Source: an uncultured Candidatus Saccharibacteria bacterium (lineage in GTDB: Bacteria > Patescibacteriota > Minisyncoccia > Phycocordibacterales > Phycocordibacteraceae). Taken from it: a stretch of 51,070 bases of DNA. Below are positions 1-51,070 of this stretch, piece by piece (position 1 is the stretch's first letter; every line of letters starts with the position of its first letter). Location of the stretch: the NCBI GenBank assembly GCA_964398815.1, contig CAYNNZ010000001.1, positions 1 through 51,070 on the forward strand, written 5' to 3'. The notes under the pieces are model-generated. The model was not told the origin of the DNA. It worked only from the letters and a program-made list of their open reading frames with translations, and ran no database searches. The translations under genes and the position numbers were made by a program.

Positions 1-2250
<2,250 letters not shown>

Positions 2251-2519
2251 AAACCTGAACACCACTAACGTTACTCCCCTTCAATGACTTACGGCATTGA
2301 AGGGTGTGATTTTGCAATTCAATCCCTCCCACTATCGGCTCGATAGCGGTCAGGTGTTGATTTACCTATTTTGCGTATTCGTGTGTCAACGACCCCGATG
2401 ATCTCTCTCCCAAGAAAAAAGCCCCTGACGGGGCGGTTCGCACTTTCGTGCGCCGAGCCTTCCGGCTCGAATCCGCTCCGTTAAGTAAGTAATTTCTTAG
2501 TAGTAATCACGTAATGCCG

Positions 2520-2548
2520 AGTATACGCGGGCCAAAAATCCTTGTCAA
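2520..2548 (-). promoter_or_regulatory. sigma70-type promoter for the 23S rRNA gene
   Basis: Minus strand reads TTGACA (2548-2543), a 17-nt spacer, then TATACT (2525-2520). It lies about 270 nt upstream of the 23S 5' end and downstream of the preceding gene's terminator. Confidence 0.6.
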
Positions 2549-2566
2549 ACATAGGCCCTCGCACGA

Positions 2567-2591
2567 CAAAGGCCCCAAAAAGGGGCCTTTG
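2567..2591 (-). terminator. hairpin terminator after the 2629..3309 gene
   Basis: Perfect 10-bp stem CAAAGGCCCC / GGGGCCTTTG with a 5-nt A/T loop. There is no long U tract, so this is moderate only. Confidence 0.5.
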
Positions 2592-2628
2592 TGCCCTCCC
2601 GAATACGGGAGGTGGAAAACTATGGGGA

Positions 2629-3309
2629 TTAGCCCGTAATCTCGTCGCGAACGCGCTCGATGTAGCGGCTTGCAGCCTGCTGTCCGCCGAGCCCAAAGGC
2701 AAGGCCGAATGCGAGTGCGAGTGCTACCACTACCCCGGTGAAGAGGGTCTGCACCAGTGGGCTGATGCCGAGGCGGTCGAGCGCTGCGAGAATCGCGAAC
2801 ACCCAGATAGCCCAGCGAGCGAGCGTTCCGAGGAGGCCGGCAGCCTTGAGGCCTGCTGCACGAGCGGAACCCGCAACCACGCGGTCTGCTGCTTCAGCGA
2901 TGACAGCAGCGACAAGCAGGATGAGGACCGCGACGATCACCTGCGGAATGTAAGTCAGCACGACGCCGCGCAGGAAGGCAGTGACGTCCGTGAGCCCAAG
3001 CACATCAAGCGATGCGACGAGGAACACGATGATGAAGAACCATTTCACGAGCTCGCCGAGGAACTTCCCCGAGTTGAGCTTGAATCCTGCGCGTTCGACC
3101 ACCTTCTCTACGCCAGCCGAACGGAGTGCCTGGTCAACCTTGATGCTCGCGATAACCTGAGCAACAAGGCGACCGAGACCTGCGCCGACGAGCCAGCCGA
3201 TGACGAAGATGATGATCGCTACGAGTAAGTTGGGCACGAACTGGACCAGTCCCCAGAACAAGCTCTGGAGGGACTGATTCAATACGTCTGCCCACGTGGT
3301 GAGGAACAT
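2629..3309 (-). CDS. multi-pass membrane protein with conserved-TM-helix repeats (CmpX / MscS-associated-like)
   Basis: The 226-aa ORF has repeated hydrophobic helices with Gly/Ala-rich motifs (VIGWLVGAGLGRLVAQVI..., LVAAVIAEAADRVV...). The family assignment is from memory of the TM_helix repeat. Confidence 0.75.
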   Translation of the reverse strand: MFLTTWADVLNQSLQSLFWGLVQFVPNLLVAIIIFVIGWLVGAGLGRLVAQVIASIKVDQALRSAGVEKVVERAGFKLNSGKFLGELVKWFFIIVFLVASLDVLGLTDVTAFLRGVVLTYIPQVIVAVLILLVAAVIAEAADRVVAGSARAAGLKAAGLLGTLARWAIWVFAILAALDRLGISPLVQTLFTGVVVALALAFGLAFGLGGQQAASRYIERVRDEITG

Positions 3310-3425
3310 AGTGATACGCTTTCGCGATTAGTGGCTAATGCTGCCCCTGGGAGAATCCCAAGGACCTGCCTACTTAAAAGTGTAGCAACCGGACCGTGAA
3401 CCGGATATGACGGTGTGGATAGGGC

Positions 3426-3998
3426 TTATTGAGCAGAAATTCGGTCGAGAATGGTGCGGTTTGGATAGTCGAACACGTCACGCAGCAGGCGGTCGTAGAC
3501 CCCGATGCGATATTTAAACTCTTCGGTAGTGAACGATGCATAGCGAAGCTCGCGTCCAAGCTCTGCCTCGAGACTATGAATCGCATTCGCAAGCGGCTTC
3601 TCATCAAGACGGTCTCCTACCACGAGCAGGTCTACCTTTGACTCGACTGCGCCCGTGAACATTCCTGAAAGCGCGACCACACGAAGGGTGCCGGCGCGTC
3701 GCAACTTCGTGAGAATATCTCCGTCGCTCACGTCTGTAGTCTCACGAACGAATCGCTGGAGTGGCCCGTAGAACGGCGACTTCTTATTTGCGGAGTAGCC
3801 GCTTGCGCCCTTCCCTGCGCGCTTCTTTATGACATCCGCAGCGACAAGTACCGTGATTTCTTTTCGCGCAGCAGCAACGGCTACCTTAGTGCGGAACGCA
3901 GCATCTGACGCGGAGAAAATCGTGTCGTCATTGAAGAGGAAGAGGCGAAGCAGTTTGAGGCGTGCCGGGTTTCCGAAAAGTCGTGAAAGAGGGTCCAT
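3426..3998 (-). CDS. hypothetical protein (N-terminal winged-helix-like region, C-terminal alpha/beta domain)
   Basis: The 190-aa ORF has clean coding potential. A candidate promoter TTGCAG-18-TACAAT ends 14 nt upstream of the ATG. Confidence 0.8.
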   Translation of the reverse strand: MDPLSRLFGNPARLKLLRLFLFNDDTIFSASDAAFRTKVAVAAARKEITVLVAADVIKKRAGKGASGYSANKKSPFYGPLQRFVRETTDVSDGDILTKLRRAGTLRVVALSGMFTGAVESKVDLLVVGDRLDEKPLANAIHSLEAELGRELRYASFTTEEFKYRIGVYDRLLRDVFDYPNRTILDRISAQ

Positions 3999-4058
3999 GA
4001 GGTGGTGGGGGCATTGTACCTACCCGCTCCCCTGCCCTGCAACTTTCTCATCAGACAA

Positions 4059-4090
4059 CGAAAAACGCCCGCTGTCGCGGGCGCTTTTCG
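4059..4090 (-). terminator. intrinsic terminator after rplL
   Basis: GC-rich stem GCGCCCGC-GACA-GCGGGCG extended by A/U pairs, followed by U-rich sequence on the minus strand. Confidence 0.7.
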
Positions 4091-4108
4091 TTAGAACAAC
4101 TGGCTTGA

Positions 4109-4582
4109 TTACTTGAACGTGACCTTGCCTCCTGCCTCCTCAATCTTCTTCTTGAGGTCTTCTGCATCCTCCTTGGACGCATTCTCCTTGATCATGTTCG
4201 GAGCGCCATCAACAAGATCCTTCGCCTCCTTAAGGCCGAGGCCGAGTGCCTCCTTCACTACCTTAATGACCTGAATCTTTGCGGCACCGCCGTCAGTAAG
4301 CTCGACGTTGACGGTGGACTTGCCCTCGTCAGCGGCGCCTGCAGCGGCAGGACCTGCGACTGCGACTGCAGCAGCAGATACGCCGAACTTCTTCTCGAAG
4401 ACCTTCACGAGCTCGTTGAGCTCGAGAACAGTCATCGCCTCGATTTCCTCGACGAACTTCTTGAACTTAGCCGGCACCTCTACAGATGCCTCTTCTGCTG
4501 CGGCAGGCGCAGCGGCCGGAGCAGCCTCCTCACTAGGCGCGGCTTCGGTGGTCTCTTCCTGCTTTACTTCTTCTTCAGCCAT
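4109..4582 (-). CDS. rplL: 50S ribosomal protein L7/L12 with an acidic/Ala-Pro N-terminal extension
   Basis: C-terminal match to L12: ...[23 protein letters not shown]...[49 protein letters not shown]. The ORF is 157 aa against the usual ~120-125 aa. Confidence 0.93.
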
Positions 4583-4606
4583 ACGATTGTAATTGGATTA
4601 GATAAT

Positions 4607-5098
4607 TTATGCCTTCTTCTGTGCAACCTGATCGAGCGCAATCACGAGTCCCTGGATAGGGCTGTTGATGACGTTCACGAACATGCCGCGAAGCACCGGA
4701 ACGCTCGGAATCGTAGCGATAGCGTTCATCTGGGACGCGTCTGCGAATGCAGACTCCCAGATGCCACCGACGATCGAGAGAAGGTCCTTGTGCTTCTTGC
4801 CGAGCTCGTAGATTTCGCGGGGCGGTGCCGTCGCGTCATCCTTGCTCCATGCAAGTGCGATTTCGCCTGGCATCTCCGGAATCTCTCCCGTGTAGCCCTG
4901 CTCGCCGAGCACGCGCTTGATGAGGGTCTTCTTCGCTACGTAGTAGCCGATACCCTGCTCGCGCAGTGACTTGCGCATCTCGGAGGTGTCCTTCACGGAC
5001 ATCCCCTTGAAGTGCACGAAGACGACTGATGCGGCGTCTTTGACTGCGTCAGCAATCTTCGCCGTAATCTCTACCTTCTTCTGCTTTGTAATTGCCAT
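4607..5098 (-). CDS. rplJ: 50S ribosomal protein L10
   Basis: MAITKQKKVEITAKIADAVKDAASVVFVHFKGMSVKDTSEMRKSLRE... is typical of L10, and the gene sits directly upstream of rplL. Start is placed at the internal ATG (5098); the ORF-track start at 5137 adds 13 atypical residues. Confidence 0.9.
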   Translation of the reverse strand: MAITKQKKVEITAKIADAVKDAASVVFVHFKGMSVKDTSEMRKSLREQGIGYYVAKKTLIKRVLGEQGYTGEIPEMPGEIALAWSKDDATAPPREIYELGKKHKDLLSIVGGIWESAFADASQMNAIATIPSVPVLRGMFVNVINSPIQGLVIALDQVAQKKA

Positions 5099-5267
5099 AA
5101 TTTGTTTTCGTGTACGAAACGGAAACGGGTCCGCCACCGTAAGGTGGAGGACCGTTGGAGACAGTCGACCCCGAAATACCGCTTAGTGCGAGATTCGGTT
5201 TCGTCCCTCGGCAGGTGCTTATTAAATTCCCTCAATAGGAATTGAGCCTGCTGTCTTCGGTCCGTAC
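5099..5267 (-). promoter_or_regulatory. long structured 5' leader of rplJ (candidate L10 autoregulatory leader)
   Basis: About 170 nt separate the predicted promoter from the rplJ ATG. The leader has several hairpins (e.g. GGTCC-GCCACC-GTAA-GGTGG-A-GGACC). Many bacteria carry an L10(L12)4-binding leader at this position. Confidence 0.4.
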
Positions 5268-5273
5268 CCGGGC

Positions 5274-5302
5274 ACTATATTCCACCTAAGTCTTCTTCGC
5301 AA
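5274..5302 (-). promoter_or_regulatory. sigma70-type promoter of rplJ-rplL
   Basis: Minus strand: TTGCGA (5302-5297), 17-nt spacer, TATAGT (5279-5274). Confidence 0.55.
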
Positions 5303-5422
5303 CCTGAGTCGTCCAAAAGCACTCAGGGCGCGGCGCAAGCGAGAAGCGTACCGAGCCGTATGTGCTGATACGGTGAGGGAGCATCGGAGCGCAGCAACAA
5401 AGCGATGAGAGATTTTGGAGAC

Positions 5423-5521
5423 TCAGGCCGTGGGGCCGGTGAAGTGAATGGCAAGTAATGCCCCGCACACGAGAATTACGAAACCACCCAAGAATCCGAG
5501 GAATTCGATGAAGTACTTCAT
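5423..5521 (-). CDS. candidate 32-aa hydrophobic micro-protein (MKYFIEFLGFLGGFVILVCGALLAIHFTGPTA)
   Basis: Its ATG overlaps the TGA of the upstream TPR gene in an ATGA arrangement (5518-5521). It encodes a single predicted TM helix and is below the ORF-track length cut-off. Confidence 0.35.
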   Translation of the reverse strand: MKYFIEFLGFLGGFVILVCGALLAIHFTGPTA

Positions 5522-6045
5522 TTGACGCCAGTGTGATGGATGAGGAAATTCTGGCGCGCCGTTTGGTAGATAGGATTGTTCGGTTCAGCGGCAACCGCAG
5601 CATCGTATGCCTTATGCGCAGTCGCGAAGGCTCCCATCACCTCCATCAAATGCCCCATGTTCATATAGGCAAGGCCGCGCTTCGGATCCTTCTCGATGGC
5701 GCGGGAGAGGTATTGATACGCACTTTTGCCATCGCCCAAGAGCTCGTATTCGCTCGCGATGCCAACGTATATATCGTAGTCACCTACCCCTCCTTTCCCC
5801 AGAAGTGCCTTCAATTTCGTTATCTCGTCGCGAACATCCGCCTCCTTCTGTGCACCGTCTTGATAGACCCCCTTCCACGTCCACGATGAGATATGGTCCT
5901 CCTCCGCGACTTTGTATCCGCTCCCGATTCCTGCGCCCGAGCCGAGCACGATGGGAAGAATAAGAAAGCCGGCGCAGCCGACGAGCACAACGATGAGTGC
6001 TGCTAATTGCAGCGGCTTCAACTTCGATACCGACGGCAGCTTCAT
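5518..6045 (-). CDS. membrane-anchored TPR-repeat protein
   Basis: N-terminal TM helix, then TPR-like repeats (GDGKSAYQYLSRAIEKDPKRGLAYMNMGHLMEVMGAFATAHKAYDAAVAAEPNNP). Confidence 0.85.
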   Translation of the reverse strand: MKLPSVSKLKPLQLAALIVVLVGCAGFLILPIVLGSGAGIGSGYKVAEEDHISSWTWKGVYQDGAQKEADVRDEITKLKALLGKGGVGDYDIYVGIASEYELLGDGKSAYQYLSRAIEKDPKRGLAYMNMGHLMEVMGAFATAHKAYDAAVAAEPNNPIYQTARQNFLIHHTGVK

Positions 6046-6053
6046 TGACGCTC

Positions 6054-6062
6054 AGGATAGCA
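6054..6062 (-). promoter_or_regulatory. extended -10 element (TGcTATCCT) 8 nt upstream of the TPR gene ATG
   Basis: Minus strand TGC TATCCT, then 8 nt, then ATG (6045). It lies directly after the upstream terminator. Confidence 0.4.
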
Positions 6063-6063
6063 C

Positions 6064-6097
6064 AACGAAAGGCCGCCCCAGAGGGGCGGCCTTCGTT
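6064..6097 (-). terminator. intrinsic terminator after surface protein gene A
   Basis: Stem AACGAAAGGCCGCCCC / GGGGCGGCCTTCGTT with a 3-nt loop. Confidence 0.75.
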
Positions 6098-6118
6098 ACT
6101 CGTAACCCTGCTAACGGA

Positions 6119-8074
6119 TTAGTGGGTCGTCATTGAGACGTCCGCGGTCTTGAAGGTATCAAGGCCTGCCGTGTAGTAGAGCGTGCTGTCGTTCGTGTTG
6201 CTGTCGGTGTCGTAATTGATACCAGTGAGCATCACGCCCGTGAAGCCAGTCTGCGTAGCAGTGAGCGTTACGTTCAGCGTGAACGTACGGGTCGTGCCAG
6301 CAGGAACCTTGTACGAGGTCGCCGTGTCGCCGTTATTGGTGTCACCAACCGAGAGGTTGCTGACGCCCATGTTAGTTGCGCCCTGGGTCGAGCTCGTCGT
6401 GGTTGCCCACGCGACTCCTCCGCCAGCTGCAGACGGACTTGTCGTGCGCTGGATAGAGCGGTCGATGTAGAGGTCGTCATCTCCAGCAGTCACCTTGAAG
6501 GTGAGCGAGTACTGGGTCTGGTCGCCCTCGCCCGTGTTCTGGCCGACGGTCTTGTTGTAGGTCGCGTCGGTCTTAGCAACGGTGATACCGGTGGTCTGGA
6601 AGGTAACCGTACCGCCCGTGACTGAACCGGTCGGGTTCACATTGTCGCCGTTTGAGTCCTCGATGTCCCAAGAGTTGGAGACACTCGAAGTAGTAGCAAC
6701 AACCGTGTCCCCTGCGTCGAATGCGGTGCCCGAGGAACCCGTTCCTATCTTGCGAACGTTCGCAACGACCGTGAAGTTCTCTGAGTCGCCCTCGCTCACA
6801 TTCTCGTCAACGTTGTTGAAGACAATTTCTTCGTAGGTGCCCGCAGAAGACGGAATGGTCTTCGTGTCGAGCGTTGTGTTGCCGTGCATGAGGCGAACAG
6901 ACTGAATGACATCACCGACGTTGGTCGTACCGGAAACGGTAAGTCCAACTGGTACATCATTAATCGTCACGTTCTGATTGCGCACGCGAGCATTGAAGGA
7001 CAAGAGCGTGACATCGTCCGTAGAGTTGTCCGTGTCAGCCTTGACCACCGTGTTCTTCGGGTTATCGCTTGCCTCATTGAGGGAAACGGTACCGCCCGTT
7101 GCGGTCGAGACCGAGAACGTCTGGCTCGTCGAGCCTGACGGAGTGTAGGTCTCGCTGATTCCCTGTCCGTCAATCGCGCGAACTGCGTCGGTCGGGAATG
7201 CCGCAGTAATGGACACCCCTGACTCATCGCCGCCCACCGAGGAAACCGGAGTTACCTCGACATAGAACTGAGACGTCTTACCCTCGCGGATAATGCCGTT
7301 CAGGTCTGCGAAGCGGAAGGTCCACACGCGGCCGTCCTTATCACCAGAGGACGCGTCCATGGTGGCAAGCTTCTTGCCATCTTGATAGACGGAGACGCTG
7401 TCAACATAGCGATCGAGGTTGGAACTGCCCGTGTTACCAGCAATCGTGAACTTCACGTCGAGGCGCTGAACTGCAAGATCGGAATCCTGAGCCTCAGCCT
7501 CGAAGCCGAGCACCTTCGTAGCTGCATCGCCTTCATCAAGATCGCTCTCAATGTCGCCGAGCATGTCTACGTTGGTGAGACGACCTGCCCCACCCTGAAG
7601 TGCGCCGGTCGTGCCACCGGTGGTGCCGCCAGTCGAGCCGGTACCCACCATCGCGTTCACGCGAGCGCGGGTAATCGGACCGAAGTAGCCTGCAGTCGGA
7701 GTAATGCCGTTAGCTGCCTGGAAGGCCGCTACTGCTGCGCGAGTCTGGACACCGAAGTATCCGGTAGCGCCGGCTGGGATGCTGTATCCCTTGGCAATGA
7801 GCCATGTCTGAAGCGCAATCACATCTGCTCCGCGGGAGCCGATGGTGAGATCGCGTGTGTAGACATAGGAGCCAGTGGATGCACTCCCGTTAAGCTGTGC
7901 CTGGAGCGCAGCAATCTGCGCCATAAGCGCTGCAATCTGCGCCTGCATCTGTGCGTTGGTTGAAGTGCTCTGCGCGTGCGCTGCCGGAGCGGCAAATGCG
8001 AACGAAGAGAGTACGAGACCTGCACCTGCAATAAGCGCTGCAATCTGTGCAACCCTTGTATTTGTGCTAGTCAT
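6119..8074 (-). CDS. secreted surface protein with a peptidoglycan-binding domain and a large beta-rich C-terminal region (paralog A)
   Basis: Signal peptide (..FAFAAPAAHAQ), coiled segment QAQIAALMAQIAALQAQL, PG_binding_1-like motif (GADVIALQTWLIAKGYSIPAGATGYFGVQTRAAVAAFQAANGI), and a Gly/Thr linker. Long identical blocks are shared with the 8465..10387 gene. Confidence 0.9.
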   Translation of the reverse strand: MTSTNTRVAQIAALIAGAGLVLSSFAFAAPAAHAQSTSTNAQMQAQIAALMAQIAALQAQLNGSASTGSYVYTRDLTIGSRGADVIALQTWLIAKGYSIPAGATGYFGVQTRAAVAAFQAANGITPTAGYFGPITRARVNAMVGTGSTGGTTGGTTGALQGGAGRLTNVDMLGDIESDLDEGDAATKVLGFEAEAQDSDLAVQRLDVKFTIAGNTGSSNLDRYVDSVSVYQDGKKLATMDASSGDKDGRVWTFRFADLNGIIREGKTSQFYVEVTPVSSVGGDESGVSITAAFPTDAVRAIDGQGISETYTPSGSTSQTFSVSTATGGTVSLNEASDNPKNTVVKADTDNSTDDVTLLSFNARVRNQNVTINDVPVGLTVSGTTNVGDVIQSVRLMHGNTTLDTKTIPSSAGTYEEIVFNNVDENVSEGDSENFTVVANVRKIGTGSSGTAFDAGDTVVATTSSVSNSWDIEDSNGDNVNPTGSVTGGTVTFQTTGITVAKTDATYNKTVGQNTGEGDQTQYSLTFKVTAGDDDLYIDRSIQRTTSPSAAGGGVAWATTTSSTQGATNMGVSNLSVGDTNNGDTATSYKVPAGTTRTFTLNVTLTATQTGFTGVMLTGINYDTDSNTNDSTLYYTAGLDTFKTADVSMTTH

Positions 8075-8381
8075 AATTTTCTAATTTATTTAGTCGGGAA
8101 CGGAGCGCGGTTGGGTATAGATAAAGCGCACCCGTTCCACTGAGTAATATTCCCTACTCCCCAGCGAAATCTGCGATCGACCCCATGTAGATCACTTCCG
8201 GGTAGTTGTCGTGGGATTGTTTCGTGCCGAATGCTTTCGTTACGGACAGACAATCGTTCCGCGTCACTAAGGAGGACGAGCAAAGGCGCTGTCTCTTACC
8301 TACCCTTCCCCCTTATACCTAGTGTCTTACTCGTATGTACCTGTTGTTTTAGTGAACGCCGCAGTTGGTGTGCAGGGAAAA

Positions 8382-8413
8382 GCAAAAACCGCCCTCGTAA
8401 GGGCGGTTTTTGC
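8382..8413 (-). terminator. intrinsic terminator after surface protein gene B
   Basis: GCAAAAACCGCCC-TCGTAA-GGGCGGTTTTTGC, followed by TTTT on the minus strand. Confidence 0.8.
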
Positions 8414-8464
8414 TTTTGGTTCCCTAAGTGCCGTAGCGCTTAGTTCCCCGAGTCCACTAAGTGA

Positions 8465-10387
8465 TTAGTGGGTCGTCATCGAGACGTCAGCCGTCTTGTA
8501 GGTGTCGAGGCCAGAGGCGTAGACAGCACCCATAGAGGTGGTCGTGCCGTAGCTGATACCGACAAGCTGTACGCCGGTGAAGCCGGTGGTCGTTGCCGTG
8601 AGCGTCACGTTGAGCGTGAAGGTACGGGTCGTGCCAGACGGAATCTTGTAGTTCGATGCAGTGTCACCAGAGTTCGTGTCGCCAACTGCGAAGTTGGTTG
8701 CGATTCCTGGAGTTGCCATCGAGGTTCCACCCTGAGTCGAAGACGTGGTGGTTGCCCACTGGATGCCTCCGTTGTTGGTGGTTGCCGTTCCGGTCGTTGC
8801 GAGACGAGTGATGGTGCGAGAGATGTACAGGTCATCATCGCCGGCCGTAACCTTGAATGAGAGCGAGTACTGAGTCTTGTCACCTTCGCCTGCGTTCTGA
8901 CCAACAGTCTTGTTGTAAGACGCGTCGGTCTTAGCAACAGTGATGCCAGTTGCCTGGAACGAGATGTTGTTGCCCGTGAGGGAACCGGTCGGGTTGACGG
9001 TACCGCCATCCTCGTCCTCTACGTCCCAAGAGTTGGAGACGCTAGAGGTCGTAGCGTAGAGGTAGTCACCACCGTTGAACGAGTTGCCCGAGTCAATCTT
9101 GCGAACGTTAACCACAACCGTGAAGTTGGTGGAGCTGTCCTTAGAGATCGTCTGGTCGATGTTATCGAAGACGACTTCCTCGTACGAAGCGTTCGTGCTC
9201 GAAAGGGTCTTGGTCTTGAGGACCGTGTTGCCCTTCATAAGCTTAACGGACTGGATGTACTCGCTGATCTTCACTGCGTTGGAGTTGAGGCCAACCGGAA
9301 GGTCATGAACAGTCACGTCCTGGTTCTTCGCCTTGAGGTTGAAGGACGTAAGAGTGATGTTCTCAGTCGTGTCGTTGATGTCAGCCTTTACCGTCGTTGC
9401 CTTCGGGTTATCGGAACCCTCGTTGATCGAGAGCGTGCCGTTAGTTGCCGTAGAGACAGTGAAGGACTGGCTGGTCGTGCCGGACGGAGTGTAGGTCTCC
9501 GAAACACCCTCAGCATCGACTGCGCGTACGCCGTCGGTCGGGATGTTTGCGGTGATCGAATCACCATCCTCATCAGAACCAATCGAGGTAACCGGAGTGA
9601 CCTTTACGTAGAACGAAGAGGTCTTGCCCTCGCGGATTACGCCGTTGAGGTCTGCGAAGCGGAACGTCCATACGCGGCCGTCCTTATCACCTGCAGATGC
9701 GCTCATAGAACCGAGCTTCTTGCCGTCCTGGTATACAGCGACAGTGTCGATGTACTTGTTGAGGCTAGCAGAGCCGCCCGAGTTTGCGATCGTGAACTTC
9801 ACGTCGAGGCGCTGAACTGCGACATCAGAGTCCTGTGCTTCTGCTTCGAAGCCAATGACCTGAGTTGCTGCGTCACCCTCGTCGAGGTCGCTCTCGATGT
9901 CGCCGAGCATGTCGACGTTCTTGAGCTTACCTGCGCCGCCGGTAAGACCGGAGGTGCCGGTGGTGCCGCCGGTCGAGCCACCTGCAGATGCGTTAGCAGC
10001 TGCGCGGGACTTAGGACCGAAGTAACCAGCAGCCGGAGTGATGCCAGCAGCTGCCTGCCATGCTGCTACTGCTGCCTTCGTCTGTGCGCCGAAGTAGCCA
10101 GTTGCGCCTGCCGGGATGCTGTAACCCTTGCTGATGAGCCAGTTCTGAAGAGCGGTAACCTCCGTTCCCTTCGAGCCGATGGTGAGATCCATCGTGAACG
10201 ATGCGGAAGCGGAACCACCTGCCTGTGCCATAAGGGCAGCAAGCTGTGCCTGAAGTGCTGCGATCTGTGCTGCAACGTCAGTCGAAGCTGCGCGTGCCGG
10301 AGCAGCTGCAGCGAACGACATAGCGACGAGGCCGAGGCCTGCGACGACAGCCGCGATCTTAGCGATGTTTGTCTGTGCAATAGACAT
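8465..10387 (-). CDS. secreted surface protein with a peptidoglycan-binding domain (paralog B)
   Basis: Same architecture as paralog A. Start is set at MSIAQTNIAKIAAVVAGLGL (ATG 10387), which aligns with the paralog A N-terminus; the ORF-track start at 10519 adds 44 atypical residues. Confidence 0.9.
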   Translation of the reverse strand: MSIAQTNIAKIAAVVAGLGLVAMSFAAAAPARAASTDVAAQIAALQAQLAALMAQAGGSASASFTMDLTIGSKGTEVTALQNWLISKGYSIPAGATGYFGAQTKAAVAAWQAAAGITPAAGYFGPKSRAAANASAGGSTGGTTGTSGLTGGAGKLKNVDMLGDIESDLDEGDAATQVIGFEAEAQDSDVAVQRLDVKFTIANSGGSASLNKYIDTVAVYQDGKKLGSMSASAGDKDGRVWTFRFADLNGVIREGKTSSFYVKVTPVTSIGSDEDGDSITANIPTDGVRAVDAEGVSETYTPSGTTSQSFTVSTATNGTLSINEGSDNPKATTVKADINDTTENITLTSFNLKAKNQDVTVHDLPVGLNSNAVKISEYIQSVKLMKGNTVLKTKTLSSTNASYEEVVFDNIDQTISKDSSTNFTVVVNVRKIDSGNSFNGGDYLYATTSSVSNSWDVEDEDGGTVNPTGSLTGNNISFQATGITVAKTDASYNKTVGQNAGEGDKTQYSLSFKVTAGDDDLYISRTITRLATTGTATTNNGGIQWATTTSSTQGGTSMATPGIATNFAVGDTNSGDTASNYKIPSGTTRTFTLNVTLTATTTGFTGVQLVGISYGTTTSMGAVYASGLDTYKTADVSMTTH

Positions 10388-10837
10388 ATAACTGTATTTT
10401 TTAATTTGTTTTTTGAGGCGTACGGAGCTGCGTCTAGTAAAGGTGCTTCTCCATACGCTCCCATTCGAGTTTAGTAATCGCGCGAAACAGGGTCCGTAGA
10501 CCGGGCGCTTCGCGTTCATGTGCGCACTTCCCTTTCACACTATCCGACAGAACGCTCTATCGACGCGCGTCCCATCGGCTAGTTGGCAAACGTTAGGTTT
10601 CATTCTGCGTTCATCCGTAATCAGTACGATACCGGTATCCTGGCCCGCCACGCGTAGTGACGGGACTGCGCACGCAAACTTACATTGCGTGGCAGATTGT
10701 TTACAAGCCCTATGTGCTTGTCAAAGTTCGGTCGTACAGGAATCGCCCCAGCTCGTATCAGGTATGGGAGTCAGTATACGTCGCTTGAACAAAAACCCCT
10801 GTAAAACCAATGTGGATAACCGGGTCGCTACAGAACG

Positions 10838-10865
10838 CAAAAGAGACCGTTTCCGGTCTTATTCG
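10838..10865 (-). terminator. small hairpin terminator downstream of the 10955..11722 gene
   Basis: AGACCG-GAAA-CGGTCT followed by CTTTTG on the minus strand. Confidence 0.45.
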
Positions 10866-10954
10866 TGTGATCTGCCTCCCGTGGTCATCACGGGCGTACT
10901 GTAGCCCAGACCCACCCTTTCGTCAATGAGGCCTTCACCTGGGCCATTTTCGGT

Positions 10955-11722
10955 CTAGGAGACCAGTTCGTAGGTGGTCCAGCGGCGCTCCCCCTTTCTA
11001 GACACCTTTCCCTCCCCCACCAGGGCGGAGAGTTCCCGTTGAATGGTCTTCTCGCTCACGTCTCGAATAACCACGGATATATCCTTTATATAGGAGGGGC
11101 CTTTCGCAGTAAGGACGTCCAATATGGCTTTTCGGCGGTCAGATCCGCCGCTTTCAGGAACATGTCCTTTAGTGTCCTTTATAGAAACCCGGGGGGTGTG
11201 TGGTGTACCCACACGAGCCGACTCCTGTCGCGCACCCGTTCCCTCGGACCCCGCGCGCCGTGCAAGCGTTGCGAGCGTCGGTGCTTCTTCGAGGAACAGA
11301 CGAGGCTCCTCGTAGGTAGCAATGTCTTCGAGAAGCGCGTGGGATTCGCGTGCAATAAGCTGGGCATTCATTACAGAAAGAAGCCCTCCTGCCTGCGCTA
11401 TCGCGAGCACGCTTGAGAGTGCGAGCAACTCGCGCGAGAGCGCATCGCGTGCAGAGAGTGGTGGCAGGGTTGCCGCATCCACAAGACCCACCGCAATGGT
11501 GTCGAGTCGGTTGCGCAGCGCGGGCGACCCAGCGAACGCTGGTGCTATGAGATGGATTGCTTTCGCCAGGCGTTCGGACTTTTTATAGATATAGACGCGT
11601 CGTATGTCCTTATCGAATATATTAGAGAATATGCCTTTTTCTAGGACAAAATTATCCATACCGCCCGACTGAGCGGTTGGTTTTATTTGATTCGTGTCCT
11701 TTTGATGTCCCTTATCGCTCAT
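10955..11722 (-). CDS. hypothetical protein with a C-terminal winged-helix DNA-binding domain
   Basis: The C-terminus RRKAILDVLTAKGPSYIKDISVVIRDVSEKTIQRELSALVGEGKVSRKGERRWTTYELV looks like a DeoR/MarR-type wHTH. Confidence 0.8.
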   Translation of the reverse strand: MSDKGHQKDTNQIKPTAQSGGMDNFVLEKGIFSNIFDKDIRRVYIYKKSERLAKAIHLIAPAFAGSPALRNRLDTIAVGLVDAATLPPLSARDALSRELLALSSVLAIAQAGGLLSVMNAQLIARESHALLEDIATYEEPRLFLEEAPTLATLARRAGSEGTGARQESARVGTPHTPRVSIKDTKGHVPESGGSDRRKAILDVLTAKGPSYIKDISVVIRDVSEKTIQRELSALVGEGKVSRKGERRWTTYELVS

Positions 11723-11822
11723 GGAATTGAGTGTCCTATAGCAGCGACAGTATAGGTCTTTGAGACAGTGGGTGCAAACCGCATGCGTCGTCCTTCGGCG
11801 AGCGCACTATCCACAGCCAAGG

Positions 11823-11831
11823 TGATAAAAT
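11823..11831 (+). promoter_or_regulatory. extended -10 element (TGaTAAAAT) 10 nt upstream of the ftsK ATG
   Basis: TGATAAAAT at 11823-11831, ATG at 11842. No Shine-Dalgarno sequence. Confidence 0.45.
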
Positions 11832-11841
11832 ACGCATACCA

Positions 11842-14004
11842 ATGAAGAAGAAACGTAAGCAGCGCGATGCTGAAAATACTAAGGCGGCGGTCAGATGGAC
11901 AGCCGCGATTCTTTGCGTTGCATTCGGACTTATTCTTGCGCTCGCCGCCTTCAATCTCGCTGGCTACGCTGGCGCCGCAATTTTTGGCTTTACCCGGGAT
12001 GAGATTGGTATCGCAGCGGTACTGCTTCCTGTACTTCTTATAGGAGGAGGCGTGGGCTTGGCGCTCGAACGCTCCTTCCTCTCTCCCCTGACACTCATTG
12101 GGCTCGCGCTTATGGTAGTAGCGATACTCACGCTCCTTGGCATTGTTTCTGCTCCGCTTGGCGGCGCACTCGGGGTTTCGGCAGGCTCTGCTGCCACTGC
12201 ATTTTTCGGTCTCTGGGGAGCGGTCATTCTGCTTCTGGCTGTCGCTGCGGTAGGGCTCATCATCGCCGCAGATGTGGTCGTCATCGCCAAAGCACTCGGA
12301 GACTTTGCCAAAGGCACGTCCGGTGCCCTCGGGTCAGTGAAGCTGCCTACCCTTTCGAAGAAGGAGCAGGCGGCACTTGAGGCAAGCGAGACGGAGGATG
12401 AGTCCGACGAACCAAAAGCAGAGACTGCAGAAGTGGAGCGGGAGCCGGTCGTCACCATGTTCGACGCACCTCGTGAGGCAGCACCGGCAGCGGGCGGCGC
12501 CATCGCGAATTTCGATGCGGAATACAACGCCCCTCCCATATCACTTCTCGGCGAGGACAAGGGTAAGCCTGGCGTCGGCGACATCAAGGCCAATGCCAAC
12601 ATCATCAAGCGTACGTTCCAAAACTTCGGCATTTCAGTGGAGATGGATGAAGTGTCGGTCGGTCCTACGGTCACCCGCTACGCCATCAAGCCGGCTGAAG
12701 GGGTGCGCCTCAATAAGATTGTCTCCCTCGTCACCAACCTGGAGCTCGCCCTTGCGGCACATCCAGTCCGTATCGAAGCGCCAATCCCAGGAAAGTCACT
12801 TGTGGGAATTGAGGTACCGAATGCCTCAAAGGCAATGGTCGGACTCGGTGGCGTGCTCTCTGCGCCTGAGTGGAGCGCTTCCAAGAAGCCGCTCCTAGCG
12901 GCAGTCGGACGCGACATCGCCGGCGTTCCTCATTATGTGAACGTCGCGAAGATGCCGCATGGTCTTATCGCCGGTGCTACCGGGTCCGGAAAATCGGTGG
13001 CCATCCACGCAGTCATCACTTCCCTCCTCTACCGCAATGGACCGAACCAGATGCGCTTCATCATGGTCGACCCGAAGCGTGTGGAGTTGACTCTCTATAA
13101 CGGCATCCCTCACCTGCTGACACCGGTTATTACTGACCCGAAGAAGACCATCATGGCGCTCAAGTGGGCAGCGAAGGAAATGGATAGACGTTACAACGTA
13201 CTCGAGTCAGAGCGCGTCCGTGATATCGAGTCCTACCATCAGACCGTGTTCGAGCCAGCAAAGAAGAAGGGTAAGTCAGACATGCCGGAGGCCATGCCGT
13301 ATATCGTCATCGTCATCGACGAGCTTGCCGATATCATGCAGAGTTACCCGCGCGAGCTCGAGGCAGCCATCGTCCGTCTCGCCCAGATGTCCCGCGCCGT
13401 CGGTATTCACCTCATCCTTTCCACACAGCGCCCGTCGGTGAATGTCATCACCGGCCTCATCAAGGCGAACGTGCCGACCCGTATGGCGCTCCAGGTGGCA
13501 AGTCAGATAGACTCACGCACCATTCTCGACGGTCCGGGTGCAGAGTCCCTGCTTGGTGCAGGCGACATGCTCTATCTCTCTGCCGATATGCAGAAGCCGG
13601 TACGCCTCCAGACTGCCTACATCAGCGAGCAGGAGGTGAAGAAGGTGTCCGAATACATCAAGAAGCACAACGCAGGTGCGCTTGACGCACTCGACCTAGG
13701 CGGAGGCTCTGGAGGCGCTACCCATGAGGCGAACGATGTTATGTCCATGGGCGGTTTCGATTCGGGTGATGACGACGCCGACGACGATATGTATGAAGAC
13801 GCGAAGGCGGCAGTCGAGGAGGCTGGGCGCGCGTCTACCTCCTACCTGCAGCGCAAACTACGCATCGGCTACAGCCGCGCCGCCCGCCTCATGGACATTC
13901 TTGAGCAGAAAGGGGTTATCGGACCTGCTGACGGCTCCCGCCCGCGCGAGATAATCAGCGGAGGGGCACCGGCGGCCCCAGCCGCCACCGAGGAGGAGTT
14001 CTAG
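11842..14004 (+). CDS. ftsK: DNA translocase FtsK/SpoIIIE
   Basis: N-terminal TM helices, acidic linker, Walker A (GATGSGKSV), Walker B (VIVIDELADIM), and a C-terminal gamma winged-helix (TSYLQRKLRIGYSRAARLMDILEQKGVIG). Confidence 0.95.
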   Translation: MKKKRKQRDAENTKAAVRWTAAILCVAFGLILALAAFNLAGYAGAAIFGFTRDEIGIAAVLLPVLLIGGGVGLALERSFLSPLTLIGLALMVVAILTLLGIVSAPLGGALGVSAGSAATAFFGLWGAVILLLAVAAVGLIIAADVVVIAKALGDFAKGTSGALGSVKLPTLSKKEQAALEASETEDESDEPKAETAEVEREPVVTMFDAPREAAPAAGGAIANFDAEYNAPPISLLGEDKGKPGVGDIKANANIIKRTFQNFGISVEMDEVSVGPTVTRYAIKPAEGVRLNKIVSLVTNLELALAAHPVRIEAPIPGKSLVGIEVPNASKAMVGLGGVLSAPEWSASKKPLLAAVGRDIAGVPHYVNVAKMPHGLIAGATGSGKSVAIHAVITSLLYRNGPNQMRFIMVDPKRVELTLYNGIPHLLTPVITDPKKTIMALKWAAKEMDRRYNVLESERVRDIESYHQTVFEPAKKKGKSDMPEAMPYIVIVIDELADIMQSYPRELEAAIVRLAQMSRAVGIHLILSTQRPSVNVITGLIKANVPTRMALQVASQIDSRTILDGPGAESLLGAGDMLYLSADMQKPVRLQTAYISEQEVKKVSEYIKKHNAGALDALDLGGGSGGATHEANDVMSMGGFDSGDDDADDDMYEDAKAAVEEAGRASTSYLQRKLRIGYSRAARLMDILEQKGVIGPADGSRPREIISGGAPAAPAATEEEF

Positions 14005-14007
14005 GGC

Positions 14008-14331
14008 ATGCTACGCACCCTTACCCTTCTTGCCCTTCTCGCGCTCGCCGCATACGGCATCTATAAGGCAGTTCCGCTTCTCTCGGGACCGAAAATCGTC
14101 CTGTCTTCCCCGTCGGACGATCAATCATTCCCCGGCGGCCGAGTGCTCGTAGCCGGAGTTGCGCGCAATACCGAGAACCTGACGCTCGACGGCAGTCCCC
14201 TCCTGATAGACGAGAAGGGGCATTTTTCCACCGAACTCGTACTTCCGGTCGGGGGCGCTATACTGTCCCTGACTGCGACTGACCGCTTCGGCAAGACCGA
14301 ATCCGTGCGCCGCACCATATTTGTTCCCTAA
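14008..14331 (+). CDS. small membrane-anchored protein with a beta-sandwich-like ectodomain (hypothetical)
   Basis: 107-aa ORF with an N-terminal TM/signal anchor, tightly packed between ftsK and recA. Confidence 0.7.
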
Positions 14332-14341
14332 TCAATACGTT

Positions 14342-15400
14342 ATGCCCGCAAAGAAAGCTTCCAAGAAAACAGCTAAGACCACTCCTGTAGCCGAGGAGGG
14401 AGAACTGACGAGCGCCGACTCGAAGGCGAAGTCCATCGAGCTCGCCATCCGCGAAATCAAGACGAAATTCGGCGACGAGGCCATCATGACCTACGGCGCA
14501 GGAAAGGTCGCAGCGATTCCTTCGATTCCGACGGGCTCATTGGGACTTGACTATGCGCTTGGCATTGGCGGACTTCCCCGCGGACGCATCATCGAGATTT
14601 TCGGACCCGAATCATCCGGCAAGACCACGCTCGCACTCCATGTCATCGCTGAGGCGCAAAAGAAGGGTGGTATCTGCGCATTCGTCGACGCAGAGCATGC
14701 GCTTGATCCGGAGTATGCGCGCAAGATTGGTGTGAAGCTTCAGGAGCTGCTTATCTCGCAGCCAGACACCGGAGAGCAGGCACTCGAAATTGTCGAGTCG
14801 CTGGTGCGCGCGAACTCCATCGATGTCATTGTCGTGGACTCGGTCGCCGCACTCACACCGAAAGATGAAATCGAAGGCGATATGGGTTCTGCACAAATGG
14901 GAAAGCAGGCGCGCCTCATGTCCCAGGCGCTTCGAAAGCTCACTGCCATCACCAGCAAGTCGAAGACCATCATCATCTTCATCAATCAAATCCGCATGCA
15001 GATTGGGGTGATGTTCGGAAATCCAGAGACCACGACCGGCGGCAAAGCGCTTAAGTTCTACACGTCCGTGCGCCTCGATATCCGCCGCATCGCGCAGATA
15101 AAGAAGGGTGAGGAAATAGTGGGCGGACGCGTGCGCGTCAAAGTCGTGAAGAACAAGGTCGCGGCACCATTTAAGACGACCGAATTCGACCTTCTCTACA
15201 ACGAGGGCATCAGCCGCGAAGGCGAACTCATCGCGCTCGGTGAGAAATACGATATCCTCCAGAAGTCAGGGAGTAGCTACAAGTACGGAGACGTGGCACT
15301 TGGCCGCGGGTACGACGCAACCCGTACCTTCCTGCGGGAAAATAAGCAGGTGGCAGGTGAAATCCTGAAGCAGATTCGAGAGAAACTTGCAGCAGAGTAA
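14342..15400 (+). CDS. recA: recombinase RecA
   Basis: [51 protein letters not shown]... Start is set at ATG 14342 to avoid overlap; the Lys-rich N-terminal tail is longer than in E. coli RecA. Confidence 0.96.
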
Positions 15401-15406
15401 GCAAAA

Positions 15407-15437
15407 GAAAAAGCCGGTCCTCTGGACCGGCTTTTTC
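15407..15437 (+). terminator. intrinsic terminator after recA
   Basis: GAAAAAGCCGGTCC-TCT-GGACCGGCTTTTTC. Confidence 0.85.
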
Positions 15438-15451
15438 TTGCGTGTGGGAAG

Positions 15452-15805
15452 TTACGCGAAGCGCTGACCTATCGGACGAGCGAGTACCATCTCGCGGAGT
15501 GCGAACACGAATGCTCCGCCTGCGAGGATGGTAAGCGCCTGAACGATAAAGCGCGTATTAAGAAACGCTGAGACGAAGAACCTCACCACTGCGGATATGT
15601 CGCTTGCACTCGGCATATTCGCAATCACATGCGCCACCCACACTTCCCTCCCGATGCCCCAGACCGCAATCAGAAAGAGCACGCTTGCGAGCGCAGTTCC
15701 TGAAACGAACGGACGGAGCGCATGCATGATGCGAATGCGCTGCATGACGACACGGGATACGGAAGAAGAGGTGGTCATAGATTCGTTGTTAAGAAGTCTC
15801 ATCAA
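15452..15805 (-). CDS. membrane protein downstream of the ECF sigma factor (possible anti-sigma factor)
   Basis: Three predicted TM helices, overlapping or adjacent to the sigma gene stop. The function is inferred only from position. An alternative start at 15778 would avoid the overlap. Confidence 0.6.
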   Translation of the reverse strand: MMRLLNNESMTTSSSVSRVVMQRIRIMHALRPFVSGTALASVLFLIAVWGIGREVWVAHVIANMPSASDISAVVRFFVSAFLNTRFIVQALTILAGGAFVFALREMVLARPIGQRFA

Positions 15806-16445
15806 TGGCTTGTTTGAATAATTTCTTGGCGCGGTGGACGCGAGTCTTCACTGCAGATACGGAAGCACCCTCGCTCGCAGCAATTTCCTCCTGGGTCTTC
15901 CCTTCGAGGAATTGGAGGGAGAGTATGCGGGCCGCTGACTCCGGGATTCGGGCGAGCGCTACCAGCACCTCATCTTTAACCACGAGTTCGTCTCGAAAGT
16001 CGCTCTCATCCGGCAGGCGCTCATACGTCTCGGTTTCAAGCGGTGCCGTCGCCTTGCGATGCTTAGATAGCTTGTTGTACCGCGTGAACGCCAGACGGGT
16101 CAGAATCATGTAGGCCCAGGACGAGAAACTGGCCCCCTCCTGCGGCTGGTAGCGGTCGGCATACAGGTAGATGCGGGTAAACGTATCCTGCACCACCTCC
16201 TCAGCGTCCTCTTTTGAATACAGGATGGAACGGGCTTTTCGGAGGAATGCTTCCTCGTAACGGGCCAAAAGGACCGCAAAGAGGTCAGGATTCTGCCTTG
16301 AGGCGCGAAGCACCTCCTCGTCAGATAACGCCTCGAGTTCCTCGCTTGAAAACCGCATTATGTCCTGTATCATACCCCCATTCTTGTTCGCTTGGGCATT
16401 TTTTATAACTAACGGCATCGTCTCCACGTTGCTCCCCTCATTCAC
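15789..16445 (-). CDS. RNA polymerase sigma-70 family factor, ECF-type
   Basis: Region 2 (VQDTFTRIYLYADRYQPQEGASFSSWAYMILTRLAF) and region 4 HTH (GKTQEEIAASEGASVSAVKTRVHRAKKLFKQ). The true start is probably internal (ATG 16373 or 16358), because the 16445 start sits 2 nt from the divergent efp ATG. Confidence 0.85.
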   Translation of the reverse strand: MNEGSNVETMPLVIKNAQANKNGGMIQDIMRFSSEELEALSDEEVLRASRQNPDLFAVLLARYEEAFLRKARSILYSKEDAEEVVQDTFTRIYLYADRYQPQEGASFSSWAYMILTRLAFTRYNKLSKHRKATAPLETETYERLPDESDFRDELVVKDEVLVALARIPESAARILSLQFLEGKTQEEIAASEGASVSAVKTRVHRAKKLFKQAIDETS

Positions 16446-16447
16446 CT

Positions 16448-17023
16448 ATGGCAATCCTCTCGTATAACGAAATCGTCCAGAAAAAGGTCATCGTCTATAA
16501 CGGCGAGCCCTATGAAGTCCTCTCCTCCCACGTGTTCCGCATGCAGCAGAGGAAGCCGGTGAACCAGACGAAGCTCCGCCACCTCGTGACCGGAAAGGTT
16601 ACTGAAATCTCCTTCCACCAGAACGAGAACGTTCCAGAGGCTGATATTTCGCGCATGGAAGCAATTTACCTCTATACAAACCGCGGCGAGAGCTGGTTCA
16701 CAGAGGCAGGCAATCCGAAGAACCGCTTCTCCTTCCCTGAGGAGGTGGTCCACGAGAAAGTGCAGTGGCTGATTCAGAACGCACCGGTGGAAGTCATGCT
16801 CTACAACGAGAAGCCCATCACACTCGATATTCCTATAAAGGTGGAGTTGAAAGTGACTGACGCACCTCCTGCAGTAAAGGGCGACACCGCGACTGGCGGC
16901 AACAAGATTGCGACACTCGAGAGCGGCGCGACCGTGCTGACTCCCCTCTTCATTAATCCAGGCGATGTGCTTCGCATCAACACGGATACGGGTGAGTACG
17001 TTGAACGCGTGAATAAGGCATAA
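16448..17023 (+). CDS. efp: elongation factor P
   Basis: Full-length similarity to EF-P (..VTDAPPAVKGDTATGGNKIATLESGATVLTPLFINPGDVLRINTDTGEYVERV). The loop that normally reads KPGKG is divergent. Confidence 0.92.
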   Translation: MAILSYNEIVQKKVIVYNGEPYEVLSSHVFRMQQRKPVNQTKLRHLVTGKVTEISFHQNENVPEADISRMEAIYLYTNRGESWFTEAGNPKNRFSFPEEVVHEKVQWLIQNAPVEVMLYNEKPITLDIPIKVELKVTDAPPAVKGDTATGGNKIATLESGATVLTPLFINPGDVLRINTDTGEYVERVNKA

Positions 17024-17111
17024 GGGGGCGTTCGGGTAATTAATCGGTGGGTGCGCTCGAGGCCGCTCGGCCATGCTTAACCCCACCGATTAACTACCCT
17101 CACTGGTGAGG

Positions 17112-17147
17112 AAAGAGAAAACCGCCCTTTCGGGCGGTTTTCTCTTT
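17112..17147. terminator. bidirectional intrinsic terminator between efp and rpsR
   Basis: AAAGAGAAAACCGCCC-TTTC-GGGCGGTTTTCTCTTT, with A/T tracts on both sides. Confidence 0.85.
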
Positions 17148-17158
17148 CCTTCGGTTAC

Positions 17159-17365
17159 TTACGCGGCGAGGTACGGCATGAGTGCCATATAGCGGGCTCG
17201 CTTGATTGCGAGCGCTATCTCGCGCTGCTTGTCGCTTGAGATGCCGGTGCGCTTCTTGCCTAGGATTTTTGCGTGCGGATTAGTGAACTGGCGGAGGTAC
17301 GGGACATCCTTGTAGTCCACGAACTTCTTGTGTTCAATCTCCTCGCGTTCTGCTTGATATGCCAT
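17159..17365 (-). CDS. rpsR: 30S ribosomal protein S18
   Basis: FVDYKDVPYLRQFTNPHAKILGKKRTGISSDKQREIALAIKRARYMALMPY. Confidence 0.93.
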   Translation of the reverse strand: MAYQAEREEIEHKKFVDYKDVPYLRQFTNPHAKILGKKRTGISSDKQREIALAIKRARYMALMPYLAA

Positions 17366-17371
17366 GGTTGG

Positions 17372-17400
17372 AATCTATGTGAGTGATAAGAATTTGTCAA
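17372..17400 (-). promoter_or_regulatory. sigma70-type promoter ending 6 nt before the rpsR ATG (leaderless transcript predicted)
   Basis: Minus strand TTGACA (17400-17395), 17-nt spacer, TAGATT (17377-17372), then GGTTGG reverse-complemented (6 nt), then ATG (17365). Confidence 0.55.
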
Positions 17401-17502
17401 AAGGATGCAGATGCGAGGCACGGGAGGCTGATTTTCGTAAACGTACGAATAGTACGGTGGAGAAAATCAGCGGGACCCGTAACAAAGCAGGTGCGGCTTT
17501 TG
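17398..17502. ncRNA. conserved rod-like structured RNA element, copy A (unknown family; strand unresolved)
   Basis: Shares CAGATGCGAGGCACGGGA and GGGACCCGTAAC(A/G)AAGCAGGTG with copy B at 37114-37213. Three helices differ in sequence between the copies but stay fully paired. Confidence 0.6.
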
Positions 17503-17513
17503 GAAAATTCGGT

Positions 17514-17966
17514 TTAGAACGGGATGTCCTCCGGGTTTATCTCTTCGTCTGGGTACTGAATTTCGTCAGCGGATGATGGCATCGATGAACCCATGTCGTC
17601 GGCCGGTGCGCTCGAACGAGCACCACCTCCTTCTCCGCGGCCGCCATCTGCACCGAACTGGAACTGCTCCACGATGATTTCGGTGCGGTACTGCTTCGCG
17701 CCATCCTTTTCCCATGTGCGGGTCTGAAGGCGTCCCTCTACGAATATCGGGCGTCCCTTCTTCAGGTACTGACCGATAACCTCTGCCGTGCGGCCGAATG
17801 CCACGACGTTGTGGAACTCAGTCTGCTCCTGGCGAGCGCCGTTCTTATCCTTATAGGAACGATTAGTAGCAATGGCGAAATTCGCGACCTGCTGGCCAGA
17901 CGGAAGTGCTTTTACTTCCGGGTCGCGAGTCAGGTTTCCGTATAGCTCTACTTTGTTGATGTACAT
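17514..17966 (-). CDS. ssb: single-stranded DNA-binding protein
   Basis: OB fold (MYINKVELYGNLTRDPEVKALPSGQQVANFAIATNRSYKDKNG...), a Gly-rich linker, and the acidic tip ...EDIPF. Confidence 0.95.
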   Translation of the reverse strand: MYINKVELYGNLTRDPEVKALPSGQQVANFAIATNRSYKDKNGARQEQTEFHNVVAFGRTAEVIGQYLKKGRPIFVEGRLQTRTWEKDGAKQYRTEIIVEQFQFGADGGRGEGGGARSSAPADDMGSSMPSSADEIQYPDEEINPEDIPF

Positions 17967-17981
17967 ACGTAGAGTATACGC

Positions 17982-18485
17982 CTATGCCGCACCTGCTTCC
18001 TTGAGCGCCGCATCGAGTTCGGTGTCAGACACCTCCTCCTCGACCGCTTCATTCTCTTCGTTCGGGGTGCGAGCGTAGATCTCTGCGATTTCCTCGGAAT
18101 GCTTTGCGGCATCCTTGGTGGTGCGCAAATCGAGGAAGCGGATGACGCGGTTCTCTGCCTTTACGGCCTCAAGTACTGCATCATGTCCCTCGCCGAGTGC
18201 CTCGTAGGCAATCCAGCAGAAGAACGCACTCGTGAAATCACGGCGGCCGTTCTGCTCGCTGCGCGAGATGGTGTACGCAAGCGGAATCTTCATCGGCTCG
18301 CCCTCGGCGACGATGGTTCCTGCCTTCGCGATGGTGTCGCGCAGGCTCTGATAAGTCTTCTTCACTTCCTCGGTGGGAAGCTCAGAATCGAGGTGGAAGC
18401 CAAGCTCGTATACGCGGGATTCGTTATATCCGCCTTCGAGCTCCGGCTCGGTGCCCTCAGCACCGTTGTCGAATTCTTTTTTCAT
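17982..18485 (-). CDS. rpsF: 30S ribosomal protein S6 (divergent, with an acidic C-terminal tail)
   Basis: Canonical rpsF-ssb-rpsR gene order. The core YELGFHLDS...IPLAYTISR...FFCWIAYEA...VIRFLDLRT resembles S6. Start is set at ATG 18485, directly downstream of a promoter. Confidence 0.75.
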   Translation of the reverse strand: MKKEFDNGAEGTEPELEGGYNESRVYELGFHLDSELPTEEVKKTYQSLRDTIAKAGTIVAEGEPMKIPLAYTISRSEQNGRRDFTSAFFCWIAYEALGEGHDAVLEAVKAENRVIRFLDLRTTKDAAKHSEEIAEIYARTPNEENEAVEEEVSDTELDAALKEAGAA

Positions 18486-18493
18486 ACCGCCGC

Positions 18494-18522
18494 ACTGTAC
18501 CACGCGGCCCTAGGAGCGGCAA
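18494..18522 (-). promoter_or_regulatory. promoter with an extended -10, 8 nt upstream of the rpsF ATG
   Basis: Minus strand TTGCCG (18522-18517), 17-nt spacer, TGg TACAGT (18502-18494), 8 nt, ATG (18485). Confidence 0.5.
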
Positions 18523-18530
18523 CGAACCGC

Positions 18531-19322
18531 CTAGATACTGAACATTCTGCGGGAGTTGGAGAGAAGCGCCTCACGGACCATCTCCTCGTCTTCGCCCCGG
18601 ATGCGGGCAATGGCGGCAACCACATCGCGGGTCGCAAGCGGCGTATTTCGTTCGCCGCGCTTCCCTGCCGGAGCGGCATAGGGAGAGTCAGTTTCAGACA
18701 GGATGGATGAAAGCGGTACGGAGCGTACGACCTCATCGTAGTCCGAGGTAAAGGTGAGCACTGCTGTATAGGAAATAGTGAACCCGAGCGCGACGATGCG
18801 TGAAGCAGTAGCAGCATCACCTACAAAGAAATGAAAATCGCCGGTAAGAGACGGGTTGTTCTCCTTCGCGCGTTCGAGCATCTCGAGTGCATCCTCGTAC
18901 GCATCAACCGTGCCCTTGGTAGGACGCGCATGAATGATGAGTGGCTTACCAACTTCAATCGCAAGGTTGATGTGGTCCTGGAATAAATTCTTCTGTTTCC
19001 GCCTTAACTCAGTGTCTATTGTTTCAGGCCTGAAATAGTCGAGACCGCACTCCCCTATCGCCCGCACCTTCGGATGGACTGCGAGTGCGCGGTAGTCCGA
19101 TGCTTCATACCACTCGTCTTCCTCGTGATTCGGATGTAGGCCGACTGCTGCGTAAAGATTCTTTTCCTGTTCGACAAGCGCAAGCGCAGTGCGTGATGAG
19201 CCGATGTCACATCCGACAACGAGCCCGCCGACTTCGCTCTCACGCATGGATGCGAGCACCGCATCACGGTCCTCATCGTATTTGGGAAACTGCACGTGGC
19301 AGTGCGCATCAAAATAGCGCAT
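18531..19322 (-). CDS. tatD: TatD-family metal-dependent hydrolase/DNase
   Basis: MRYFDAHCHVQF... and the HPNHEEDEW, GECGLDY and IIHAR motifs typical of TatD. Confidence 0.9.
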   Translation of the reverse strand: MRYFDAHCHVQFPKYDEDRDAVLASMRESEVGGLVVGCDIGSSRTALALVEQEKNLYAAVGLHPNHEEDEWYEASDYRALAVHPKVRAIGECGLDYFRPETIDTELRRKQKNLFQDHINLAIEVGKPLIIHARPTKGTVDAYEDALEMLERAKENNPSLTGDFHFFVGDAATASRIVALGFTISYTAVLTFTSDYDEVVRSVPLSSILSETDSPYAAPAGKRGERNTPLATRDVVAAIARIRGEDEEMVREALLSNSRRMFSI

Positions 19323-19324
19323 GG

Positions 19325-20764
19325 CTAGGAAAGGCGCGGGAACAGATTCTCGGGTTTTGTGTTGGAGGAAACAGCAGCAAGAATCGCCACGCTCGTAGAC
19401 GGCATGACGGGCGCGAGATGCGCAGCAATTTTGGCGATGTGGCGAACCAGCTTCTCGATATCAGCAACACCTGCGGCTTTCGTACTCTCGTCTTTCACCT
19501 TCTTATACGGCTCGTTCGCCGTCATATACTCATCCCCCTTGCCGATATGCTCCCAAATCAAATCCATGGCCTCATTGAATTTAAATTCGTTCACGAGCTG
19601 CGTGAACGCAGGCTCGATTGCGGTGTCGTCTTCGCTTAGTGCGACAGGGCCGGAAAGATTATCTTCCGCGAGTTTCATCACACGCGCTACCAAATTCCCG
19701 ATTCCGTTTACCAGATTTGCCAGATACCACTCATCAAGGCGCTCCCACGTGACGTCTGAGTCTTCGACCGGATGCACGTGACGTAGAAGAAGGTACCGAG
19801 TCGCATCGGTGCCGTACTTCTCAACGAGCTCATACGGGTTAATGACATTTCCGAGAGACTTGCTCATCTTCTGACCGCCCGACGTTATGAATCCGTGATA
19901 GAACACCTGATCGGTATTCTTGATGCCCGCTGAAAACAGCATGGCCTGCCACATGAGCGACTGGAATCGCACCTGGTCTTTGCCTGCCATCTGGAGCGTG
20001 TGACCTCCTGCCCAGAATTTCTTGAATTTGCCTTCGGCGTCATCCGGCCATCCGAGCGTAGAGATGTAGTCAGTAAGCGCATCGAACCACACATACATGA
20101 CCTGCTCATCGTCTCCAGGAACGGGAACACCCCAGGAAAGACGGGCCTTCTCGCGGGAGATACTGAAGTCCTCTAGACCTCCTTTCACGAACTCGATGGC
20201 TTCATGGCGACGCCAGTCCGGAATGATTACCCCATCACGCTCAAGATACGCAAGCAATTCATTCGTGTAGTTCCCGAAGCGGAAGAAATAATTCTCTTCT
20301 TCCACAAGCTCCGGCTTTAGGTTCGTGTGGATGAGACAGTGTCCATCATCCGACAAGTCCTTCTCCGTCTTATACAGTTCGCATCCGACGCAGTACAAGC
20401 CCGAGTAGGTTTTTTTATAGATATCGCCCTTCGCCTCGCATCTGCGCCACATCTCCTGTGCGGCTTCAACGTGATAGCGCTCCGTAGTTCGAATGAAAGC
20501 ATCATTCGTAAGACCGAGGGCATCATGCAATTTCTTGAATTCAAGCGCGTAATGGTCGACATAGGTCTGCACGTCCTGACCGTTCTTCTGTGCCGCCTCG
20601 AAAATCTTCTGACCATGCTCGTCTGTACCGGTATTGAAAAATACCTCCTCGCCTGCCGCTCTCCAAGTGCGTGCGATAGCATCGGTCTGCACGAACTCAA
20701 GCGCGTGGCCCAGATGCGGGTCCGCGTTCACATACGGAAGCGTGGTGGTTATGTACTTAGCCAT
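19325..20764 (-). CDS. metG: methionyl-tRNA synthetase (short form without the C-terminal tRNA-binding domain)
   Basis: HIGH region (PYVNADPHLGHALE) and KMSKS (KMSKSLGNVI); 479 aa. Confidence 0.95.
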   Translation of the reverse strand: MAKYITTTLPYVNADPHLGHALEFVQTDAIARTWRAAGEEVFFNTGTDEHGQKIFEAAQKNGQDVQTYVDHYALEFKKLHDALGLTNDAFIRTTERYHVEAAQEMWRRCEAKGDIYKKTYSGLYCVGCELYKTEKDLSDDGHCLIHTNLKPELVEEENYFFRFGNYTNELLAYLERDGVIIPDWRRHEAIEFVKGGLEDFSISREKARLSWGVPVPGDDEQVMYVWFDALTDYISTLGWPDDAEGKFKKFWAGGHTLQMAGKDQVRFQSLMWQAMLFSAGIKNTDQVFYHGFITSGGQKMSKSLGNVINPYELVEKYGTDATRYLLLRHVHPVEDSDVTWERLDEWYLANLVNGIGNLVARVMKLAEDNLSGPVALSEDDTAIEPAFTQLVNEFKFNEAMDLIWEHIGKGDEYMTANEPYKKVKDESTKAAGVADIEKLVRHIAKIAAHLAPVMPSTSVAILAAVSSNTKPENLFPRLS

Positions 20765-21813
20765 TAGACAGCTTCGGCGCGCTTTCGCTTCCCGCGCGCC
20801 ATGTCCGAGAGGAATTCGCGCAGTGCTGCCGCGACCGGAATGGCAAGAAGAACGCCGAGGAATCCGGCGAGGTCGCCTCCCACAATGAGCGCGAGAATGA
20901 CGAGGAGCGGCGGGATACCCACCACCTTATTTACGACAAGCGGATGGATGAGATGCGCCTCGAACTGATTGATGATGAGGTAGAGGCCTGCGACGATGAG
21001 GGCGAGCGTGATATCTCCCGTCGAGAACGCGACGATGATAGCGGGTGCGGCAGAAATGAATGAGCCGAATATTGGGATGAGCATCGCAACCGCAGTGAAC
21101 GCCGCAAGCAAAAGCGCATATGGAACACCGAGAATGAGGAGGCCAAGATATGCGATAACACCGCCAATCAGGGAGGACAAGAGCTGACCCTGCATCCAGA
21201 GCCCAATCTTGCGCTGCGCTCGACGCCAGAGGCCAACCACGTACTCCTCGTTCTTTGCAGGAGTGATGAGTTTGAGGAACTCCTCCACGCCGGTGTCCTG
21301 CACGGCGAAATAGAACGAGAGCACCGTCACGAGGACGAGCGAGAATATACCACCGAAGAAGGTCGAGACGATTTTGAATGCTCCGGCAGAAGGGTCGGTA
21401 AACGCGCTGCGGAACGTAAGTAAACCGTCGAGAATGCCGGATAGTTCAGAACGACCGCCAGTCGCTGCGGCTCCGGTATTAATAGCGCCCGGCAAATCGA
21501 ACGTGTCGAGATACTGGGAAGCAACCGAGATGAAGTTGCCCGCGTCTTCGAGAATCGGAGGGAAAAAGAAGTACACGACCGAGAACAGTGAGCCGAACGT
21601 AAGGAAATACATGAGGAACACGGCGAGTACGCGCGGTATTTTGCGACGAGCAAAAAACGCAACGCCCGGCTCGATTGCAGAGGCAATCACGATGGCGGTC
21701 AACACAAGGAGGGCCAGGTCTCGGAGCACCCACACCGCGTAGGCGATGGCCCCGATTATGATGGTCGTTATGACCGTCGCAGGGGTGATTGCGACCTGTA
21801 TTTGCTTATCCAT
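20764..21813 (-). CDS. AI-2E family transporter (PerM/UPF0118)
   Basis: 349 aa, 7-8 TM helices, with the family-typical C-terminal half (..FGSFISAAPAIIVAF..INQFEAHLIHPLVVNKVVGIPPLLVILALIVGG). Confidence 0.85.
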   Translation of the reverse strand: MDKQIQVAITPATVITTIIIGAIAYAVWVLRDLALLVLTAIVIASAIEPGVAFFARRKIPRVLAVFLMYFLTFGSLFSVVYFFFPPILEDAGNFISVASQYLDTFDLPGAINTGAAATGGRSELSGILDGLLTFRSAFTDPSAGAFKIVSTFFGGIFSLVLVTVLSFYFAVQDTGVEEFLKLITPAKNEEYVVGLWRRAQRKIGLWMQGQLLSSLIGGVIAYLGLLILGVPYALLLAAFTAVAMLIPIFGSFISAAPAIIVAFSTGDITLALIVAGLYLIINQFEAHLIHPLVVNKVVGIPPLLVILALIVGGDLAGFLGVLLAIPVAAALREFLSDMARGKRKRAEAV

Positions 21814-21820
21814 ACTCCGG

Positions 21821-21829
21821 ATACTAGCA
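21821..21829 (-). promoter_or_regulatory. extended -10 element (TGcTAGTAT) 7 nt upstream of the AI-2E transporter ATG
   Basis: Minus strand TGC TAGTAT (21829-21821), 7 nt, ATG (21813). It follows the upstream terminator hairpin GGGGCGGTCTC-GTGA-GAGACCGCCCC. Confidence 0.45.
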
Positions 21830-21867
21830 CAAAACGAGTACGGGGCGGTCTCTCACGAGACCGCCCC

Positions 21868-22305
21868 TTATTCCATGACACCCGTAGGTGTTCCCCGCCA
21901 CTGGCAGGGCTCATGGAACGTTCCGTGCCGAGTGCGCCGCGGATGTCGGACCAGCCACGGTGCGTCTGCAATCGACGCCCACTGACCCTCTGACCTCGGA
22001 GTGAGCTCACAGATTTCGATAATGATTTCTGGGTGACCTTCGCGCAGCCGGTCAGCGAGCTCCACCGCAATGTCCTCAGTTGCATAGAGTGGCCACGTAG
22101 TCCCGGGAGGCGGCGCAAGCTGTGCGTCGAATGCCCTATCCGCGCCAACGAACCCATATGCGTGCCAGGCCTTGAGAGTGCGCGTGTGTGCGGGATCAGT
22201 GCCTGCTCGTGGAATCAGCCGGAACGGTCCCTGTGGTTCGTCTGCATGCGCAGACAGGTGAACGAAGGCCGCGATGAACGCGACCACGATGGTGCGCTTT
22301 CGCAT
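21868..22305 (-). CDS. secreted hypothetical protein (orphan)
   Basis: Start is set at MRKRTIVVAFIAAFVHLSAHA (signal peptide), preceded by AAGGAAG 8 nt upstream. GC looks higher than in neighbouring genes. Confidence 0.6.
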   Translation of the reverse strand: MRKRTIVVAFIAAFVHLSAHADEPQGPFRLIPRAGTDPAHTRTLKAWHAYGFVGADRAFDAQLAPPPGTTWPLYATEDIAVELADRLREGHPEIIIEICELTPRSEGQWASIADAPWLVRHPRRTRHGTFHEPCQWRGTPTGVME

Positions 22306-22373
22306 CGAATGAACTTCCTTTCTTCCCAATTAGAGGGAAGGCTCAGTTAATACGAAAAAGAGTCAGTGTGCAA

Positions 22374-23771
22374 CTACGCGAGAGACGCACGAATGCGCTC
22401 CACGGCCTCAGCAATCGTGACGCGCTCCTGCTCACCCGTATCGCGGTTGCGGAGCGTCACCGTATCGAGCTGTTCCGGATTCTCGCCGAGCGTGTCGAAA
22501 TCTATAGTGACGCAGAATGGCGTGCCAATTTCGTCCTGCCTGCGGTATCGCTTTCCAATGTTTCCATTGTCATCGAACGCGGCACGGATTCCGGACTTCT
22601 TGAGGGCTGCATACACCTCGCGCGCTTTGTCGACGAGCTCAGGCTTATTCTTCAGGAGCGGAAACACTGCCACCTGATACGGAGCGAGTGACGGATGGAG
22701 CGCTAGATATACGCGCGTCTCGCCACCTAGTTCGTCTTCCCGGTATGCGTCCGCAAGAAAGGCCATGAACATGCGACCCATTCCGGTTGAGGTCTCGAGA
22801 ATCCACGGAATGTATTTCTCGCCTGACTCTGGGTCGGTGTAGCGCAGGTCTACGCCGGAGAATTCCTGATGCTGCGTGAGGTCATAGTCCGTGCGGTCAT
22901 GGATTCCTTCGAGTTCATCGAAGCCGAGCGAGGGGAAATCATACTCAATGTCCCACGCGTCTTTCGCGTAGAACACGAGATTCTCATGCTGGTGCCAGCG
23001 GAGGTTTTCTGCCCGAATACCGAGTGAGACGTACCAATCGAAACGACGCTTCTTTATTTCTTCGTATGCGTCCTTATTCTCATTTGGGCGGATGAAATAC
23101 TGCGTATCTGCCTGCTCGAACTCCCGCGTACGAAACAGGAAGTTGCGAGGAGAAATCTCATTACGAAAGGCCTTCCCTATCTGCGCTACGCCAAACGGGA
23201 TTTTAGGCGCCATCGTATCCACGATGTTCTTAAAATTGAGATAGATGCCCTGGCATGCCTCGCCCGGAAGGTAGACTGGCTCGCTTCCATTACTGGTGAA
23301 GTCACCAAGGTTCGACTTCACCAACAGATTGAACGCGCGCACCTCGGAGAAGTCCTTCTTGCCGCACTTCGGACACTTGATTTCATTTCGATGTGCATCG
23401 AACAGCGCATTGATGTCCTCGATGGACATTTTCTCGTCTGCGGTCACTCCAATTGCTGCAAGTTCCTTGTCCACGCGAATACGCGTATTGCATGCCCTAC
23501 ATTCTGCGAGCGGGTCAGAGAACCCTCCGACATGCCCGCTCGCCTCCCACGTACGGGGATGCTTGAACATGGCAGCATCGAGTCCGTAATAATTCTCCTG
23601 GTCGTATACGTTCGCCTTCCACCATGCGCGCTTGAGATTATTCAAAAGCTCCACACCGTTTGGACCAAAATCGTAGGTACCCGCGAGTCCTCCGTATATT
23701 TCGGAGCCTGGGTAAATGAAGCCACGGCGCTTAGCAAGCGCAACGATGGTTTCGAGAGACGGCTTTTCCAT
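22374..23771 (-). CDS. glyQS: glycyl-tRNA synthetase (homodimeric class II type)
   Basis: MEKPSLETIVALAKRRGFIYPGSEIYGGLAGTYDFGPNGVELLNNLKRAWW... and the class II motifs. Confidence 0.95.
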   Translation of the reverse strand: MEKPSLETIVALAKRRGFIYPGSEIYGGLAGTYDFGPNGVELLNNLKRAWWKANVYDQENYYGLDAAMFKHPRTWEASGHVGGFSDPLAECRACNTRIRVDKELAAIGVTADEKMSIEDINALFDAHRNEIKCPKCGKKDFSEVRAFNLLVKSNLGDFTSNGSEPVYLPGEACQGIYLNFKNIVDTMAPKIPFGVAQIGKAFRNEISPRNFLFRTREFEQADTQYFIRPNENKDAYEEIKKRRFDWYVSLGIRAENLRWHQHENLVFYAKDAWDIEYDFPSLGFDELEGIHDRTDYDLTQHQEFSGVDLRYTDPESGEKYIPWILETSTGMGRMFMAFLADAYREDELGGETRVYLALHPSLAPYQVAVFPLLKNKPELVDKAREVYAALKKSGIRAAFDDNGNIGKRYRRQDEIGTPFCVTIDFDTLGENPEQLDTVTLRNRDTGEQERVTIAEAVERIRASLA

Positions 23772-23779
23772 AAACTCCT

Positions 23780-25669
23780 TTATTTCACAGAACCGTCCAC
23801 TGCGCTATAGGCAGGGTCCAAGCTCGTGACGGTAGTGAGCGCCTGAACACTTCCCGCTATTTGCTTATCGGTGAACGCGTCCACACCCGTAACCTGCTGG
23901 GCGTTCACGAGGACAGCACTCCCGCCTCTCTGCGTCACACTCGGGGTGAAGCCGATTTGGAACGCCGCTGATTTCGCACTCCCGCTTCCAGTCGCGACCG
24001 TACCCGCCGACCACGTAACCGTGCGCGTCGTCTCGTTGTAGGTGATGGAACCGTCCGCCGGATTCACGGCACCCGTGAACCGTACATAGGACGGGAGCGC
24101 AGCGCTTACCTTAGCGCCAGAAACGCTGTTTCCGGAATTAGAAAGCGTAAAGATGACGGTATAGGTGGTCTCGCTGTTCGCTTCGGGCGGCCACGGGCCT
24201 CCGTTCTTGAATGGACCAACCGTGTGTACGACCTTCGAAGCGAGTGCGAGATTGGTTCCTACCTTTACGGTACGAGAGAGGGTCGATGAAATAGTCTCCG
24301 GCACATTCGTCTCCGAGAGGCGCTGCCCGGAAACAGACACACGCAGGCCAATAGATGCATTACGCACGCTCGCGAGCGCACTCGAGTTCTTCGAGCGAAT
24401 GGTGAATGTGCCCTGTCCACTGTCGCCCGGCTGCAATTGCGCGAGGGCGGGGTTGTTTGTTGAGTCGAACACCACCGTTGCGTCGCTCGAACGATAAAAC
24501 CCGTTCCCCTGCCCCACGCCCGCAGCGTCGAGCGCCTCCCCCGAGAGCGCGACGGAGACTTTCGCATTCGTCACCGGAACCGGGAGCGTATTGGTCCACG
24601 TGACTACTACCTGCACCGGCACGCCAGCATCGACCACCGGTTTATCCGTAGTGTCGCGATTTACCGAGAGCGTGGTCGCGAGGAACGGTTTCGTAAGCCG
24701 GACTGATGCTTCCTTGCTCGTGTAGGAGGCAGCAAGAGCGAGTGATTCCGGAGAATTTACCGTCCCTGCAGAAAATTTAAAGGTGCGCTCGTCGTTATTC
24801 TCACCCGAGAGAATTCCAGTTACTCGGATTTTCTTTTCTTCTCCCGGCGAGAGTGTGCCGAGCACGAACATGGTTCCTTGAGATGGCTGCGGCGTCGAGG
24901 CAGTCGGCGCGAACCCGAACGGATATTCGGCGAGCACCGCGACATTATCGAGCTTGGTCGTCGCATTGCTCTTTATCGATACATCTACCGTAACCGGCTG
25001 ACCTGCAGATACCTGGGATATGGTCTCGACGTTAACCGTAATCGGCGACGTTGTGATGGTGAAATCGTACTGCTTGTTCTTAACAAATGTCGCGGTGCTT
25101 CCATCGGTGTGATATTCGACCTTGATAGGGAGCGTTACGTGCTGGCCCTCACTCCCGAATACGACCGCGCGCACCGTGCGTTCGGTTTTGTTGCCCGACC
25201 CGATATCGCCCAAATTCTCCGTGTAGCGCGGCATGGGCTTAGTGGTGTCATCAGGCGAGCGCGTGCCATCAGGAAAATCGATTGTTACCGTGGCGCCCTG
25301 TATTGCGACTGGGTTGCGATTCTCGATAGTGACGAGGAGCGGGACCGTATCGCCGCTTGCGATAGTGGTTGGACCTTGCACAGCGATATTGACGTTATGC
25401 GTTGAAATCGAGCGACCGCCCCATATGAGATAGAAGACTGCGCCCCCTGCGGTCACAATGAAAAACAGGAGCGCGACAATGAAAAAGCGAGCGTGGCCTG
25501 AGATGTGCTCGGCCTCATGTCCTACCGCCTTCAGTTTTTCCCAGCCACGTGCGCGCTCGACCGGCTGCTCCCTAAGATGCGGTTCCTCAAACGAGGCCGC
25601 TTGATGCGGGTCATAGAGACGTTGGCGAACACGCTCGAGCGAGCTCAGTTCCTCTTTCTCGTCTGGCAT
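23780..25669 (-). CDS. large membrane-anchored protein with repeated beta-sandwich (Ig-like) domains, hypothetical
   Basis: 629 aa with a cytoplasmic N-terminus, one TM helix (FFIVALLFFIVTAGGAVFYLIWGG), then Thr/Ser/Val-rich repeats. Confidence 0.85.
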   Translation of the reverse strand: MPDEKEELSSLERVRQRLYDPHQAASFEEPHLREQPVERARGWEKLKAVGHEAEHISGHARFFIVALLFFIVTAGGAVFYLIWGGRSISTHNVNIAVQGPTTIASGDTVPLLVTIENRNPVAIQGATVTIDFPDGTRSPDDTTKPMPRYTENLGDIGSGNKTERTVRAVVFGSEGQHVTLPIKVEYHTDGSTATFVKNKQYDFTITTSPITVNVETISQVSAGQPVTVDVSIKSNATTKLDNVAVLAEYPFGFAPTASTPQPSQGTMFVLGTLSPGEEKKIRVTGILSGENNDERTFKFSAGTVNSPESLALAASYTSKEASVRLTKPFLATTLSVNRDTTDKPVVDAGVPVQVVVTWTNTLPVPVTNAKVSVALSGEALDAAGVGQGNGFYRSSDATVVFDSTNNPALAQLQPGDSGQGTFTIRSKNSSALASVRNASIGLRVSVSGQRLSETNVPETISSTLSRTVKVGTNLALASKVVHTVGPFKNGGPWPPEANSETTYTVIFTLSNSGNSVSGAKVSAALPSYVRFTGAVNPADGSITYNETTRTVTWSAGTVATGSGSAKSAAFQIGFTPSVTQRGGSAVLVNAQQVTGVDAFTDKQIAGSVQALTTVTSLDPAYSAVDGSVK

Positions 25670-25689
25670 GAATACCAGTATAGCGCGGC

Positions 25690-26250
25690 CTATAATCCTG
25701 ACGCGCTTATGCCGCGATTGATGCGCGAAATGAGCTCGGCGCGATGGGCCTCTGCGTAGGTAAGCGCATCGGGGCCGTACCCTTCCGGCGGGATACCGCC
25801 CGCATCCACGCCGAGCGCAGCGAGAAGACGGAGCGCCACGAGCGCTTCTGCGTTCGCCTGCTCCTCTTCAGATAATTCTGGAAGCACCTCCGTGAACTCA
25901 GTGAACAAGCGATGCAGTTCAGGGTCATCACTATCACCATGCACGAGGCGCAACAGAAGCCCAGCGACGCGCGCAACGCGCATGCGTCCGGTCCGTGAGA
26001 GCGCCTGGAATCGGTCGCGACCGAGTACTGCCCCGGTAAGCCGCCACCCTTCCTTGCCTCGCACCAACATCAAATCGGATTCGCAGAGCGCCTGGAGTGC
26101 ATGCGCAAGCTTCGCCCCTGAGCGACGGAGGCCTTCTGCACGAGCGCGGATGAGACCTAGGTCGGGCGTAAGCACCGTAACGAGCATCCCTGCTTCCGCG
26201 ATAGGCGTGCGTGCGAGCACGAGTCCCTGCGTGTCGTACTTATGACGCAT
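25690..26250 (-). CDS. recO: DNA repair protein RecO (short form)
   Basis: N-terminal OB fold (TQGLVLARTPIAEAGMLVTVLTPDLGLIRARAEGLRRSGAKLAHALQ) and a helical C-terminal part. Confidence 0.8.
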   Translation of the reverse strand: MRHKYDTQGLVLARTPIAEAGMLVTVLTPDLGLIRARAEGLRRSGAKLAHALQALCESDLMLVRGKEGWRLTGAVLGRDRFQALSRTGRMRVARVAGLLLRLVHGDSDDPELHRLFTEFTEVLPELSEEEQANAEALVALRLLAALGVDAGGIPPEGYGPDALTYAEAHRAELISRINRGISASGL

Positions 26251-29200
26251 CGAGAGAAAGCGAGAATCGCACCGTGCCGGTCGAAAGCTCCGCAGTGTAC
26301 TTTCCTTCCGGCGACTCGGCGACAGCGACGATGTCGCGCGGCGAATAGCCCTCCTCCTTACGAGCGTCGTTTACGGCGCGGGCATAGGCTCGCTCATCTC
26401 CCTCTGCGATAAGTTCAGGCGTGAGCTCGGTGTCGAGCTTCATCGCCTCTTGCTTCTGAATGATTTCCTTCACATTCACTTCGTCTGCTAAGAGTTGCGC
26501 CAAATCCTTCGGGAGTTCTCCCGGAATCGAAAGCGAGGCGAGCGGCTGACGCACCTTTACGCCTGCTGCCTGGCGTATGCGAAGCGCTTCAGACGCGAGC
26601 GTACGGACGCTCGCCATGTTCGTAATCAGGTCCGTATCTATCGTGCCTGCCTCGTACCAGTCAGCCAGATGCACACTCTCCGGGTCCTCGTCCTCGCGCA
26701 CCATCTGGTATGCCCACTCAGCGATGAACGGCGTGAATGGCGCAAGGAGTACCGAAATGCTCTGGAGCGTATCGCGAAGTGTGATTACCGCCGCGGCATC
26801 TCCCTCACGTACACGGTCGCGTACACGCCTGACGTACCATTGCGATAGGTCTTCTATGAGCACCGAAATAGTGCGGGTAGCAGTATAGAGATCGTAGGCT
26901 TCGAGTGCTTCGGTTGCCTTTGCGATTACTTCGCTCGTGCGTGTGCGCATCCAGACATCGATAGGCTGCTCAGTTCCCTTCTCACCCGCCTCGCTAAAGA
27001 GCTGGTAGAACTTCACGCTGTTCTCGAACCAGGAGATGACGCGCGCAGATTCCTTCACTGTCTTATCGTCAAAGTTCTTGCTGTCGCCCGGCTGATTTAC
27101 GCTATACATCCATAAGCGCAGTGTGTCCGCGCCATATCTATCCATCGCGCTCATCGGCTCGATGATGTTGCCCTTCGACTTACTCATCTTGAGCCCCTTC
27201 TCGTCGAGGAGGTGCCCGAGGGAGATGACATTCTTATACGCCCGACCCTTGCCCATGAGCACACCCACCGCGAGCAAGGTATAGAACCAGCCACGCGTCT
27301 GGTCTATCGCTTCGCTGATGAAATCTGCTGGGTACCCCTTCCCATCTACCCACTCCTTGTTCTCGAACGGATAGTGGTCCTGCGCAAACGGCATGGCACC
27401 GGAATCGAACCACACATCCATCACTTCCTTCGTGCGGCGGAGCTCCTTGCCCGAGTCACTGATGAGAACGACTTCGTCTATGTACGGGCGATGCAGGTCG
27501 AGCTCGTAATTCTCGTTATGCGGTAACGGCACGAACGGTAGCTCTCTCAGTTCGCCGCGACGTGCATGCATGGTCTCGAGCAGCACCGGCAATTCTCTCT
27601 TCGGCTGCTCAACCACTGTGCGCATCGCCTCTACACCGCATCCGTGCGTAACAACCAGGATAGTTTCGTTTGCGTGCGTGCTCTCAAGCTCATACAGGAA
27701 TGCGCCGAATCGCTTCGTTACGTCCAGATAGCTTTCGCCCCCAGGAATAGCATCCCTAAAGGTGTGGGACTTGAAGTACTCGACTGCAGCGTCGATGGGT
27801 CCGCCATTGAAATCACCGAACTCAAATTCGCGCAGCCGTGAGTCGTACACAATGGTAGCGACATCAATCCCAAGCGCCTGTGCCACATACTCCGCGGTCT
27901 GTCGGCACCGCTGCAGTGGTGAAGCGAATATCCGAGTGACGTTCTTATCAACCAGTTCTGCAGCCGCCTTCTCTGTTTGCTTGACGCCCTCCTCAGTAAG
28001 GCAGGAGGACGAGTCAAGATTAGAGTTCGCAACACCGAGCAGATTATGCTCCGCCTCTCCGTGGCGCATGACGAAGTACCGGTTCCCGCTCTTTTTCACG
28101 CGCGTGCGCAGGTCATCTATGGACCCCACTACCACCTGCTCGCTTCCGTCCTCAGAAAGCCATACCGGAAGTGGCGTTCCCCAATAGCGTTCGCGCGATA
28201 TCGCCCAGTCGCGCACGTTCGCGAGCCACTCCCCCATGCGACCGTCGCGCATGTATGCCGGCTCCCAGTTCACCTTCTGATTCTCTTCGATGAGGTAGTC
28301 CCGCATCTCCGTCATGCGGAAATACCATGAGTCGCGGGCGTAGTAGATGAGGCGGTTTTTACTGCGCCAGCAGTGTGGGTACGAGTGCGTGTAGCTTTCT
28401 TTCGAGAAGAAGAGATTCTTCTCCTGAAGGTCCTTGAGTACCGCGACGTTGGTCTCAGGGTCTATCACGGACGCGCCCTCGAGGAATCCCGTCCCCGCCA
28501 TGAACGTGCCATCTGGCTGCACGAGGTGCACTTTCGGCAGCCCCACAGCATTACCGAGCTCGAAATCGTCTTGGCCGTACATGACCGCGGTATGCACGAT
28601 TCCGGTGCCGTCCTCAGTCGTAACGAAATCAGCGGCGTACACCTGATACGCCTTATCGAATTTCACCTTCTCGCTCTCGCTTGCGAGTTCCTGTGCGAAT
28701 GGATAGAGGGGGTTGTATGACTTTCCGACAAGCGCGCTTCCCGGACGCGTCTCGATGAGACTCCATCCTTCCGGAAGTTGTGCCGCAAGTTCCGTTGCAA
28801 GCACCACGCGTTCCTTATCCTTTTCGTACACGCCGTATGCAATATCCTTCCCTACTGCAAGCGCGATGTTGCCTGGAAGGGTCCATGGTGTCGTCGTCCA
28901 CGCGAGCAGGTACGTACCCGGCTCGTCTGTGAGTTCGAACTTAGCCGTGATGGAAAGGTCCTTTACGTCCTCATACCCTTGCGCAAGCTCGTGTGACGAA
29001 AGTCCCGTCCCGCACTTCGGACACCACGGCACGACACGGTAGTCTTTGTAGAGTCGTCCGTCGTCTGAGACTTTCTTAAACACGCTCCAGAGTGACTCCA
29101 TGTAGTCTGCGTCGAAGGTGAAGTATGCGGTGGCTTGGTCTGCCCAGAAACCGAGGCGCTCCGAGAATCGCTCCCACTCGTGAATGTAATTGAAAACACT

Positions 29201-29575
29201 CTCACGGCACTTCTTATTAAATTCGGCGATGCCGTATTTCTCGATATCCTGCTTCCCTGTGAATCCAAGCTGCTTCTCCACCTCAAGCTCAACTGGAAGC
29301 CCGTGCGTGTCCCAGCCAGCGCGACGCGGCACATGGAATCCGCGCATGGTCTTGTAGCGCGGTATCGCATCCTTAAAGGAACGGCTCTCCATGTGGTGAA
29401 CACCCGGCCTGCCGTTTGCGGTAGGTGGCCCCTCGTAGAAGACGAAGGTGTTCTTCTTATTCCCGCGCTCGCGTGCCTTGCCAGCGATATCGTTCTCCTT
29501 CCAGAAAGTAAGGACTTCTTCTTCGCGTTTGGCGGCCTCGGAGCGCTCCGGTGCGTCTGTATCTATATCGGCCAT
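26240..29575 (-). CDS. ileS: isoleucyl-tRNA synthetase carrying an inserted histidine-phosphatase domain
   Basis: HIGH region (PPTANGRPGVHHMES), CP1 editing motif (TTPWTLPGNIALAV), WAISRERYWGTPLPVW, DLHRPYIDE and KMSKSKGN. Residues ~497-685 look like a phosphoglycerate-mutase-type histidine phosphatase (RHGEAEHN ... SPLQRCRQTA ... VVTHG). Confidence 0.95.
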   Translation of the reverse strand: MADIDTDAPERSEAAKREEEVLTFWKENDIAGKARERGNKKNTFVFYEGPPTANGRPGVHHMESRSFKDAIPRYKTMRGFHVPRRAGWDTHGLPVELEVEKQLGFTGKQDIEKYGIAEFNKKCRESVFNYIHEWERFSERLGFWADQATAYFTFDADYMESLWSVFKKVSDDGRLYKDYRVVPWCPKCGTGLSSHELAQGYEDVKDLSITAKFELTDEPGTYLLAWTTTPWTLPGNIALAVGKDIAYGVYEKDKERVVLATELAAQLPEGWSLIETRPGSALVGKSYNPLYPFAQELASESEKVKFDKAYQVYAADFVTTEDGTGIVHTAVMYGQDDFELGNAVGLPKVHLVQPDGTFMAGTGFLEGASVIDPETNVAVLKDLQEKNLFFSKESYTHSYPHCWRSKNRLIYYARDSWYFRMTEMRDYLIEENQKVNWEPAYMRDGRMGEWLANVRDWAISRERYWGTPLPVWLSEDGSEQVVVGSIDDLRTRVKKSGNRYFVMRHGEAEHNLLGVANSNLDSSSCLTEEGVKQTEKAAAELVDKNVTRIFASPLQRCRQTAEYVAQALGIDVATIVYDSRLREFEFGDFNGGPIDAAVEYFKSHTFRDAIPGGESYLDVTKRFGAFLYELESTHANETILVVTHGCGVEAMRTVVEQPKRELPVLLETMHARRGELRELPFVPLPHNENYELDLHRPYIDEVVLISDSGKELRRTKEVMDVWFDSGAMPFAQDHYPFENKEWVDGKGYPADFISEAIDQTRGWFYTLLAVGVLMGKGRAYKNVISLGHLLDEKGLKMSKSKGNIIEPMSAMDRYGADTLRLWMYSVNQPGDSKNFDDKTVKESARVISWFENSVKFYQLFSEAGEKGTEQPIDVWMRTRTSEVIAKATEALEAYDLYTATRTISVLIEDLSQWYVRRVRDRVREGDAAAVITLRDTLQSISVLLAPFTPFIAEWAYQMVREDEDPESVHLADWYEAGTIDTDLITNMASVRTLASEALRIRQAAGVKVRQPLASLSIPGELPKDLAQLLADEVNVKEIIQKQEAMKLDTELTPELIAEGDERAYARAVNDARKEEGYSPRDIVAVAESPEGKYTAELSTGTVRFSLSLDAS

Positions 29576-29611
29576 GATTCATCAATCCTAGCGTCTGCGC
29601 CGCCAAAAAGG

Positions 29612-29650
29612 AAACGGCCCCGCGCTCGCGCGCAGGGCCTTCTCGTTAGT
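29612..29650 (-). terminator. intrinsic terminator after the 29670..29990 gene
   Basis: Minus strand GGCCCTGCGC-GCGA-GCGCGGGGCC followed by GTTTCCTTTTT. Confidence 0.75.
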
Positions 29651-29669
29651 CACTCGTACCGGCTGCCGG

Positions 29670-29990
29670 TTAGGCGGCCAGCGAACGCTCTTCGGCCTCG
29701 TCGGCTTCAGGACGTTCCTTGCGGGCCGGCTTGATGCGGACCACGTTGGATCCGAGGAGGGCGAGCACGCCGTCCTGGATGAAGTGCGGAACGACCCACG
29801 GCCGCCGGCTGTCGAGCGCCTGCTTGCGCTCCTTGAACGCCTTCCGTCCCTGGCTCTTGGTCAGGCCGGCCGATACGGCCAGCTCTTCGAAGAACGCCTT
29901 CATGTCCACCGCATTGGTGTTATTCGTGAAGGCCGTCCGGATCGACTCGGACGCATTGAACGTGGGCATCGCCCCCTTAACATCGGTCAT
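29670..29990 (-). CDS. small hypothetical protein (106 aa, GC-rich orphan)
   Basis: Start is set at MTDVKGAMPTF..., preceded by GGAAGGG 7 nt upstream. A segment (MKAFFEELAVSAGLTKSQGRKAF) faintly resembles the first helices of HU-type proteins, but the rest does not. Confidence 0.6.
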   Translation of the reverse strand: MTDVKGAMPTFNASESIRTAFTNNTNAVDMKAFFEELAVSAGLTKSQGRKAFKERKQALDSRRPWVVPHFIQDGVLALLGSNVVRIKPARKERPEADEAEERSLAA

Positions 29991-30081
29991 GTTTTCCCTT
30001 CCGATTTGGTAGGTTCGCACGAGTGAAATGGAATGTGCGGACCAGCGCGCACAATAGCGCACTGGGTGCGGGCGCACAAGA

Positions 30082-31749
30082 CTACATTCGTTCTGGGGTG
30101 GGGATGGCGAGAATACGTAGGCCGTTCTCCATCGTGGTCGCAAACGCCTTCGCAAGAATCAATTTGTACGCTTCCCCTTCGCTTCCGAGCACCTGCTCGC
30201 TGGCATAGAAAGAATTCCACTCGCTCGCGAGCTTGGTAAGGTACTGCGTGATTTTGTGAGGAGCGCGTTCGCGTACCGCTTCAGCGCATACTTCAGGAAA
30301 TCGCACGATAAGCCGCTCAACTCCGTATAGTTTTTCGGGTGCAGTTGCATCCGTTTCTGCTTCTGTCGCGTACGAAAGAATCTTGCGTGCACGCACGAGC
30401 GCGTACTGCAGATATGGTCCCGTGTCACCATCGAGCGCGAGCGATTTCTCTATATCAAAAATAATGTCGCCGCCCGCTGCCTGCCTAAGCATCATGTATT
30501 TAATGGCACCCAGTGCGACCGCTTCGGCGATAAGCGGGTCTTCGTTCTTTTCGCTCGCGCGCTTCATGACCTCACCAATGAGTTCGTCAGCCGTAATCAC
30601 GTTTCCTTCGCGAGACGACATTTTTCCTGAGGTGAGTCGAAGGAAGCCGTGAGGAACGTGCTCGGTCTTGGCGCCCACCAGCGGAGCAAGTTCCTCGAGC
30701 GCCGCCTTCACGACTGCAAAATGACCTACCTGCTCGGCAGCAGTGAGAATGTAGCGGGTGTCTGAAGGCACGCGCTCTTCCACCATGAAAGCGAGTCCCA
30801 CCTCCTTCGCTTCATAGGTAGGAGTTCCTTGCGAGGTAATAAATACCAGTGTGTGGAGGCCTTTCTTCTCTCCCTCATAAATGACGGCTCCCTCGCTTTC
30901 TTTGAACACTCCGCGAGCGAGCCCATCGCGCACGAGTTCTGTTCCCGGCTTTGCGGTCTCGCTCTCGAAGAAGTAGTAGTCGAAGTGCGTATCAAGGCGC
31001 TTATAGAGTTCACGAAACGCTTCAAGCGAAATTTCTTTTCCTTTGCGCCACAGTTCCATCAGCTCCGCATCTTCTCCAAGATATATGGAGCGGTTAAGTG
31101 CATCTATTTCGCCCTTAGTCTCATCACTCTCCTCGTAAGCGCGTGAGCCGTGCGCGTACGCATCCCCGATTTCCTTTGCGGTCACTGGCTCAGTGATGCC
31201 CTTATCGCGCAGACCCCACAGCGCTTTTGCCACATGCGGTCCGACATCTCCGCCGTAGCTATCGCGCGTCACCTGTGCCCCTTCATTCTCAATGGTGCGC
31301 GAAAGTGCCTCGCCCAGGACGGTCGACATAAGGTGCCCTATATGGAGTTCCTTGAACGGATTCGGACAGGAGAACTCAATCGAGTAGCGCTTTCCAGAAA
31401 GCGTCGAGCCCTTTCCCCACTCGCTCCCGAGCGCAGCTGCCTCCTTAATGATTCCCGAGATGACCGGCCGCGCGAGCGTGAAGTTAATGAATCCCGGCCC
31501 TGCGACTTCTACCTTCTCCACGGAATCTGAAAGTGCTCCTCGCAAGGTCTCTGCAAGTTCATCGGCCAACTCCTTTGGATTCCTGCCCAAGGCTTTAGCC
31601 GCTGCCATGGCTGCGTTCGTGGCGTAATCGCCATGGACCATGTCAGCAGGCCACTCAATAGCGAATACGGTATCTGGCGCCCCCGCTTCCGTGAGTGCGC
31701 TCGTTACTGCTTGGCGCAGTTTCTCTTCCATACGGCGAGTATACGCCAT
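30082..31749 (-). CDS. argS: arginyl-tRNA synthetase
   Basis: 555 aa with the N-terminal Arg-tRNA-synthetase add-on domain, HIGH (NPFKELHIGHLMS), and the C-terminal DALR anticodon-binding domain ending ..RM. Confidence 0.95.
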   Translation of the reverse strand: MAYTRRMEEKLRQAVTSALTEAGAPDTVFAIEWPADMVHGDYATNAAMAAAKALGRNPKELADELAETLRGALSDSVEKVEVAGPGFINFTLARPVISGIIKEAAALGSEWGKGSTLSGKRYSIEFSCPNPFKELHIGHLMSTVLGEALSRTIENEGAQVTRDSYGGDVGPHVAKALWGLRDKGITEPVTAKEIGDAYAHGSRAYEESDETKGEIDALNRSIYLGEDAELMELWRKGKEISLEAFRELYKRLDTHFDYYFFESETAKPGTELVRDGLARGVFKESEGAVIYEGEKKGLHTLVFITSQGTPTYEAKEVGLAFMVEERVPSDTRYILTAAEQVGHFAVVKAALEELAPLVGAKTEHVPHGFLRLTSGKMSSREGNVITADELIGEVMKRASEKNEDPLIAEAVALGAIKYMMLRQAAGGDIIFDIEKSLALDGDTGPYLQYALVRARKILSYATEAETDATAPEKLYGVERLIVRFPEVCAEAVRERAPHKITQYLTKLASEWNSFYASEQVLGSEGEAYKLILAKAFATTMENGLRILAIPTPERM

Positions 31750-31814
31750 TGATTTGTTGGGAGCGAAGCGACCTAGAAATCAACCAGTGCCCTTGGGGTG
31801 GCAGGGCCTGAATC

Positions 31815-33080
31815 TTATTTGAACGAGTCAGGGATGGGATGGGATTCAGCGAGTTCCTTGATGCGCTTCCCTACGTTCTCGACCGTCGCATCGTCGCGCT
31901 TCGTGAGCACTTCAAGCATGAGCGAGGCTACTTCCTTTGATTCTTCTTCCTTGAATCCGCGCGTCGTCATTGCGGGCGTGCCAAGACGGATGCCCGATGG
32001 GTCCATAGGCTTTCTGGTATCGTCCGCAATTGAGTTCTTGTTGAGCGTGATGCCTGCTTTATCGAGAAGGGTCTCCGCGTCCTGGCCCGAAATACCGAAG
32101 GAACCGAACACATCAGCGAGAATTAGATGATTCTCAGTCCCGCCCGCAATCATGCGCAGACCACCTGCTTTAAACACATCTGCCATTGCTGCAGCGTTTC
32201 GCACCACCTGAGCGGCATAATCGCGGAACGACGGCTCGAGTGCCTCACCGAATGAGACTGCCTTTGCGGCAATCTGGTGCATATGCGGACCGCCCTGAAG
32301 TCCCGGAAACACGGCCTTATCTATTTTCTTCGCAATCTCCTCGCTCTCTCGCGTGAGAATCATGCCTCCACGCGGACCGCGAAGTGTTTTGTGTGTGGTG
32401 GTAGTCATCACGTCGAAGCCGTACTCAAACGGATTCTTTTGAGCGCCTCCTGCGATGAGGCCAGCGATATGTGCGACGTCTGCCATTGAGACCGCGCCTA
32501 CTTCCTTCGCAATATCAGCGATGCGCTTCCAGTCGAGCTCGCGCGGGTACGCAGAAAATCCTGCAAGAATCACTTTTGGCTTTTCTTTAAGGGCAGTTTC
32601 GCGGAGCGCGTCGTAATCAATCTCGCCGGTGTCCGGGTCCTTCATCTTGTAGCGGATGAAATTGAATATTTTCGAGATATAGGTGACTGGATGGCCGTGC
32701 GTGAGATGACCACCATGCGAGAGGTCCATGCCAAGGATGGTGTCGCCCGGCTCCATGAGCGCCATGTAGGCGGCAATGTTCGCATTCGCACCGCCCAAGG
32801 GCTGCACGTTCGCATATCCGGCACCGAAGAGGCGCTTCGCGCGGTCGATCGCAATCAACTCCACCTTGTCGGTGAATTCCTGTCCGCCGTAGTAGCGCTT
32901 CCCGGGATATCCCTCCGAATATTTATTAGTGAGAATGGAGGACATCGCCTCGCGTACTGCCTGGGATACGTAATTCTCTGAGGGAATGAGTTCGAGCCCC
33001 TCGGCTTCGCGCTTTTCTTCGCCTTCGATGAGGGCGAATATATCTGGGTCTTCTTTGTGGATGTGTTCGTACGGATTCAT
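31815..33080 (-). CDS. glyA: serine hydroxymethyltransferase
   Basis: LELIPSENYVS, GYPGKRYYGG, the TTTTHKTLRGPRGG PLP-lysine motif. Confidence 0.97.
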   Translation of the reverse strand: MNPYEHIHKEDPDIFALIEGEEKREAEGLELIPSENYVSQAVREAMSSILTNKYSEGYPGKRYYGGQEFTDKVELIAIDRAKRLFGAGYANVQPLGGANANIAAYMALMEPGDTILGMDLSHGGHLTHGHPVTYISKIFNFIRYKMKDPDTGEIDYDALRETALKEKPKVILAGFSAYPRELDWKRIADIAKEVGAVSMADVAHIAGLIAGGAQKNPFEYGFDVMTTTTHKTLRGPRGGMILTRESEEIAKKIDKAVFPGLQGGPHMHQIAAKAVSFGEALEPSFRDYAAQVVRNAAAMADVFKAGGLRMIAGGTENHLILADVFGSFGISGQDAETLLDKAGITLNKNSIADDTRKPMDPSGIRLGTPAMTTRGFKEEESKEVASLMLEVLTKRDDATVENVGKRIKELAESHPIPDSFK

Positions 33081-33138
33081 AGATCGATGGCTATCGAGTA
33101 AAAGGTCGGCCGATGAATCTCGTTACACCATAGGTCCA

Positions 33139-33834
33139 CTATACCCTCGCGGTTAATTTTTCGACAATCGCTCGCACGTCCGCGTGAATCGCTTCAGGAG
33201 TACGGAGACCTCCCTCCTCCATGCACTCGACCACATGCCAATTATTCTCACGATTCGCGAGCCATGAGGCGGTCGTATGACTTCGTTCCAAATACTGACG
33301 GTCCTCTTCGACCATGTCGCGAACACCATCCCCAAGCGTTTGGTTCTTCGCTGCGCGTTTCTCGGTCAGTAATCGAAGACTGGTCTCAACCGGAACACTT
33401 AAGTAAATAATCGCGTCTGGCCGCGGCACGTTAAGCACTTCATGCTCCATGCGATCAAGCCAGCCCAGAAACTCGATACGCTCGCGCTCGTCTGCGATCT
33501 TTCCGCCTTGATGGATCTGGTTTGAGCTCGCGAAACGATCAGCGATTACGACCTTTCCTTCTGCAAGCGCGTCTCGGATGGCGTCAGATGCCTCGTGACG
33601 GTCCGCGGCATAGAGTGTTGAGGCAATGCGCGGACTGAGGTTAAGAAAGTCTCCGTGCTGCCCGGCAAGACACTCTCCGAGAAAGGTCCCAAAAAAACTT
33701 CGTCCATATGCGGGAAAATCGAACTTCTGATGCGGGTGTCCGGCTGCCGCAAAGTGGCTCGCAAGCATGGCTGACTGCGTCGCCTTGCCGGACCCATCAT
33801 TGCCGTCGAACACCACAAATATGCCCTTCTGCAT
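33139..33834 (-). CDS. tmk: thymidylate kinase
   Basis: P-loop FVVFDGNDGSGKATQ and the DRF motif (IADRFASSN). Start is set at ATG 33834, 6 nt downstream of a TATACT box. Confidence 0.88.
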   Translation of the reverse strand: MQKGIFVVFDGNDGSGKATQSAMLASHFAAAGHPHQKFDFPAYGRSFFGTFLGECLAGQHGDFLNLSPRIASTLYAADRHEASDAIRDALAEGKVVIADRFASSNQIHQGGKIADERERIEFLGWLDRMEHEVLNVPRPDAIIYLSVPVETSLRLLTEKRAAKNQTLGDGVRDMVEEDRQYLERSHTTASWLANRENNWHVVECMEEGGLRTPEAIHADVRAIVEKLTARV

Positions 33835-33840
33835 CACCCT

Positions 33841-33848
33841 AGTATACT
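33841..33848. promoter_or_regulatory. palindromic AGTATACT box: shared -10 for divergent tmk and thyA
   Basis: TATACT reads on both strands: on + at 33843-33848, 7 nt before the thyA ATG (33856); on - at 33846-33841, 6 nt before the tmk ATG (33834). Confidence 0.5.
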
Positions 33849-33855
33849 GGTGCGG

Positions 33856-34689
33856 ATGGAACAGCCCTACCTCGACCTCCTCAAGGAAGTAATGGAGCAC
33901 GGCGTAGACCGAGGCGACCGCACGGGCGTCGGAACACGGGCTTTATTCGGAAAAACCATGCGCTTCTCCCTCGCTGAGGGCTTCCCGGCTGTAACCACGA
34001 AGAAGCTGGCATTCAAGGCGGTGAAAAGTGAATTGTTGTGGTTTCTGGAGGCGAGTACGGACGACAACCGGCTCAAGGAGTTGAACGGGAGCGAGAAGAC
34101 TATCTGGACCGCGAACGCAGAGGCGGAGTACTGGAAGCCGAAGGCGAAGTACCCGGGAGATCTCGGTCGAGTATATGGGGTGCAGTGGCGTAAGTGGCAG
34201 AAGCCGAATGGCGAGACCGTCGACCAAATAGCTGATGTTATCGCGCAGATAAAGAAGGATCCGGAAAGCCGACGACTTATCGTTACCGCTTGGAATCCAG
34301 GCGAATTGGATCAAATGGCGCTTCCTCCTTGCCACATGTTCTTCCAATTTTTTGTTGCGGACGGAAAGCTTTCACTCTATATGCATCAACGGTCATGCGA
34401 TATGTTCCTCGGCGTTCCGTTCAACATCGCCTCATATTCGCTCTTGCTTGCAATGGTGGCGCAAGTAACGGGGCTCGCTCCCGGTGAATTCATTCATTCG
34501 CTTGGTGATACTCACATATATCAGAACCATTTCGATGCCGTGAAGGAACAGCTCACCCGCGAGCCGTACCCTGCCCCAACGCTCTGGCTTAATCCCGAAG
34601 TTACCGACATAGACGGGTTCACGATGGATGACATTAAGCTCGTCGACTACCAATCGCACCCCACCATTAAGGCGGAAATGGCGGTGTAG
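33856..34689 (+). CDS. thyA: thymidylate synthase (ThyA type)
   Basis: MEQPYLDLLKEVMEHG.. DRTGVGT..FG, and active-site PPCH (ALPPCHMFFQF). Confidence 0.96.
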   Translation: MEQPYLDLLKEVMEHGVDRGDRTGVGTRALFGKTMRFSLAEGFPAVTTKKLAFKAVKSELLWFLEASTDDNRLKELNGSEKTIWTANAEAEYWKPKAKYPGDLGRVYGVQWRKWQKPNGETVDQIADVIAQIKKDPESRRLIVTAWNPGELDQMALPPCHMFFQFFVADGKLSLYMHQRSCDMFLGVPFNIASYSLLLAMVAQVTGLAPGEFIHSLGDTHIYQNHFDAVKEQLTREPYPAPTLWLNPEVTDIDGFTMDDIKLVDYQSHPTIKAEMAV

Positions 34690-34713
34690 GAGGTGCGGTA
34701 TACTGTCGCGACT

Positions 34714-35415
34714 ATGGCACTTTCAGACCGACGCATTCTCGAGGAAATGAAGAAGGGAGATATTGTTATTTCCCCATTTAGCACTGAGCAGCTTGCGACA
34801 TCCAGCTATGACGTCACGCTCGGTGAATGGTTCTTCCGCGAGCAGACACCGAATTACAACCACTCTCTCTACAACATCTGGGACCAGGCCCATGTCGAGC
34901 ACGTATGGGGCGCGAAGAAGGTAGAGCGCGCGGTGCTGGCAAAGGAGGCGTTCAAAAAATACAACTTCGAATGGAACGGCATACGTCCTGACGACAAGGT
35001 CATCATCCTACGTCCGGGTGAAACGATTCTTGGGCACACGCAAGAATTCATCGGCGGCAAAGACCACATCACTACCATGATGAAGGCGCGCAGCTCGCTT
35101 GGTCGCAATTTCATCGAGGTGTGCAAATGCGCTGGCTGGGGCGATGTCGGCTATATCAATCGCTGGACGATGGAGATTACGAACAACTCTACTCACTACA
35201 TTATTCCGCTCGTCGTAGGACGCCGCATCGCCCAGATTATTTTCTTCGAAACCGGGCCCATTCTTGCCAAGGACTACGCAGCAAACGGTAAGTACGCAAG
35301 CTCAACGGACGTAAAGACGCTGATGCGCGAGTGGAAGCCGGACATGATGCTCCCGCGCCTCTGGGCTGATAAAGACATAAGGAAGAAGCAGCCATGGCAC
35401 AAGAAGGCCAAGTAA
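34714..35415 (+). CDS. dcd: dCTP deaminase family protein (long form)
   Basis: MALSDRRILEEMKKGDIVISPF...SSYDVTLG...ARSSLGR are typical of the Dcd/dUTPase fold. TATACT lies 9 nt upstream of this ATG. Confidence 0.85.
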   Translation: MALSDRRILEEMKKGDIVISPFSTEQLATSSYDVTLGEWFFREQTPNYNHSLYNIWDQAHVEHVWGAKKVERAVLAKEAFKKYNFEWNGIRPDDKVIILRPGETILGHTQEFIGGKDHITTMMKARSSLGRNFIEVCKCAGWGDVGYINRWTMEITNNSTHYIIPLVVGRRIAQIIFFETGPILAKDYAANGKYASSTDVKTLMREWKPDMMLPRLWADKDIRKKQPWHKKAK

Positions 35416-35849
35416 GCGCCCTTACTACTCTTCTCTCATCCTTTTCCGTTTTCATAACGTACGAGCCTCTACGCACAGAAGTGCCGTGTAGCGTATTTCT
35501 CCCTGCCAAGGCGCGCACATATACGATTCCTCCTCGTGCTTCACTTGACCCCGATGGCGTCGCGAACGAGGTGCGCGTGTTCACCCAGGACCTGGTGCCG
35601 GCACTCCTTATTCCAGGAAGGCGCTTCGATGCCGCAGGTACGCGGCACGGCCAAGGCGGCGGTTGGTATGACCGTTTCCTCGCCCAGGTTCCACGCGAGT
35701 GGTTGCGCATCGGCATCTGCTACGACGACCAATTCTCATCCGCACCACTCGTGCGCGAGAGCTGGGACCAGGCGATGGACTATGTTGCCGTCGTTAATCG
35801 CGAATCCGGCGAGGTTACTTTATACTCGACTGACGCACCTCATGATTAG
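35394..35849 (+). CDS. 5-formyltetrahydrofolate cyclo-ligase (short form)
   Basis: C-terminal signature LIPGRRFDAAGTRHGQGGGWYDRFL ... WDQAMDYVAV. The N-terminus is shorter than in typical MTHFS, and the gene overlaps dcd by 22 nt. Confidence 0.75.
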   Translation: MAQEGQVSALTTLLSSFSVFITYEPLRTEVPCSVFLPAKARTYTIPPRASLDPDGVANEVRVFTQDLVPALLIPGRRFDAAGTRHGQGGGWYDRFLAQVPREWLRIGICYDDQFSSAPLVRESWDQAMDYVAVVNRESGEVTLYSTDAPHD

Positions 35850-36342
35850 TCTTATTGCTGCAGTCAGTGCTCATACTCGAGCCATTGGAAAGGACAATGG
35901 CCTTATTTGGGACTTACCTGCTGACCTTGCACGCTTCCGTGCCCGCACCAAGAATCACCCCATCATCATGGGACGTAAGACGTGGGAATCACTCCCAGAA
36001 CATCGTCGTCCATTGCCTGCCCGCACGAACATCGTAGTCACACGGAATGCAGACTACGAGGCCAAGGGTGCGCACGTCGTGACCTCGATAGAAGACGCGC
36101 TCGACATCGCACGCAGCGCTCCGGGAGCTGAGGAAATTTACGTCATTGGCGGTGGAGAAATTTATGCACTCGCACTTCCCTACGCTGACGAGCTCGACCT
36201 AACGGAAGTAGATGAGGTGGTCGATGGCGACGCACGCTTCCCAGAATTTGAAGGCTTCACGGAAGTTTCGCGCGAGCCTGCAGAAGAGAATGGTATTAAT
36301 TACGACTTCGTCCGCTACGTCCGCGCTTCCAACGCTGCGTAA
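35842..36342 (+). CDS. folA: dihydrofolate reductase
   Basis: MISLIAAVSAHTRAIGKDNGLIWDLPADLARFRARTKNHPIIMGRKTWESLP...IYVIGGGEIY. The ATG overlaps the upstream stop (ATGATTAG). Confidence 0.93.
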   Translation: MISLIAAVSAHTRAIGKDNGLIWDLPADLARFRARTKNHPIIMGRKTWESLPEHRRPLPARTNIVVTRNADYEAKGAHVVTSIEDALDIARSAPGAEEIYVIGGGEIYALALPYADELDLTEVDEVVDGDARFPEFEGFTEVSREPAEENGINYDFVRYVRASNAA

Positions 36343-37042
36343 ATAGAATCGGCGCGAACAGGTCATCTTTCGGCGAAGCGGTAACAAGCGGTTCCTTGGT
36401 CTTCCGGTTACCGAACTCGACGTTCGCTCCGCGGATGATGGCGACAGGGGTCTGCTCGCTCCCTTCCCCCATTGCCACTACAGCACCTGCAGCAAGTCCG
36501 TCCGCGATGTTCGCGACCTCTACTTTGAACTCCCTCCCAAAGATGTCCTTCTTATGGCGATAGTCCTTGAGAGGGACGAACCCATCCCACGCAAGCGCGA
36601 AACCAATGGCACCGCGACGCATCGGAATTGAGGTTGAGTCGGTAATCAGAACAGCAATCTTTTTAACCCCATACGTTTTCTGAATCCATGAGCGCAGTCG
36701 CTTGGCGCTTTTCATTGGGTCCTTCGGGTAGAGAATGTAGTAGCCATTTCCATTGCTCTGGTCTATGCCTGCGGAGCCCGCCATCGCGCCCTTGGCGATG
36801 GTGAAGCGGTGACGATATTTCGCCTTCTCGAATTTTAGGTACCAATCCGCTTCCTGCTCGACCAGTCTGTCTTTATCCGTCCCCTCACCCGGCACTGTAT
36901 TGCCTTCGTCTATGGAGACGACTTTCGAGGAGATGGCGACAATATCTCCTTCTTTCAGTTTGAGGGTCGCTGCGAGAAGCGCATCGCGCAGAGTATCCTG
37001 TGGCGCGCGAAGCGCCCGCAAGCGGATGGGGATGAGTTCCAT
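36296..37042 (-). CDS. CofE-family gamma-glutamyl ligase homolog (candidate folylpolyglutamate/dihydrofolate synthase, FolC2-like)
   Basis: Similar to F420-0:gamma-glutamyl ligase (..GDIVAISSKVVSIDEG..., ..AGIDQSNGNGYYILYPKDP..., ..ITDSTSIPMRRGAIGFALAW..., ..ADGLAAGAVVAMGEGSEQTPVAIIRG). Embedded in the folate gene cluster. Confidence 0.8.
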   Translation of the reverse strand: MELIPIRLRALRAPQDTLRDALLAATLKLKEGDIVAISSKVVSIDEGNTVPGEGTDKDRLVEQEADWYLKFEKAKYRHRFTIAKGAMAGSAGIDQSNGNGYYILYPKDPMKSAKRLRSWIQKTYGVKKIAVLITDSTSIPMRRGAIGFALAWDGFVPLKDYRHKKDIFGREFKVEVANIADGLAAGAVVAMGEGSEQTPVAIIRGANVEFGNRKTKEPLVTASPKDDLFAPILFTQRWKRGRSGRSRN

Positions 37043-37058
37043 TCATGGACTCTAAATG

Positions 37059-37092
37059 AAAAACGCCCCGGCGCAATGCCGGGGTGCTTTTA
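37059..37092 (-). terminator. intrinsic terminator downstream of rplK (bidirectional shape)
   Basis: CCCCGGC-loop-GCCGGGG, followed by CGTTTTTCATTT on the minus strand. Confidence 0.75.
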
Positions 37093-37113
37093 TTTGCCTG
37101 AAGAAGCGAGGAA

Positions 37114-37213
37114 GAATCTTCAGATGCGAGGCACGGGATGTCTGGCGAAGTAGACGTATGGGCTATACGGCGGATGAGCCGGACGGGACCCGTAACGAAG
37201 CAGGTGGAGATTC
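37114..37213. ncRNA. conserved rod-like structured RNA element, copy B (unknown family; strand unresolved)
   Basis: See copy A (17398-17502). It lies between the rplK stop (12 nt away) and the terminator at 37059-37092. Confidence 0.6.
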
Positions 37214-37225
37214 TAGCCGCTTCGG

Positions 37226-37648
37226 TTATTTCTCGATACCGACGCCCATACTACGTGCAGTACCTTCGACAGTCTTCTCTGCTGCCTCAACAGAAGATGC
37301 GGAAAGATCCGGCATCTTCGTCTCTGCAATCTCGCGAATCTGCGCGCGGGAAAGCGTGCCGACTTTTGAATTCGGGGTCTTGCCCGAACCCTTCTCGACG
37401 CCGAGTGCCTTGAGGATAAGGCGGGACATCGGAGAGACCTTGTAGACGAGGCTGAAGGTGCGGTCCTCGTAGACGGTCATTTCGACCGGAACGATCGTGC
37501 CCATGCGGTCCTTGGTAGCCTCGTTGAACTTGTTCACGAAGTCGCCAATGTTGACGCCTGCCGGACCAAGCACGGTACCCACCGGCGGTGCCGGCGTTGC
37601 CTTCCCTGCTGGGATCTGGAGTTTGATTTTCTTAACTGCTTTAGCCAT
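37226..37648 (-). CDS. rplK: 50S ribosomal protein L11
   Basis: [47 protein letters not shown]... Confidence 0.96.
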
Positions 37649-37668
37649 ATGAGTGTGATTAAACTACC

Positions 37669-38238
37669 TTAGAGCTTGCGTATCTGCAAGAAATCGAGCT
37701 CCACCGGAGTCTCGCGACCGAACATGGAGACGAGGACCTTCACCTTGCCACGCTCTTCATCAATTTCACCAACCTTACCTTCAAGGTCCTTAAACGGACC
37801 ATCGGCGATGACAACCGGGTCATCCTTCATAAGATCAATGCGGTGCTTCGGTGCTTCCTGGCCCATACGCTTCATGAGGGATGAGATTTCGCTCTCCTCC
37901 ATCGGCACTGGGGTGGTTCCTGAACCGACGAACCCGGTAACGCGCGGTGTGTTGCGCACGACGAACCACGAATCCTCGTCGACAATCATGTTCACCAGAA
38001 TGTAGCCAGGGTAAATCTTCTCTTCTTCCACGATGCGCTTGCCGGCCTTCACACGAATCTTCTTCTCGGTCGGGACGACCACCTCGAATATCTTGCTCTC
38101 CATACCGAGAGACTCGATGCGCTGCTTCAAGTTACGCTCCACGGCGTTCTCGTAGCCTGCGTAGGTATGAATGGTGTACCAGCGCGGCTCTGAGTTTGCT
38201 GCGTCTTCGTCGAAATGTGGGACAGACTTTGTTTCCAT
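37669..38238 (-). CDS. nusG: transcription termination/antitermination factor NusG
   Basis: NGN domain (WYTIHTYAGYENAVERNLKQRIE) and KOW motif (VVIADGPFKDLEGKVGEIDEERGKVKVLVSMFGRETPVEL). Confidence 0.95.
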   Translation of the reverse strand: METKSVPHFDEDAANSEPRWYTIHTYAGYENAVERNLKQRIESLGMESKIFEVVVPTEKKIRVKAGKRIVEEEKIYPGYILVNMIVDEDSWFVVRNTPRVTGFVGSGTTPVPMEESEISSLMKRMGQEAPKHRIDLMKDDPVVIADGPFKDLEGKVGEIDEERGKVKVLVSMFGRETPVELDFLQIRKL

Positions 38239-38256
38239 ACGAGGAGAATTATTCGG

Positions 38257-38439
38257 CTAGCCTACGAGGCGCTCGACGACACGCGTGAAGATGAGGTCGA
38301 GTCCGGAGATAAGAAGTGCGAGCACCGCTGAAATAACGATGATAAGCACGGTATGCCACGCAGCCTGCTTGCGGTCAGGCCAGACGACATGCGCCATCTC
38401 GGCGCGCACGTTATTCAGATAGGAGAAGAATGACTTCAT
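38257..38439 (-). CDS. secE: preprotein translocase subunit SecE
   Basis: 60 aa: MKSFFSYLNNVRAEMAHVVWPDRKQAAWHTVLIIVISAVLALLISGLDLIFTRVVERLV. Canonical position upstream of nusG. The ORF-track start at 38604 is an over-extension. Confidence 0.85.
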   Translation of the reverse strand: MKSFFSYLNNVRAEMAHVVWPDRKQAAWHTVLIIVISAVLALLISGLDLIFTRVVERLVG

Positions 38440-38467
38440 ACCGGTCGCATTTACTAGGTGTTCTATT

Positions 38468-38487
38468 AAAAAAGGCCCGCGGGCCTT
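38468..38487 (-). terminator. terminator-like hairpin inside the secE leader
   Basis: Minus strand AAGGCCCGCGGGCCTT followed by TTTTTAATAG. It lies between the candidate promoter (38498-38526) and the secE ATG. Confidence 0.45.
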
Positions 38488-38497
38488 GGTTAAAAGC

Positions 38498-38526
38498 ATG
38501 ATACTACGCCGTATTCTAATCGTCAA
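38498..38526 (-). promoter_or_regulatory. sigma70-type promoter upstream of secE-nusG-rplK
   Basis: Minus strand TTGACG (38526-38521), 17-nt spacer, TATCAT (38503-38498). Confidence 0.5.
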
Positions 38527-38527
38527 A

Positions 38528-38558
38528 CAAGAAATCCCGGTATAGCCGGGATTTCTTG
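38528..38558 (-). terminator. hairpin terminator after the SIMPL-domain gene
   Basis: CAAGAAATCCCGG-loop-CCGGGATTTCTTG, a 13-bp stem followed by TTT. Confidence 0.65.
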
Positions 38559-38575
38559 GAACCCTTGTTGGAAGC

Positions 38576-39382
38576 CTATCGAATCTCGTACGTGATTGAG
38601 ACATTCACTGACGTCTCGTTCTCCCCCGTCGGGAGGGTTGGTGCGGGCGCCACCTGATTGGAGACTGCCATATCCATGGCGACACCTCCCTTTGCGTAGT
38701 ACGCCACTGGGTATCCGCCACCGCTCTCTGAGAAGCTTGCGACCTTACCCAGACGTACGCCAAGCTGCTTTGCGAGTACCTCCGCCTTCTCGTGCGCATC
38801 CTTGATGGCCGCTGCACGTGCCTCAGTCTGCCCCTTCTGGTCATCGTCAAATCCAAAGTTCGGGCCAGAGATGTTTTGAACTCCAAGTGAGCCAAGTCCC
38901 TGGAGTACATCTCCCGCCTTTGCGGTGTCGCGCACCTTCACCTCGATTGACTGGGATACTTGGTATCCGGTGATTTCATTGCCGCCGTTCACGCACGCTG
39001 CGCCTGCCGGACACGGACGATAGGTGTACTGCGGATTTACCTGGTAGCCCGATGTTTTTACGTCCTTGTCTGCGATACCCAACTTCTTAAGGGCAGCGAG
39101 TGCATTATCGGTACGCTTCGTCGCGCTGTCCTGCGCTGCTGCGACCGTCGACGCATTCTCTTGGACCGTAAAGGAAATGCGAGCAATATCAGGCACAAGC
39201 GAAACCTTACCGGTACCAGAAACGGTGATGGTGTTCTGCACTGCGGCCGCGCCACGACCGAAGTCCCACACTCCCTGCGCAATAGTTATAGCGAGGAATG
39301 CCATCAAGAGTACGAGGACACCTGCAATAAGTCCGCGAATGCGGCGGTCAGAAGTAAGCTCGTTAATTGGGTGAAGATCCAT
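38576..39382 (-). CDS. SIMPL/DUF541-domain secreted protein
   Basis: TM anchor, then VSGTGKVSLVPDIARISFTVQENASTVAAAQDSATKRTDNALAALKKLGIADKDVKTSGYQVNPQY..., which is typical of the SIMPL (26-kDa periplasmic immunogenic protein) family. Confidence 0.85.
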   Translation of the reverse strand: MDLHPINELTSDRRIRGLIAGVLVLLMAFLAITIAQGVWDFGRGAAAVQNTITVSGTGKVSLVPDIARISFTVQENASTVAAAQDSATKRTDNALAALKKLGIADKDVKTSGYQVNPQYTYRPCPAGAACVNGGNEITGYQVSQSIEVKVRDTAKAGDVLQGLGSLGVQNISGPNFGFDDDQKGQTEARAAAIKDAHEKAEVLAKQLGVRLGKVASFSESGGGYPVAYYAKGGVAMDMAVSNQVAPAPTLPTGENETSVNVSITYEIR

Positions 39383-39399
39383 GATGAATGATTAGGTTA

Positions 39400-40074
39400 T
39401 TAGTTCGTCTGAAGCGACGTGAGCATCGCATAGAGCGCCTTGTGCTCAGGGAGCGAATCTATGACCAGATTCGGATTCGTCCAGTCCACATCGCGCTCCA
39501 GCACTTCAAACTTGAGAACATCCGCACTGCGGGCGAGGTAGCACGCGGAGTGTACCTGACCCTCAAATCGCTCAATGGTCACGCACGAGAATGTGCGGCC
39601 ACTGATAATTTTGGTCTTGAACTCGCTCATTGATTTAGCAGGATTCCCGGAGGGGTCATACATCGTGTTCGCGAGTATCACGTCAGTTGCCTTCTTCCCT
39701 GCCGGAATTTCGTACCGCCGGATAAGGATATTGTGCGGAACGGACGGACTCTTCGACGGCTTGTCGAAAACTGCACGCAGTGTCTCATCCGCCCCTATCG
39801 CATCTGCGTTCGCGGTATATCCGGCAGGTATGACGAATCCAAGACCGATGGACGAGTCTTCAGCATTCGGGAGCGCGCATTTCGCGAACTCGCAGTTAGG
39901 ACCAGTCCGCCCTACCGCACTTCCGTCGGGACACATCTTTGCCTCCTGCGTACATGCGGTCTGTGGCGTCGTAGTCGCTACCTGCCCGGCTGGATGTTCG
40001 AGCGCGTTGCGATAGACGAATCCTGCGATACCGAGAACGAGGATAATAACGATGCCCGCAATGAGTTGTTTCAT
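39400..40074 (-). CDS. membrane-anchored/secreted hypothetical protein
   Basis: 224 aa with an N-terminal TM helix, a Cys-containing linker (CTQEAKMCPDGSAVGRTGPNCEFAKC), and a globular C-terminal domain. Confidence 0.8.
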   Translation of the reverse strand: MKQLIAGIVIILVLGIAGFVYRNALEHPAGQVATTTPQTACTQEAKMCPDGSAVGRTGPNCEFAKCALPNAEDSSIGLGFVIPAGYTANADAIGADETLRAVFDKPSKSPSVPHNILIRRYEIPAGKKATDVILANTMYDPSGNPAKSMSEFKTKIISGRTFSCVTIERFEGQVHSACYLARSADVLKFEVLERDVDWTNPNLVIDSLPEHKALYAMLTSLQTN

Positions 40075-40129
40075 AGAGAAAAGCGTATCACAACCACTGT
40101 GACGCTCCGTTTATGAAATTCTTACGAAC

Positions 40130-40525
40130 TTACCTCCGGAGGGTGCGAATTTCGTCTCGAATCTCCTCGAGCACCACCTGCTCCGGACTCTTGGTTTCCT
40201 CCGGCTGCGGTTTCTTGTGACGTTCAGCCTGCGTTATGCGATTTATGAATCTAACGAAGAGGAAGAGTGCGAACGCAATAATAATGAAATCAAGCAGCGA
40301 CTGGAGGAAGAGGCCATAGGCAATAGTTACCGTGCCTCCCAGATTCAGGGCCAGGTCCTTAAAGTCGATTTTCCCAAGCAGCAGACCAATCGGAGGAGTA
40401 ATGATGTTGGTAACGAGTGAGGTGGTGATGGCACTAAAGGCAGTACCAATCACGACGCCGATAGCGAGATCAAGCACGTTGCCTCGAAGCGCAAACGCTT
40501 TGAATTCTTCAAAAAATGATTTCAT
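40130..40525 (-). CDS. mscL: large-conductance mechanosensitive channel MscL
   Basis: MKSFFEEFKAFALRGNVLDLAIGVVIGTAFSAITTSLVTNIITPPIG... Start is at ATG 40525, 6 nt after an extended -10 box. Confidence 0.93.
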   Translation of the reverse strand: MKSFFEEFKAFALRGNVLDLAIGVVIGTAFSAITTSLVTNIITPPIGLLLGKIDFKDLALNLGGTVTIAYGLFLQSLLDFIIIAFALFLFVRFINRITQAERHKKPQPEETKSPEQVVLEEIRDEIRTLRR

Positions 40526-40531
40526 GCCGCA

Positions 40532-40540
40532 ATAGTACCA
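40532..40540 (-). promoter_or_regulatory. extended -10 element (TGgTACTAT) 6 nt upstream of the mscL ATG
   Basis: Minus strand TGG TACTAT (40540-40532), 6 nt, ATG (40525). Confidence 0.45.
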
Positions 40541-40554
40541 GAAACGAAACCGCA

Positions 40555-40687
40555 CATGTGGGGCGACCTGTGGGGCTCGGCCTGGCTTCACTAATTCGCT
40601 TCGCTCATAAGTGGACCTAGCCTCGGCTCACCGACAAGCCTCACTTCGTTCGCTTGTATACCGGCTCCGCCGTTCTCGCCCCACATG
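40555..40687 (-). ncRNA. structured module closed by a 12-bp helix and containing a duplicated tRNA-His 3' end
   Basis: CATGTGGGGCGA (40555-40566) is perfectly complementary to TCGCCCCACATG (40676-40687). GGGCGACCTGTGGGGCTCG (40561-40579) repeats tRNA-His positions 40738-40756. Confidence 0.45.
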
Positions 40688-40704
40688 GATCGTCCCAGAG
40701 TAAA

Positions 40705-40731
40705 AGAAAAGACGCTTACGCGTCGTTTCTT
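40705..40731 (-). terminator. small intrinsic terminator after tRNA-His
   Basis: Minus strand GACGC-GTAA-GCGTC followed by TTTTCTTTT. Confidence 0.6.
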
Positions 40732-40738
40732 TATTCAG

Positions 40739-40812
40739 GGCGACCTGTGGGGCTCGAACCCACGACCACTTGGACCACAACCAAGAGCTCTACCAACTGA
40801 GCTAAGGCCGCC
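40739..40812 (-). tRNA. tRNA-His (GTG) with an encoded G-1
   Basis: Cloverleaf by eye: G-1, acceptor GCGGCCT/AGGTCGC, D arm GCTCAGTTGGTAGAGC, anticodon arm CTTGG-TTGTGGT-CCAAG, T arm GTGGG-TTCGAGC-CCCAC, discriminator C. Confidence 0.9.
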
Positions 40813-40848
40813 ATGTACTGATCCGACGGCTTTCCGCCGTAAACAGTG

Positions 40849-40930
40849 TGCCCAGGAGAGGACTCGAACCTCCACCCCCGAAAGGACTACCACCTCAAGG
40901 TAGCGTGTATACCAATTTCACCACCTGGGC
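40849..40930 (-). tRNA. tRNA-Leu (GAG)
   Basis: GCCCAGGTGGTGAAATTGGTATACACG..., anticodon arm CTACC-TTGAGGT-GGTAG, long variable arm, T arm GGAGGTTCGAGTCCTCT. Confidence 0.88.
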
Positions 40931-40984
40931 AGGTGTGAGAGGACTATAGCGCACCACGCTCAACAAATAAAGGAGAAAGGCGGC

Positions 40985-41530
40985 TTAGGCCGCCTCCTCT
41001 TCCTTCTTCTCTTCCGGTGTAGCCTCTTCGACTACCGGTGCTTCCTCTGCGCCTCCTGCCTCTTCAGCGGGCGACATTTCGGTTTGGTCCGGATTCTGTG
41101 CCGGATCCTGCTCGACTACCTCTGCGGCAGTCTCTGCTTCGGGAACCTCCTCTTCCTTAAAGTCATCGGTGGAGACACTCATCATGCGCATGTTGCGGAG
41201 CTGGCGGCGGACCTCGCGAGCAACCTTCTCGCGGATGAAGTAGAGCTTTGCGCGACGGACCTTCGAGCGGCGAACGATTTCAATCTTATCGATAACCGGG
41301 GAATAGAGCGGGAAAATCTTCTCGACACCAATGCCGGACATCTGAGCGCGGACGGTAAACGTGCCGCCGGCTTCTGTGCCGTGCTTCACCGCGATGACGA
41401 GTCCTTCGAACATCTGGAGACGGGTCTTACCCTTCTCGATGACCTTCTGATGGACACGCACGGTGTCACCCGGGCGGATGCCGAGCTTCACGCGCTCCTG
41501 TGTAGAAACGGGAGTAATGACGGAATTCAT
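40985..41530 (-). CDS. rplS: 50S ribosomal protein L19 with a ~65-aa acidic C-terminal extension
   Basis: Core [45 protein letters not shown]...[33 protein letters not shown]. The tail is rich in E/A/P. Confidence 0.93.
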
Positions 41531-41578
41531 GACCCACGGACTGTACCACAGCCTATTTCCTAAAGCAAAATGGCGAGG

Positions 41579-42226
41579 TCACGATGGACCTCGCCAGGAG
41601 TTGGCTTCCTTTTCCCGCTTCAGCCCCCGATGGGCTTTTGCCGCTTCAATGCAGGTCTGGTAGTACGGTCGGGGGCCGTAATTCCACCCGTGACCGATAG
41701 ACCTGACGACCTTCAGGATTTCCTGCGTCGGTTTCGATGCATGAATCCGGTTCACGCGGGCGGCGTAATCAGGCTCAAGATGCCTCAGCCCTTCCGCCAC
41801 CGCGAGCTGCAGCTTCACCGTGAGCTCCAAGAAAGGCAGCCCCGCGACGAAGGCCTGGTATCGCGGCACTGATAGCGTGGTGGGTTTACCCCAGCCGGAC
41901 CAGCCGCCGAGCCCGAATGTGGCGAACTCCGCATCGGTGAAGAGAAGAAGAGCTGCAAGATGCAGGGAGAGCGCGAGCAGTTCTTCAAACCGCTTCTGGA
42001 ATTCGACGGGATTGGATTCCCGCTTCCCTTCCGCCAGCTCGCGGAACCACTTCGCCTTGCGTGACAAACGCGCGAGCGTTCGCTGCGTGGCGTAGAGCTT
42101 CCGAGAACCATCGATGCGGTCGCGCTTGGTGAGCACGGCCCGCTCACGCGGGGTGTAATGGTTGTAGCTCTTGAAGGCTTCGCGCAATTCGTGCGGCAAG
42201 ATTTTGATGGTGCCAATGGCGCTCAT
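41579..42226 (-). CDS. hypothetical protein (215 aa, orphan, no recognisable domain)
   Basis: Clean ORF with GGAGA 7 nt upstream of the ATG. It sits between rluA-family and rplS genes, and GC looks higher than in neighbours. Confidence 0.65.
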   Translation of the reverse strand: MSAIGTIKILPHELREAFKSYNHYTPRERAVLTKRDRIDGSRKLYATQRTLARLSRKAKWFRELAEGKRESNPVEFQKRFEELLALSLHLAALLLFTDAEFATFGLGGWSGWGKPTTLSVPRYQAFVAGLPFLELTVKLQLAVAEGLRHLEPDYAARVNRIHASKPTQEILKVVRSIGHGWNYGPRPYYQTCIEAAKAHRGLKREKEANSWRGPS

Positions 42227-42245
42227 CCAATTTCTCCGTTGTTAC

Positions 42246-42983
42246 TTACCCGTGCGAAAAATACTCTGTATTAGGAAAGCGAGCAAGCGCCGCAGCTAAA
42301 TCTTCTGGTACCGGAGCGATGAGTACTCGGCGACCACCAGACGGCAGTGGTATATCGAGCTCATATGCATGGAGTCCGAGCCTGTTGAATCCGAGGTCGC
42401 AGGGCATTTTCTTCGCATAGAGCGGATCACACACGACCGGATGATGTATCGCCTTGAAATGAACGCGAATTTGGTGCGTTCGCCCGGTCTCCGGCATCGC
42501 CTTCACTACCGAATGCGTGCCAATGTCACTGACGCGTTCCCACTTCGTTACCGCGTCCCGCAGTACACCGCGCGCTTTAGGTTGAGCTGACCGCAGACGG
42601 AAGTCGGTCGCAGAGCGACCTATCGGAAATTCAATGACTCCCTTCTTTTCTTTGGGTACGCCATATATGAATGCGAGATACGTCTTCTTTGCTTCGCGTT
42701 CCTGGAAGGCAGCCTTAAGAGCCGCATGCGCTTCCGGTGTCTTCGCGAATACCAGCACACCTGAAGTTTCGCGGTCGAGGCGATGCACGATTCCGGGACG
42801 TCGTATCTCGGTCCCGTCTTGCAGTCGCTGCGTCTCCCCCACCTCTTTTGAATCAGGGTATGCGCGAGCAAACCAATCACTCGCTGTCTCTTCGGTCGTC
42901 TTCCCGTCTGGGTGCGACATCACGCCTGATGGCTTATTAATAGCGACCATGTTGCTGTCCTCGTAGAGGATTACTGGATTCAT
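42246..42983 (-). CDS. RluA-family pseudouridine synthase (no S4 domain)
   Basis: Catalytic motif GIVHRLDRETSGVLVFAKT, and HQIRVHF later in the protein. Confidence 0.9.
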   Translation of the reverse strand: MNPVILYEDSNMVAINKPSGVMSHPDGKTTEETASDWFARAYPDSKEVGETQRLQDGTEIRRPGIVHRLDRETSGVLVFAKTPEAHAALKAAFQEREAKKTYLAFIYGVPKEKKGVIEFPIGRSATDFRLRSAQPKARGVLRDAVTKWERVSDIGTHSVVKAMPETGRTHQIRVHFKAIHHPVVCDPLYAKKMPCDLGFNRLGLHAYELDIPLPSGGRRVLIAPVPEDLAAALARFPNTEYFSHG

Positions 42984-43007
42984 GCGGTTACCCTAGCACA
43001 AAGCGCT

Positions 43008-43331
43008 GTGTCATATACTTATTGCATGCCGGCATACACCGCATGGGTTCTCGTCTTTCTCGTAGTGCCCATCACCCTACTGTGGGCGGTTTTCCATCGA
43101 CGACTTACTCCCTATGTGCGTTTGTGTTTTGTGGGGGCGCTTCTGGGGACCCCCATCGCGGGAATATGGGACCACATTGGATACACACATCACATATGGT
43201 ATTTCCCCACAGGAAGTATTCTGGGTCCGACCTTCTGGGACCTTCCGCTTGAGGAGTGGGTGTTTCTGTTTCTGATGAATATTCTCCTCACTTCGATTAC
43301 TATCCTCCTCGCTACGAGAAAGTCGCCATGA
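43008..43331 (+). CDS. lycopene-cyclase-domain membrane protein 1 (CrtYc/CrtYd-like)
   Basis: About 100 aa with 3 TM helices and the hallmark PLEEWVFLF motif. An alternative start exists at 43026. Confidence 0.7.
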   Translation: MSYTYCMPAYTAWVLVFLVVPITLLWAVFHRRLTPYVRLCFVGALLGTPIAGIWDHIGYTHHIWYFPTGSILGPTFWDLPLEEWVFLFLMNILLTSITILLATRKSP

Positions 43332-43666
43332 ACCCGTACTTTTACCTTCTGTTAATCTGCGTATTTTCCATTCCACTCATGGCTATTGTGGCCGTTCGCA
43401 AAACACGATTAATGAAATCGTACTTGGGCGTAATTGCTACTGTTTCCGCATGCGGAATCGCGATTCAGCTCATCACGGAATATTTCGGTCTGTCCTGGGG
43501 AGCGTGGGCATTCTCTGGAGAAAATATTCTTGGCATTTGGATAGGTCCCATGCCGGTTGAAGAGTTGCTGCTTGGCTTACTCTTCCCCACCACTCTTGCG
43601 ATGGTCATTATCGTACTTCTGGCGTGGAGGAAGCAGGGTAAGTACCGTTGGCTCGTTGGCCGTTAA
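43328..43666 (+). CDS. lycopene-cyclase-domain membrane protein 2 (CrtYc/CrtYd-like)
   Basis: ATGA overlap with the preceding gene, 3 TM helices, and the motif PMPVEELLLGLLFP. Confidence 0.7.
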   Translation: MNPYFYLLLICVFSIPLMAIVAVRKTRLMKSYLGVIATVSACGIAIQLITEYFGLSWGAWAFSGENILGIWIGPMPVEELLLGLLFPTTLAMVIIVLLAWRKQGKYRWLVGR

Positions 43667-44374
43667 TTATTTTCCGTGCCGGCGCTCACGGTCGGCATAT
43701 TCGGCAAGAATTGCGTCGAAGTCCTCTCGAGTAAATCCTGGAAGCTTTGCATTTGGGAAAAAGAACTCGCTATACACCGACTGCCACGTAAGGAAATTTG
43801 AAAGGCGATGCTCCCCTCCCGTACGGATTATCAAATCGGGATCCAGGAGCCCAGCACTCCACATGGCGGAACGGAACTGCTCTTCATCCACTTCCTTTGC
43901 ACCTTCGGCAAGTAACTTATTTACTGCCGCAAGTATCTCGGGTCGCCCACCGTATGAAAGTGCGATAGCGACCACACCCCTATCGCCTGATTTACTTTTT
44001 TCTTCAGCATCATTCATCAGCTGTTGCAGATCGGCGGGCAAACGGTCCCGCTGTCCGATGAACCTCAATTGTTTACCTTTCTTGAGGACTTCCTCAAGGT
44101 AATCACCGAACGCATGCTTAAAGATTCCCATCAGGTATGACACCTCTTCCTCGGAGCGATTCCAATTCTCGGTCGAGAACGCATACAGCACGACTTCCTT
44201 TATTCCGGCCTCATCCGCCCATTCAAGAATCTCTTTGGTCTTTTCGAAGCCTCGGCGGTGACCCTCGAAACTGGGCAGGCCGTTCTCTTTCGCCCACCGA
44301 CGATTACCATCGAGAATAATACCGATTGATGCCGGGACCTTACCCATACGCAATGTGGAAGTTTTTGAACTCAC
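43667..44374 (-). CDS. uppS: undecaprenyl-diphosphate synthase (cis-isoprenyl transferase)
   Basis: GIILDGNRRWAKENGL...GH..G, plus the ..RTGGEHRLSNFLTWQSVYSEFFF.. motifs. The start may be the internal ATG at 44347. Confidence 0.93.
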   Translation of the reverse strand: MSSKTSTLRMGKVPASIGIILDGNRRWAKENGLPSFEGHRRGFEKTKEILEWADEAGIKEVVLYAFSTENWNRSEEEVSYLMGIFKHAFGDYLEEVLKKGKQLRFIGQRDRLPADLQQLMNDAEEKSKSGDRGVVAIALSYGGRPEILAAVNKLLAEGAKEVDEEQFRSAMWSAGLLDPDLIIRTGGEHRLSNFLTWQSVYSEFFFPNAKLPGFTREDFDAILAEYADRERRHGK

Positions 44375-44618
44375 CTGTTGCAGACTGCCACTCAGGACTC
44401 ACGTGTTCGACTCGGGCGAGTAGTGGCCCCTTCCCGAGTTTTCCAAGCAGTTTTTCAAGTGCCGGGCGCGGACCTTCCGCAATAACCTCGACAGTACCGT
44501 CAGCGAGATTGCGAACTTGTCCCGTAAGCTTGAGGCCGCTCGCCTTCCTCTGGGTGAAGTCGCGGAACATAACCAACTGCACCCGTCCGGAGACAATAGC
44601 GAAAAGCCGTTCGTTCAT
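44340..44618 (-). CDS. acyP: acylphosphatase
   Basis: 92 aa: VSGRVQLVMFRDFTQRKASGLKLTGQVRNLADGTVEVIAEG matches the acylphosphatase signature (V.G.VQGV.FR ... G.V.N..DG.V). Confidence 0.88.
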   Translation of the reverse strand: MNERLFAIVSGRVQLVMFRDFTQRKASGLKLTGQVRNLADGTVEVIAEGPRPALEKLLGKLGKGPLLARVEHVSPEWQSATGEFKNFHIAYG

Positions 44619-44698
44619 AACAATAAGAACCTAGCATACATTCTGGAGGTTGCTTCAAAAAGAGACTCTTTTGCGATAAGGTGCGTAGGTGCCCGAAA

Positions 44699-44771
44699 GG
44701 GCGCTTAGCTCAGTTGGTAGAGCGCCCCGTTTACACCGGGATGGTCAGAGGTTCGAGTCCTCTAGCGCCCA
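44699..44771 (+). tRNA. tRNA-Val (TAC)
   Basis: Acceptor GGGCGCT/AGCGCCC, D arm GCTCAGTTGGTAGAGC, anticodon loop TTTACAC, T arm AGAGGTTCGAGTCCTCT. Confidence 0.9.
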
Positions 44772-44774
44772 CAA

Positions 44775-44808
44775 ATTGAAAATCCGCTCACATGAGCGGA
44801 TTTTCAAT
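44775..44808. terminator. bidirectional intrinsic terminator between tRNA-Val and tRNA-Leu(CAG)
   Basis: ATTGAAAATCCGCTC-ACAT-GAGCGGATTTTCAAT, a 15-bp perfect stem. Confidence 0.85.
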
Positions 44809-44812
44809 TCCT

Positions 44813-44897
44813 TGGTGGGCATGGAGGGACTCGAACCCTCAAGGATTGCTCCATACGCTTCTGAGGCGTACGCGTATACCAATTCCGCCACATGCCC
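44813..44897 (-). tRNA. tRNA-Leu (CAG), CCA encoded
   Basis: GGGCATGTGGCGGAATTGGTATACGCG..., anticodon loop CTCAGAA, long variable arm, T arm GAGGGTTCGAGTCCCTC, 3' CATGCCCACCA. Confidence 0.88.
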
Positions 44898-44919
44898 GTA
44901 GCACGAGATTACCATTTAG

Positions 44920-44991
44920 TGCCCTCGCCAGGAATCGAACCTAGATCTACGGCTTAGAAGTCCGCAGCTTTATCCATTAAGCTACGAGGGC
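44920..44991 (-). tRNA. tRNA-Arg (TCT)
   Basis: GCCCTCGTAGCTTAATGGATAAAGC..., anticodon loop CTTCTAA, T arm CTAGGTTCGATTCCTGG. There is one A-G mismatch at the base of the anticodon stem. Confidence 0.8.
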
Positions 44992-45008
44992 TTTAGTACC
45001 CTAACGCA

Positions 45009-45320
45009 CTATTTGGAAGGGTCAACGAAATGATAGTCCGTTTGATAGTGCGCACGTTCTGCGGCGCGAGTAAGGAATACTTCCCGTACGGTATCGAGTG
45101 ATGCGGTGTTCACCGTACCGGCCGCAGTTCCTACCGGTCCTAATATGTCGCTTGCGCTCGTTCGCTCGAATAAGTAATAACTCCAGCCCGCGCTTCCTGC
45201 GAGCAGGAGGAGAGCGACGGCGATTACGATGAACCAATCACGCAACGGACGCACTTGGTCGCCATAAGAAAATCGCGAGAGTCCTTTCTGAAAACGCTCG
45301 AGTAGGTGCTTGGGGTTCAT
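45009..45320 (-). CDS. small membrane-anchored protein, last gene of the pilMNO cluster (hypothetical)
   Basis: ATGA overlap with the upstream gene; one TM helix (WFIVIAVALLLLAGSAGWSYYLF). Confidence 0.7.
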   Translation of the reverse strand: MNPKHLLERFQKGLSRFSYGDQVRPLRDWFIVIAVALLLLAGSAGWSYYLFERTSASDILGPVGTAAGTVNTASLDTVREVFLTRAAERAHYQTDYHFVDPSK

Positions 45321-45859
45321 GGTTTGGTTGAGGATGCGGAACGAATTCCGACTGAGTACACGGCTGCGGCCGTCCACTGCGGCGTTCCCTTCGGGTCGTT
45401 CGTGGCAGTGTCGAGCGATAAGTTAGTGATGACCCCATCATACGGTCCGTATTCAATCGCACCGAGTGTGCGCACTACCGCATCGAATGACCCAGTTATG
45501 GAAATAGATAGCGCGATGCGCGCATGCTTGCCATCTTGCACGTCGCCCACCGACAGCACATCTACCTTCGAGCCGAGCGGACGCCCTACGCCCTGTATCG
45601 ATTCGAGGAATGGCACCACATCTGCCTTGCGGATGGAGTACTGATCCAGTGTTTCTTCGTCTGCCGACAGGCTTGCGAGCGCAGCATGTGCTCGGGCAGC
45701 CTTCGCTAGTTCGAGATTTTTCTTCCCTATCTCGGTACCGAGCTCTTCTGCCTTCGCTTCTTGTCGGTTGAGGAGGTAATAGCCACCACCATAAAGGCCG
45801 CCCGCAATAAGCAGTGTGAGAAGAGCCGTTATGAGCGGTATGAGTGTGCGTGTATTCAT
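45317..45859 (-). CDS. PilO-like type IV pilus assembly protein
   Basis: TM helix, coiled coil, then an alpha/beta domain. ATGA overlap with pilN. The call rests on position and architecture. Confidence 0.7.
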   Translation of the reverse strand: MNTRTLIPLITALLTLLIAGGLYGGGYYLLNRQEAKAEELGTEIGKKNLELAKAARAHAALASLSADEETLDQYSIRKADVVPFLESIQGVGRPLGSKVDVLSVGDVQDGKHARIALSISITGSFDAVVRTLGAIEYGPYDGVITNLSLDTATNDPKGTPQWTAAAVYSVGIRSASSTKP

Positions 45860-46416
45860 GGCGCGAGAGTTCCGGTAAGCGTTATCACGAATGGAATTGA
45901 GGTTTCCTTCGCATACGCACTTATCGGGAGGTCAGCATTTGAGACAAACGGCAGTGCGGAAAGCACGTCTACGTATGCACGGAGGGTCTGGCGTGTCGCT
46001 GCCGTGCCTTTAAGCGTCATCTTCCCATCTGCCTTCTGTTTGGCTGGGTCAAAAATAACTGCAGTAAGGGTGATGCCTGGTCGCGGCGCGGCAAGCACGC
46101 CACGCAAAGCCGCCGTCGCTGATGAGGAGCTGGCGAGGCGCGCAAGATACGAAACATTATCGGTAAGTGCCGCGAGACGTGCGTTTGTCTCCTTACCACC
46201 TGTTGCCGCAAGTTGGGTATCTAGTTCCGCTAGGCGGTTCTGCCGTGCTTGAATTTCCTGTCCTAAGTAGAGATAGCTCGGAATGAGCAGTGCCCCACTA
46301 CCGATAACTACCGCCGCGAGCGCCGCAATTGCGGTGGTGGCAAGACGTAAGAAATACTCGCGCTTCAATGTCACGAGGCGTTCCGGCGGAAGAAGATTAG
46401 TAAGTTCAGTCTGCAT
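45856..46416 (-). CDS. pilN: PilN-like type IV pilus assembly protein
   Basis: Conserved N-terminal LLPPERLVTLKREYF motif, then a TM helix and a coiled coil. Lies downstream of pilM. Confidence 0.75.
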   Translation of the reverse strand: MQTELTNLLPPERLVTLKREYFLRLATTAIAALAAVVIGSGALLIPSYLYLGQEIQARQNRLAELDTQLAATGGKETNARLAALTDNVSYLARLASSSSATAALRGVLAAPRPGITLTAVIFDPAKQKADGKMTLKGTAATRQTLRAYVDVLSALPFVSNADLPISAYAKETSIPFVITLTGTLAP

Positions 46417-47533
46417 GATGAGGTACGTATTCCCGTAGCGCGAGACCTATGGCGGTCGCATAGGCGAGCGATTCCATGTAATCCACGGGTGGCAGCCAAT
46501 CATCGCGCTTCGCGAGATTAGTGAACACATCGCCCAGCTCGACCGGGACTTTGAGCGACGTCTCTAGATACTCCGGAAGTCCTCGCACGGTCGCATTCCC
46601 TCCTACTAAGACCGCTCGTGTCACCGGTTCGTGCGGCGTCCCCGCCTGTGCGCGACTCTGCCAATATTCAAGGCGCTTAACTATTTCCTCGCGTATTACA
46701 GAAACGGTCGAAAGCATGGCGGCGAGATACTCCTGATTGTCGTCGCTCGCGACCAGTCCACGTTCCGCCTTCACTTTCTTCGCCTCCTCCTCACTTACAT
46801 TGAAATATTTCTGCACGGCAACAGTGAGCGCATGCCCCCCGATATCAAGCGTCGTAGCAAAGACAGGAATGCGATGAGACACCACGGCGAGTTTTGTAGT
46901 TGTCTTACCGAGGTCGATGATGAGAATGGTTTCATTGTCCCCGTGCGGCAAAAGTGCGCGTGGAAGCGCGAACGTTTCTCCCTCGATGGCATTCACACGA
47001 ATACCCGCCTCATCAAATACTGAGAGCGCGAGTTCGACTACGCGGCGCGCGACACCGACGCCGGCCACGTGCGTCGTCTCGGAGGGTGTGCCAAGCGGCA
47101 CGATATCGAAAATAACTTCGGGCGGAGGAATAGGAACGTGCTCGTCGAGATGTTGTTCGACACCCGTGCGCCATTCTTTTGCGGTTTTCCCTGTCACATC
47201 TGCTTCAAAGAGGTAGCTGCGCGCTTCCGGGAGCGTTATGTTTGCATTGCGTATCCCGTGCTTACGAGCAATCTCCTTGAGGGCAGCAACCACCGTCTCC
47301 CCATTCATGATCTCCCCGCCGACAATGGCGCCCTCTGGGAGTGGCACGTCTGCGTATTCACTAAGCTCGAGGCCATGGGTGCGCTCTTTGAGGCAGGCAA
47401 TCTTAATTCCGCTTGCGGAGACGTCTATGCCTGCCGCAGGAAACGAGAGGTAGCGCGGAGGCGCGAACTCGGTGCGCAAGAATCGATTGAACCCACCTTT
47501 CATAGGCATCAGTATACCGTGCACCGCCCTCAC
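46406..47533 (-). CDS. pilM: type IV pilus assembly ATPase-like protein PilM
   Basis: Actin-like fold: GIDVSASGIKIACLKE..., LIIDLGKTTTKLAVV..., DIGGHALT... The start codon is uncertain (several N-terminal Met). Confidence 0.88.
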   Translation of the reverse strand: MRAVHGILMPMKGGFNRFLRTEFAPPRYLSFPAAGIDVSASGIKIACLKERTHGLELSEYADVPLPEGAIVGGEIMNGETVVAALKEIARKHGIRNANITLPEARSYLFEADVTGKTAKEWRTGVEQHLDEHVPIPPPEVIFDIVPLGTPSETTHVAGVGVARRVVELALSVFDEAGIRVNAIEGETFALPRALLPHGDNETILIIDLGKTTTKLAVVSHRIPVFATTLDIGGHALTVAVQKYFNVSEEEAKKVKAERGLVASDDNQEYLAAMLSTVSVIREEIVKRLEYWQSRAQAGTPHEPVTRAVLVGGNATVRGLPEYLETSLKVPVELGDVFTNLAKRDDWLPPVDYMESLAYATAIGLALREYVPHHAD

Positions 47534-47574
47534 GCTTACGCGCCTTGATGAACGAGCCGGTGAAAACGCGTACG

Positions 47575-47916
47575 CTAGTGAGCGCTGGTGCCTGGCGGAA
47601 CCGTGCGATCAGGAGTGAGAAATGCGAATGAGTCCCCCTCCCCTACTGCAAAAAGCATTCCGTTGCTTTCGAGGCCTGCGAGTGCGCGCGGTTCGAGATT
47701 CGTGACGAACGCGAGCTGTCGCTCGATAAGTGACCCAGGTTCCTCGACGTACTTCGCGATGCCGGAGACGATTTGGCGTGGTCCTGCCTCCTCTCCGAAA
47801 TCGACCGTGAGCCGAAGCAGCTTATTGCTGTCAGGTACGCGCTCCGCGGTCTTAACGGTTCCGACCTTGACCTCTATCTTTGCAAACTCATCGATATTAA
47901 TCCGCTCTTTTTCCAT
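47575..47916 (-). CDS. stand-alone tRNA-binding domain protein (CsaA/Trbp111-like, MetRS C-terminal domain homolog)
   Basis: IDEFAKIEVKVGTVKTAERVPDSNKLLRLTVDFGEEAGPRQIVSGIAKYV...LAFVTNLEPRALAGLESNGMLFAV. Start is at ATG 47916; the 198-aa ORF-track version is over-extended. Confidence 0.85.
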   Translation of the reverse strand: MEKERINIDEFAKIEVKVGTVKTAERVPDSNKLLRLTVDFGEEAGPRQIVSGIAKYVEEPGSLIERQLAFVTNLEPRALAGLESNGMLFAVGEGDSFAFLTPDRTVPPGTSAH

Positions 47917-48304
47917 GATGGGAGAGAAAACTGGTAAGAATAAGCGCTGCCGCTGATGCGTCGACGTTTCCACGATTATGGGAGTGCACGCCCTCGAAGT
48001 CGCGCTTTGCTTCCTGCGTCGTGAGGAGTTCTGGCTCATAGAACACGGAAATACCTGTGCGCTCTGAAAGTTCGTCCCCAAGTGCGCGGGCAGCGTTCGC
48101 AATCGGGTTCTGGTTTCCTGAAAAATCCCTGGATTCCCCAATGACAATGCCCTCGATGTGTTCTTCTTCAACGAGAAGCACGAGCGCGTCAGATAACTTT
48201 GAATCGTTTGGGACGATTTCGAACGGAAACCCCATGGTCCCCGCCTCGTCGGAGAATGCGAGCCCTACCTTCTTGGTTCCGTAGTCTATGCCGAGATACC
48301 GCAT
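47897..48304 (-). CDS. ruvX: Holliday-junction-resolvase-like pre-16S rRNA nuclease YqgF/RuvX
   Basis: MRYLGIDYGTKKVGLAFSDEAG...IEGIVIGES......DERLTT-like (ELLTTQEAK). Confidence 0.9.
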   Translation of the reverse strand: MRYLGIDYGTKKVGLAFSDEAGTMGFPFEIVPNDSKLSDALVLLVEEEHIEGIVIGESRDFSGNQNPIANAARALGDELSERTGISVFYEPELLTTQEAKRDFEGVHSHNRGNVDASAAALILTSFLSHHGKRAD

Positions 48305-48352
48305 ATGAGCATCCTACACGTCAGATTGCTGGCATGCTATACAACATACGAC

Positions 48353-48437
48353 GGAGGAGTGGCAGAGTGGTCTATCGCACCTGTCTTGAAAACAGGAGTG
48401 CCGCAAGGTACCGTGAGTTCGAATCTCACCTCCTCCG
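48353..48437 (+). tRNA. tRNA-Ser (TGA)
   Basis: Acceptor GGAGGAG/CTCCTCC, D arm GCAGAGTGGTCTATCGC, anticodon arm CCTGT-CTTGAAA-ACAGG, long variable arm, T arm GTGAGTTCGAATCTCAC, discriminator G. Confidence 0.9.
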
Positions 48438-48443
48438 CAAATG

Positions 48444-48473
48444 AACACCGCCCGTTGGGCGGTTGTTTTATTT
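48444..48473 (+). terminator. intrinsic terminator after tRNA-Ser
   Basis: ACCGCCC-GTT-GGGCGGT followed by TGTTTTATTTG. Confidence 0.75.
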
Positions 48474-48475
48474 GT

Positions 48476-48606
48476 GGAGGAGAGTTCAGCTGGGGGCTGA
48501 ACGTGTGAGATTCGAAGATGTTGTGAGTATTTTGCGGAGCAAAATCCACAACGTGTACTGAAACTGTAAGTTTCGAAAGCGTAATCGCGTTCTCACCTCC
48601 TCCGCA
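48476..48606 (+). ncRNA. tRNA-Ser-derived structured element (acceptor-like helix + hairpin + long split T-arm), not a canonical tRNA
   Basis: GGAGGAG (48476-48482) pairs with CTCCTCC (48597-48603). The 3' 16 nt TCTCACCTCCTCCGCA are identical to the tRNA-Ser 3' end. Internal helices are GTTCAGC/GCTGAAC, GTGAGA/TCTCAC, TTCGAA/TTCGAA, GTTGTG/CACAAC and ATTTTGC/GCAAAAT. Confidence 0.5.
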
Positions 48607-48652
48607 GAGACAACGAGCCGGACACAAAAGTGTCCGGCTCGTTGTCTTCGGA
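48607..48652 (+). terminator. strong intrinsic terminator after the tRNA-like element
   Basis: AGACAACGAGCCGGACAC-AAAA-GTGTCCGGCTCGTTGTCT, followed by TCGG. Confidence 0.75.
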
Positions 48653-48684
48653 AAAGTGACAGACCCGGAAATTCGTCTGGCCTT

Positions 48685-49116
48685 GTGGGGTTTTTAACTC
48701 GAAAATACCTGCCTTCCCCAGACATGAGACTGGCCAGGGATATACTTAGGGCTATGCCACGCAGACGTCCGCTCGCCATTACCCTTATCTGCATCATGGA
48801 ATTTGTCACGACCCTGATCATGATTGGGCTCGCCATATTGATACTGTTGTTCACGAGCCCTAAGGAATCTTTGGTATGGAGCACGTTTTATCTCGCAGCA
48901 ATGGGTATTGCCGGATTTCTCAACGCTCTCGATCTATGGAAAATGAATAGGCGAGCAGTTATCGTCTATACCCTCCTTTTGTTTTGTGACTATGGCTACC
49001 TTGGCTTTTCTGGAGAGAGAAATGTTCTTGCGTTTGTAATGCCATTTCTTCCACTAGCGCTTTTATGGTGGTATTACCGTTCAATGCAGAACAATGATTC
49101 TTCGCATGCAAGGTAA
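48685..49116 (+). CDS. multi-pass membrane protein, hypothetical (lower-GC islet)
   Basis: 143-aa ORF with 4 predicted TM helices. The region is visibly more AT-rich than its surroundings. The start is uncertain. Confidence 0.65.
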   Translation: MGFLTRKYLPSPDMRLARDILRAMPRRRPLAITLICIMEFVTTLIMIGLAILILLFTSPKESLVWSTFYLAAMGIAGFLNALDLWKMNRRAVIVYTLLLFCDYGYLGFSGERNVLAFVMPFLPLALLWWYYRSMQNNDSSHAR

Positions 49117-49657
49117 CAACTCGTCTCAGGAATCGATACGGTCAGAAAAGCGCCCGGCAACTGAATGGGTGATGATGCAAATTTTCTTTTCCATTGTTTT
49201 CTCAGGATTAATTACAGCACTCGTGTGGGCACTGGTTTATACAGCACTGGGGCGCGGTATATGGTTTCACTCCCATACCTTCTTCATGCAGACCTGGGCA
49301 CAAATTTTTCATCTTCCCAGCGATTACTTCGCGATCTCAATCATGATGGGTATTGTTTTTGTTGTCGTGTTCGCAATTTCTTTTGTTCACTTGCTCACCT
49401 CATGGAAGCAGGAATACTTTGAATTTAGTCCGCACTTTTTATTCATCGCCAGGGGTCCCACCATCATTGATGAGCACAGAATTCCTTACGAAGAAATAGA
49501 ATTAGTCACCATACAGGCAGGTACCGTAGCAAGATTGTGTGGAATCGCCTCGCTGGTAGTTACATACCCAAAAGGTGAAGCTCGGATTGTGGGTCTTTCG
49601 AGAAAACAAGCAGAAGACATCGCCGAGCAACTCAAGAAACAAATTGCCAAATCCTAA
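49094..49657 (+). CDS. membrane protein with a bacterial PH-like (YdbS/YdbT, DUF304-type) domain
   Basis: Two TM helices, then ...FIARGPTIIDEHRIPYEEIELVTIQAGTVARLCGIASLVV..., which resembles the membrane-flanked PH domain. An alternative start at 49172 would avoid the overlap. Confidence 0.65.
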   Translation: MILRMQGNNSSQESIRSEKRPATEWVMMQIFFSIVFSGLITALVWALVYTALGRGIWFHSHTFFMQTWAQIFHLPSDYFAISIMMGIVFVVVFAISFVHLLTSWKQEYFEFSPHFLFIARGPTIIDEHRIPYEEIELVTIQAGTVARLCGIASLVVTYPKGEARIVGLSRKQAEDIAEQLKKQIAKS

Positions 49658-50388
49658 ACTCCTGCCAATCGAATAACGACGTACATGACCGCGATACCGA
49701 ACGCGGTCATTGCTGTGGTAATGCGATTCGGGTGCGCGTGATGACTTTCAGGTATCAAATCGCTCGCGCCGATGTACAGGAAGAATCCTGCGAAGAGCGC
49801 GAGCAGAAGTCCGAGTATGTCCTGCGGGACCGTAAAGAATAGGGTCGCCACCATACCGAGAACAGGCGCAAGCGAATCAATAACAAGCCACTTAATTGCC
49901 TGGAGACGCGTGCCGCCGTTTTTGAGTATGAGATTCACCGTATTGATTCCGTCCGAGAAGTCGTGTGTAAGCACTGCGACTGCGACCACCGTACCGACAA
50001 CTGGTGAAATCTGGAACGCGAGGCCGATACCGATACCATCGAGAAAGCTGTGAAATGAAAGGCTCCCTGCCCCGAATCCACCACGGTGGGTATGACCGTC
50101 ATCAGCGTCATGGCTATGCATGAAAAGCATGCGATCGAGCACGAGATAGACCACGAATCCGAGCGCGGTAAGCGCAAGTATGTCGGAGACAGAATGCACA
50201 TCTCCTGCAAGCTCGATAGCCTCAGGCAACAAGTCGAAGAATGCGACGCCGATAATCGCTCCAGCTGAAAAACCAAGGATGAGATGCAGTCGGTCACGAA
50301 GACGAAGGGCAAACAATCCGCCAAACACCGTTGCAGCGAATGCCCCGACCGCTATGAGATAAATCATGGGCACAGTATACGCCTTCAT
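49654..50388 (-). CDS. ZIP-family divalent metal transporter (ZupT-like)
   Basis: 244 aa, 8 TM helices, with the signature SFHSFLDGIGIG and HDFSDGINTV. Confidence 0.88.
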   Translation of the reverse strand: MKAYTVPMIYLIAVGAFAATVFGGLFALRLRDRLHLILGFSAGAIIGVAFFDLLPEAIELAGDVHSVSDILALTALGFVVYLVLDRMLFMHSHDADDGHTHRGGFGAGSLSFHSFLDGIGIGLAFQISPVVGTVVAVAVLTHDFSDGINTVNLILKNGGTRLQAIKWLVIDSLAPVLGMVATLFFTVPQDILGLLLALFAGFFLYIGASDLIPESHHAHPNRITTAMTAFGIAVMYVVIRLAGV

Positions 50389-50432
50389 AGAGAGCCGTAA
50401 CGCACACCGCTGGTGCTATCATATTCATACAT

Positions 50433-50906
50433 ATGCCGCGCGGCGTTGTTTTCGAATGGATGGGCCGAAACTACACCTTCGAAGAGAAGGGGTCTGATTG
50501 GTATTGGGCACTTGGCATCATCGCAACCGCTGCAGTCATCGCCTGCATTCTCTTCGGCAACGTCATCCTCGCACTCGTAGTAGCAGCGGGCGCAGGTGCA
50601 CTCGCACTCGAGGCAGCGAAAGCACCCCGCGAGCATTACTTCGCCATCACTGAGCGCGGAGTAGTGATAGACGAAAGCCTCTATCTCTATAAGGACATGC
50701 TCTCGTTCGCGGTGATGGAGTACGCAGACGAGACGCTTCCTCCTTCCCTTTCCATCAGGACCAAGCACCTTTTTGCGCCGCACCTCATGATTCCCATCGT
50801 GAATCATGACCCTGTGCAGATTTATGACTTCTTCCTCGCGCAGGTGCCGCTCGGCGAACACCACGAGTCTGTCTTCGACCATCTCATCGAGATGCTTCGT
50901 CTTTAG
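50433..50906 (+). CDS. membrane protein, hypothetical
   Basis: 157 aa with two TM helices after a short N-terminus and a globular C-terminal half. Confidence 0.7.
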   Translation: MPRGVVFEWMGRNYTFEEKGSDWYWALGIIATAAVIACILFGNVILALVVAAGAGALALEAAKAPREHYFAITERGVVIDESLYLYKDMLSFAVMEYADETLPPSLSIRTKHLFAPHLMIPIVNHDPVQIYDFFLAQVPLGEHHESVFDHLIEMLRL

Positions 50907-50916
50907 TTTACAAATG

Positions 50917-50988
50917 TGCTCCCAGCAGGAATCGAACCTGCATTTGCCCCTTCGGAGGGGGCTGTCCTATCCATTGAACGACGGGAGC
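50917..50988 (-). tRNA. tRNA-Arg (CCG)
   Basis: GCTCCCGTCGTTCAATGGATAGGAC..., anticodon arm GCCCC-CTCCGAA-GGGGC, T arm GCAGGTTCGATTCCTGC, acceptor GCTCCCG/CTGGGAGC with the 3'-proximal pairs slightly irregular. Confidence 0.85.
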
Positions 50989-51011
50989 GTGAGCACACTG
51001 TAACAAAAGTG

Positions 51012-51064
51012 GTGCTCTCGGTAAGCTTTCCAGAAGAAACGATAGCGTTGTGCTCTCGGTAAGC
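51012..51064. repeat. 15-nt direct repeat GTGCTCTCGGTAAGC x2 (period 38 nt) at the window edge
   Basis: Exact copies at 51012-51026 and 51050-51064, upstream of tRNA-Arg(CCG). The window ends 6 nt later. Confidence 0.5.
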
Positions 51065-51070
51065 CCTACG

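Follow-up and report, generated by a model that had tools for sequence, protein, structure and literature searches.

The window, which means the whole stretch of 51,070 nucleotides analysed here, contains three copies (in 51 kb) of a non-coding foldback element, one of them in the ssb–rpsR spacer and one directly behind rplK. The features of these loci are the following (genes from the ORF list; R1 and R2 are covariance models of the element):

5310..5421, plus strand: copy C, a degenerate third copy (R1 31.5 bits, R2 37.2 bits; E about 1e-8 to 1e-9)
17159-17365, minus strand: rpsR
17372..17400, minus strand: promoter-like site TTGACA-N17-TAGATT, 6 nt before the rpsR ATG
17390..17510, plus strand: full rod of copy A in the ssb–rpsR spacer; plus is its purine-rich, folding strand
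17394-17506, plus strand: covariance-model match of copy A (R1 111.4 bits, E 1e-38; R2 110.3 bits)
17514..17516, minus strand: ssb stop codon TAA; the pairing of copy A ends 3 nt away
17514-17966, minus strand: ssb
37064..37086, both strands (terminator scan): canonical bidirectional intrinsic terminator, following copy B in the direction of rplK transcription
37105..37221, plus strand: copy B, full rod, between the rplK stop codon and the intrinsic terminator
37108-37219, plus strand: covariance-model match of copy B (R1 97.0 bits, R2 98.9 bits)
37226..37228, minus strand: rplK stop codon TAA; the pairing of copy B ends 4 nt away
37226-37648, minus strand: rplK

Pairwise alignment of copies A and B shows conserved blocks with fully diverged stretches between them. 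The window has exactly two occurrences of the block CAGATGCGAGGCACGGGA, at plus-strand positions 17408 and 37121, and shuffled sequences yield 0.06 matches even with three mismatches allowed; GGGACCCGTAACRAAGCAGGTG is also present exactly twice (17472 and 37185) and never in shuffles. An earlier note on this DNA had described two copies sharing these blocks, and folding reproduces all the helices it listed, i.e. the outer, middle and apical ones, CAGAUGC/GCAGGUG with its GA/GG mismatch and ACGGG/CCCGU. The extent of about 100 nt given there was too short for what are real elements, as the rods reach from about 17390 to 17510 and from 37105 to 37221. Its gap of 11–12 nt to the stop codon is right for the shorter boundaries and shrinks to 3–4 nt with the extra outer pairs. 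The note counted just two copies and overlooked the diverged copy C; all three belong to a dispersed family in Patescibacteria. Copy A folds on the plus strand with -51.6 kcal/mol (z -7.2) and copy B with -51.8 kcal/mol (z -4.4), against -36.9 kcal/mol for copy B on the minus strand. In copy C the core blocks are partly decayed; it is found 96 nt past the stop codon of a gene at 5518-6045 (minus strand) and upstream of rplJ (4607-5137, minus strand).

Neither copy A nor copy B contains an intrinsic terminator according to the terminator scan. The GC-rich stem directly before a U-tract that is typical of such terminators is not seen in the element, since the helix goes on and covaries past the U-run. 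The canonical terminator at 37064..37086 follows copy B, which therefore lies inside the rplK transcript in the pyrimidine-rich sense. The promoter-like site in front of rpsR has 10 of 12 matches in the promoter scan, a second scan agrees, and its -35 box sits inside an arm of copy A. The orthologous site in the related locus L051 reads TTGACA-N17-TATATA. A good pair of -35 and -10 boxes is specific to this locus, being present only at copy A and its orthologs. A family-wide outward promoter was rejected because mean promoter scores are nearly equal between the two orientations.

In genomes and metagenomes of Patescibacteria the covariance models detect the element 105 times, with 83 distinct sequences among these hits. 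Of 42 loci in the genome scan about 34 are true, all of them in Patescibacteria; a scan of metagenomes contributed a further 54. Hosts comprise Paceibacterota, Wolfebacteria, Kaiserbacteria and Minisyncoccia, and the loop sequences are kept across these Parcubacterial groups. Several genomes possess two or three copies spread over different contigs, and the densest stretch has four to five copies within 8 kb (locus L026). The element is about 135 nt long. Its long, variable outer inverted repeat often reads TAGAGC..CAAAAA / UUUUUG..GCUCUA and forms an outer helix of 15–25 bp in nearly all copies, so that terminal inverted repeats enclose a short core. This core consists of three conserved modules with variable helices between them. 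The first is a tandem G-A pair in CAGAUGC/GCAGAUG, the second an internal loop GC-GAGGC-ACGGG / CCCGU-AACGAA-GC with a GGGA bulge after it, and the third is the apical AGRCGUAC-loop-GUACGRCGGAG.

The family appears to be previously uncatalogued. Literature searches by taxon, keyword and sequence found no earlier description of the motif, and no Rfam family matches the elements on either strand, whether at gathering thresholds or permissively (E<=10 for copies A and B, E<=1 for five other members). Comparison by eye rejected SRP RNA, 6S RNA, the kink-turn, loop E, hammerhead, twister and hairpin ribozymes and domain V of group II introns. A viral or plasmid origin was rejected too, as the pattern has no matches in viral contigs and copy A none by blastn in phage and plasmid records.

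The fold is preserved through compensatory change, also among orthologous copies. In the 83 distinct members 94% of cells are paired, a share that drops to 73% on shuffling of columns and to about 35% in slid controls. Shuffles give 142 doubly changed cells, and none of the 500 made attains the 561 of the real alignment. In the same set 28 of 33 pairs have double changes (22 of 33 are compensated in the set of 36 sequences), and the covariation score is 0.579 compared with 0.176 in shuffles and 0.07–0.12 in slid controls. Copies behind S10, SSB, L31 and EF-Tu can be followed as orthologs, and their helices have changed in a compensatory manner in place. This suggests selection per locus, either through a function at the level of the host or through gene conversion, and it points against a purely selfish element, which would not predict such a pattern.

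The folding signature belongs to the purine-rich strand (plus in the window), as wobbles, loops and fold energy agree. Read on this strand, the family has 161 G-U pairs versus 31 A-C mismatches; columns 15 and 113, for example, contain UA 27, UG 32 and CG 14 times. Purines make up 79% of the internal loops. On average the purine-rich strand folds with -63.4 kcal/mol and its complement with -50.5 kcal/mol, the former being more stable in 78 of 82 copies. Deamination bias affects the non-template and the leading strand. Mutational bias as the source of the G-U excess was rejected because this known bias would give the opposite asymmetry.

With respect to the neighbouring genes the orientation is nearly fixed. 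Of 74 copies, 69 have their purine-rich strand antisense to the adjacent gene, and in 66 of these 69 the base of the rod lies at -10 to +15 nt of that gene's stop codon, which is itself paired into the rod base in 41 of the 66. TGA stops are depleted at rods (4/66 versus 87/631 in the background). About 45% of the genes upstream of antisense copies encode ribosomal proteins or EF-Tu; the list of upstream genes includes S21, S10, S2, L11, L31, L32, L21, L7/L12, L10, L25, L28, S1, S9, EF-Tu and SSB. New copies settle on or beside stop codons, mostly behind highly expressed genes, and the enrichment of ribosomal-protein genes is not accounted for by TA targeting alone. Canonical terminators often come after the rod, as at the rplK, S10 and L32 loci, and consequently the mRNAs carry the pyrimidine-rich complement. 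The context implies that the copies are carried in this form in the 3' UTR of the upstream gene or in an intercistronic transcript. Here a paradox arises: at most loci the strand selected to fold is the opposite of the strand that is transcribed judging from the context. Avoidance of RNase III as a cause of the orientation bias is not decisive, because the longest uninterrupted helices of the two orientations differ only modestly (12.0 versus 9.4 bp).

New copies arise at new sites. The ssb–rpsR spacer measures 10–34 nt in relatives that lack the element (L001, L003, L005, L049 and L050) and 148–157 nt where it is present (the window, L051 and L052); the site is filled in L060 as well. Copy A is therefore an insertion in this spacer. 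In L051 the original TAAACT was kept after the insert and a new TAG stop was made at the left junction, which fits TA flanks. Such TA...TA flanks are compatible with the sequences of the window and L051 and are inseparable from the palindromic ends; in Correia elements the duplicated target is TA. A private insertion occurs in L001 after a gene for 628 amino acids, where the window, L003, L005 and L049 have an empty site; the filled site has no clean target-site duplication. The gene lists of the loci show no transposase, recombinase or other mobilising candidate beside any copy. An IS-derived parent was rejected, the extra gene in L049, the one intruding gene examined, encoding a LAGLIDADG/HTH protein without matching inverted repeats. 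Copies within the same genome are not near-identical and have wholly different helices, whereas recently active MITEs are usually near-identical.

The earlier note had described copies A and B as an unclassified RNA element. They do not form a private two-copy RNA gene or leader and are part of a dispersed repeat with presence/absence polymorphism at orthologous sites. Its other observations hold on the larger scale: compensatory change in a constrained hairpin is real, the lack of a known family is borne out by Rfam, the single wobble that hinted at folding of the plus strand has become a family-wide asymmetry, and the covariance-model search that it proposed uncovered many further homologs in CPR (Patescibacteria/Parcubacteria) genomes. 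It had also named a palindromic mobile repeat with no RNA-level conservation as an observation that would speak against its reading. The palindromic, mobile part of this description applies (terminal inverted repeats, Correia-like) and the rest does not, given the covariation.

Judged by its sequence, the hairpin family appears to be distantly related to Correia-type repeats of Neisseria and Burkholderiales. The Correia sequence used for comparison is 99% identical to DNA of N. gonorrhoeae. Its core matches a repeat of Cupriavidus that belongs to a repeat family extending to Ralstonia, Eleftheria and Paraburkholderia. In small searches the Parcubacterial model R2 detects four copies of these Burkholderiales repeats, aligned in register and on the strand that is expected, at 20–28 bits (E 2.5e-7 to 1.7e-4); the match to a Correia copy of Neisseria is weak (10.4 bits, E 0.12). 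Correia elements (CREE/NEMIS) are likewise multi-copy foldbacks, of 105–155 nt, with terminal inverted repeats containing TA(T)AG...CAAAAA. They adjoin genes and hence are co-transcribed as hairpins, and they may contribute promoters. Both families have AGAC(A)GUAC-N5-GUACGGC as apical module, and GCGAGGCA(A)CG and ACGAAGC are further blocks common to them. In contrast, the internal-loop module appears flipped relative to the apical hairpin in Correia elements, their copies are near-identical within a genome whereas the Parcubacterial ones have wholly compensated helices, and the host phylum is another one. We know of no report that Correia elements are fixed in orientation on stop codons or biased towards ribosomal-protein genes. 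No cognate transposase or other mobilising agent is known to us for them. Published work on Correia elements covers promoters, RNase III cleavage, inversion and insertion near genes (PMC10969869; PMC2649163).

The Burkholderiales repeat has the same order of modules, namely GC-NAGGC-RCG..., then CGCAGACAGUAC-loop-GUACGGCAAGG and then ...CGCAACGACGC, as well as a long outer inverted repeat with CAAAA, and one Eleftheria copy begins on the stop codon of the upstream gene. It differs in being GC-richer and without the variable helix P4, and the three annotated Eleftheria copies are co-oriented with the flanking genes, i.e. opposite to the situation in Parcubacteria. Repeats of the ERIC, RUP, BOX and bcr1 types are also intergenic hairpins of about 100–150 nt that are transcribed within mRNAs. 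ERIC insertions at gene 3' ends alter mRNA stability (PMC10969869). These repeats have no sequence similarity to the Parcubacterial family, are restricted to a genus or family and undergo neutral decay, whereas the family described here keeps its loops across groups.

We therefore interpret copies A, B and C as foldback repeats of Parcubacteria/Paceibacterota that are MITE-like, mobile in origin and distant kin of Correia-type elements, a reading to which we assign about even chances. According to it the purine-rich conserved modules would be the recognition surface for a trans-acting protein, either the mobilising enzyme or a host factor. The substrate of this protein would be the purine-rich strand in folded form, in the simplest case as single-stranded DNA. 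Insertion would take place at a TA and leave a TAA or TAG stop codon intact. Copies in the opposite orientation may be purged by selection, since they would place a hyper-stable hairpin rich in GGAG (Shine-Dalgarno-like) right behind the stop codons of essential mRNAs. In the orientation that is tolerated, the mRNA would have the weaker of the two hairpins, which could act like a Correia or ERIC repeat in an mRNA, as a punctuation mark at 3' ends or between cistrons with possible effects on processing and stability. At the ssb–rpsR site the element would additionally supply the -35 box of a promoter.

A host-beneficial role in cis is possible but doubtful. The pyrimidine-rich hairpin of highly expressed genes would then work in the mRNA sense, in the 3' UTR or between cistrons, where it could block 3' exonucleases, be processed by RNase III or RNase J, bind a protein that recognises pyrimidines or sense the terminating ribosome, which would have to melt its base; it would have spread by duplication and then been held at each locus by selection. 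The position between stop codon and canonical terminators speaks for transcription of the mRNA-sense strand, and the extremely tight spacing to the stop codon, the share of ribosomal-protein and EF-Tu genes, the in-place compensation among orthologs and the mRNA-sense hairpin itself, which is still very stable at the mean energy given above, all suit this idea. Intercistronic RNase III sites of phage T7 and REP stabilisers of mRNA 3' ends offer a parallel: they too are irregular hairpins, have conserved internal loops and occur in highly expressed genes behind the stop codon or between cistrons. They act in the mRNA sense, however, and in the Parcubacterial family it is the other strand that bears the folding signature. 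Read in the mRNA sense, the family often has a C-A mismatch as the intermediate (32/83 in one column) with U-G almost absent, and mismatches at helix ends are pyrimidine–pyrimidine. Relatives with an empty site manage without the element. Coding extension or readthrough was rejected, as no conserved ORF runs through the element and copies A and B enter the conserved core in different frames after the stop codon. Every structural asymmetry would be satisfied if the functional molecule were instead an antisense RNA in the purine sense, whose very stable hairpin, with an A-tract on one side and a U-tract on the other in most copies, stops or processes antisense transcripts entering the highly expressed gene or yields a small protein-binding RNA. 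Its source could be the leaderless, -10-only and inherently bidirectional promoter of the downstream gene, which would send polymerase backwards into the element. The genome has -10 boxes about 7 nt before the ATG and few Shine-Dalgarno sites (in 10 of 47 genes), the A...U polarity of the outer helix is kept in about 72% of copies, and in 14 cases of convergent genes a purine-sense rod is located in the 3' UTR of the co-oriented gene. Nevertheless we regard this alternative as unlikely. No conserved promoter is found upstream in the purine sense, and covariation of the helix past the U-tract is unexpected if transcripts end there. At the rplK, S10 and L32 loci a bidirectional terminator separates the next promoter from the rod, so that purine-sense RNA should rarely be made there, yet these copies are conserved.

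The folding strand could also matter as DNA, as a single-stranded recombination site comparable to integron attC or to REP/RAYT systems (RAYT, REP-associated tyrosine transposase; REP, repetitive extragenic palindrome), in which an imperfect hairpin is recognised by a recombinase or by an HUH-type enzyme that nicks single-stranded DNA. Like attC hairpins (57–141 nt), the Parcubacterial elements stand directly after the stop codon of an ORF, it is the strand complementary to this ORF (the functional one in attC) that folds, and the structure of the helices is more conserved than their sequence. A length of 110–140 nt, conserved boxes and a variable centre fit as well, and G-T and purine–purine mismatches are stable in DNA hairpins too. 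On the other hand, the attC cores R'' (RYYYAAC) and R' (GTTRRRY) are absent from the consensus, the flanking genes are core genes in fixed synteny and not an array of cassettes, and no integrase or HUH gene was noticed among the neighbouring genes. If genes are co-oriented with replication, as GC skew suggests, the folded strand is the leading-strand template and rarely single-stranded. A recombination site of this kind is therefore quite improbable. Conserved internal loops between variable helices and ribosomal-protein genes close by would be expected of a classical regulatory leader or riboswitch of the downstream gene (rpsR for copy A) or of a mimic of a ribosomal-protein binding site. This explanation is very improbable and has already been largely refuted by the context statistics: many copies precede a terminator or convergent genes, with no gene to be regulated, both upstream and downstream genes are heterogeneous, Rfam has no match, and the element is missing from orthologous operons of close relatives.

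Small dispersed hairpin repeats are known in many bacteria; we found no report of them in the tiny, repeat-poor genomes of CPR bacteria. The family is unusually constrained, with loops kept across Parcubacterial groups and every helix rewritten, and its position follows a striking rule, as it lies antisense on the stop codons of genes for the translation apparatus. Starting from the mobile foldback repeat, a rather doubtful but broader idea is that the purine-rich modules represent one strand-specific recognition structure across CPR Parcubacteria, Burkholderiales and Neisseria, bound by one enzyme or host factor, and serve in Parcubacteria as antisense-acting, polar punctuation of 3' ends. 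For instance, the element might keep out antisense transcripts that start at bidirectional leaderless promoters, or it might be used as single-stranded DNA. If this is true, the strand-specific structure would mark gene ends in a new way and offer access to what mobilises Correia elements. Solving the strand paradox should lead to an antisense or single-stranded DNA process that is not yet recognised or to a new rule for 3'-UTR hairpins. If the kinship with Correia elements holds, comparison of CPR genomes of about 1 Mb with those of Neisseria and Burkholderiales could identify the common protein partner. Finally, the element causes spurious calls of small ORFs, e.g. a 35-aa 'gene' at 4457-4564 of L001, and its masking is advisable in the annotation of CPR genomes.

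The earlier note had described a pair of structured elements; the finding is real, but its scope is larger, as both are members of a widespread and strongly constrained family. The window has exactly two instances of either conserved block, all on the + strand and where the note had placed them (shuffles give about zero). In pairwise alignment copies A and B are fully diverged between the blocks, yet both fold into the same rod. The helices are as claimed but the true ends of the rods lie slightly wider. The gene neighbours, i.e. the minus-strand order ssb, copy A, rpsR and the location of copy B behind rplK, were also correctly named. Rfam 15 is empty over both copies at gathering thresholds and at E<=10, in line with the claim that no known family applies, and its search with five further family members gave no match. 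Together with a covariance-model match, the window contains:

~17390-17510, + strand: copy A, conserved blocks and fold, ssb-rpsR spacer
~37105-37221, + strand: copy B, conserved blocks and fold, behind rplK
5310-5421, + strand: copy C, decayed, covariance-model match

Copy C has partly decayed core blocks. It is flanked by a TPR-like gene (5518-6045, minus) and rplJ (4607-5137, minus), and sits 96 nt off the stop codon and not on it. SSB homologs put the host in Parcubacteria/Paceibacterota. Most bacteria have rplA behind rplK; here (region 36296-37648) the hairpin repeat comes next, then a terminator and a gene for an unrelated protein of 248 aa, and rplJ-rplL are ~32 kb distant.

In species-representative genomes the exact two-block pattern finds 42 loci; about 34 are true and all of these belong to Patescibacteria (Paceibacterota, Wolfebacteria, Kaiserbacteria, Minisyncoccia). 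Metagenomes add 54 loci if four positions at the 3' end are included in the pattern. The covariance models R1 and R2, built from pattern loci, yield 105 matches (83 unique) including copies missed by the pattern, at densities of up to 4-5 copies per 8 kb. At its base the consensus has an outer inverted repeat. Above this come CAGAUGC/GCAGAUG with its tandem G-A pair, then the internal loop GAGGC/AACGAA and the ACGGG/CCCGU helix, and next the GGGA bulge; the variable helix P4 (~8-10 bp), the loop AGRC/GRCGGAG and the hairpin CGUAC-loop-GUACG complete the rod towards the tip. Among the 83 distinct sequences 94% of the cells are paired (73% in shuffled, ~35% in slid controls) and 561 are doubly changed, compared with 142 in shuffled and 84-140 in slid controls; double changes affect 28 of 33 pairs. 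After addition of the model matches even the positions frozen by the pattern covary (A-U to G-C in ACGGG/CCCGU, G-C to A-U in UGC/GCA). Orthologous copy sets behind S10, SSB, S21, L31, L21 and L32 agree in flanking sequence, in the outer helices and even in the terminators downstream, and their inner-helix changes are fully compensated. Such compensation in place reflects either purifying selection per locus or repeated re-templating by gene conversion. The element is a novel version of a known kind, widespread and under strong constraint, and has a puzzling polarity.

A ribosomal-protein-rich region in another genome (L026 2321-6300; L080 is from the same genome) has four copies in 4 kb, behind S2, L31 and L25, and one further copy (3186-3297) in the opposite, sense orientation upstream of rpsB, separated by 37-38 nt from each neighbouring gene. 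At L001 4457-4564 a publicly annotated 35-aa "gene" lies wholly within an element copy and is almost certainly spurious.

The position relative to genes, based on codon-usage gene calls verified on the window, is highly regular. Of 74 unique copies, 69 are antisense to the gene that adjoins the 3' side of their purine-rich strand, and for 66 of these 69 the distance between the model end and the stop codon of that gene is between -10 and +15 nt. On folding, this codon is usually part of the rod base, with the first paired base 0-2 nt from the stop start in 41 of the 66 copies, and TGA is depleted. The two flanking genes point the same way in 47 cases and converge in 14; four copies are co-oriented with both neighbours, and none of the copies surveyed combines an antisense 5'-side gene with a co-oriented 3'-side gene. 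According to Pfam and matching C-termini, the 66 stop-adjacent genes include ~27 encoding ribosomal proteins and three encoding EF-Tu, besides SSB, DEAD-box helicases, AhpC, GreA, SecY and RNase J. Behind rplK, S10 and L32 the upstream gene's transcript would meet a canonical terminator only after the rod, which therefore is transcribed as the pyrimidine-rich complement in the 3' UTR of the upstream gene.

The structure points to the other strand. Mean fold energy over 82 copies is -63.4 kcal/mol for the purine-rich strand versus -50.5 kcal/mol for the mRNA sense, the former being more stable in 78. Wobble-type helix pairs amount to 161 G-U on the purine strand versus 31 in the mRNA sense (A-C on the purine strand), and a register-neutral arm alignment favours the purine-rich strand by 55 to 13. 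Columns 15/113, with the states UA (27), UG (32) and CG (14), represent a classic compensatory route via a wobble pair on this strand; in the mRNA sense the route would pass through C-A mismatches, and U-G is hardly seen there. Internal loops contain 79% purines. In helix P4 the wobble bias is weak (23 versus 14), so the strand signal is concentrated at few columns. Known deamination biases are expected to push in the direction opposite to the observed asymmetry. All structural asymmetries favour the purine-rich (window +) strand while transcription context favours its complement, and this strand paradox is the family's most interesting feature.

Comparison of loci shows the element to be an insertion. 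The spacer between ssb and rpsR measures 10-34 nt in five syntenic relatives and has no element there, whereas the window and three relatives with closer SSB carry it. At L051 the old TAAACT is now found beyond the insert and the left junction creates a new TAG stop, a result that insertion into the stop-codon TA could give. A private insertion of L001 occupies a site that is vacant in three other relatives and, at 23772-23779, in the window. No mobilising gene was found; the single intruding gene inspected encodes a LAGLIDADG/HTH protein. This 389-aa protein (L049 5963-7132), probably a free-standing homing endonuclease, is encoded between AI-2E transporter and methionyl-tRNA synthetase genes, which are adjacent in the window.

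The element resembles Correia elements, and relatives outside the phylum were approached with a 106-nt Correia sequence. This sequence is 99% identical to Neisseria gonorrhoeae DNA (at least 40 copies) and agrees with published inverted-repeat variants. The Correia core has a further match in a hairpin repeat of Cupriavidus, present at 16 places in one replicon, whose family extends to Ralstonia, Eleftheria and Paraburkholderia, with these Burkholderiales copies:

L107, 1466-1588
L109, 1501-1623
L110, 1501-1605
L111, 694-783 and 1501-1617

The Parcubacterial model scores 20-28 bits against four Burkholderiales copies, each match being in register and on the strand expected, and 10.4 bits against the Neisseria copy. 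Features in common are the loop GC-NAGGC-RCG / CG-YAACGA-GC, the apex AGAC(A)GUAC-N5-GUACGGC and ends of the form TA.AG...CAAAA; Burkholderiales and Neisseria elements share the apical core. In Correia the loop module is apparently flipped relative to the apex, and a published account describes inversion of such elements (PMC10969869). The three annotated Eleftheria copies run in the same direction as the genes beside them; one starts on a stop codon, that of a DUF3325 gene, which it overlaps in sense orientation. Kinship with the Burkholderiales family is likely and with Correia itself plausible.

The best single account, to which we give about an even chance, is a structured Correia-like foldback repeat of mobile origin. 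Its purine-rich strand would bear the recognition fold; the element would settle on stop codons, survive in one orientation and then be carried in 3' UTRs, probably affecting 3'-end formation or stability. A genuine host 3'-UTR RNA element would accord with the transcription context, with the fold asymmetries lying on the other strand, and appears unlikely. An antisense RNA or insulator is rather improbable: the purine-rich strand folds better, but promoter scans found no conserved promoter 5' of the rod in that sense. Least probable is a single-stranded DNA site, for which the purine strand would be the one that folds. These three rivals overlap one another.

Within the mobile-repeat account copy A would also supply the -35 box of a predicted leaderless-type promoter at ssb-rpsR. 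The strong promoter-like site of rpsR (TTGACA-N17-TAGATT, window 17372-17400, minus strand) lies 6 nt before ATG and has its -35 box in the copy A arm, and the L051 ortholog (~1125-1165) reads TTGACA-N17-TATATA. A promoter of the downstream gene seems to have come with the insertion or to have been created by it. A Shine-Dalgarno-like motif precedes only ~10 of the 47 called window genes, and many have a TAnnnT box, often with TG before it, ~6-8 nt ahead of ATG; these upstream regions suggest that the host widely uses leaderless or very-short-leader mRNAs and -10-only promoters. At window 1-2246 (minus) model positions 1-1980 of a partial 23S rRNA are spread over 2246 nt, and the excess of ~260 nt above expectation suggests an insertion or intervening sequence.

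Follow-up and report, generated by a model that had tools for sequence, protein, structure and literature searches.

The ileS gene of the window (the entire 51,070-nt stretch that was analysed) encodes a type-2 isoleucyl-tRNA synthetase (IleRS) in whose catalytic core a whole histidine-phosphatase domain is inserted in frame. Documented below are its architecture, where the insertion lies, how the insert folds, how well the catalytic residues are conserved and its occurrence throughout a lineage. The first-pass annotation of this DNA, which had proposed an intact in-frame histidine phosphatase inside IleRS, is borne out by sequence, profile, structure-prediction and comparative evidence.

Results

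The host is a type-2 IleRS

The host gene and its landmarks, all on the (-) strand, are as follows.

26240..29575, (-): entire ileS gene, 1111 aa and a stop codon (ORF list, TIGR00392 match, AF2 model)
28088..29575, (-): IleRS N-terminal part, residues 1-496, with the first Rossmann half, the CP1 editing domain and the second Rossmann half as far as the host hairpin (PF00133 stretch 21-496; 1ILE residues 11-482)
29393..29404, (-): GVHH, residues 58-61, the swapped non-canonical HIGH motif of IleRS2 (aligned to HVGH of 1ILE)
28868-28900, (-): WTTTPWTLPGN, CP1 editing domain
28160..28183, (-): WGTPLPVW, conserved IleRS motif immediately 5' of the host hairpin (1ILE alignment)
26243..27520, (-): IleRS C-terminal part, residues 686-1111, with the remaining Rossmann fold, the anticodon-binding domain and the C-terminal domain (PF00133, PF09334, PF08264; 1ILE residues 488-818)
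27398-27418, (-): DVWFDSG, Rossmann remainder of IleRS
27176-27190, (-): KMSKS, residues 796-800

The NCBIfam ileS profile TIGR00392 matched the protein with 823.4 bits (cut-off 621.4), in two stretches that lie on either side of the insert. The protein aligned with the solved enzymes 1ILE (E=5e-219) and 8C8W (E=3e-216), and 1WK8, an IleRS editing domain in isolation, matched residues 200-401 (E=1e-33). The anticodon-binding domain was recognized by Pfam (PF08264 Anticodon_1, E=8e-24), and PF19302 matched the C-terminal part below threshold (22.7 bits vs. a cut-off of 27). The full-length AF2 model (pLDDT 83, pTM 0.75) gave target-normalised TM-scores of 0.76 to the P. megaterium IleRS2 8C8U and 0.80 to 1ILE. 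Among the 120 close orthologues examined, 111 were matched at the HIGH motif, and 110 of these read GVHH or GIHH and the remaining one GLHH. The host bears the GXHH variant of the IleRS2 HIGH motif, which is described as conferring mupirocin hyper-resistance (PMC10485003). Judged by its motifs and domains, the host is a complete type-2 IleRS and presumably fully active.

A histidine phosphatase occupies a short loop of the catalytic core

The inserted domain and its functional positions are listed below.

27521..28087, (-): inserted histidine-phosphatase domain (His_Phos_1, branch 1), residues 497-685 (PF00300, AF2, Foldseek)
28058..28066, (-): RHG (R504, H505, G506), phosphate-binding Arg and predicted phospho-enzyme nucleophile His
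27908..27910, (-): R556 (SPLQR), second Arg of the phosphate pocket
27827..27829, (-): E583 (LRE), predicted general acid/base
27641..27646, (-): H644-G645 (THG), second catalytic His
27476..27535, (-): C-terminal junction FVPLPHNENYELDLHRPYID, at which the polypeptide re-enters the IleRS hairpin (aligned to FDPHRPYVD of 1ILE)

The translation of 27521-28087 on the (-) strand (residues 497-685) reads GNRYFVMRHGEAEHN...ELPFVPLP. Pfam assigned PF00300 His_Phos_1 to this segment with E=1e-34 (120.4 bits vs. a gathering cut-off of 21.7, covering profile positions 2-154 of 194) and placed PF00133 tRNA-synt_1 stretches on both of its sides. The proposal that residues ~497-685 form a complete histidine phosphatase is thereby upheld, and every motif that it named is present (RHG 504-506, N511, SPLQR with R556, LRE with E583, GGES 612-615 and THG with H644).

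Aligned to T. thermophilus IleRS, the window protein pairs its residues 495 and 692 with 1ILE residues 482 and 488, so that ~196 extra residues stand in a loop of ~5 residues. This accounts for the abnormal spacing before the HRPY(I/V)D motif to which the annotation had drawn attention. The insert measures 195-203 aa in 120/120 orthologues. An equivalent segment was sought in reference IleRS: the best solved structures (1ILE and P. megaterium IleRS2) bridge the site in a few residues, and none of the solved-structure matches to the window IleRS extends across the insertion site or covers the domain.

The host loop is a small β-hairpin that interrupts the second Rossmann half; in T. thermophilus it is a zinc-knuckle hairpin, with a CxxC knuckle after WGTPLPVW, but the window protein lacks CxxC and reads LSEDG there. 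We take this hairpin to be, probably, the CP3 element. A paper on yeast IleRS names a CP core, CP1, CP2 and CP3, in a text that gives no residue ranges.

The linkers that join the insert to its host are short and conserved (KKSGN on the N-side, FVPLPHN on the C-side). The C-terminal junction is a short, proline-rich and strongly conserved linker, in which F681, L692, D693, H695, P697, I699 and D700 are invariant and P683, P685, H686 and N687 are conserved at ≥90%. A helix motif, FLYELE, is specific to the IleRS inserts, and its Y628 and E631 are conserved at ≥90%. The short conserved linkers together with this insert-specific motif suggest a fixed docking geometry. The insert is acidic (mean net charge -9, pI 5.2), a charge that would be unlike that of an RNA-binding module.

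The reading frame is intact in independent assemblies

The identical 1111-aa protein, with the same neighbour genes, was assembled independently in DRR623197, JGI 3300045318 and SRR12487046. The GC content of the insert (0.561) is close to that of the rest of the gene (0.567); its codon-frequency correlation, in which amino-acid composition is not factored out, is 0.60 vs. 0.75 ± 0.04 for control chunks. The reading frame is continuous, as the annotation had claimed, and belongs neither to a pseudogene nor to a terminal fusion.

An artefact or decaying remnant (a chimera, a pseudogene, an intein-like element or a catalytically dead spacer) has a next-to-negligible probability. In its favour one can cite the short PF00133+PF00300 fragments among the database relatives, one of which (P0011) reads TYEG rather than THG, and some valyl-tRNA synthetase (ValRS) inserts without the Glu or the second His. 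These short matches were considered as split genes or free-living ancestors and rejected: the neighbour genes on their contigs are broken by frameshifts too, as expected of fragments from frameshift-ridden assemblies, and P0194 and P0195 are fragments because they end in the IleRS junction motif. A chimeric assembly or pseudogene was rejected on the strength of the identical intact protein in at least three samples and the hundreds of intact orthologues. An intein was rejected since no Hint or intein family was found in Pfam and the junction residues are not intein-like (Glu after the C-terminal HN; N-terminal junction KKSGN-RYF). With invariant catalytic residues and host-like composition besides, the artefact reading is effectively refuted by the comparative data.

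The insert has the fold of branch-1 phosphatases but fits no characterised subfamily model

Modelled alone, the domain gave a confident AF2 structure (pLDDT 93, pTM 0.90), and within the full-length model it retained a pLDDT of ~84-95. Foldseek searches with the domain model returned matches at E=3e-13, with TM-scores of 0.70-0.77 to PspA, GpgP and PhoE. Every structural neighbour is a phosphatase of small molecules (PspA 4IJ5, GpgP 4QIH, PhoE 1EBB, TIGAR and CobC; target-normalised TM-scores 0.52-0.77), and among solved structures PspA 4IJ5, a phosphoserine phosphatase, matches best. Profile, catalytic core and α/β fold all place the insert in the branch-1 superfamily.

The insert scored below every NCBIfam equivalog cut-off. 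This holds for CobC (TIGR03162, 85.2 vs. 162.9 bits; PRK15004, 59 vs. 250), dPGM (TIGR01258, 28.8 vs. 81.7 bits; PRK14115-type models, <30 bits), archaeal dPGM (NF038349, 80.9 vs. 225 bits) and PspA-type phosphoserine phosphatase (NF045917, 76.7 vs. 350 bits). SixA (43 bits vs. a cut-off of 74.5) and the MutT1 model matched the insert weakly, the NF005567 RNase H/acid phosphatase model gave 81 bits to the window protein, and the model of IleRS with a GNAT domain (NF040702) reached 313.8 vs. 1999 bits. The substrate-binding signature of dPGM, located behind the catalytic Glu and behind the second His, comprises ERHYG, WRRS and HGNS; in the insert LREFEFGDFNG stands in place of ERHYG, WRRS is absent and THGCG replaces HGNS. 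The description of the domain as PGM-like therefore holds at the superfamily level only: the dPGM models failed, and the insert more closely resembles the PhoE/PspA/GpgP phosphatase subgroup. Since all equivalog cut-offs failed and identity to characterised members is only 22-28%, no substrate specificity is transferable.

The catalytic residues are conserved in a fast-evolving domain

R504, H505, R556 and H644 are present in 120/120 orthologues, E583 in 118 (Asp in the other two) and N511 in 113. In a second set, the window plus 74 loci of GTDB species-representative genomes, R504, H505, R556, E583 and H644 were found in 75/75. Across the 120 orthologues, alignment columns of the insert had a mean conservation of 0.58 and those of the Rossmann parts one of 0.85; the orthologues were 45% identical to the query within the insert and 70% outside it. 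The phosphatase domain, as gauged by these alignments, is evolving faster than the synthetase, and its catalytic residues are kept nonetheless. Selection would thus act on catalysis in the insert, and the domain is apparently active; the conservation of E583 as well points to turnover, beyond mere binding.

The insert is a lineage-wide trait and varies in copy number and site

The related IleRS orthologues from CPR, the candidate phyla radiation, carry the same insert: PF00300 was present in 120/120 best orthologue clusters, which are 60-75% identical. At least 594 stretches of GTDB species-representative genomes encode a relative (594 of the first 600 pattern matches), and among the best 80 of these all but one span the full insert. 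Clustering at 50% identity gave 404 clusters that match the insert profile at E<=1e-30. MAGs of Parcubacteria, Paceibacteria and Kaiserbacteria are the nearest relatives, and the annotation's guess of a CPR bacterium is thereby correct. The insert is a lineage-wide trait, present but unremarked in hundreds of public MAG sequences, and is not peculiar to the genome of the window.

The number of insert copies ranges from one to four, and some relatives carry two to four in tandem. In the two-copy IleRS variants both copies retain R-H-N-R-E-H (an extra regex match in P0241 failed to align). Other insertion sites occur in relatives: upstream of DWCISRQ in ValRS, and in the anticodon-binding domain in P0264. 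In ValRS of Gracilibacteria and Peregrinibacteria (P0150, P0292-P0409) a His_Phos domain lies in the loop homologous to the IleRS site, ~24-33 residues past DWCISRQ...WGH(R/Q)IP, and ValRS of Gracilibacteria and Absconditabacteria carries one to four such domains. The ValRS inserts make up a subfamily of their own, scoring 65-76 bits against the IleRS inserts where scores within each class are 225-240 bits, and keep the catalytic residues less strictly (Glu in 52/71, second His in 63/71). A common origin of the IleRS and ValRS inserts is unsupported, their similarity being generic only.

The closest proteins of other architecture are the stand-alone P0010 (E=2e-23) and then, among the next, the RNase H fusions P0015, P0019 and P0022 (E=4.5e-13 to 5e-8). 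Genomic context was dropped as a clue to the substrate: the neighbour genes are purely housekeeping in the window, where SHMT stands two genes from ileS, and at locus L001, and the contexts of the free-standing relatives (P0010, P0016, P0018) are unrelated and uninformative. The idea that relatives repeatedly carry an additional P-loop kinase domain was likewise rejected. The regex matches fell in the KMSKS region, AAA_18 being truly present only in P0259 among the supposed kinase-domain relatives, and an "end-healing" argument that paired kinase with phosphatase was dropped for this reason.

Discussion

The gene product would be a bifunctional protein, IleRS and phosphatase, in which an independently folding branch-1 domain of ~190 residues sits at the tip of the hairpin. 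If it works as others of its superfamily do, the domain would move to His505 a phosphate taken from a phosphomonoester or from the end of a nucleotide. Arg504, Arg556, His644 and Asn511 would hold this phosphate, Glu583 would be the general acid, and hydrolysis of the phospho-histidine would follow. Carriage by IleRS would tie the dosage and location of the phosphatase to the translation machinery of gene-poor cells.

We infer that the insert is catalytically active. That a working IleRS displays an active phosphomonoesterase, with a small phospho-metabolite or nucleotide as its probable substrate, has in our estimate about an even chance of being correct. More tentatively, we suggest that the substrate is such a small phosphorylated compound and not tRNA, and that the synthetase is mainly a constitutively expressed carrier. 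The acidity of the insert, its variable copy number and the alternative sites lean towards IleRS as the carrier of a phosphatase for an unrelated metabolite or nucleotide; one to four copies and other insertion sites favour a carrier role over precise geometry. Counting against the carrier role is the presence of unrelated His_Phos subfamilies in the homologous loop of two class Ia enzymes. Internal insertion is much rarer than terminal fusion, and hence chance recurrence of simple hitch-hiking seems unlikely.

The same recurrence is an argument for coupling of the phosphatase to aminoacylation, so that its location beside the active site would be the point of the insertion. It could act on a tRNA whose 3' end is blocked, be it by a phosphate at the 3' or 2' position, by a cyclic phosphate or by a pyrophosphate that a toxin has added; on a nucleotide by-product such as AMP; or on a phosphorylated residue within the synthetase. 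We regard such coupling as unlikely. Two His_Phos subfamilies are fixed in the homologous IleRS/ValRS loop in different CPR lineages, the conserved linkers and the insert-class helix motif suggest a fixed orientation, and the best NCBIfam matches include the nucleotide-like CobC (alpha-ribazole-5'-phosphate), the RNase H/acid phosphatase fusion and, weakly, MutT1. On the other hand, a net charge of ~-9 does not favour work on tRNA, up to four tandem copies and a site in the anticodon-binding domain clash with a need for precise geometry, the literature consulted (open-access papers and bioRxiv) yielded no histidine phosphatase acting on RNA ends, and the cell would gain little from repair confined to tRNA(Ile) or tRNA(Val). 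The broader proposal that CPR class Ia synthetases repeatedly recruited an active phosphatase into the same loop for a new aminoacylation-coupled step is improbable, at perhaps one chance in a handful; the candidate steps would be removal of a phosphate or pyrophosphate that blocks the CCA end of tRNA (reversal of damage or of a toxin) or processing of a nucleotide product.

Two further readings treat the insert as an enzyme or switch of another kind. It is quite improbable that it is a "missing" stand-alone enzyme of reduced genomes, either a phosphoglycerate mutase or a phosphoserine phosphatase of the PspA type, which annotation would have missed under the gene's IleRS label. Phosphoglycerate mutase is reported to be undetectable in several Parcubacteria clades (Jaffe et al.), the domain belongs to the PGM superfamily, PspA is its best solved-structure match and SHMT lies two genes away. 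The dPGM and PspA models failed, however, and the dPGM signature is lacking; Gracilibacteria and Absconditabacteria, in which glycolysis is largely lacking (PMC8406219), still carry one to four His_Phos domains in ValRS. A regulatory module, in which binding of a phospho-metabolite or the phospho-state of H505 tunes IleRS allosterically and so links translation to energy or phosphate status, or in which the domain dephosphorylates another protein, seems to us very improbable. Rigid insertion in a catalytic core is the classic topology of an allosteric switch, and the phosphate-binding residues are strictly conserved. Branch-1 members that act on proteins exist (SixA, Sts-1 and PGAM5), and SixA matched the insert weakly. 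Yet the general acid E583 is conserved too, tandem arrays and alternative sites are unexpected for a tuned switch, and the closest folds are those of phosphatases that act on metabolites.

Few enzymes have been studied as intensively as the aminoacyl-tRNA synthetases, whose accretion of domains is a textbook theme. Here an intact second enzyme domain lies in the core of a bacterial class Ia synthetase in hundreds of species; as many as four copies can occur, and ValRS of another lineage offers a parallel case. Coupling to the handling of tRNA or nucleotides would give the translation apparatus a new activity, and these synthetases a third catalysis besides synthesis and editing. If IleRS instead carries a metabolic enzyme, CPR metabolic reconstructions that assume one function per gene miss an enzyme, which could bear on the "absent" PGM of Parcubacteria. 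Protein engineering, too, could draw on this protein as a natural instance in which a domain insertion is tolerated. A phosphatase nested in the catalytic core of a synthetase is not described in the literature covered (open-access papers in PMC, and bioRxiv).

Comparison with known systems

The host shares GVHH, KMSKS, the CP1 editing domain and the type-2 C-terminal organisation with IleRS2 of known structure (1ILE, 8C8U/8C8W), but an enzymatic domain of ~190 aa at the hairpin is absent from the solved structures and from the IleRS phylogenomic literature consulted. The insert in turn has the same fold (rmsd 2-3 Å), the same Arg-His/Asn/Arg/Glu/His constellation and a similar size (~190-210 aa) as the stand-alone branch-1 phosphatases PspA (4IJ5), Rv2419c (4QIH, glucosyl-3-phosphoglycerate phosphatase), PhoE/YhfR (1H2E/1EBB), CobC and TIGAR. 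These are free-standing and 22-28% identical to it, whereas the window domain is nested in another enzyme. A branch-1 phosphatase covalently joined to an enzyme of nucleic acids or nucleotides is also found in the His_Phos fusions (Rv2228c-type NF005567, MutT1 NF052459, PFK-2/FBPase-2); these are joined end to end and have other partner enzymes, while the window domain is a loop insertion and scores below the cut-off of all their models.

Eukaryotic aminoacyl-tRNA synthetases with appended domains are known. Synthetases with an extra domain such as the N-acetyltransferase of NF040702 have likewise acquired a domain, an enzymatic one in NF040702; the extra domain of the window protein differs in that it is a phosphatase, lies inside the core and not at a terminus, and can multiply in tandem. 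A parallel in loop and copy number is seen in the ValRS inserts of Gracilibacteria and Peregrinibacteria, which share the homologous loop and the tandem copies with IleRS and differ from it in host enzyme and CPR lineage.

A histidine-phosphatase domain is nested within an intact type-2 IleRS

The ileS gene and its signature motif lie on the minus strand of the window:

26240..29575, minus strand: ileS open reading frame, 1111 aa, isoleucine--tRNA ligase by NCBIfam TIGR00392
29393-29404, minus strand: GVHH, a swapped form of the HIGH signature in IleRS

The TIGR00392 match (823 bits, cut-off 621) was split into two stretches. The KMSKS motif, the CP1 editing motifs and the anticodon-binding domain were all found, and the predicted model of the whole protein gave a TM-score of 0.76 against Priestia megaterium type-2 IleRS (IleRS2). 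The host of the insert is an intact IleRS2. The swapped GVHH form marks a subset of IleRS2 enzymes and gives mupirocin hyper-resistance (PMC10485003). Of 120 close orthologues, 111 were matched for the motif; 110 of these have GVHH or GIHH and one has GLHH. More distant insert-bearing IleRS carry the canonical HYGH instead. The insert is found on two IleRS2 backbones, GXHH and canonical HYGH.

The Pfam family PF00300 (His_Phos_1) covers residues 501-650 and is flanked on both sides by tRNA-synt_1. When the segment 27521-28087 (residues 497-685) was searched alone, PF00300, the family that the first-pass annotation had expected, was recovered with E=1e-34 (120 bits, gathering score 21.7). The alignment with Thermus thermophilus IleRS (1ILE) stops at query residue 495 (1ILE 482) and restarts at query residue 692 (1ILE 488), so that ~196 residues stand in for a ~5-residue loop. 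This fixes the insertion point and bears out the earlier claim of a phosphatase inserted inside IleRS; the motifs quoted with that claim were all found in the sequence and their coordinates verified. In Thermus IleRS the homologous loop is a hairpin tip held by CxxC...CxC cysteines, whereas the window protein lacks these cysteines. Insert and host gene have the same GC content. An intein identity was rejected.

The insert is a lineage-wide trait

The same 1111-aa protein, with the same flanking genes, was independently assembled in at least three samples. In a 5.8-billion-protein database, PF00300 was present inside IleRS in 120 of the 120 best-scoring clusters (60-75% identical, 1107-1158 aa), whose named members are Parcubacteria, Paceibacterota or Kaiserbacteria MAGs, some on contigs longer than 600 kb. 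With one genome per GTDB species, at least 594 relatives were encoded (594/600 among the pattern matches listed), and the alignment spanned the whole insert in all but one of the best 80 species matches. Searched exhaustively with the insert profile, 1.84 billion representatives yielded 404 matching clusters (50% identity level, E<=1e-30). The insert is a real, lineage-wide trait. Short PF00133+PF00300 matches stem from assemblies riddled with frameshifts. Public annotation of these sequences is automatic, usually "class I tRNA ligase family protein."

Among 145 representatives at 50% identity, ~10 had at least two His_Phos copies, and the two-copy IleRS variants had a complete catalytic set in each copy. 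In one relative (P0211) two tandem copies share the usual IleRS loop. In another (P0264) one copy is in the usual loop and the second (residues ~871-1061) is where the anticodon-binding domain begins, both with full catalytic residues. A single case among the 145 representatives inspected, P0259, combined the His_Phos insert with a P-loop AAA_18 (kinase-like) domain (residues ~747-863) in another loop, flanked by DCWFESGSMPYA and PADFIAEGLDQTRGW.

His_Phos domains were also found in ValRS. The ValRS of MAGs labelled Gracilibacteria or Peregrinibacteria (P0150, P0292-P0409) carry one to four, with four copies in P0150, and PF00300 was present in more than half of the ValRS clusters closest to P0150, which bear the same labels. 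In most, the RHG motif starts 24-33 residues past DWCISRQ...WGH(R/Q)IP, which is the ValRS counterpart of the IleRS insertion loop; in some, a site upstream of DWCISRQ is used additionally or instead. Scores were 65-76 bits between IleRS and ValRS inserts and 225-240 bits within a class. By sequence, the two sets are different subfamilies with generic likeness only, and therefore separate captures or the outcome of a very old split.

The insert is predicted to be a catalytically competent branch-1 phosphatase

AlphaFold2 predicted the insert domain alone with pLDDT 93 and pTM 0.90, and the phosphatase fold was also modelled inside the full-length IleRS (pLDDT ~84-95). Its Foldseek neighbours were the small-molecule branch-1 phosphatases PspA, GpgP, PhoE, TIGAR and CobC, with TM-scores, normalised to target, of 0.52-0.77 (0.70-0.77 for PspA, GpgP and PhoE). 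The insert belongs to His_Phos branch 1. The NCBIfam equivalog models for CobC, archaeal dPGM, PspA and RNase H/acid phosphatase scored 77-85 bits each, far under their cut-offs, and the dPGM family models clearly failed, so that no equivalog-level identity could be assigned; the earlier "PGM-like" label holds at superfamily level only. Membership in the dPGM, CobC, PspA and GNAT-containing IleRS families was rejected for the window protein.

Across 120 orthologues, with insert lengths of 195-203 residues, R504, H505, R556 and H644 were invariant, E583 was kept in 118 (Asp in the other two) and N511 in 113, in agreement with the earlier view that the catalytic residues are intact. In the window and 74 species-representative loci, R504, H505, R556, E583 and H644 were each present in 75/75. 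The insert evolves faster than its host IleRS: its mean column conservation was 0.58, against 0.85 for the Rossmann segments, and the orthologues were 45% identical to the query in the insert and 70% in the host. Purifying selection on catalysis would produce such invariant residues in a fast-evolving domain, and the insert looks catalytically competent. An insert-bearing IleRS fragment, P0011, reads IVTYEG where the second catalytic His (THG) stands in others; this points to inactivation of the domain in that lineage or else to an error in sequencing.

By analogy with established superfamily chemistry, the phosphoryl group would pass to His505, with the phosphate held by Arg504, Arg556, His644 and Asn511. 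Glu583 would serve as acid, and the phospho-histidine would be hydrolysed last.

Genomic context

The neighbours of ileS are housekeeping genes (MetRS, class II aaRS, RecO, ArgRS, SHMT, Tmk, ThyA and Dcd). Coordinates of these and of other genes in the window:

19325-20764, minus strand: MetRS
22374-23771, minus strand: class II aaRS
30082-31749, minus strand: ArgRS
31815-33080, minus strand: SHMT, dTMP-synthesis cluster
33139-33900, minus strand: thymidylate kinase, dTMP-synthesis cluster
33850-34689, plus strand: thymidylate synthase, dTMP-synthesis cluster
34693-35415, plus strand: dCTP deaminase-like gene, dTMP-synthesis cluster
6119-8074, minus strand: large protein, 651 aa, only PG_binding_1
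8465-10519, minus strand: large protein, 684 aa, only PG_binding_1
23780-25669, minus strand: large protein, 629 aa, without Pfam match (faint DUF7974 match in database only)
36296-37042, minus strand: F420-0:gamma-glutamyl ligase family (PF01996) protein

Four aaRS genes (MetRS, class II aaRS, IleRS and ArgRS) share the minus strand within 12.5 kb (19325-31749), adjoined by the compact dTMP-synthesis cluster (31815-35415). The recO start codon (26248-26250) gives an 11-nt overlap with the end of ileS, and the order ArgRS...IleRS...RecO...large protein...class II aaRS is also kept in a distant relative (L001). Between ArgRS and IleRS lies a small ORF without Pfam match (29670-30155, minus strand; counterpart at 2586-2906 of locus L086), which is 106 aa as called in three independent assemblies; the version in the window ORF list is 161 aa, has a TTG start and overlaps the end of argS. 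The 651-, 684- and 629-aa products are likely surface proteins of the sort usual in CPR episymbionts. The PF01996 protein stands in a CPR genome that looks metabolically minimal.

Possible roles of the insert

The gene contexts of free-standing relatives of the insert were uninformative as to function. We lean to a small phospho-metabolite or nucleotide as substrate, with the synthetase as carrier, because the inserts are acidic (net charge ~-9, pI 5.2), relatives vary in copy number and insertion site, and the structural neighbours are all metabolite phosphatases. Some observations favour instead a role coupled to the synthetase. In two class Ia enzymes the homologous loop is occupied by a His_Phos domain, of a distinct subfamily in each; conservation is high along the short linkers; and a helix motif specific to the class suggests that docking is fixed. 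The reported lack of detectable PGM in several Parcubacteria clades (PMC7304191) suggests a "hidden PGM" role. The failed dPGM model tests weaken this reading, and so do the Gracilibacteria, which have analogous inserts in their ValRS and are largely without glycolysis (PMC8406219).

Comparison with known systems

The nested-phosphatase interpretation is supported by sequence, profile, orthologue and model evidence, and the overall observation of the first-pass annotation is confirmed. A description of a phosphatase nested in an aaRS was not found in a search limited to open-access papers and bioRxiv, nor in two IleRS phylogenomic papers. The window IleRS with its insert is a multi-domain aaRS. 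Its closest analogues are end-to-end His_Phos fusions and aaRS with appended domains, none nested in the catalytic core. In RNase H/acid phosphatase, MutT1 and PFK-2/FBPase-2, His_Phos is joined end to end with another enzyme, and in the synthetases with appended domains the extra domain lies outside the catalytic core, whereas in the window IleRS the phosphatase is nested within it.
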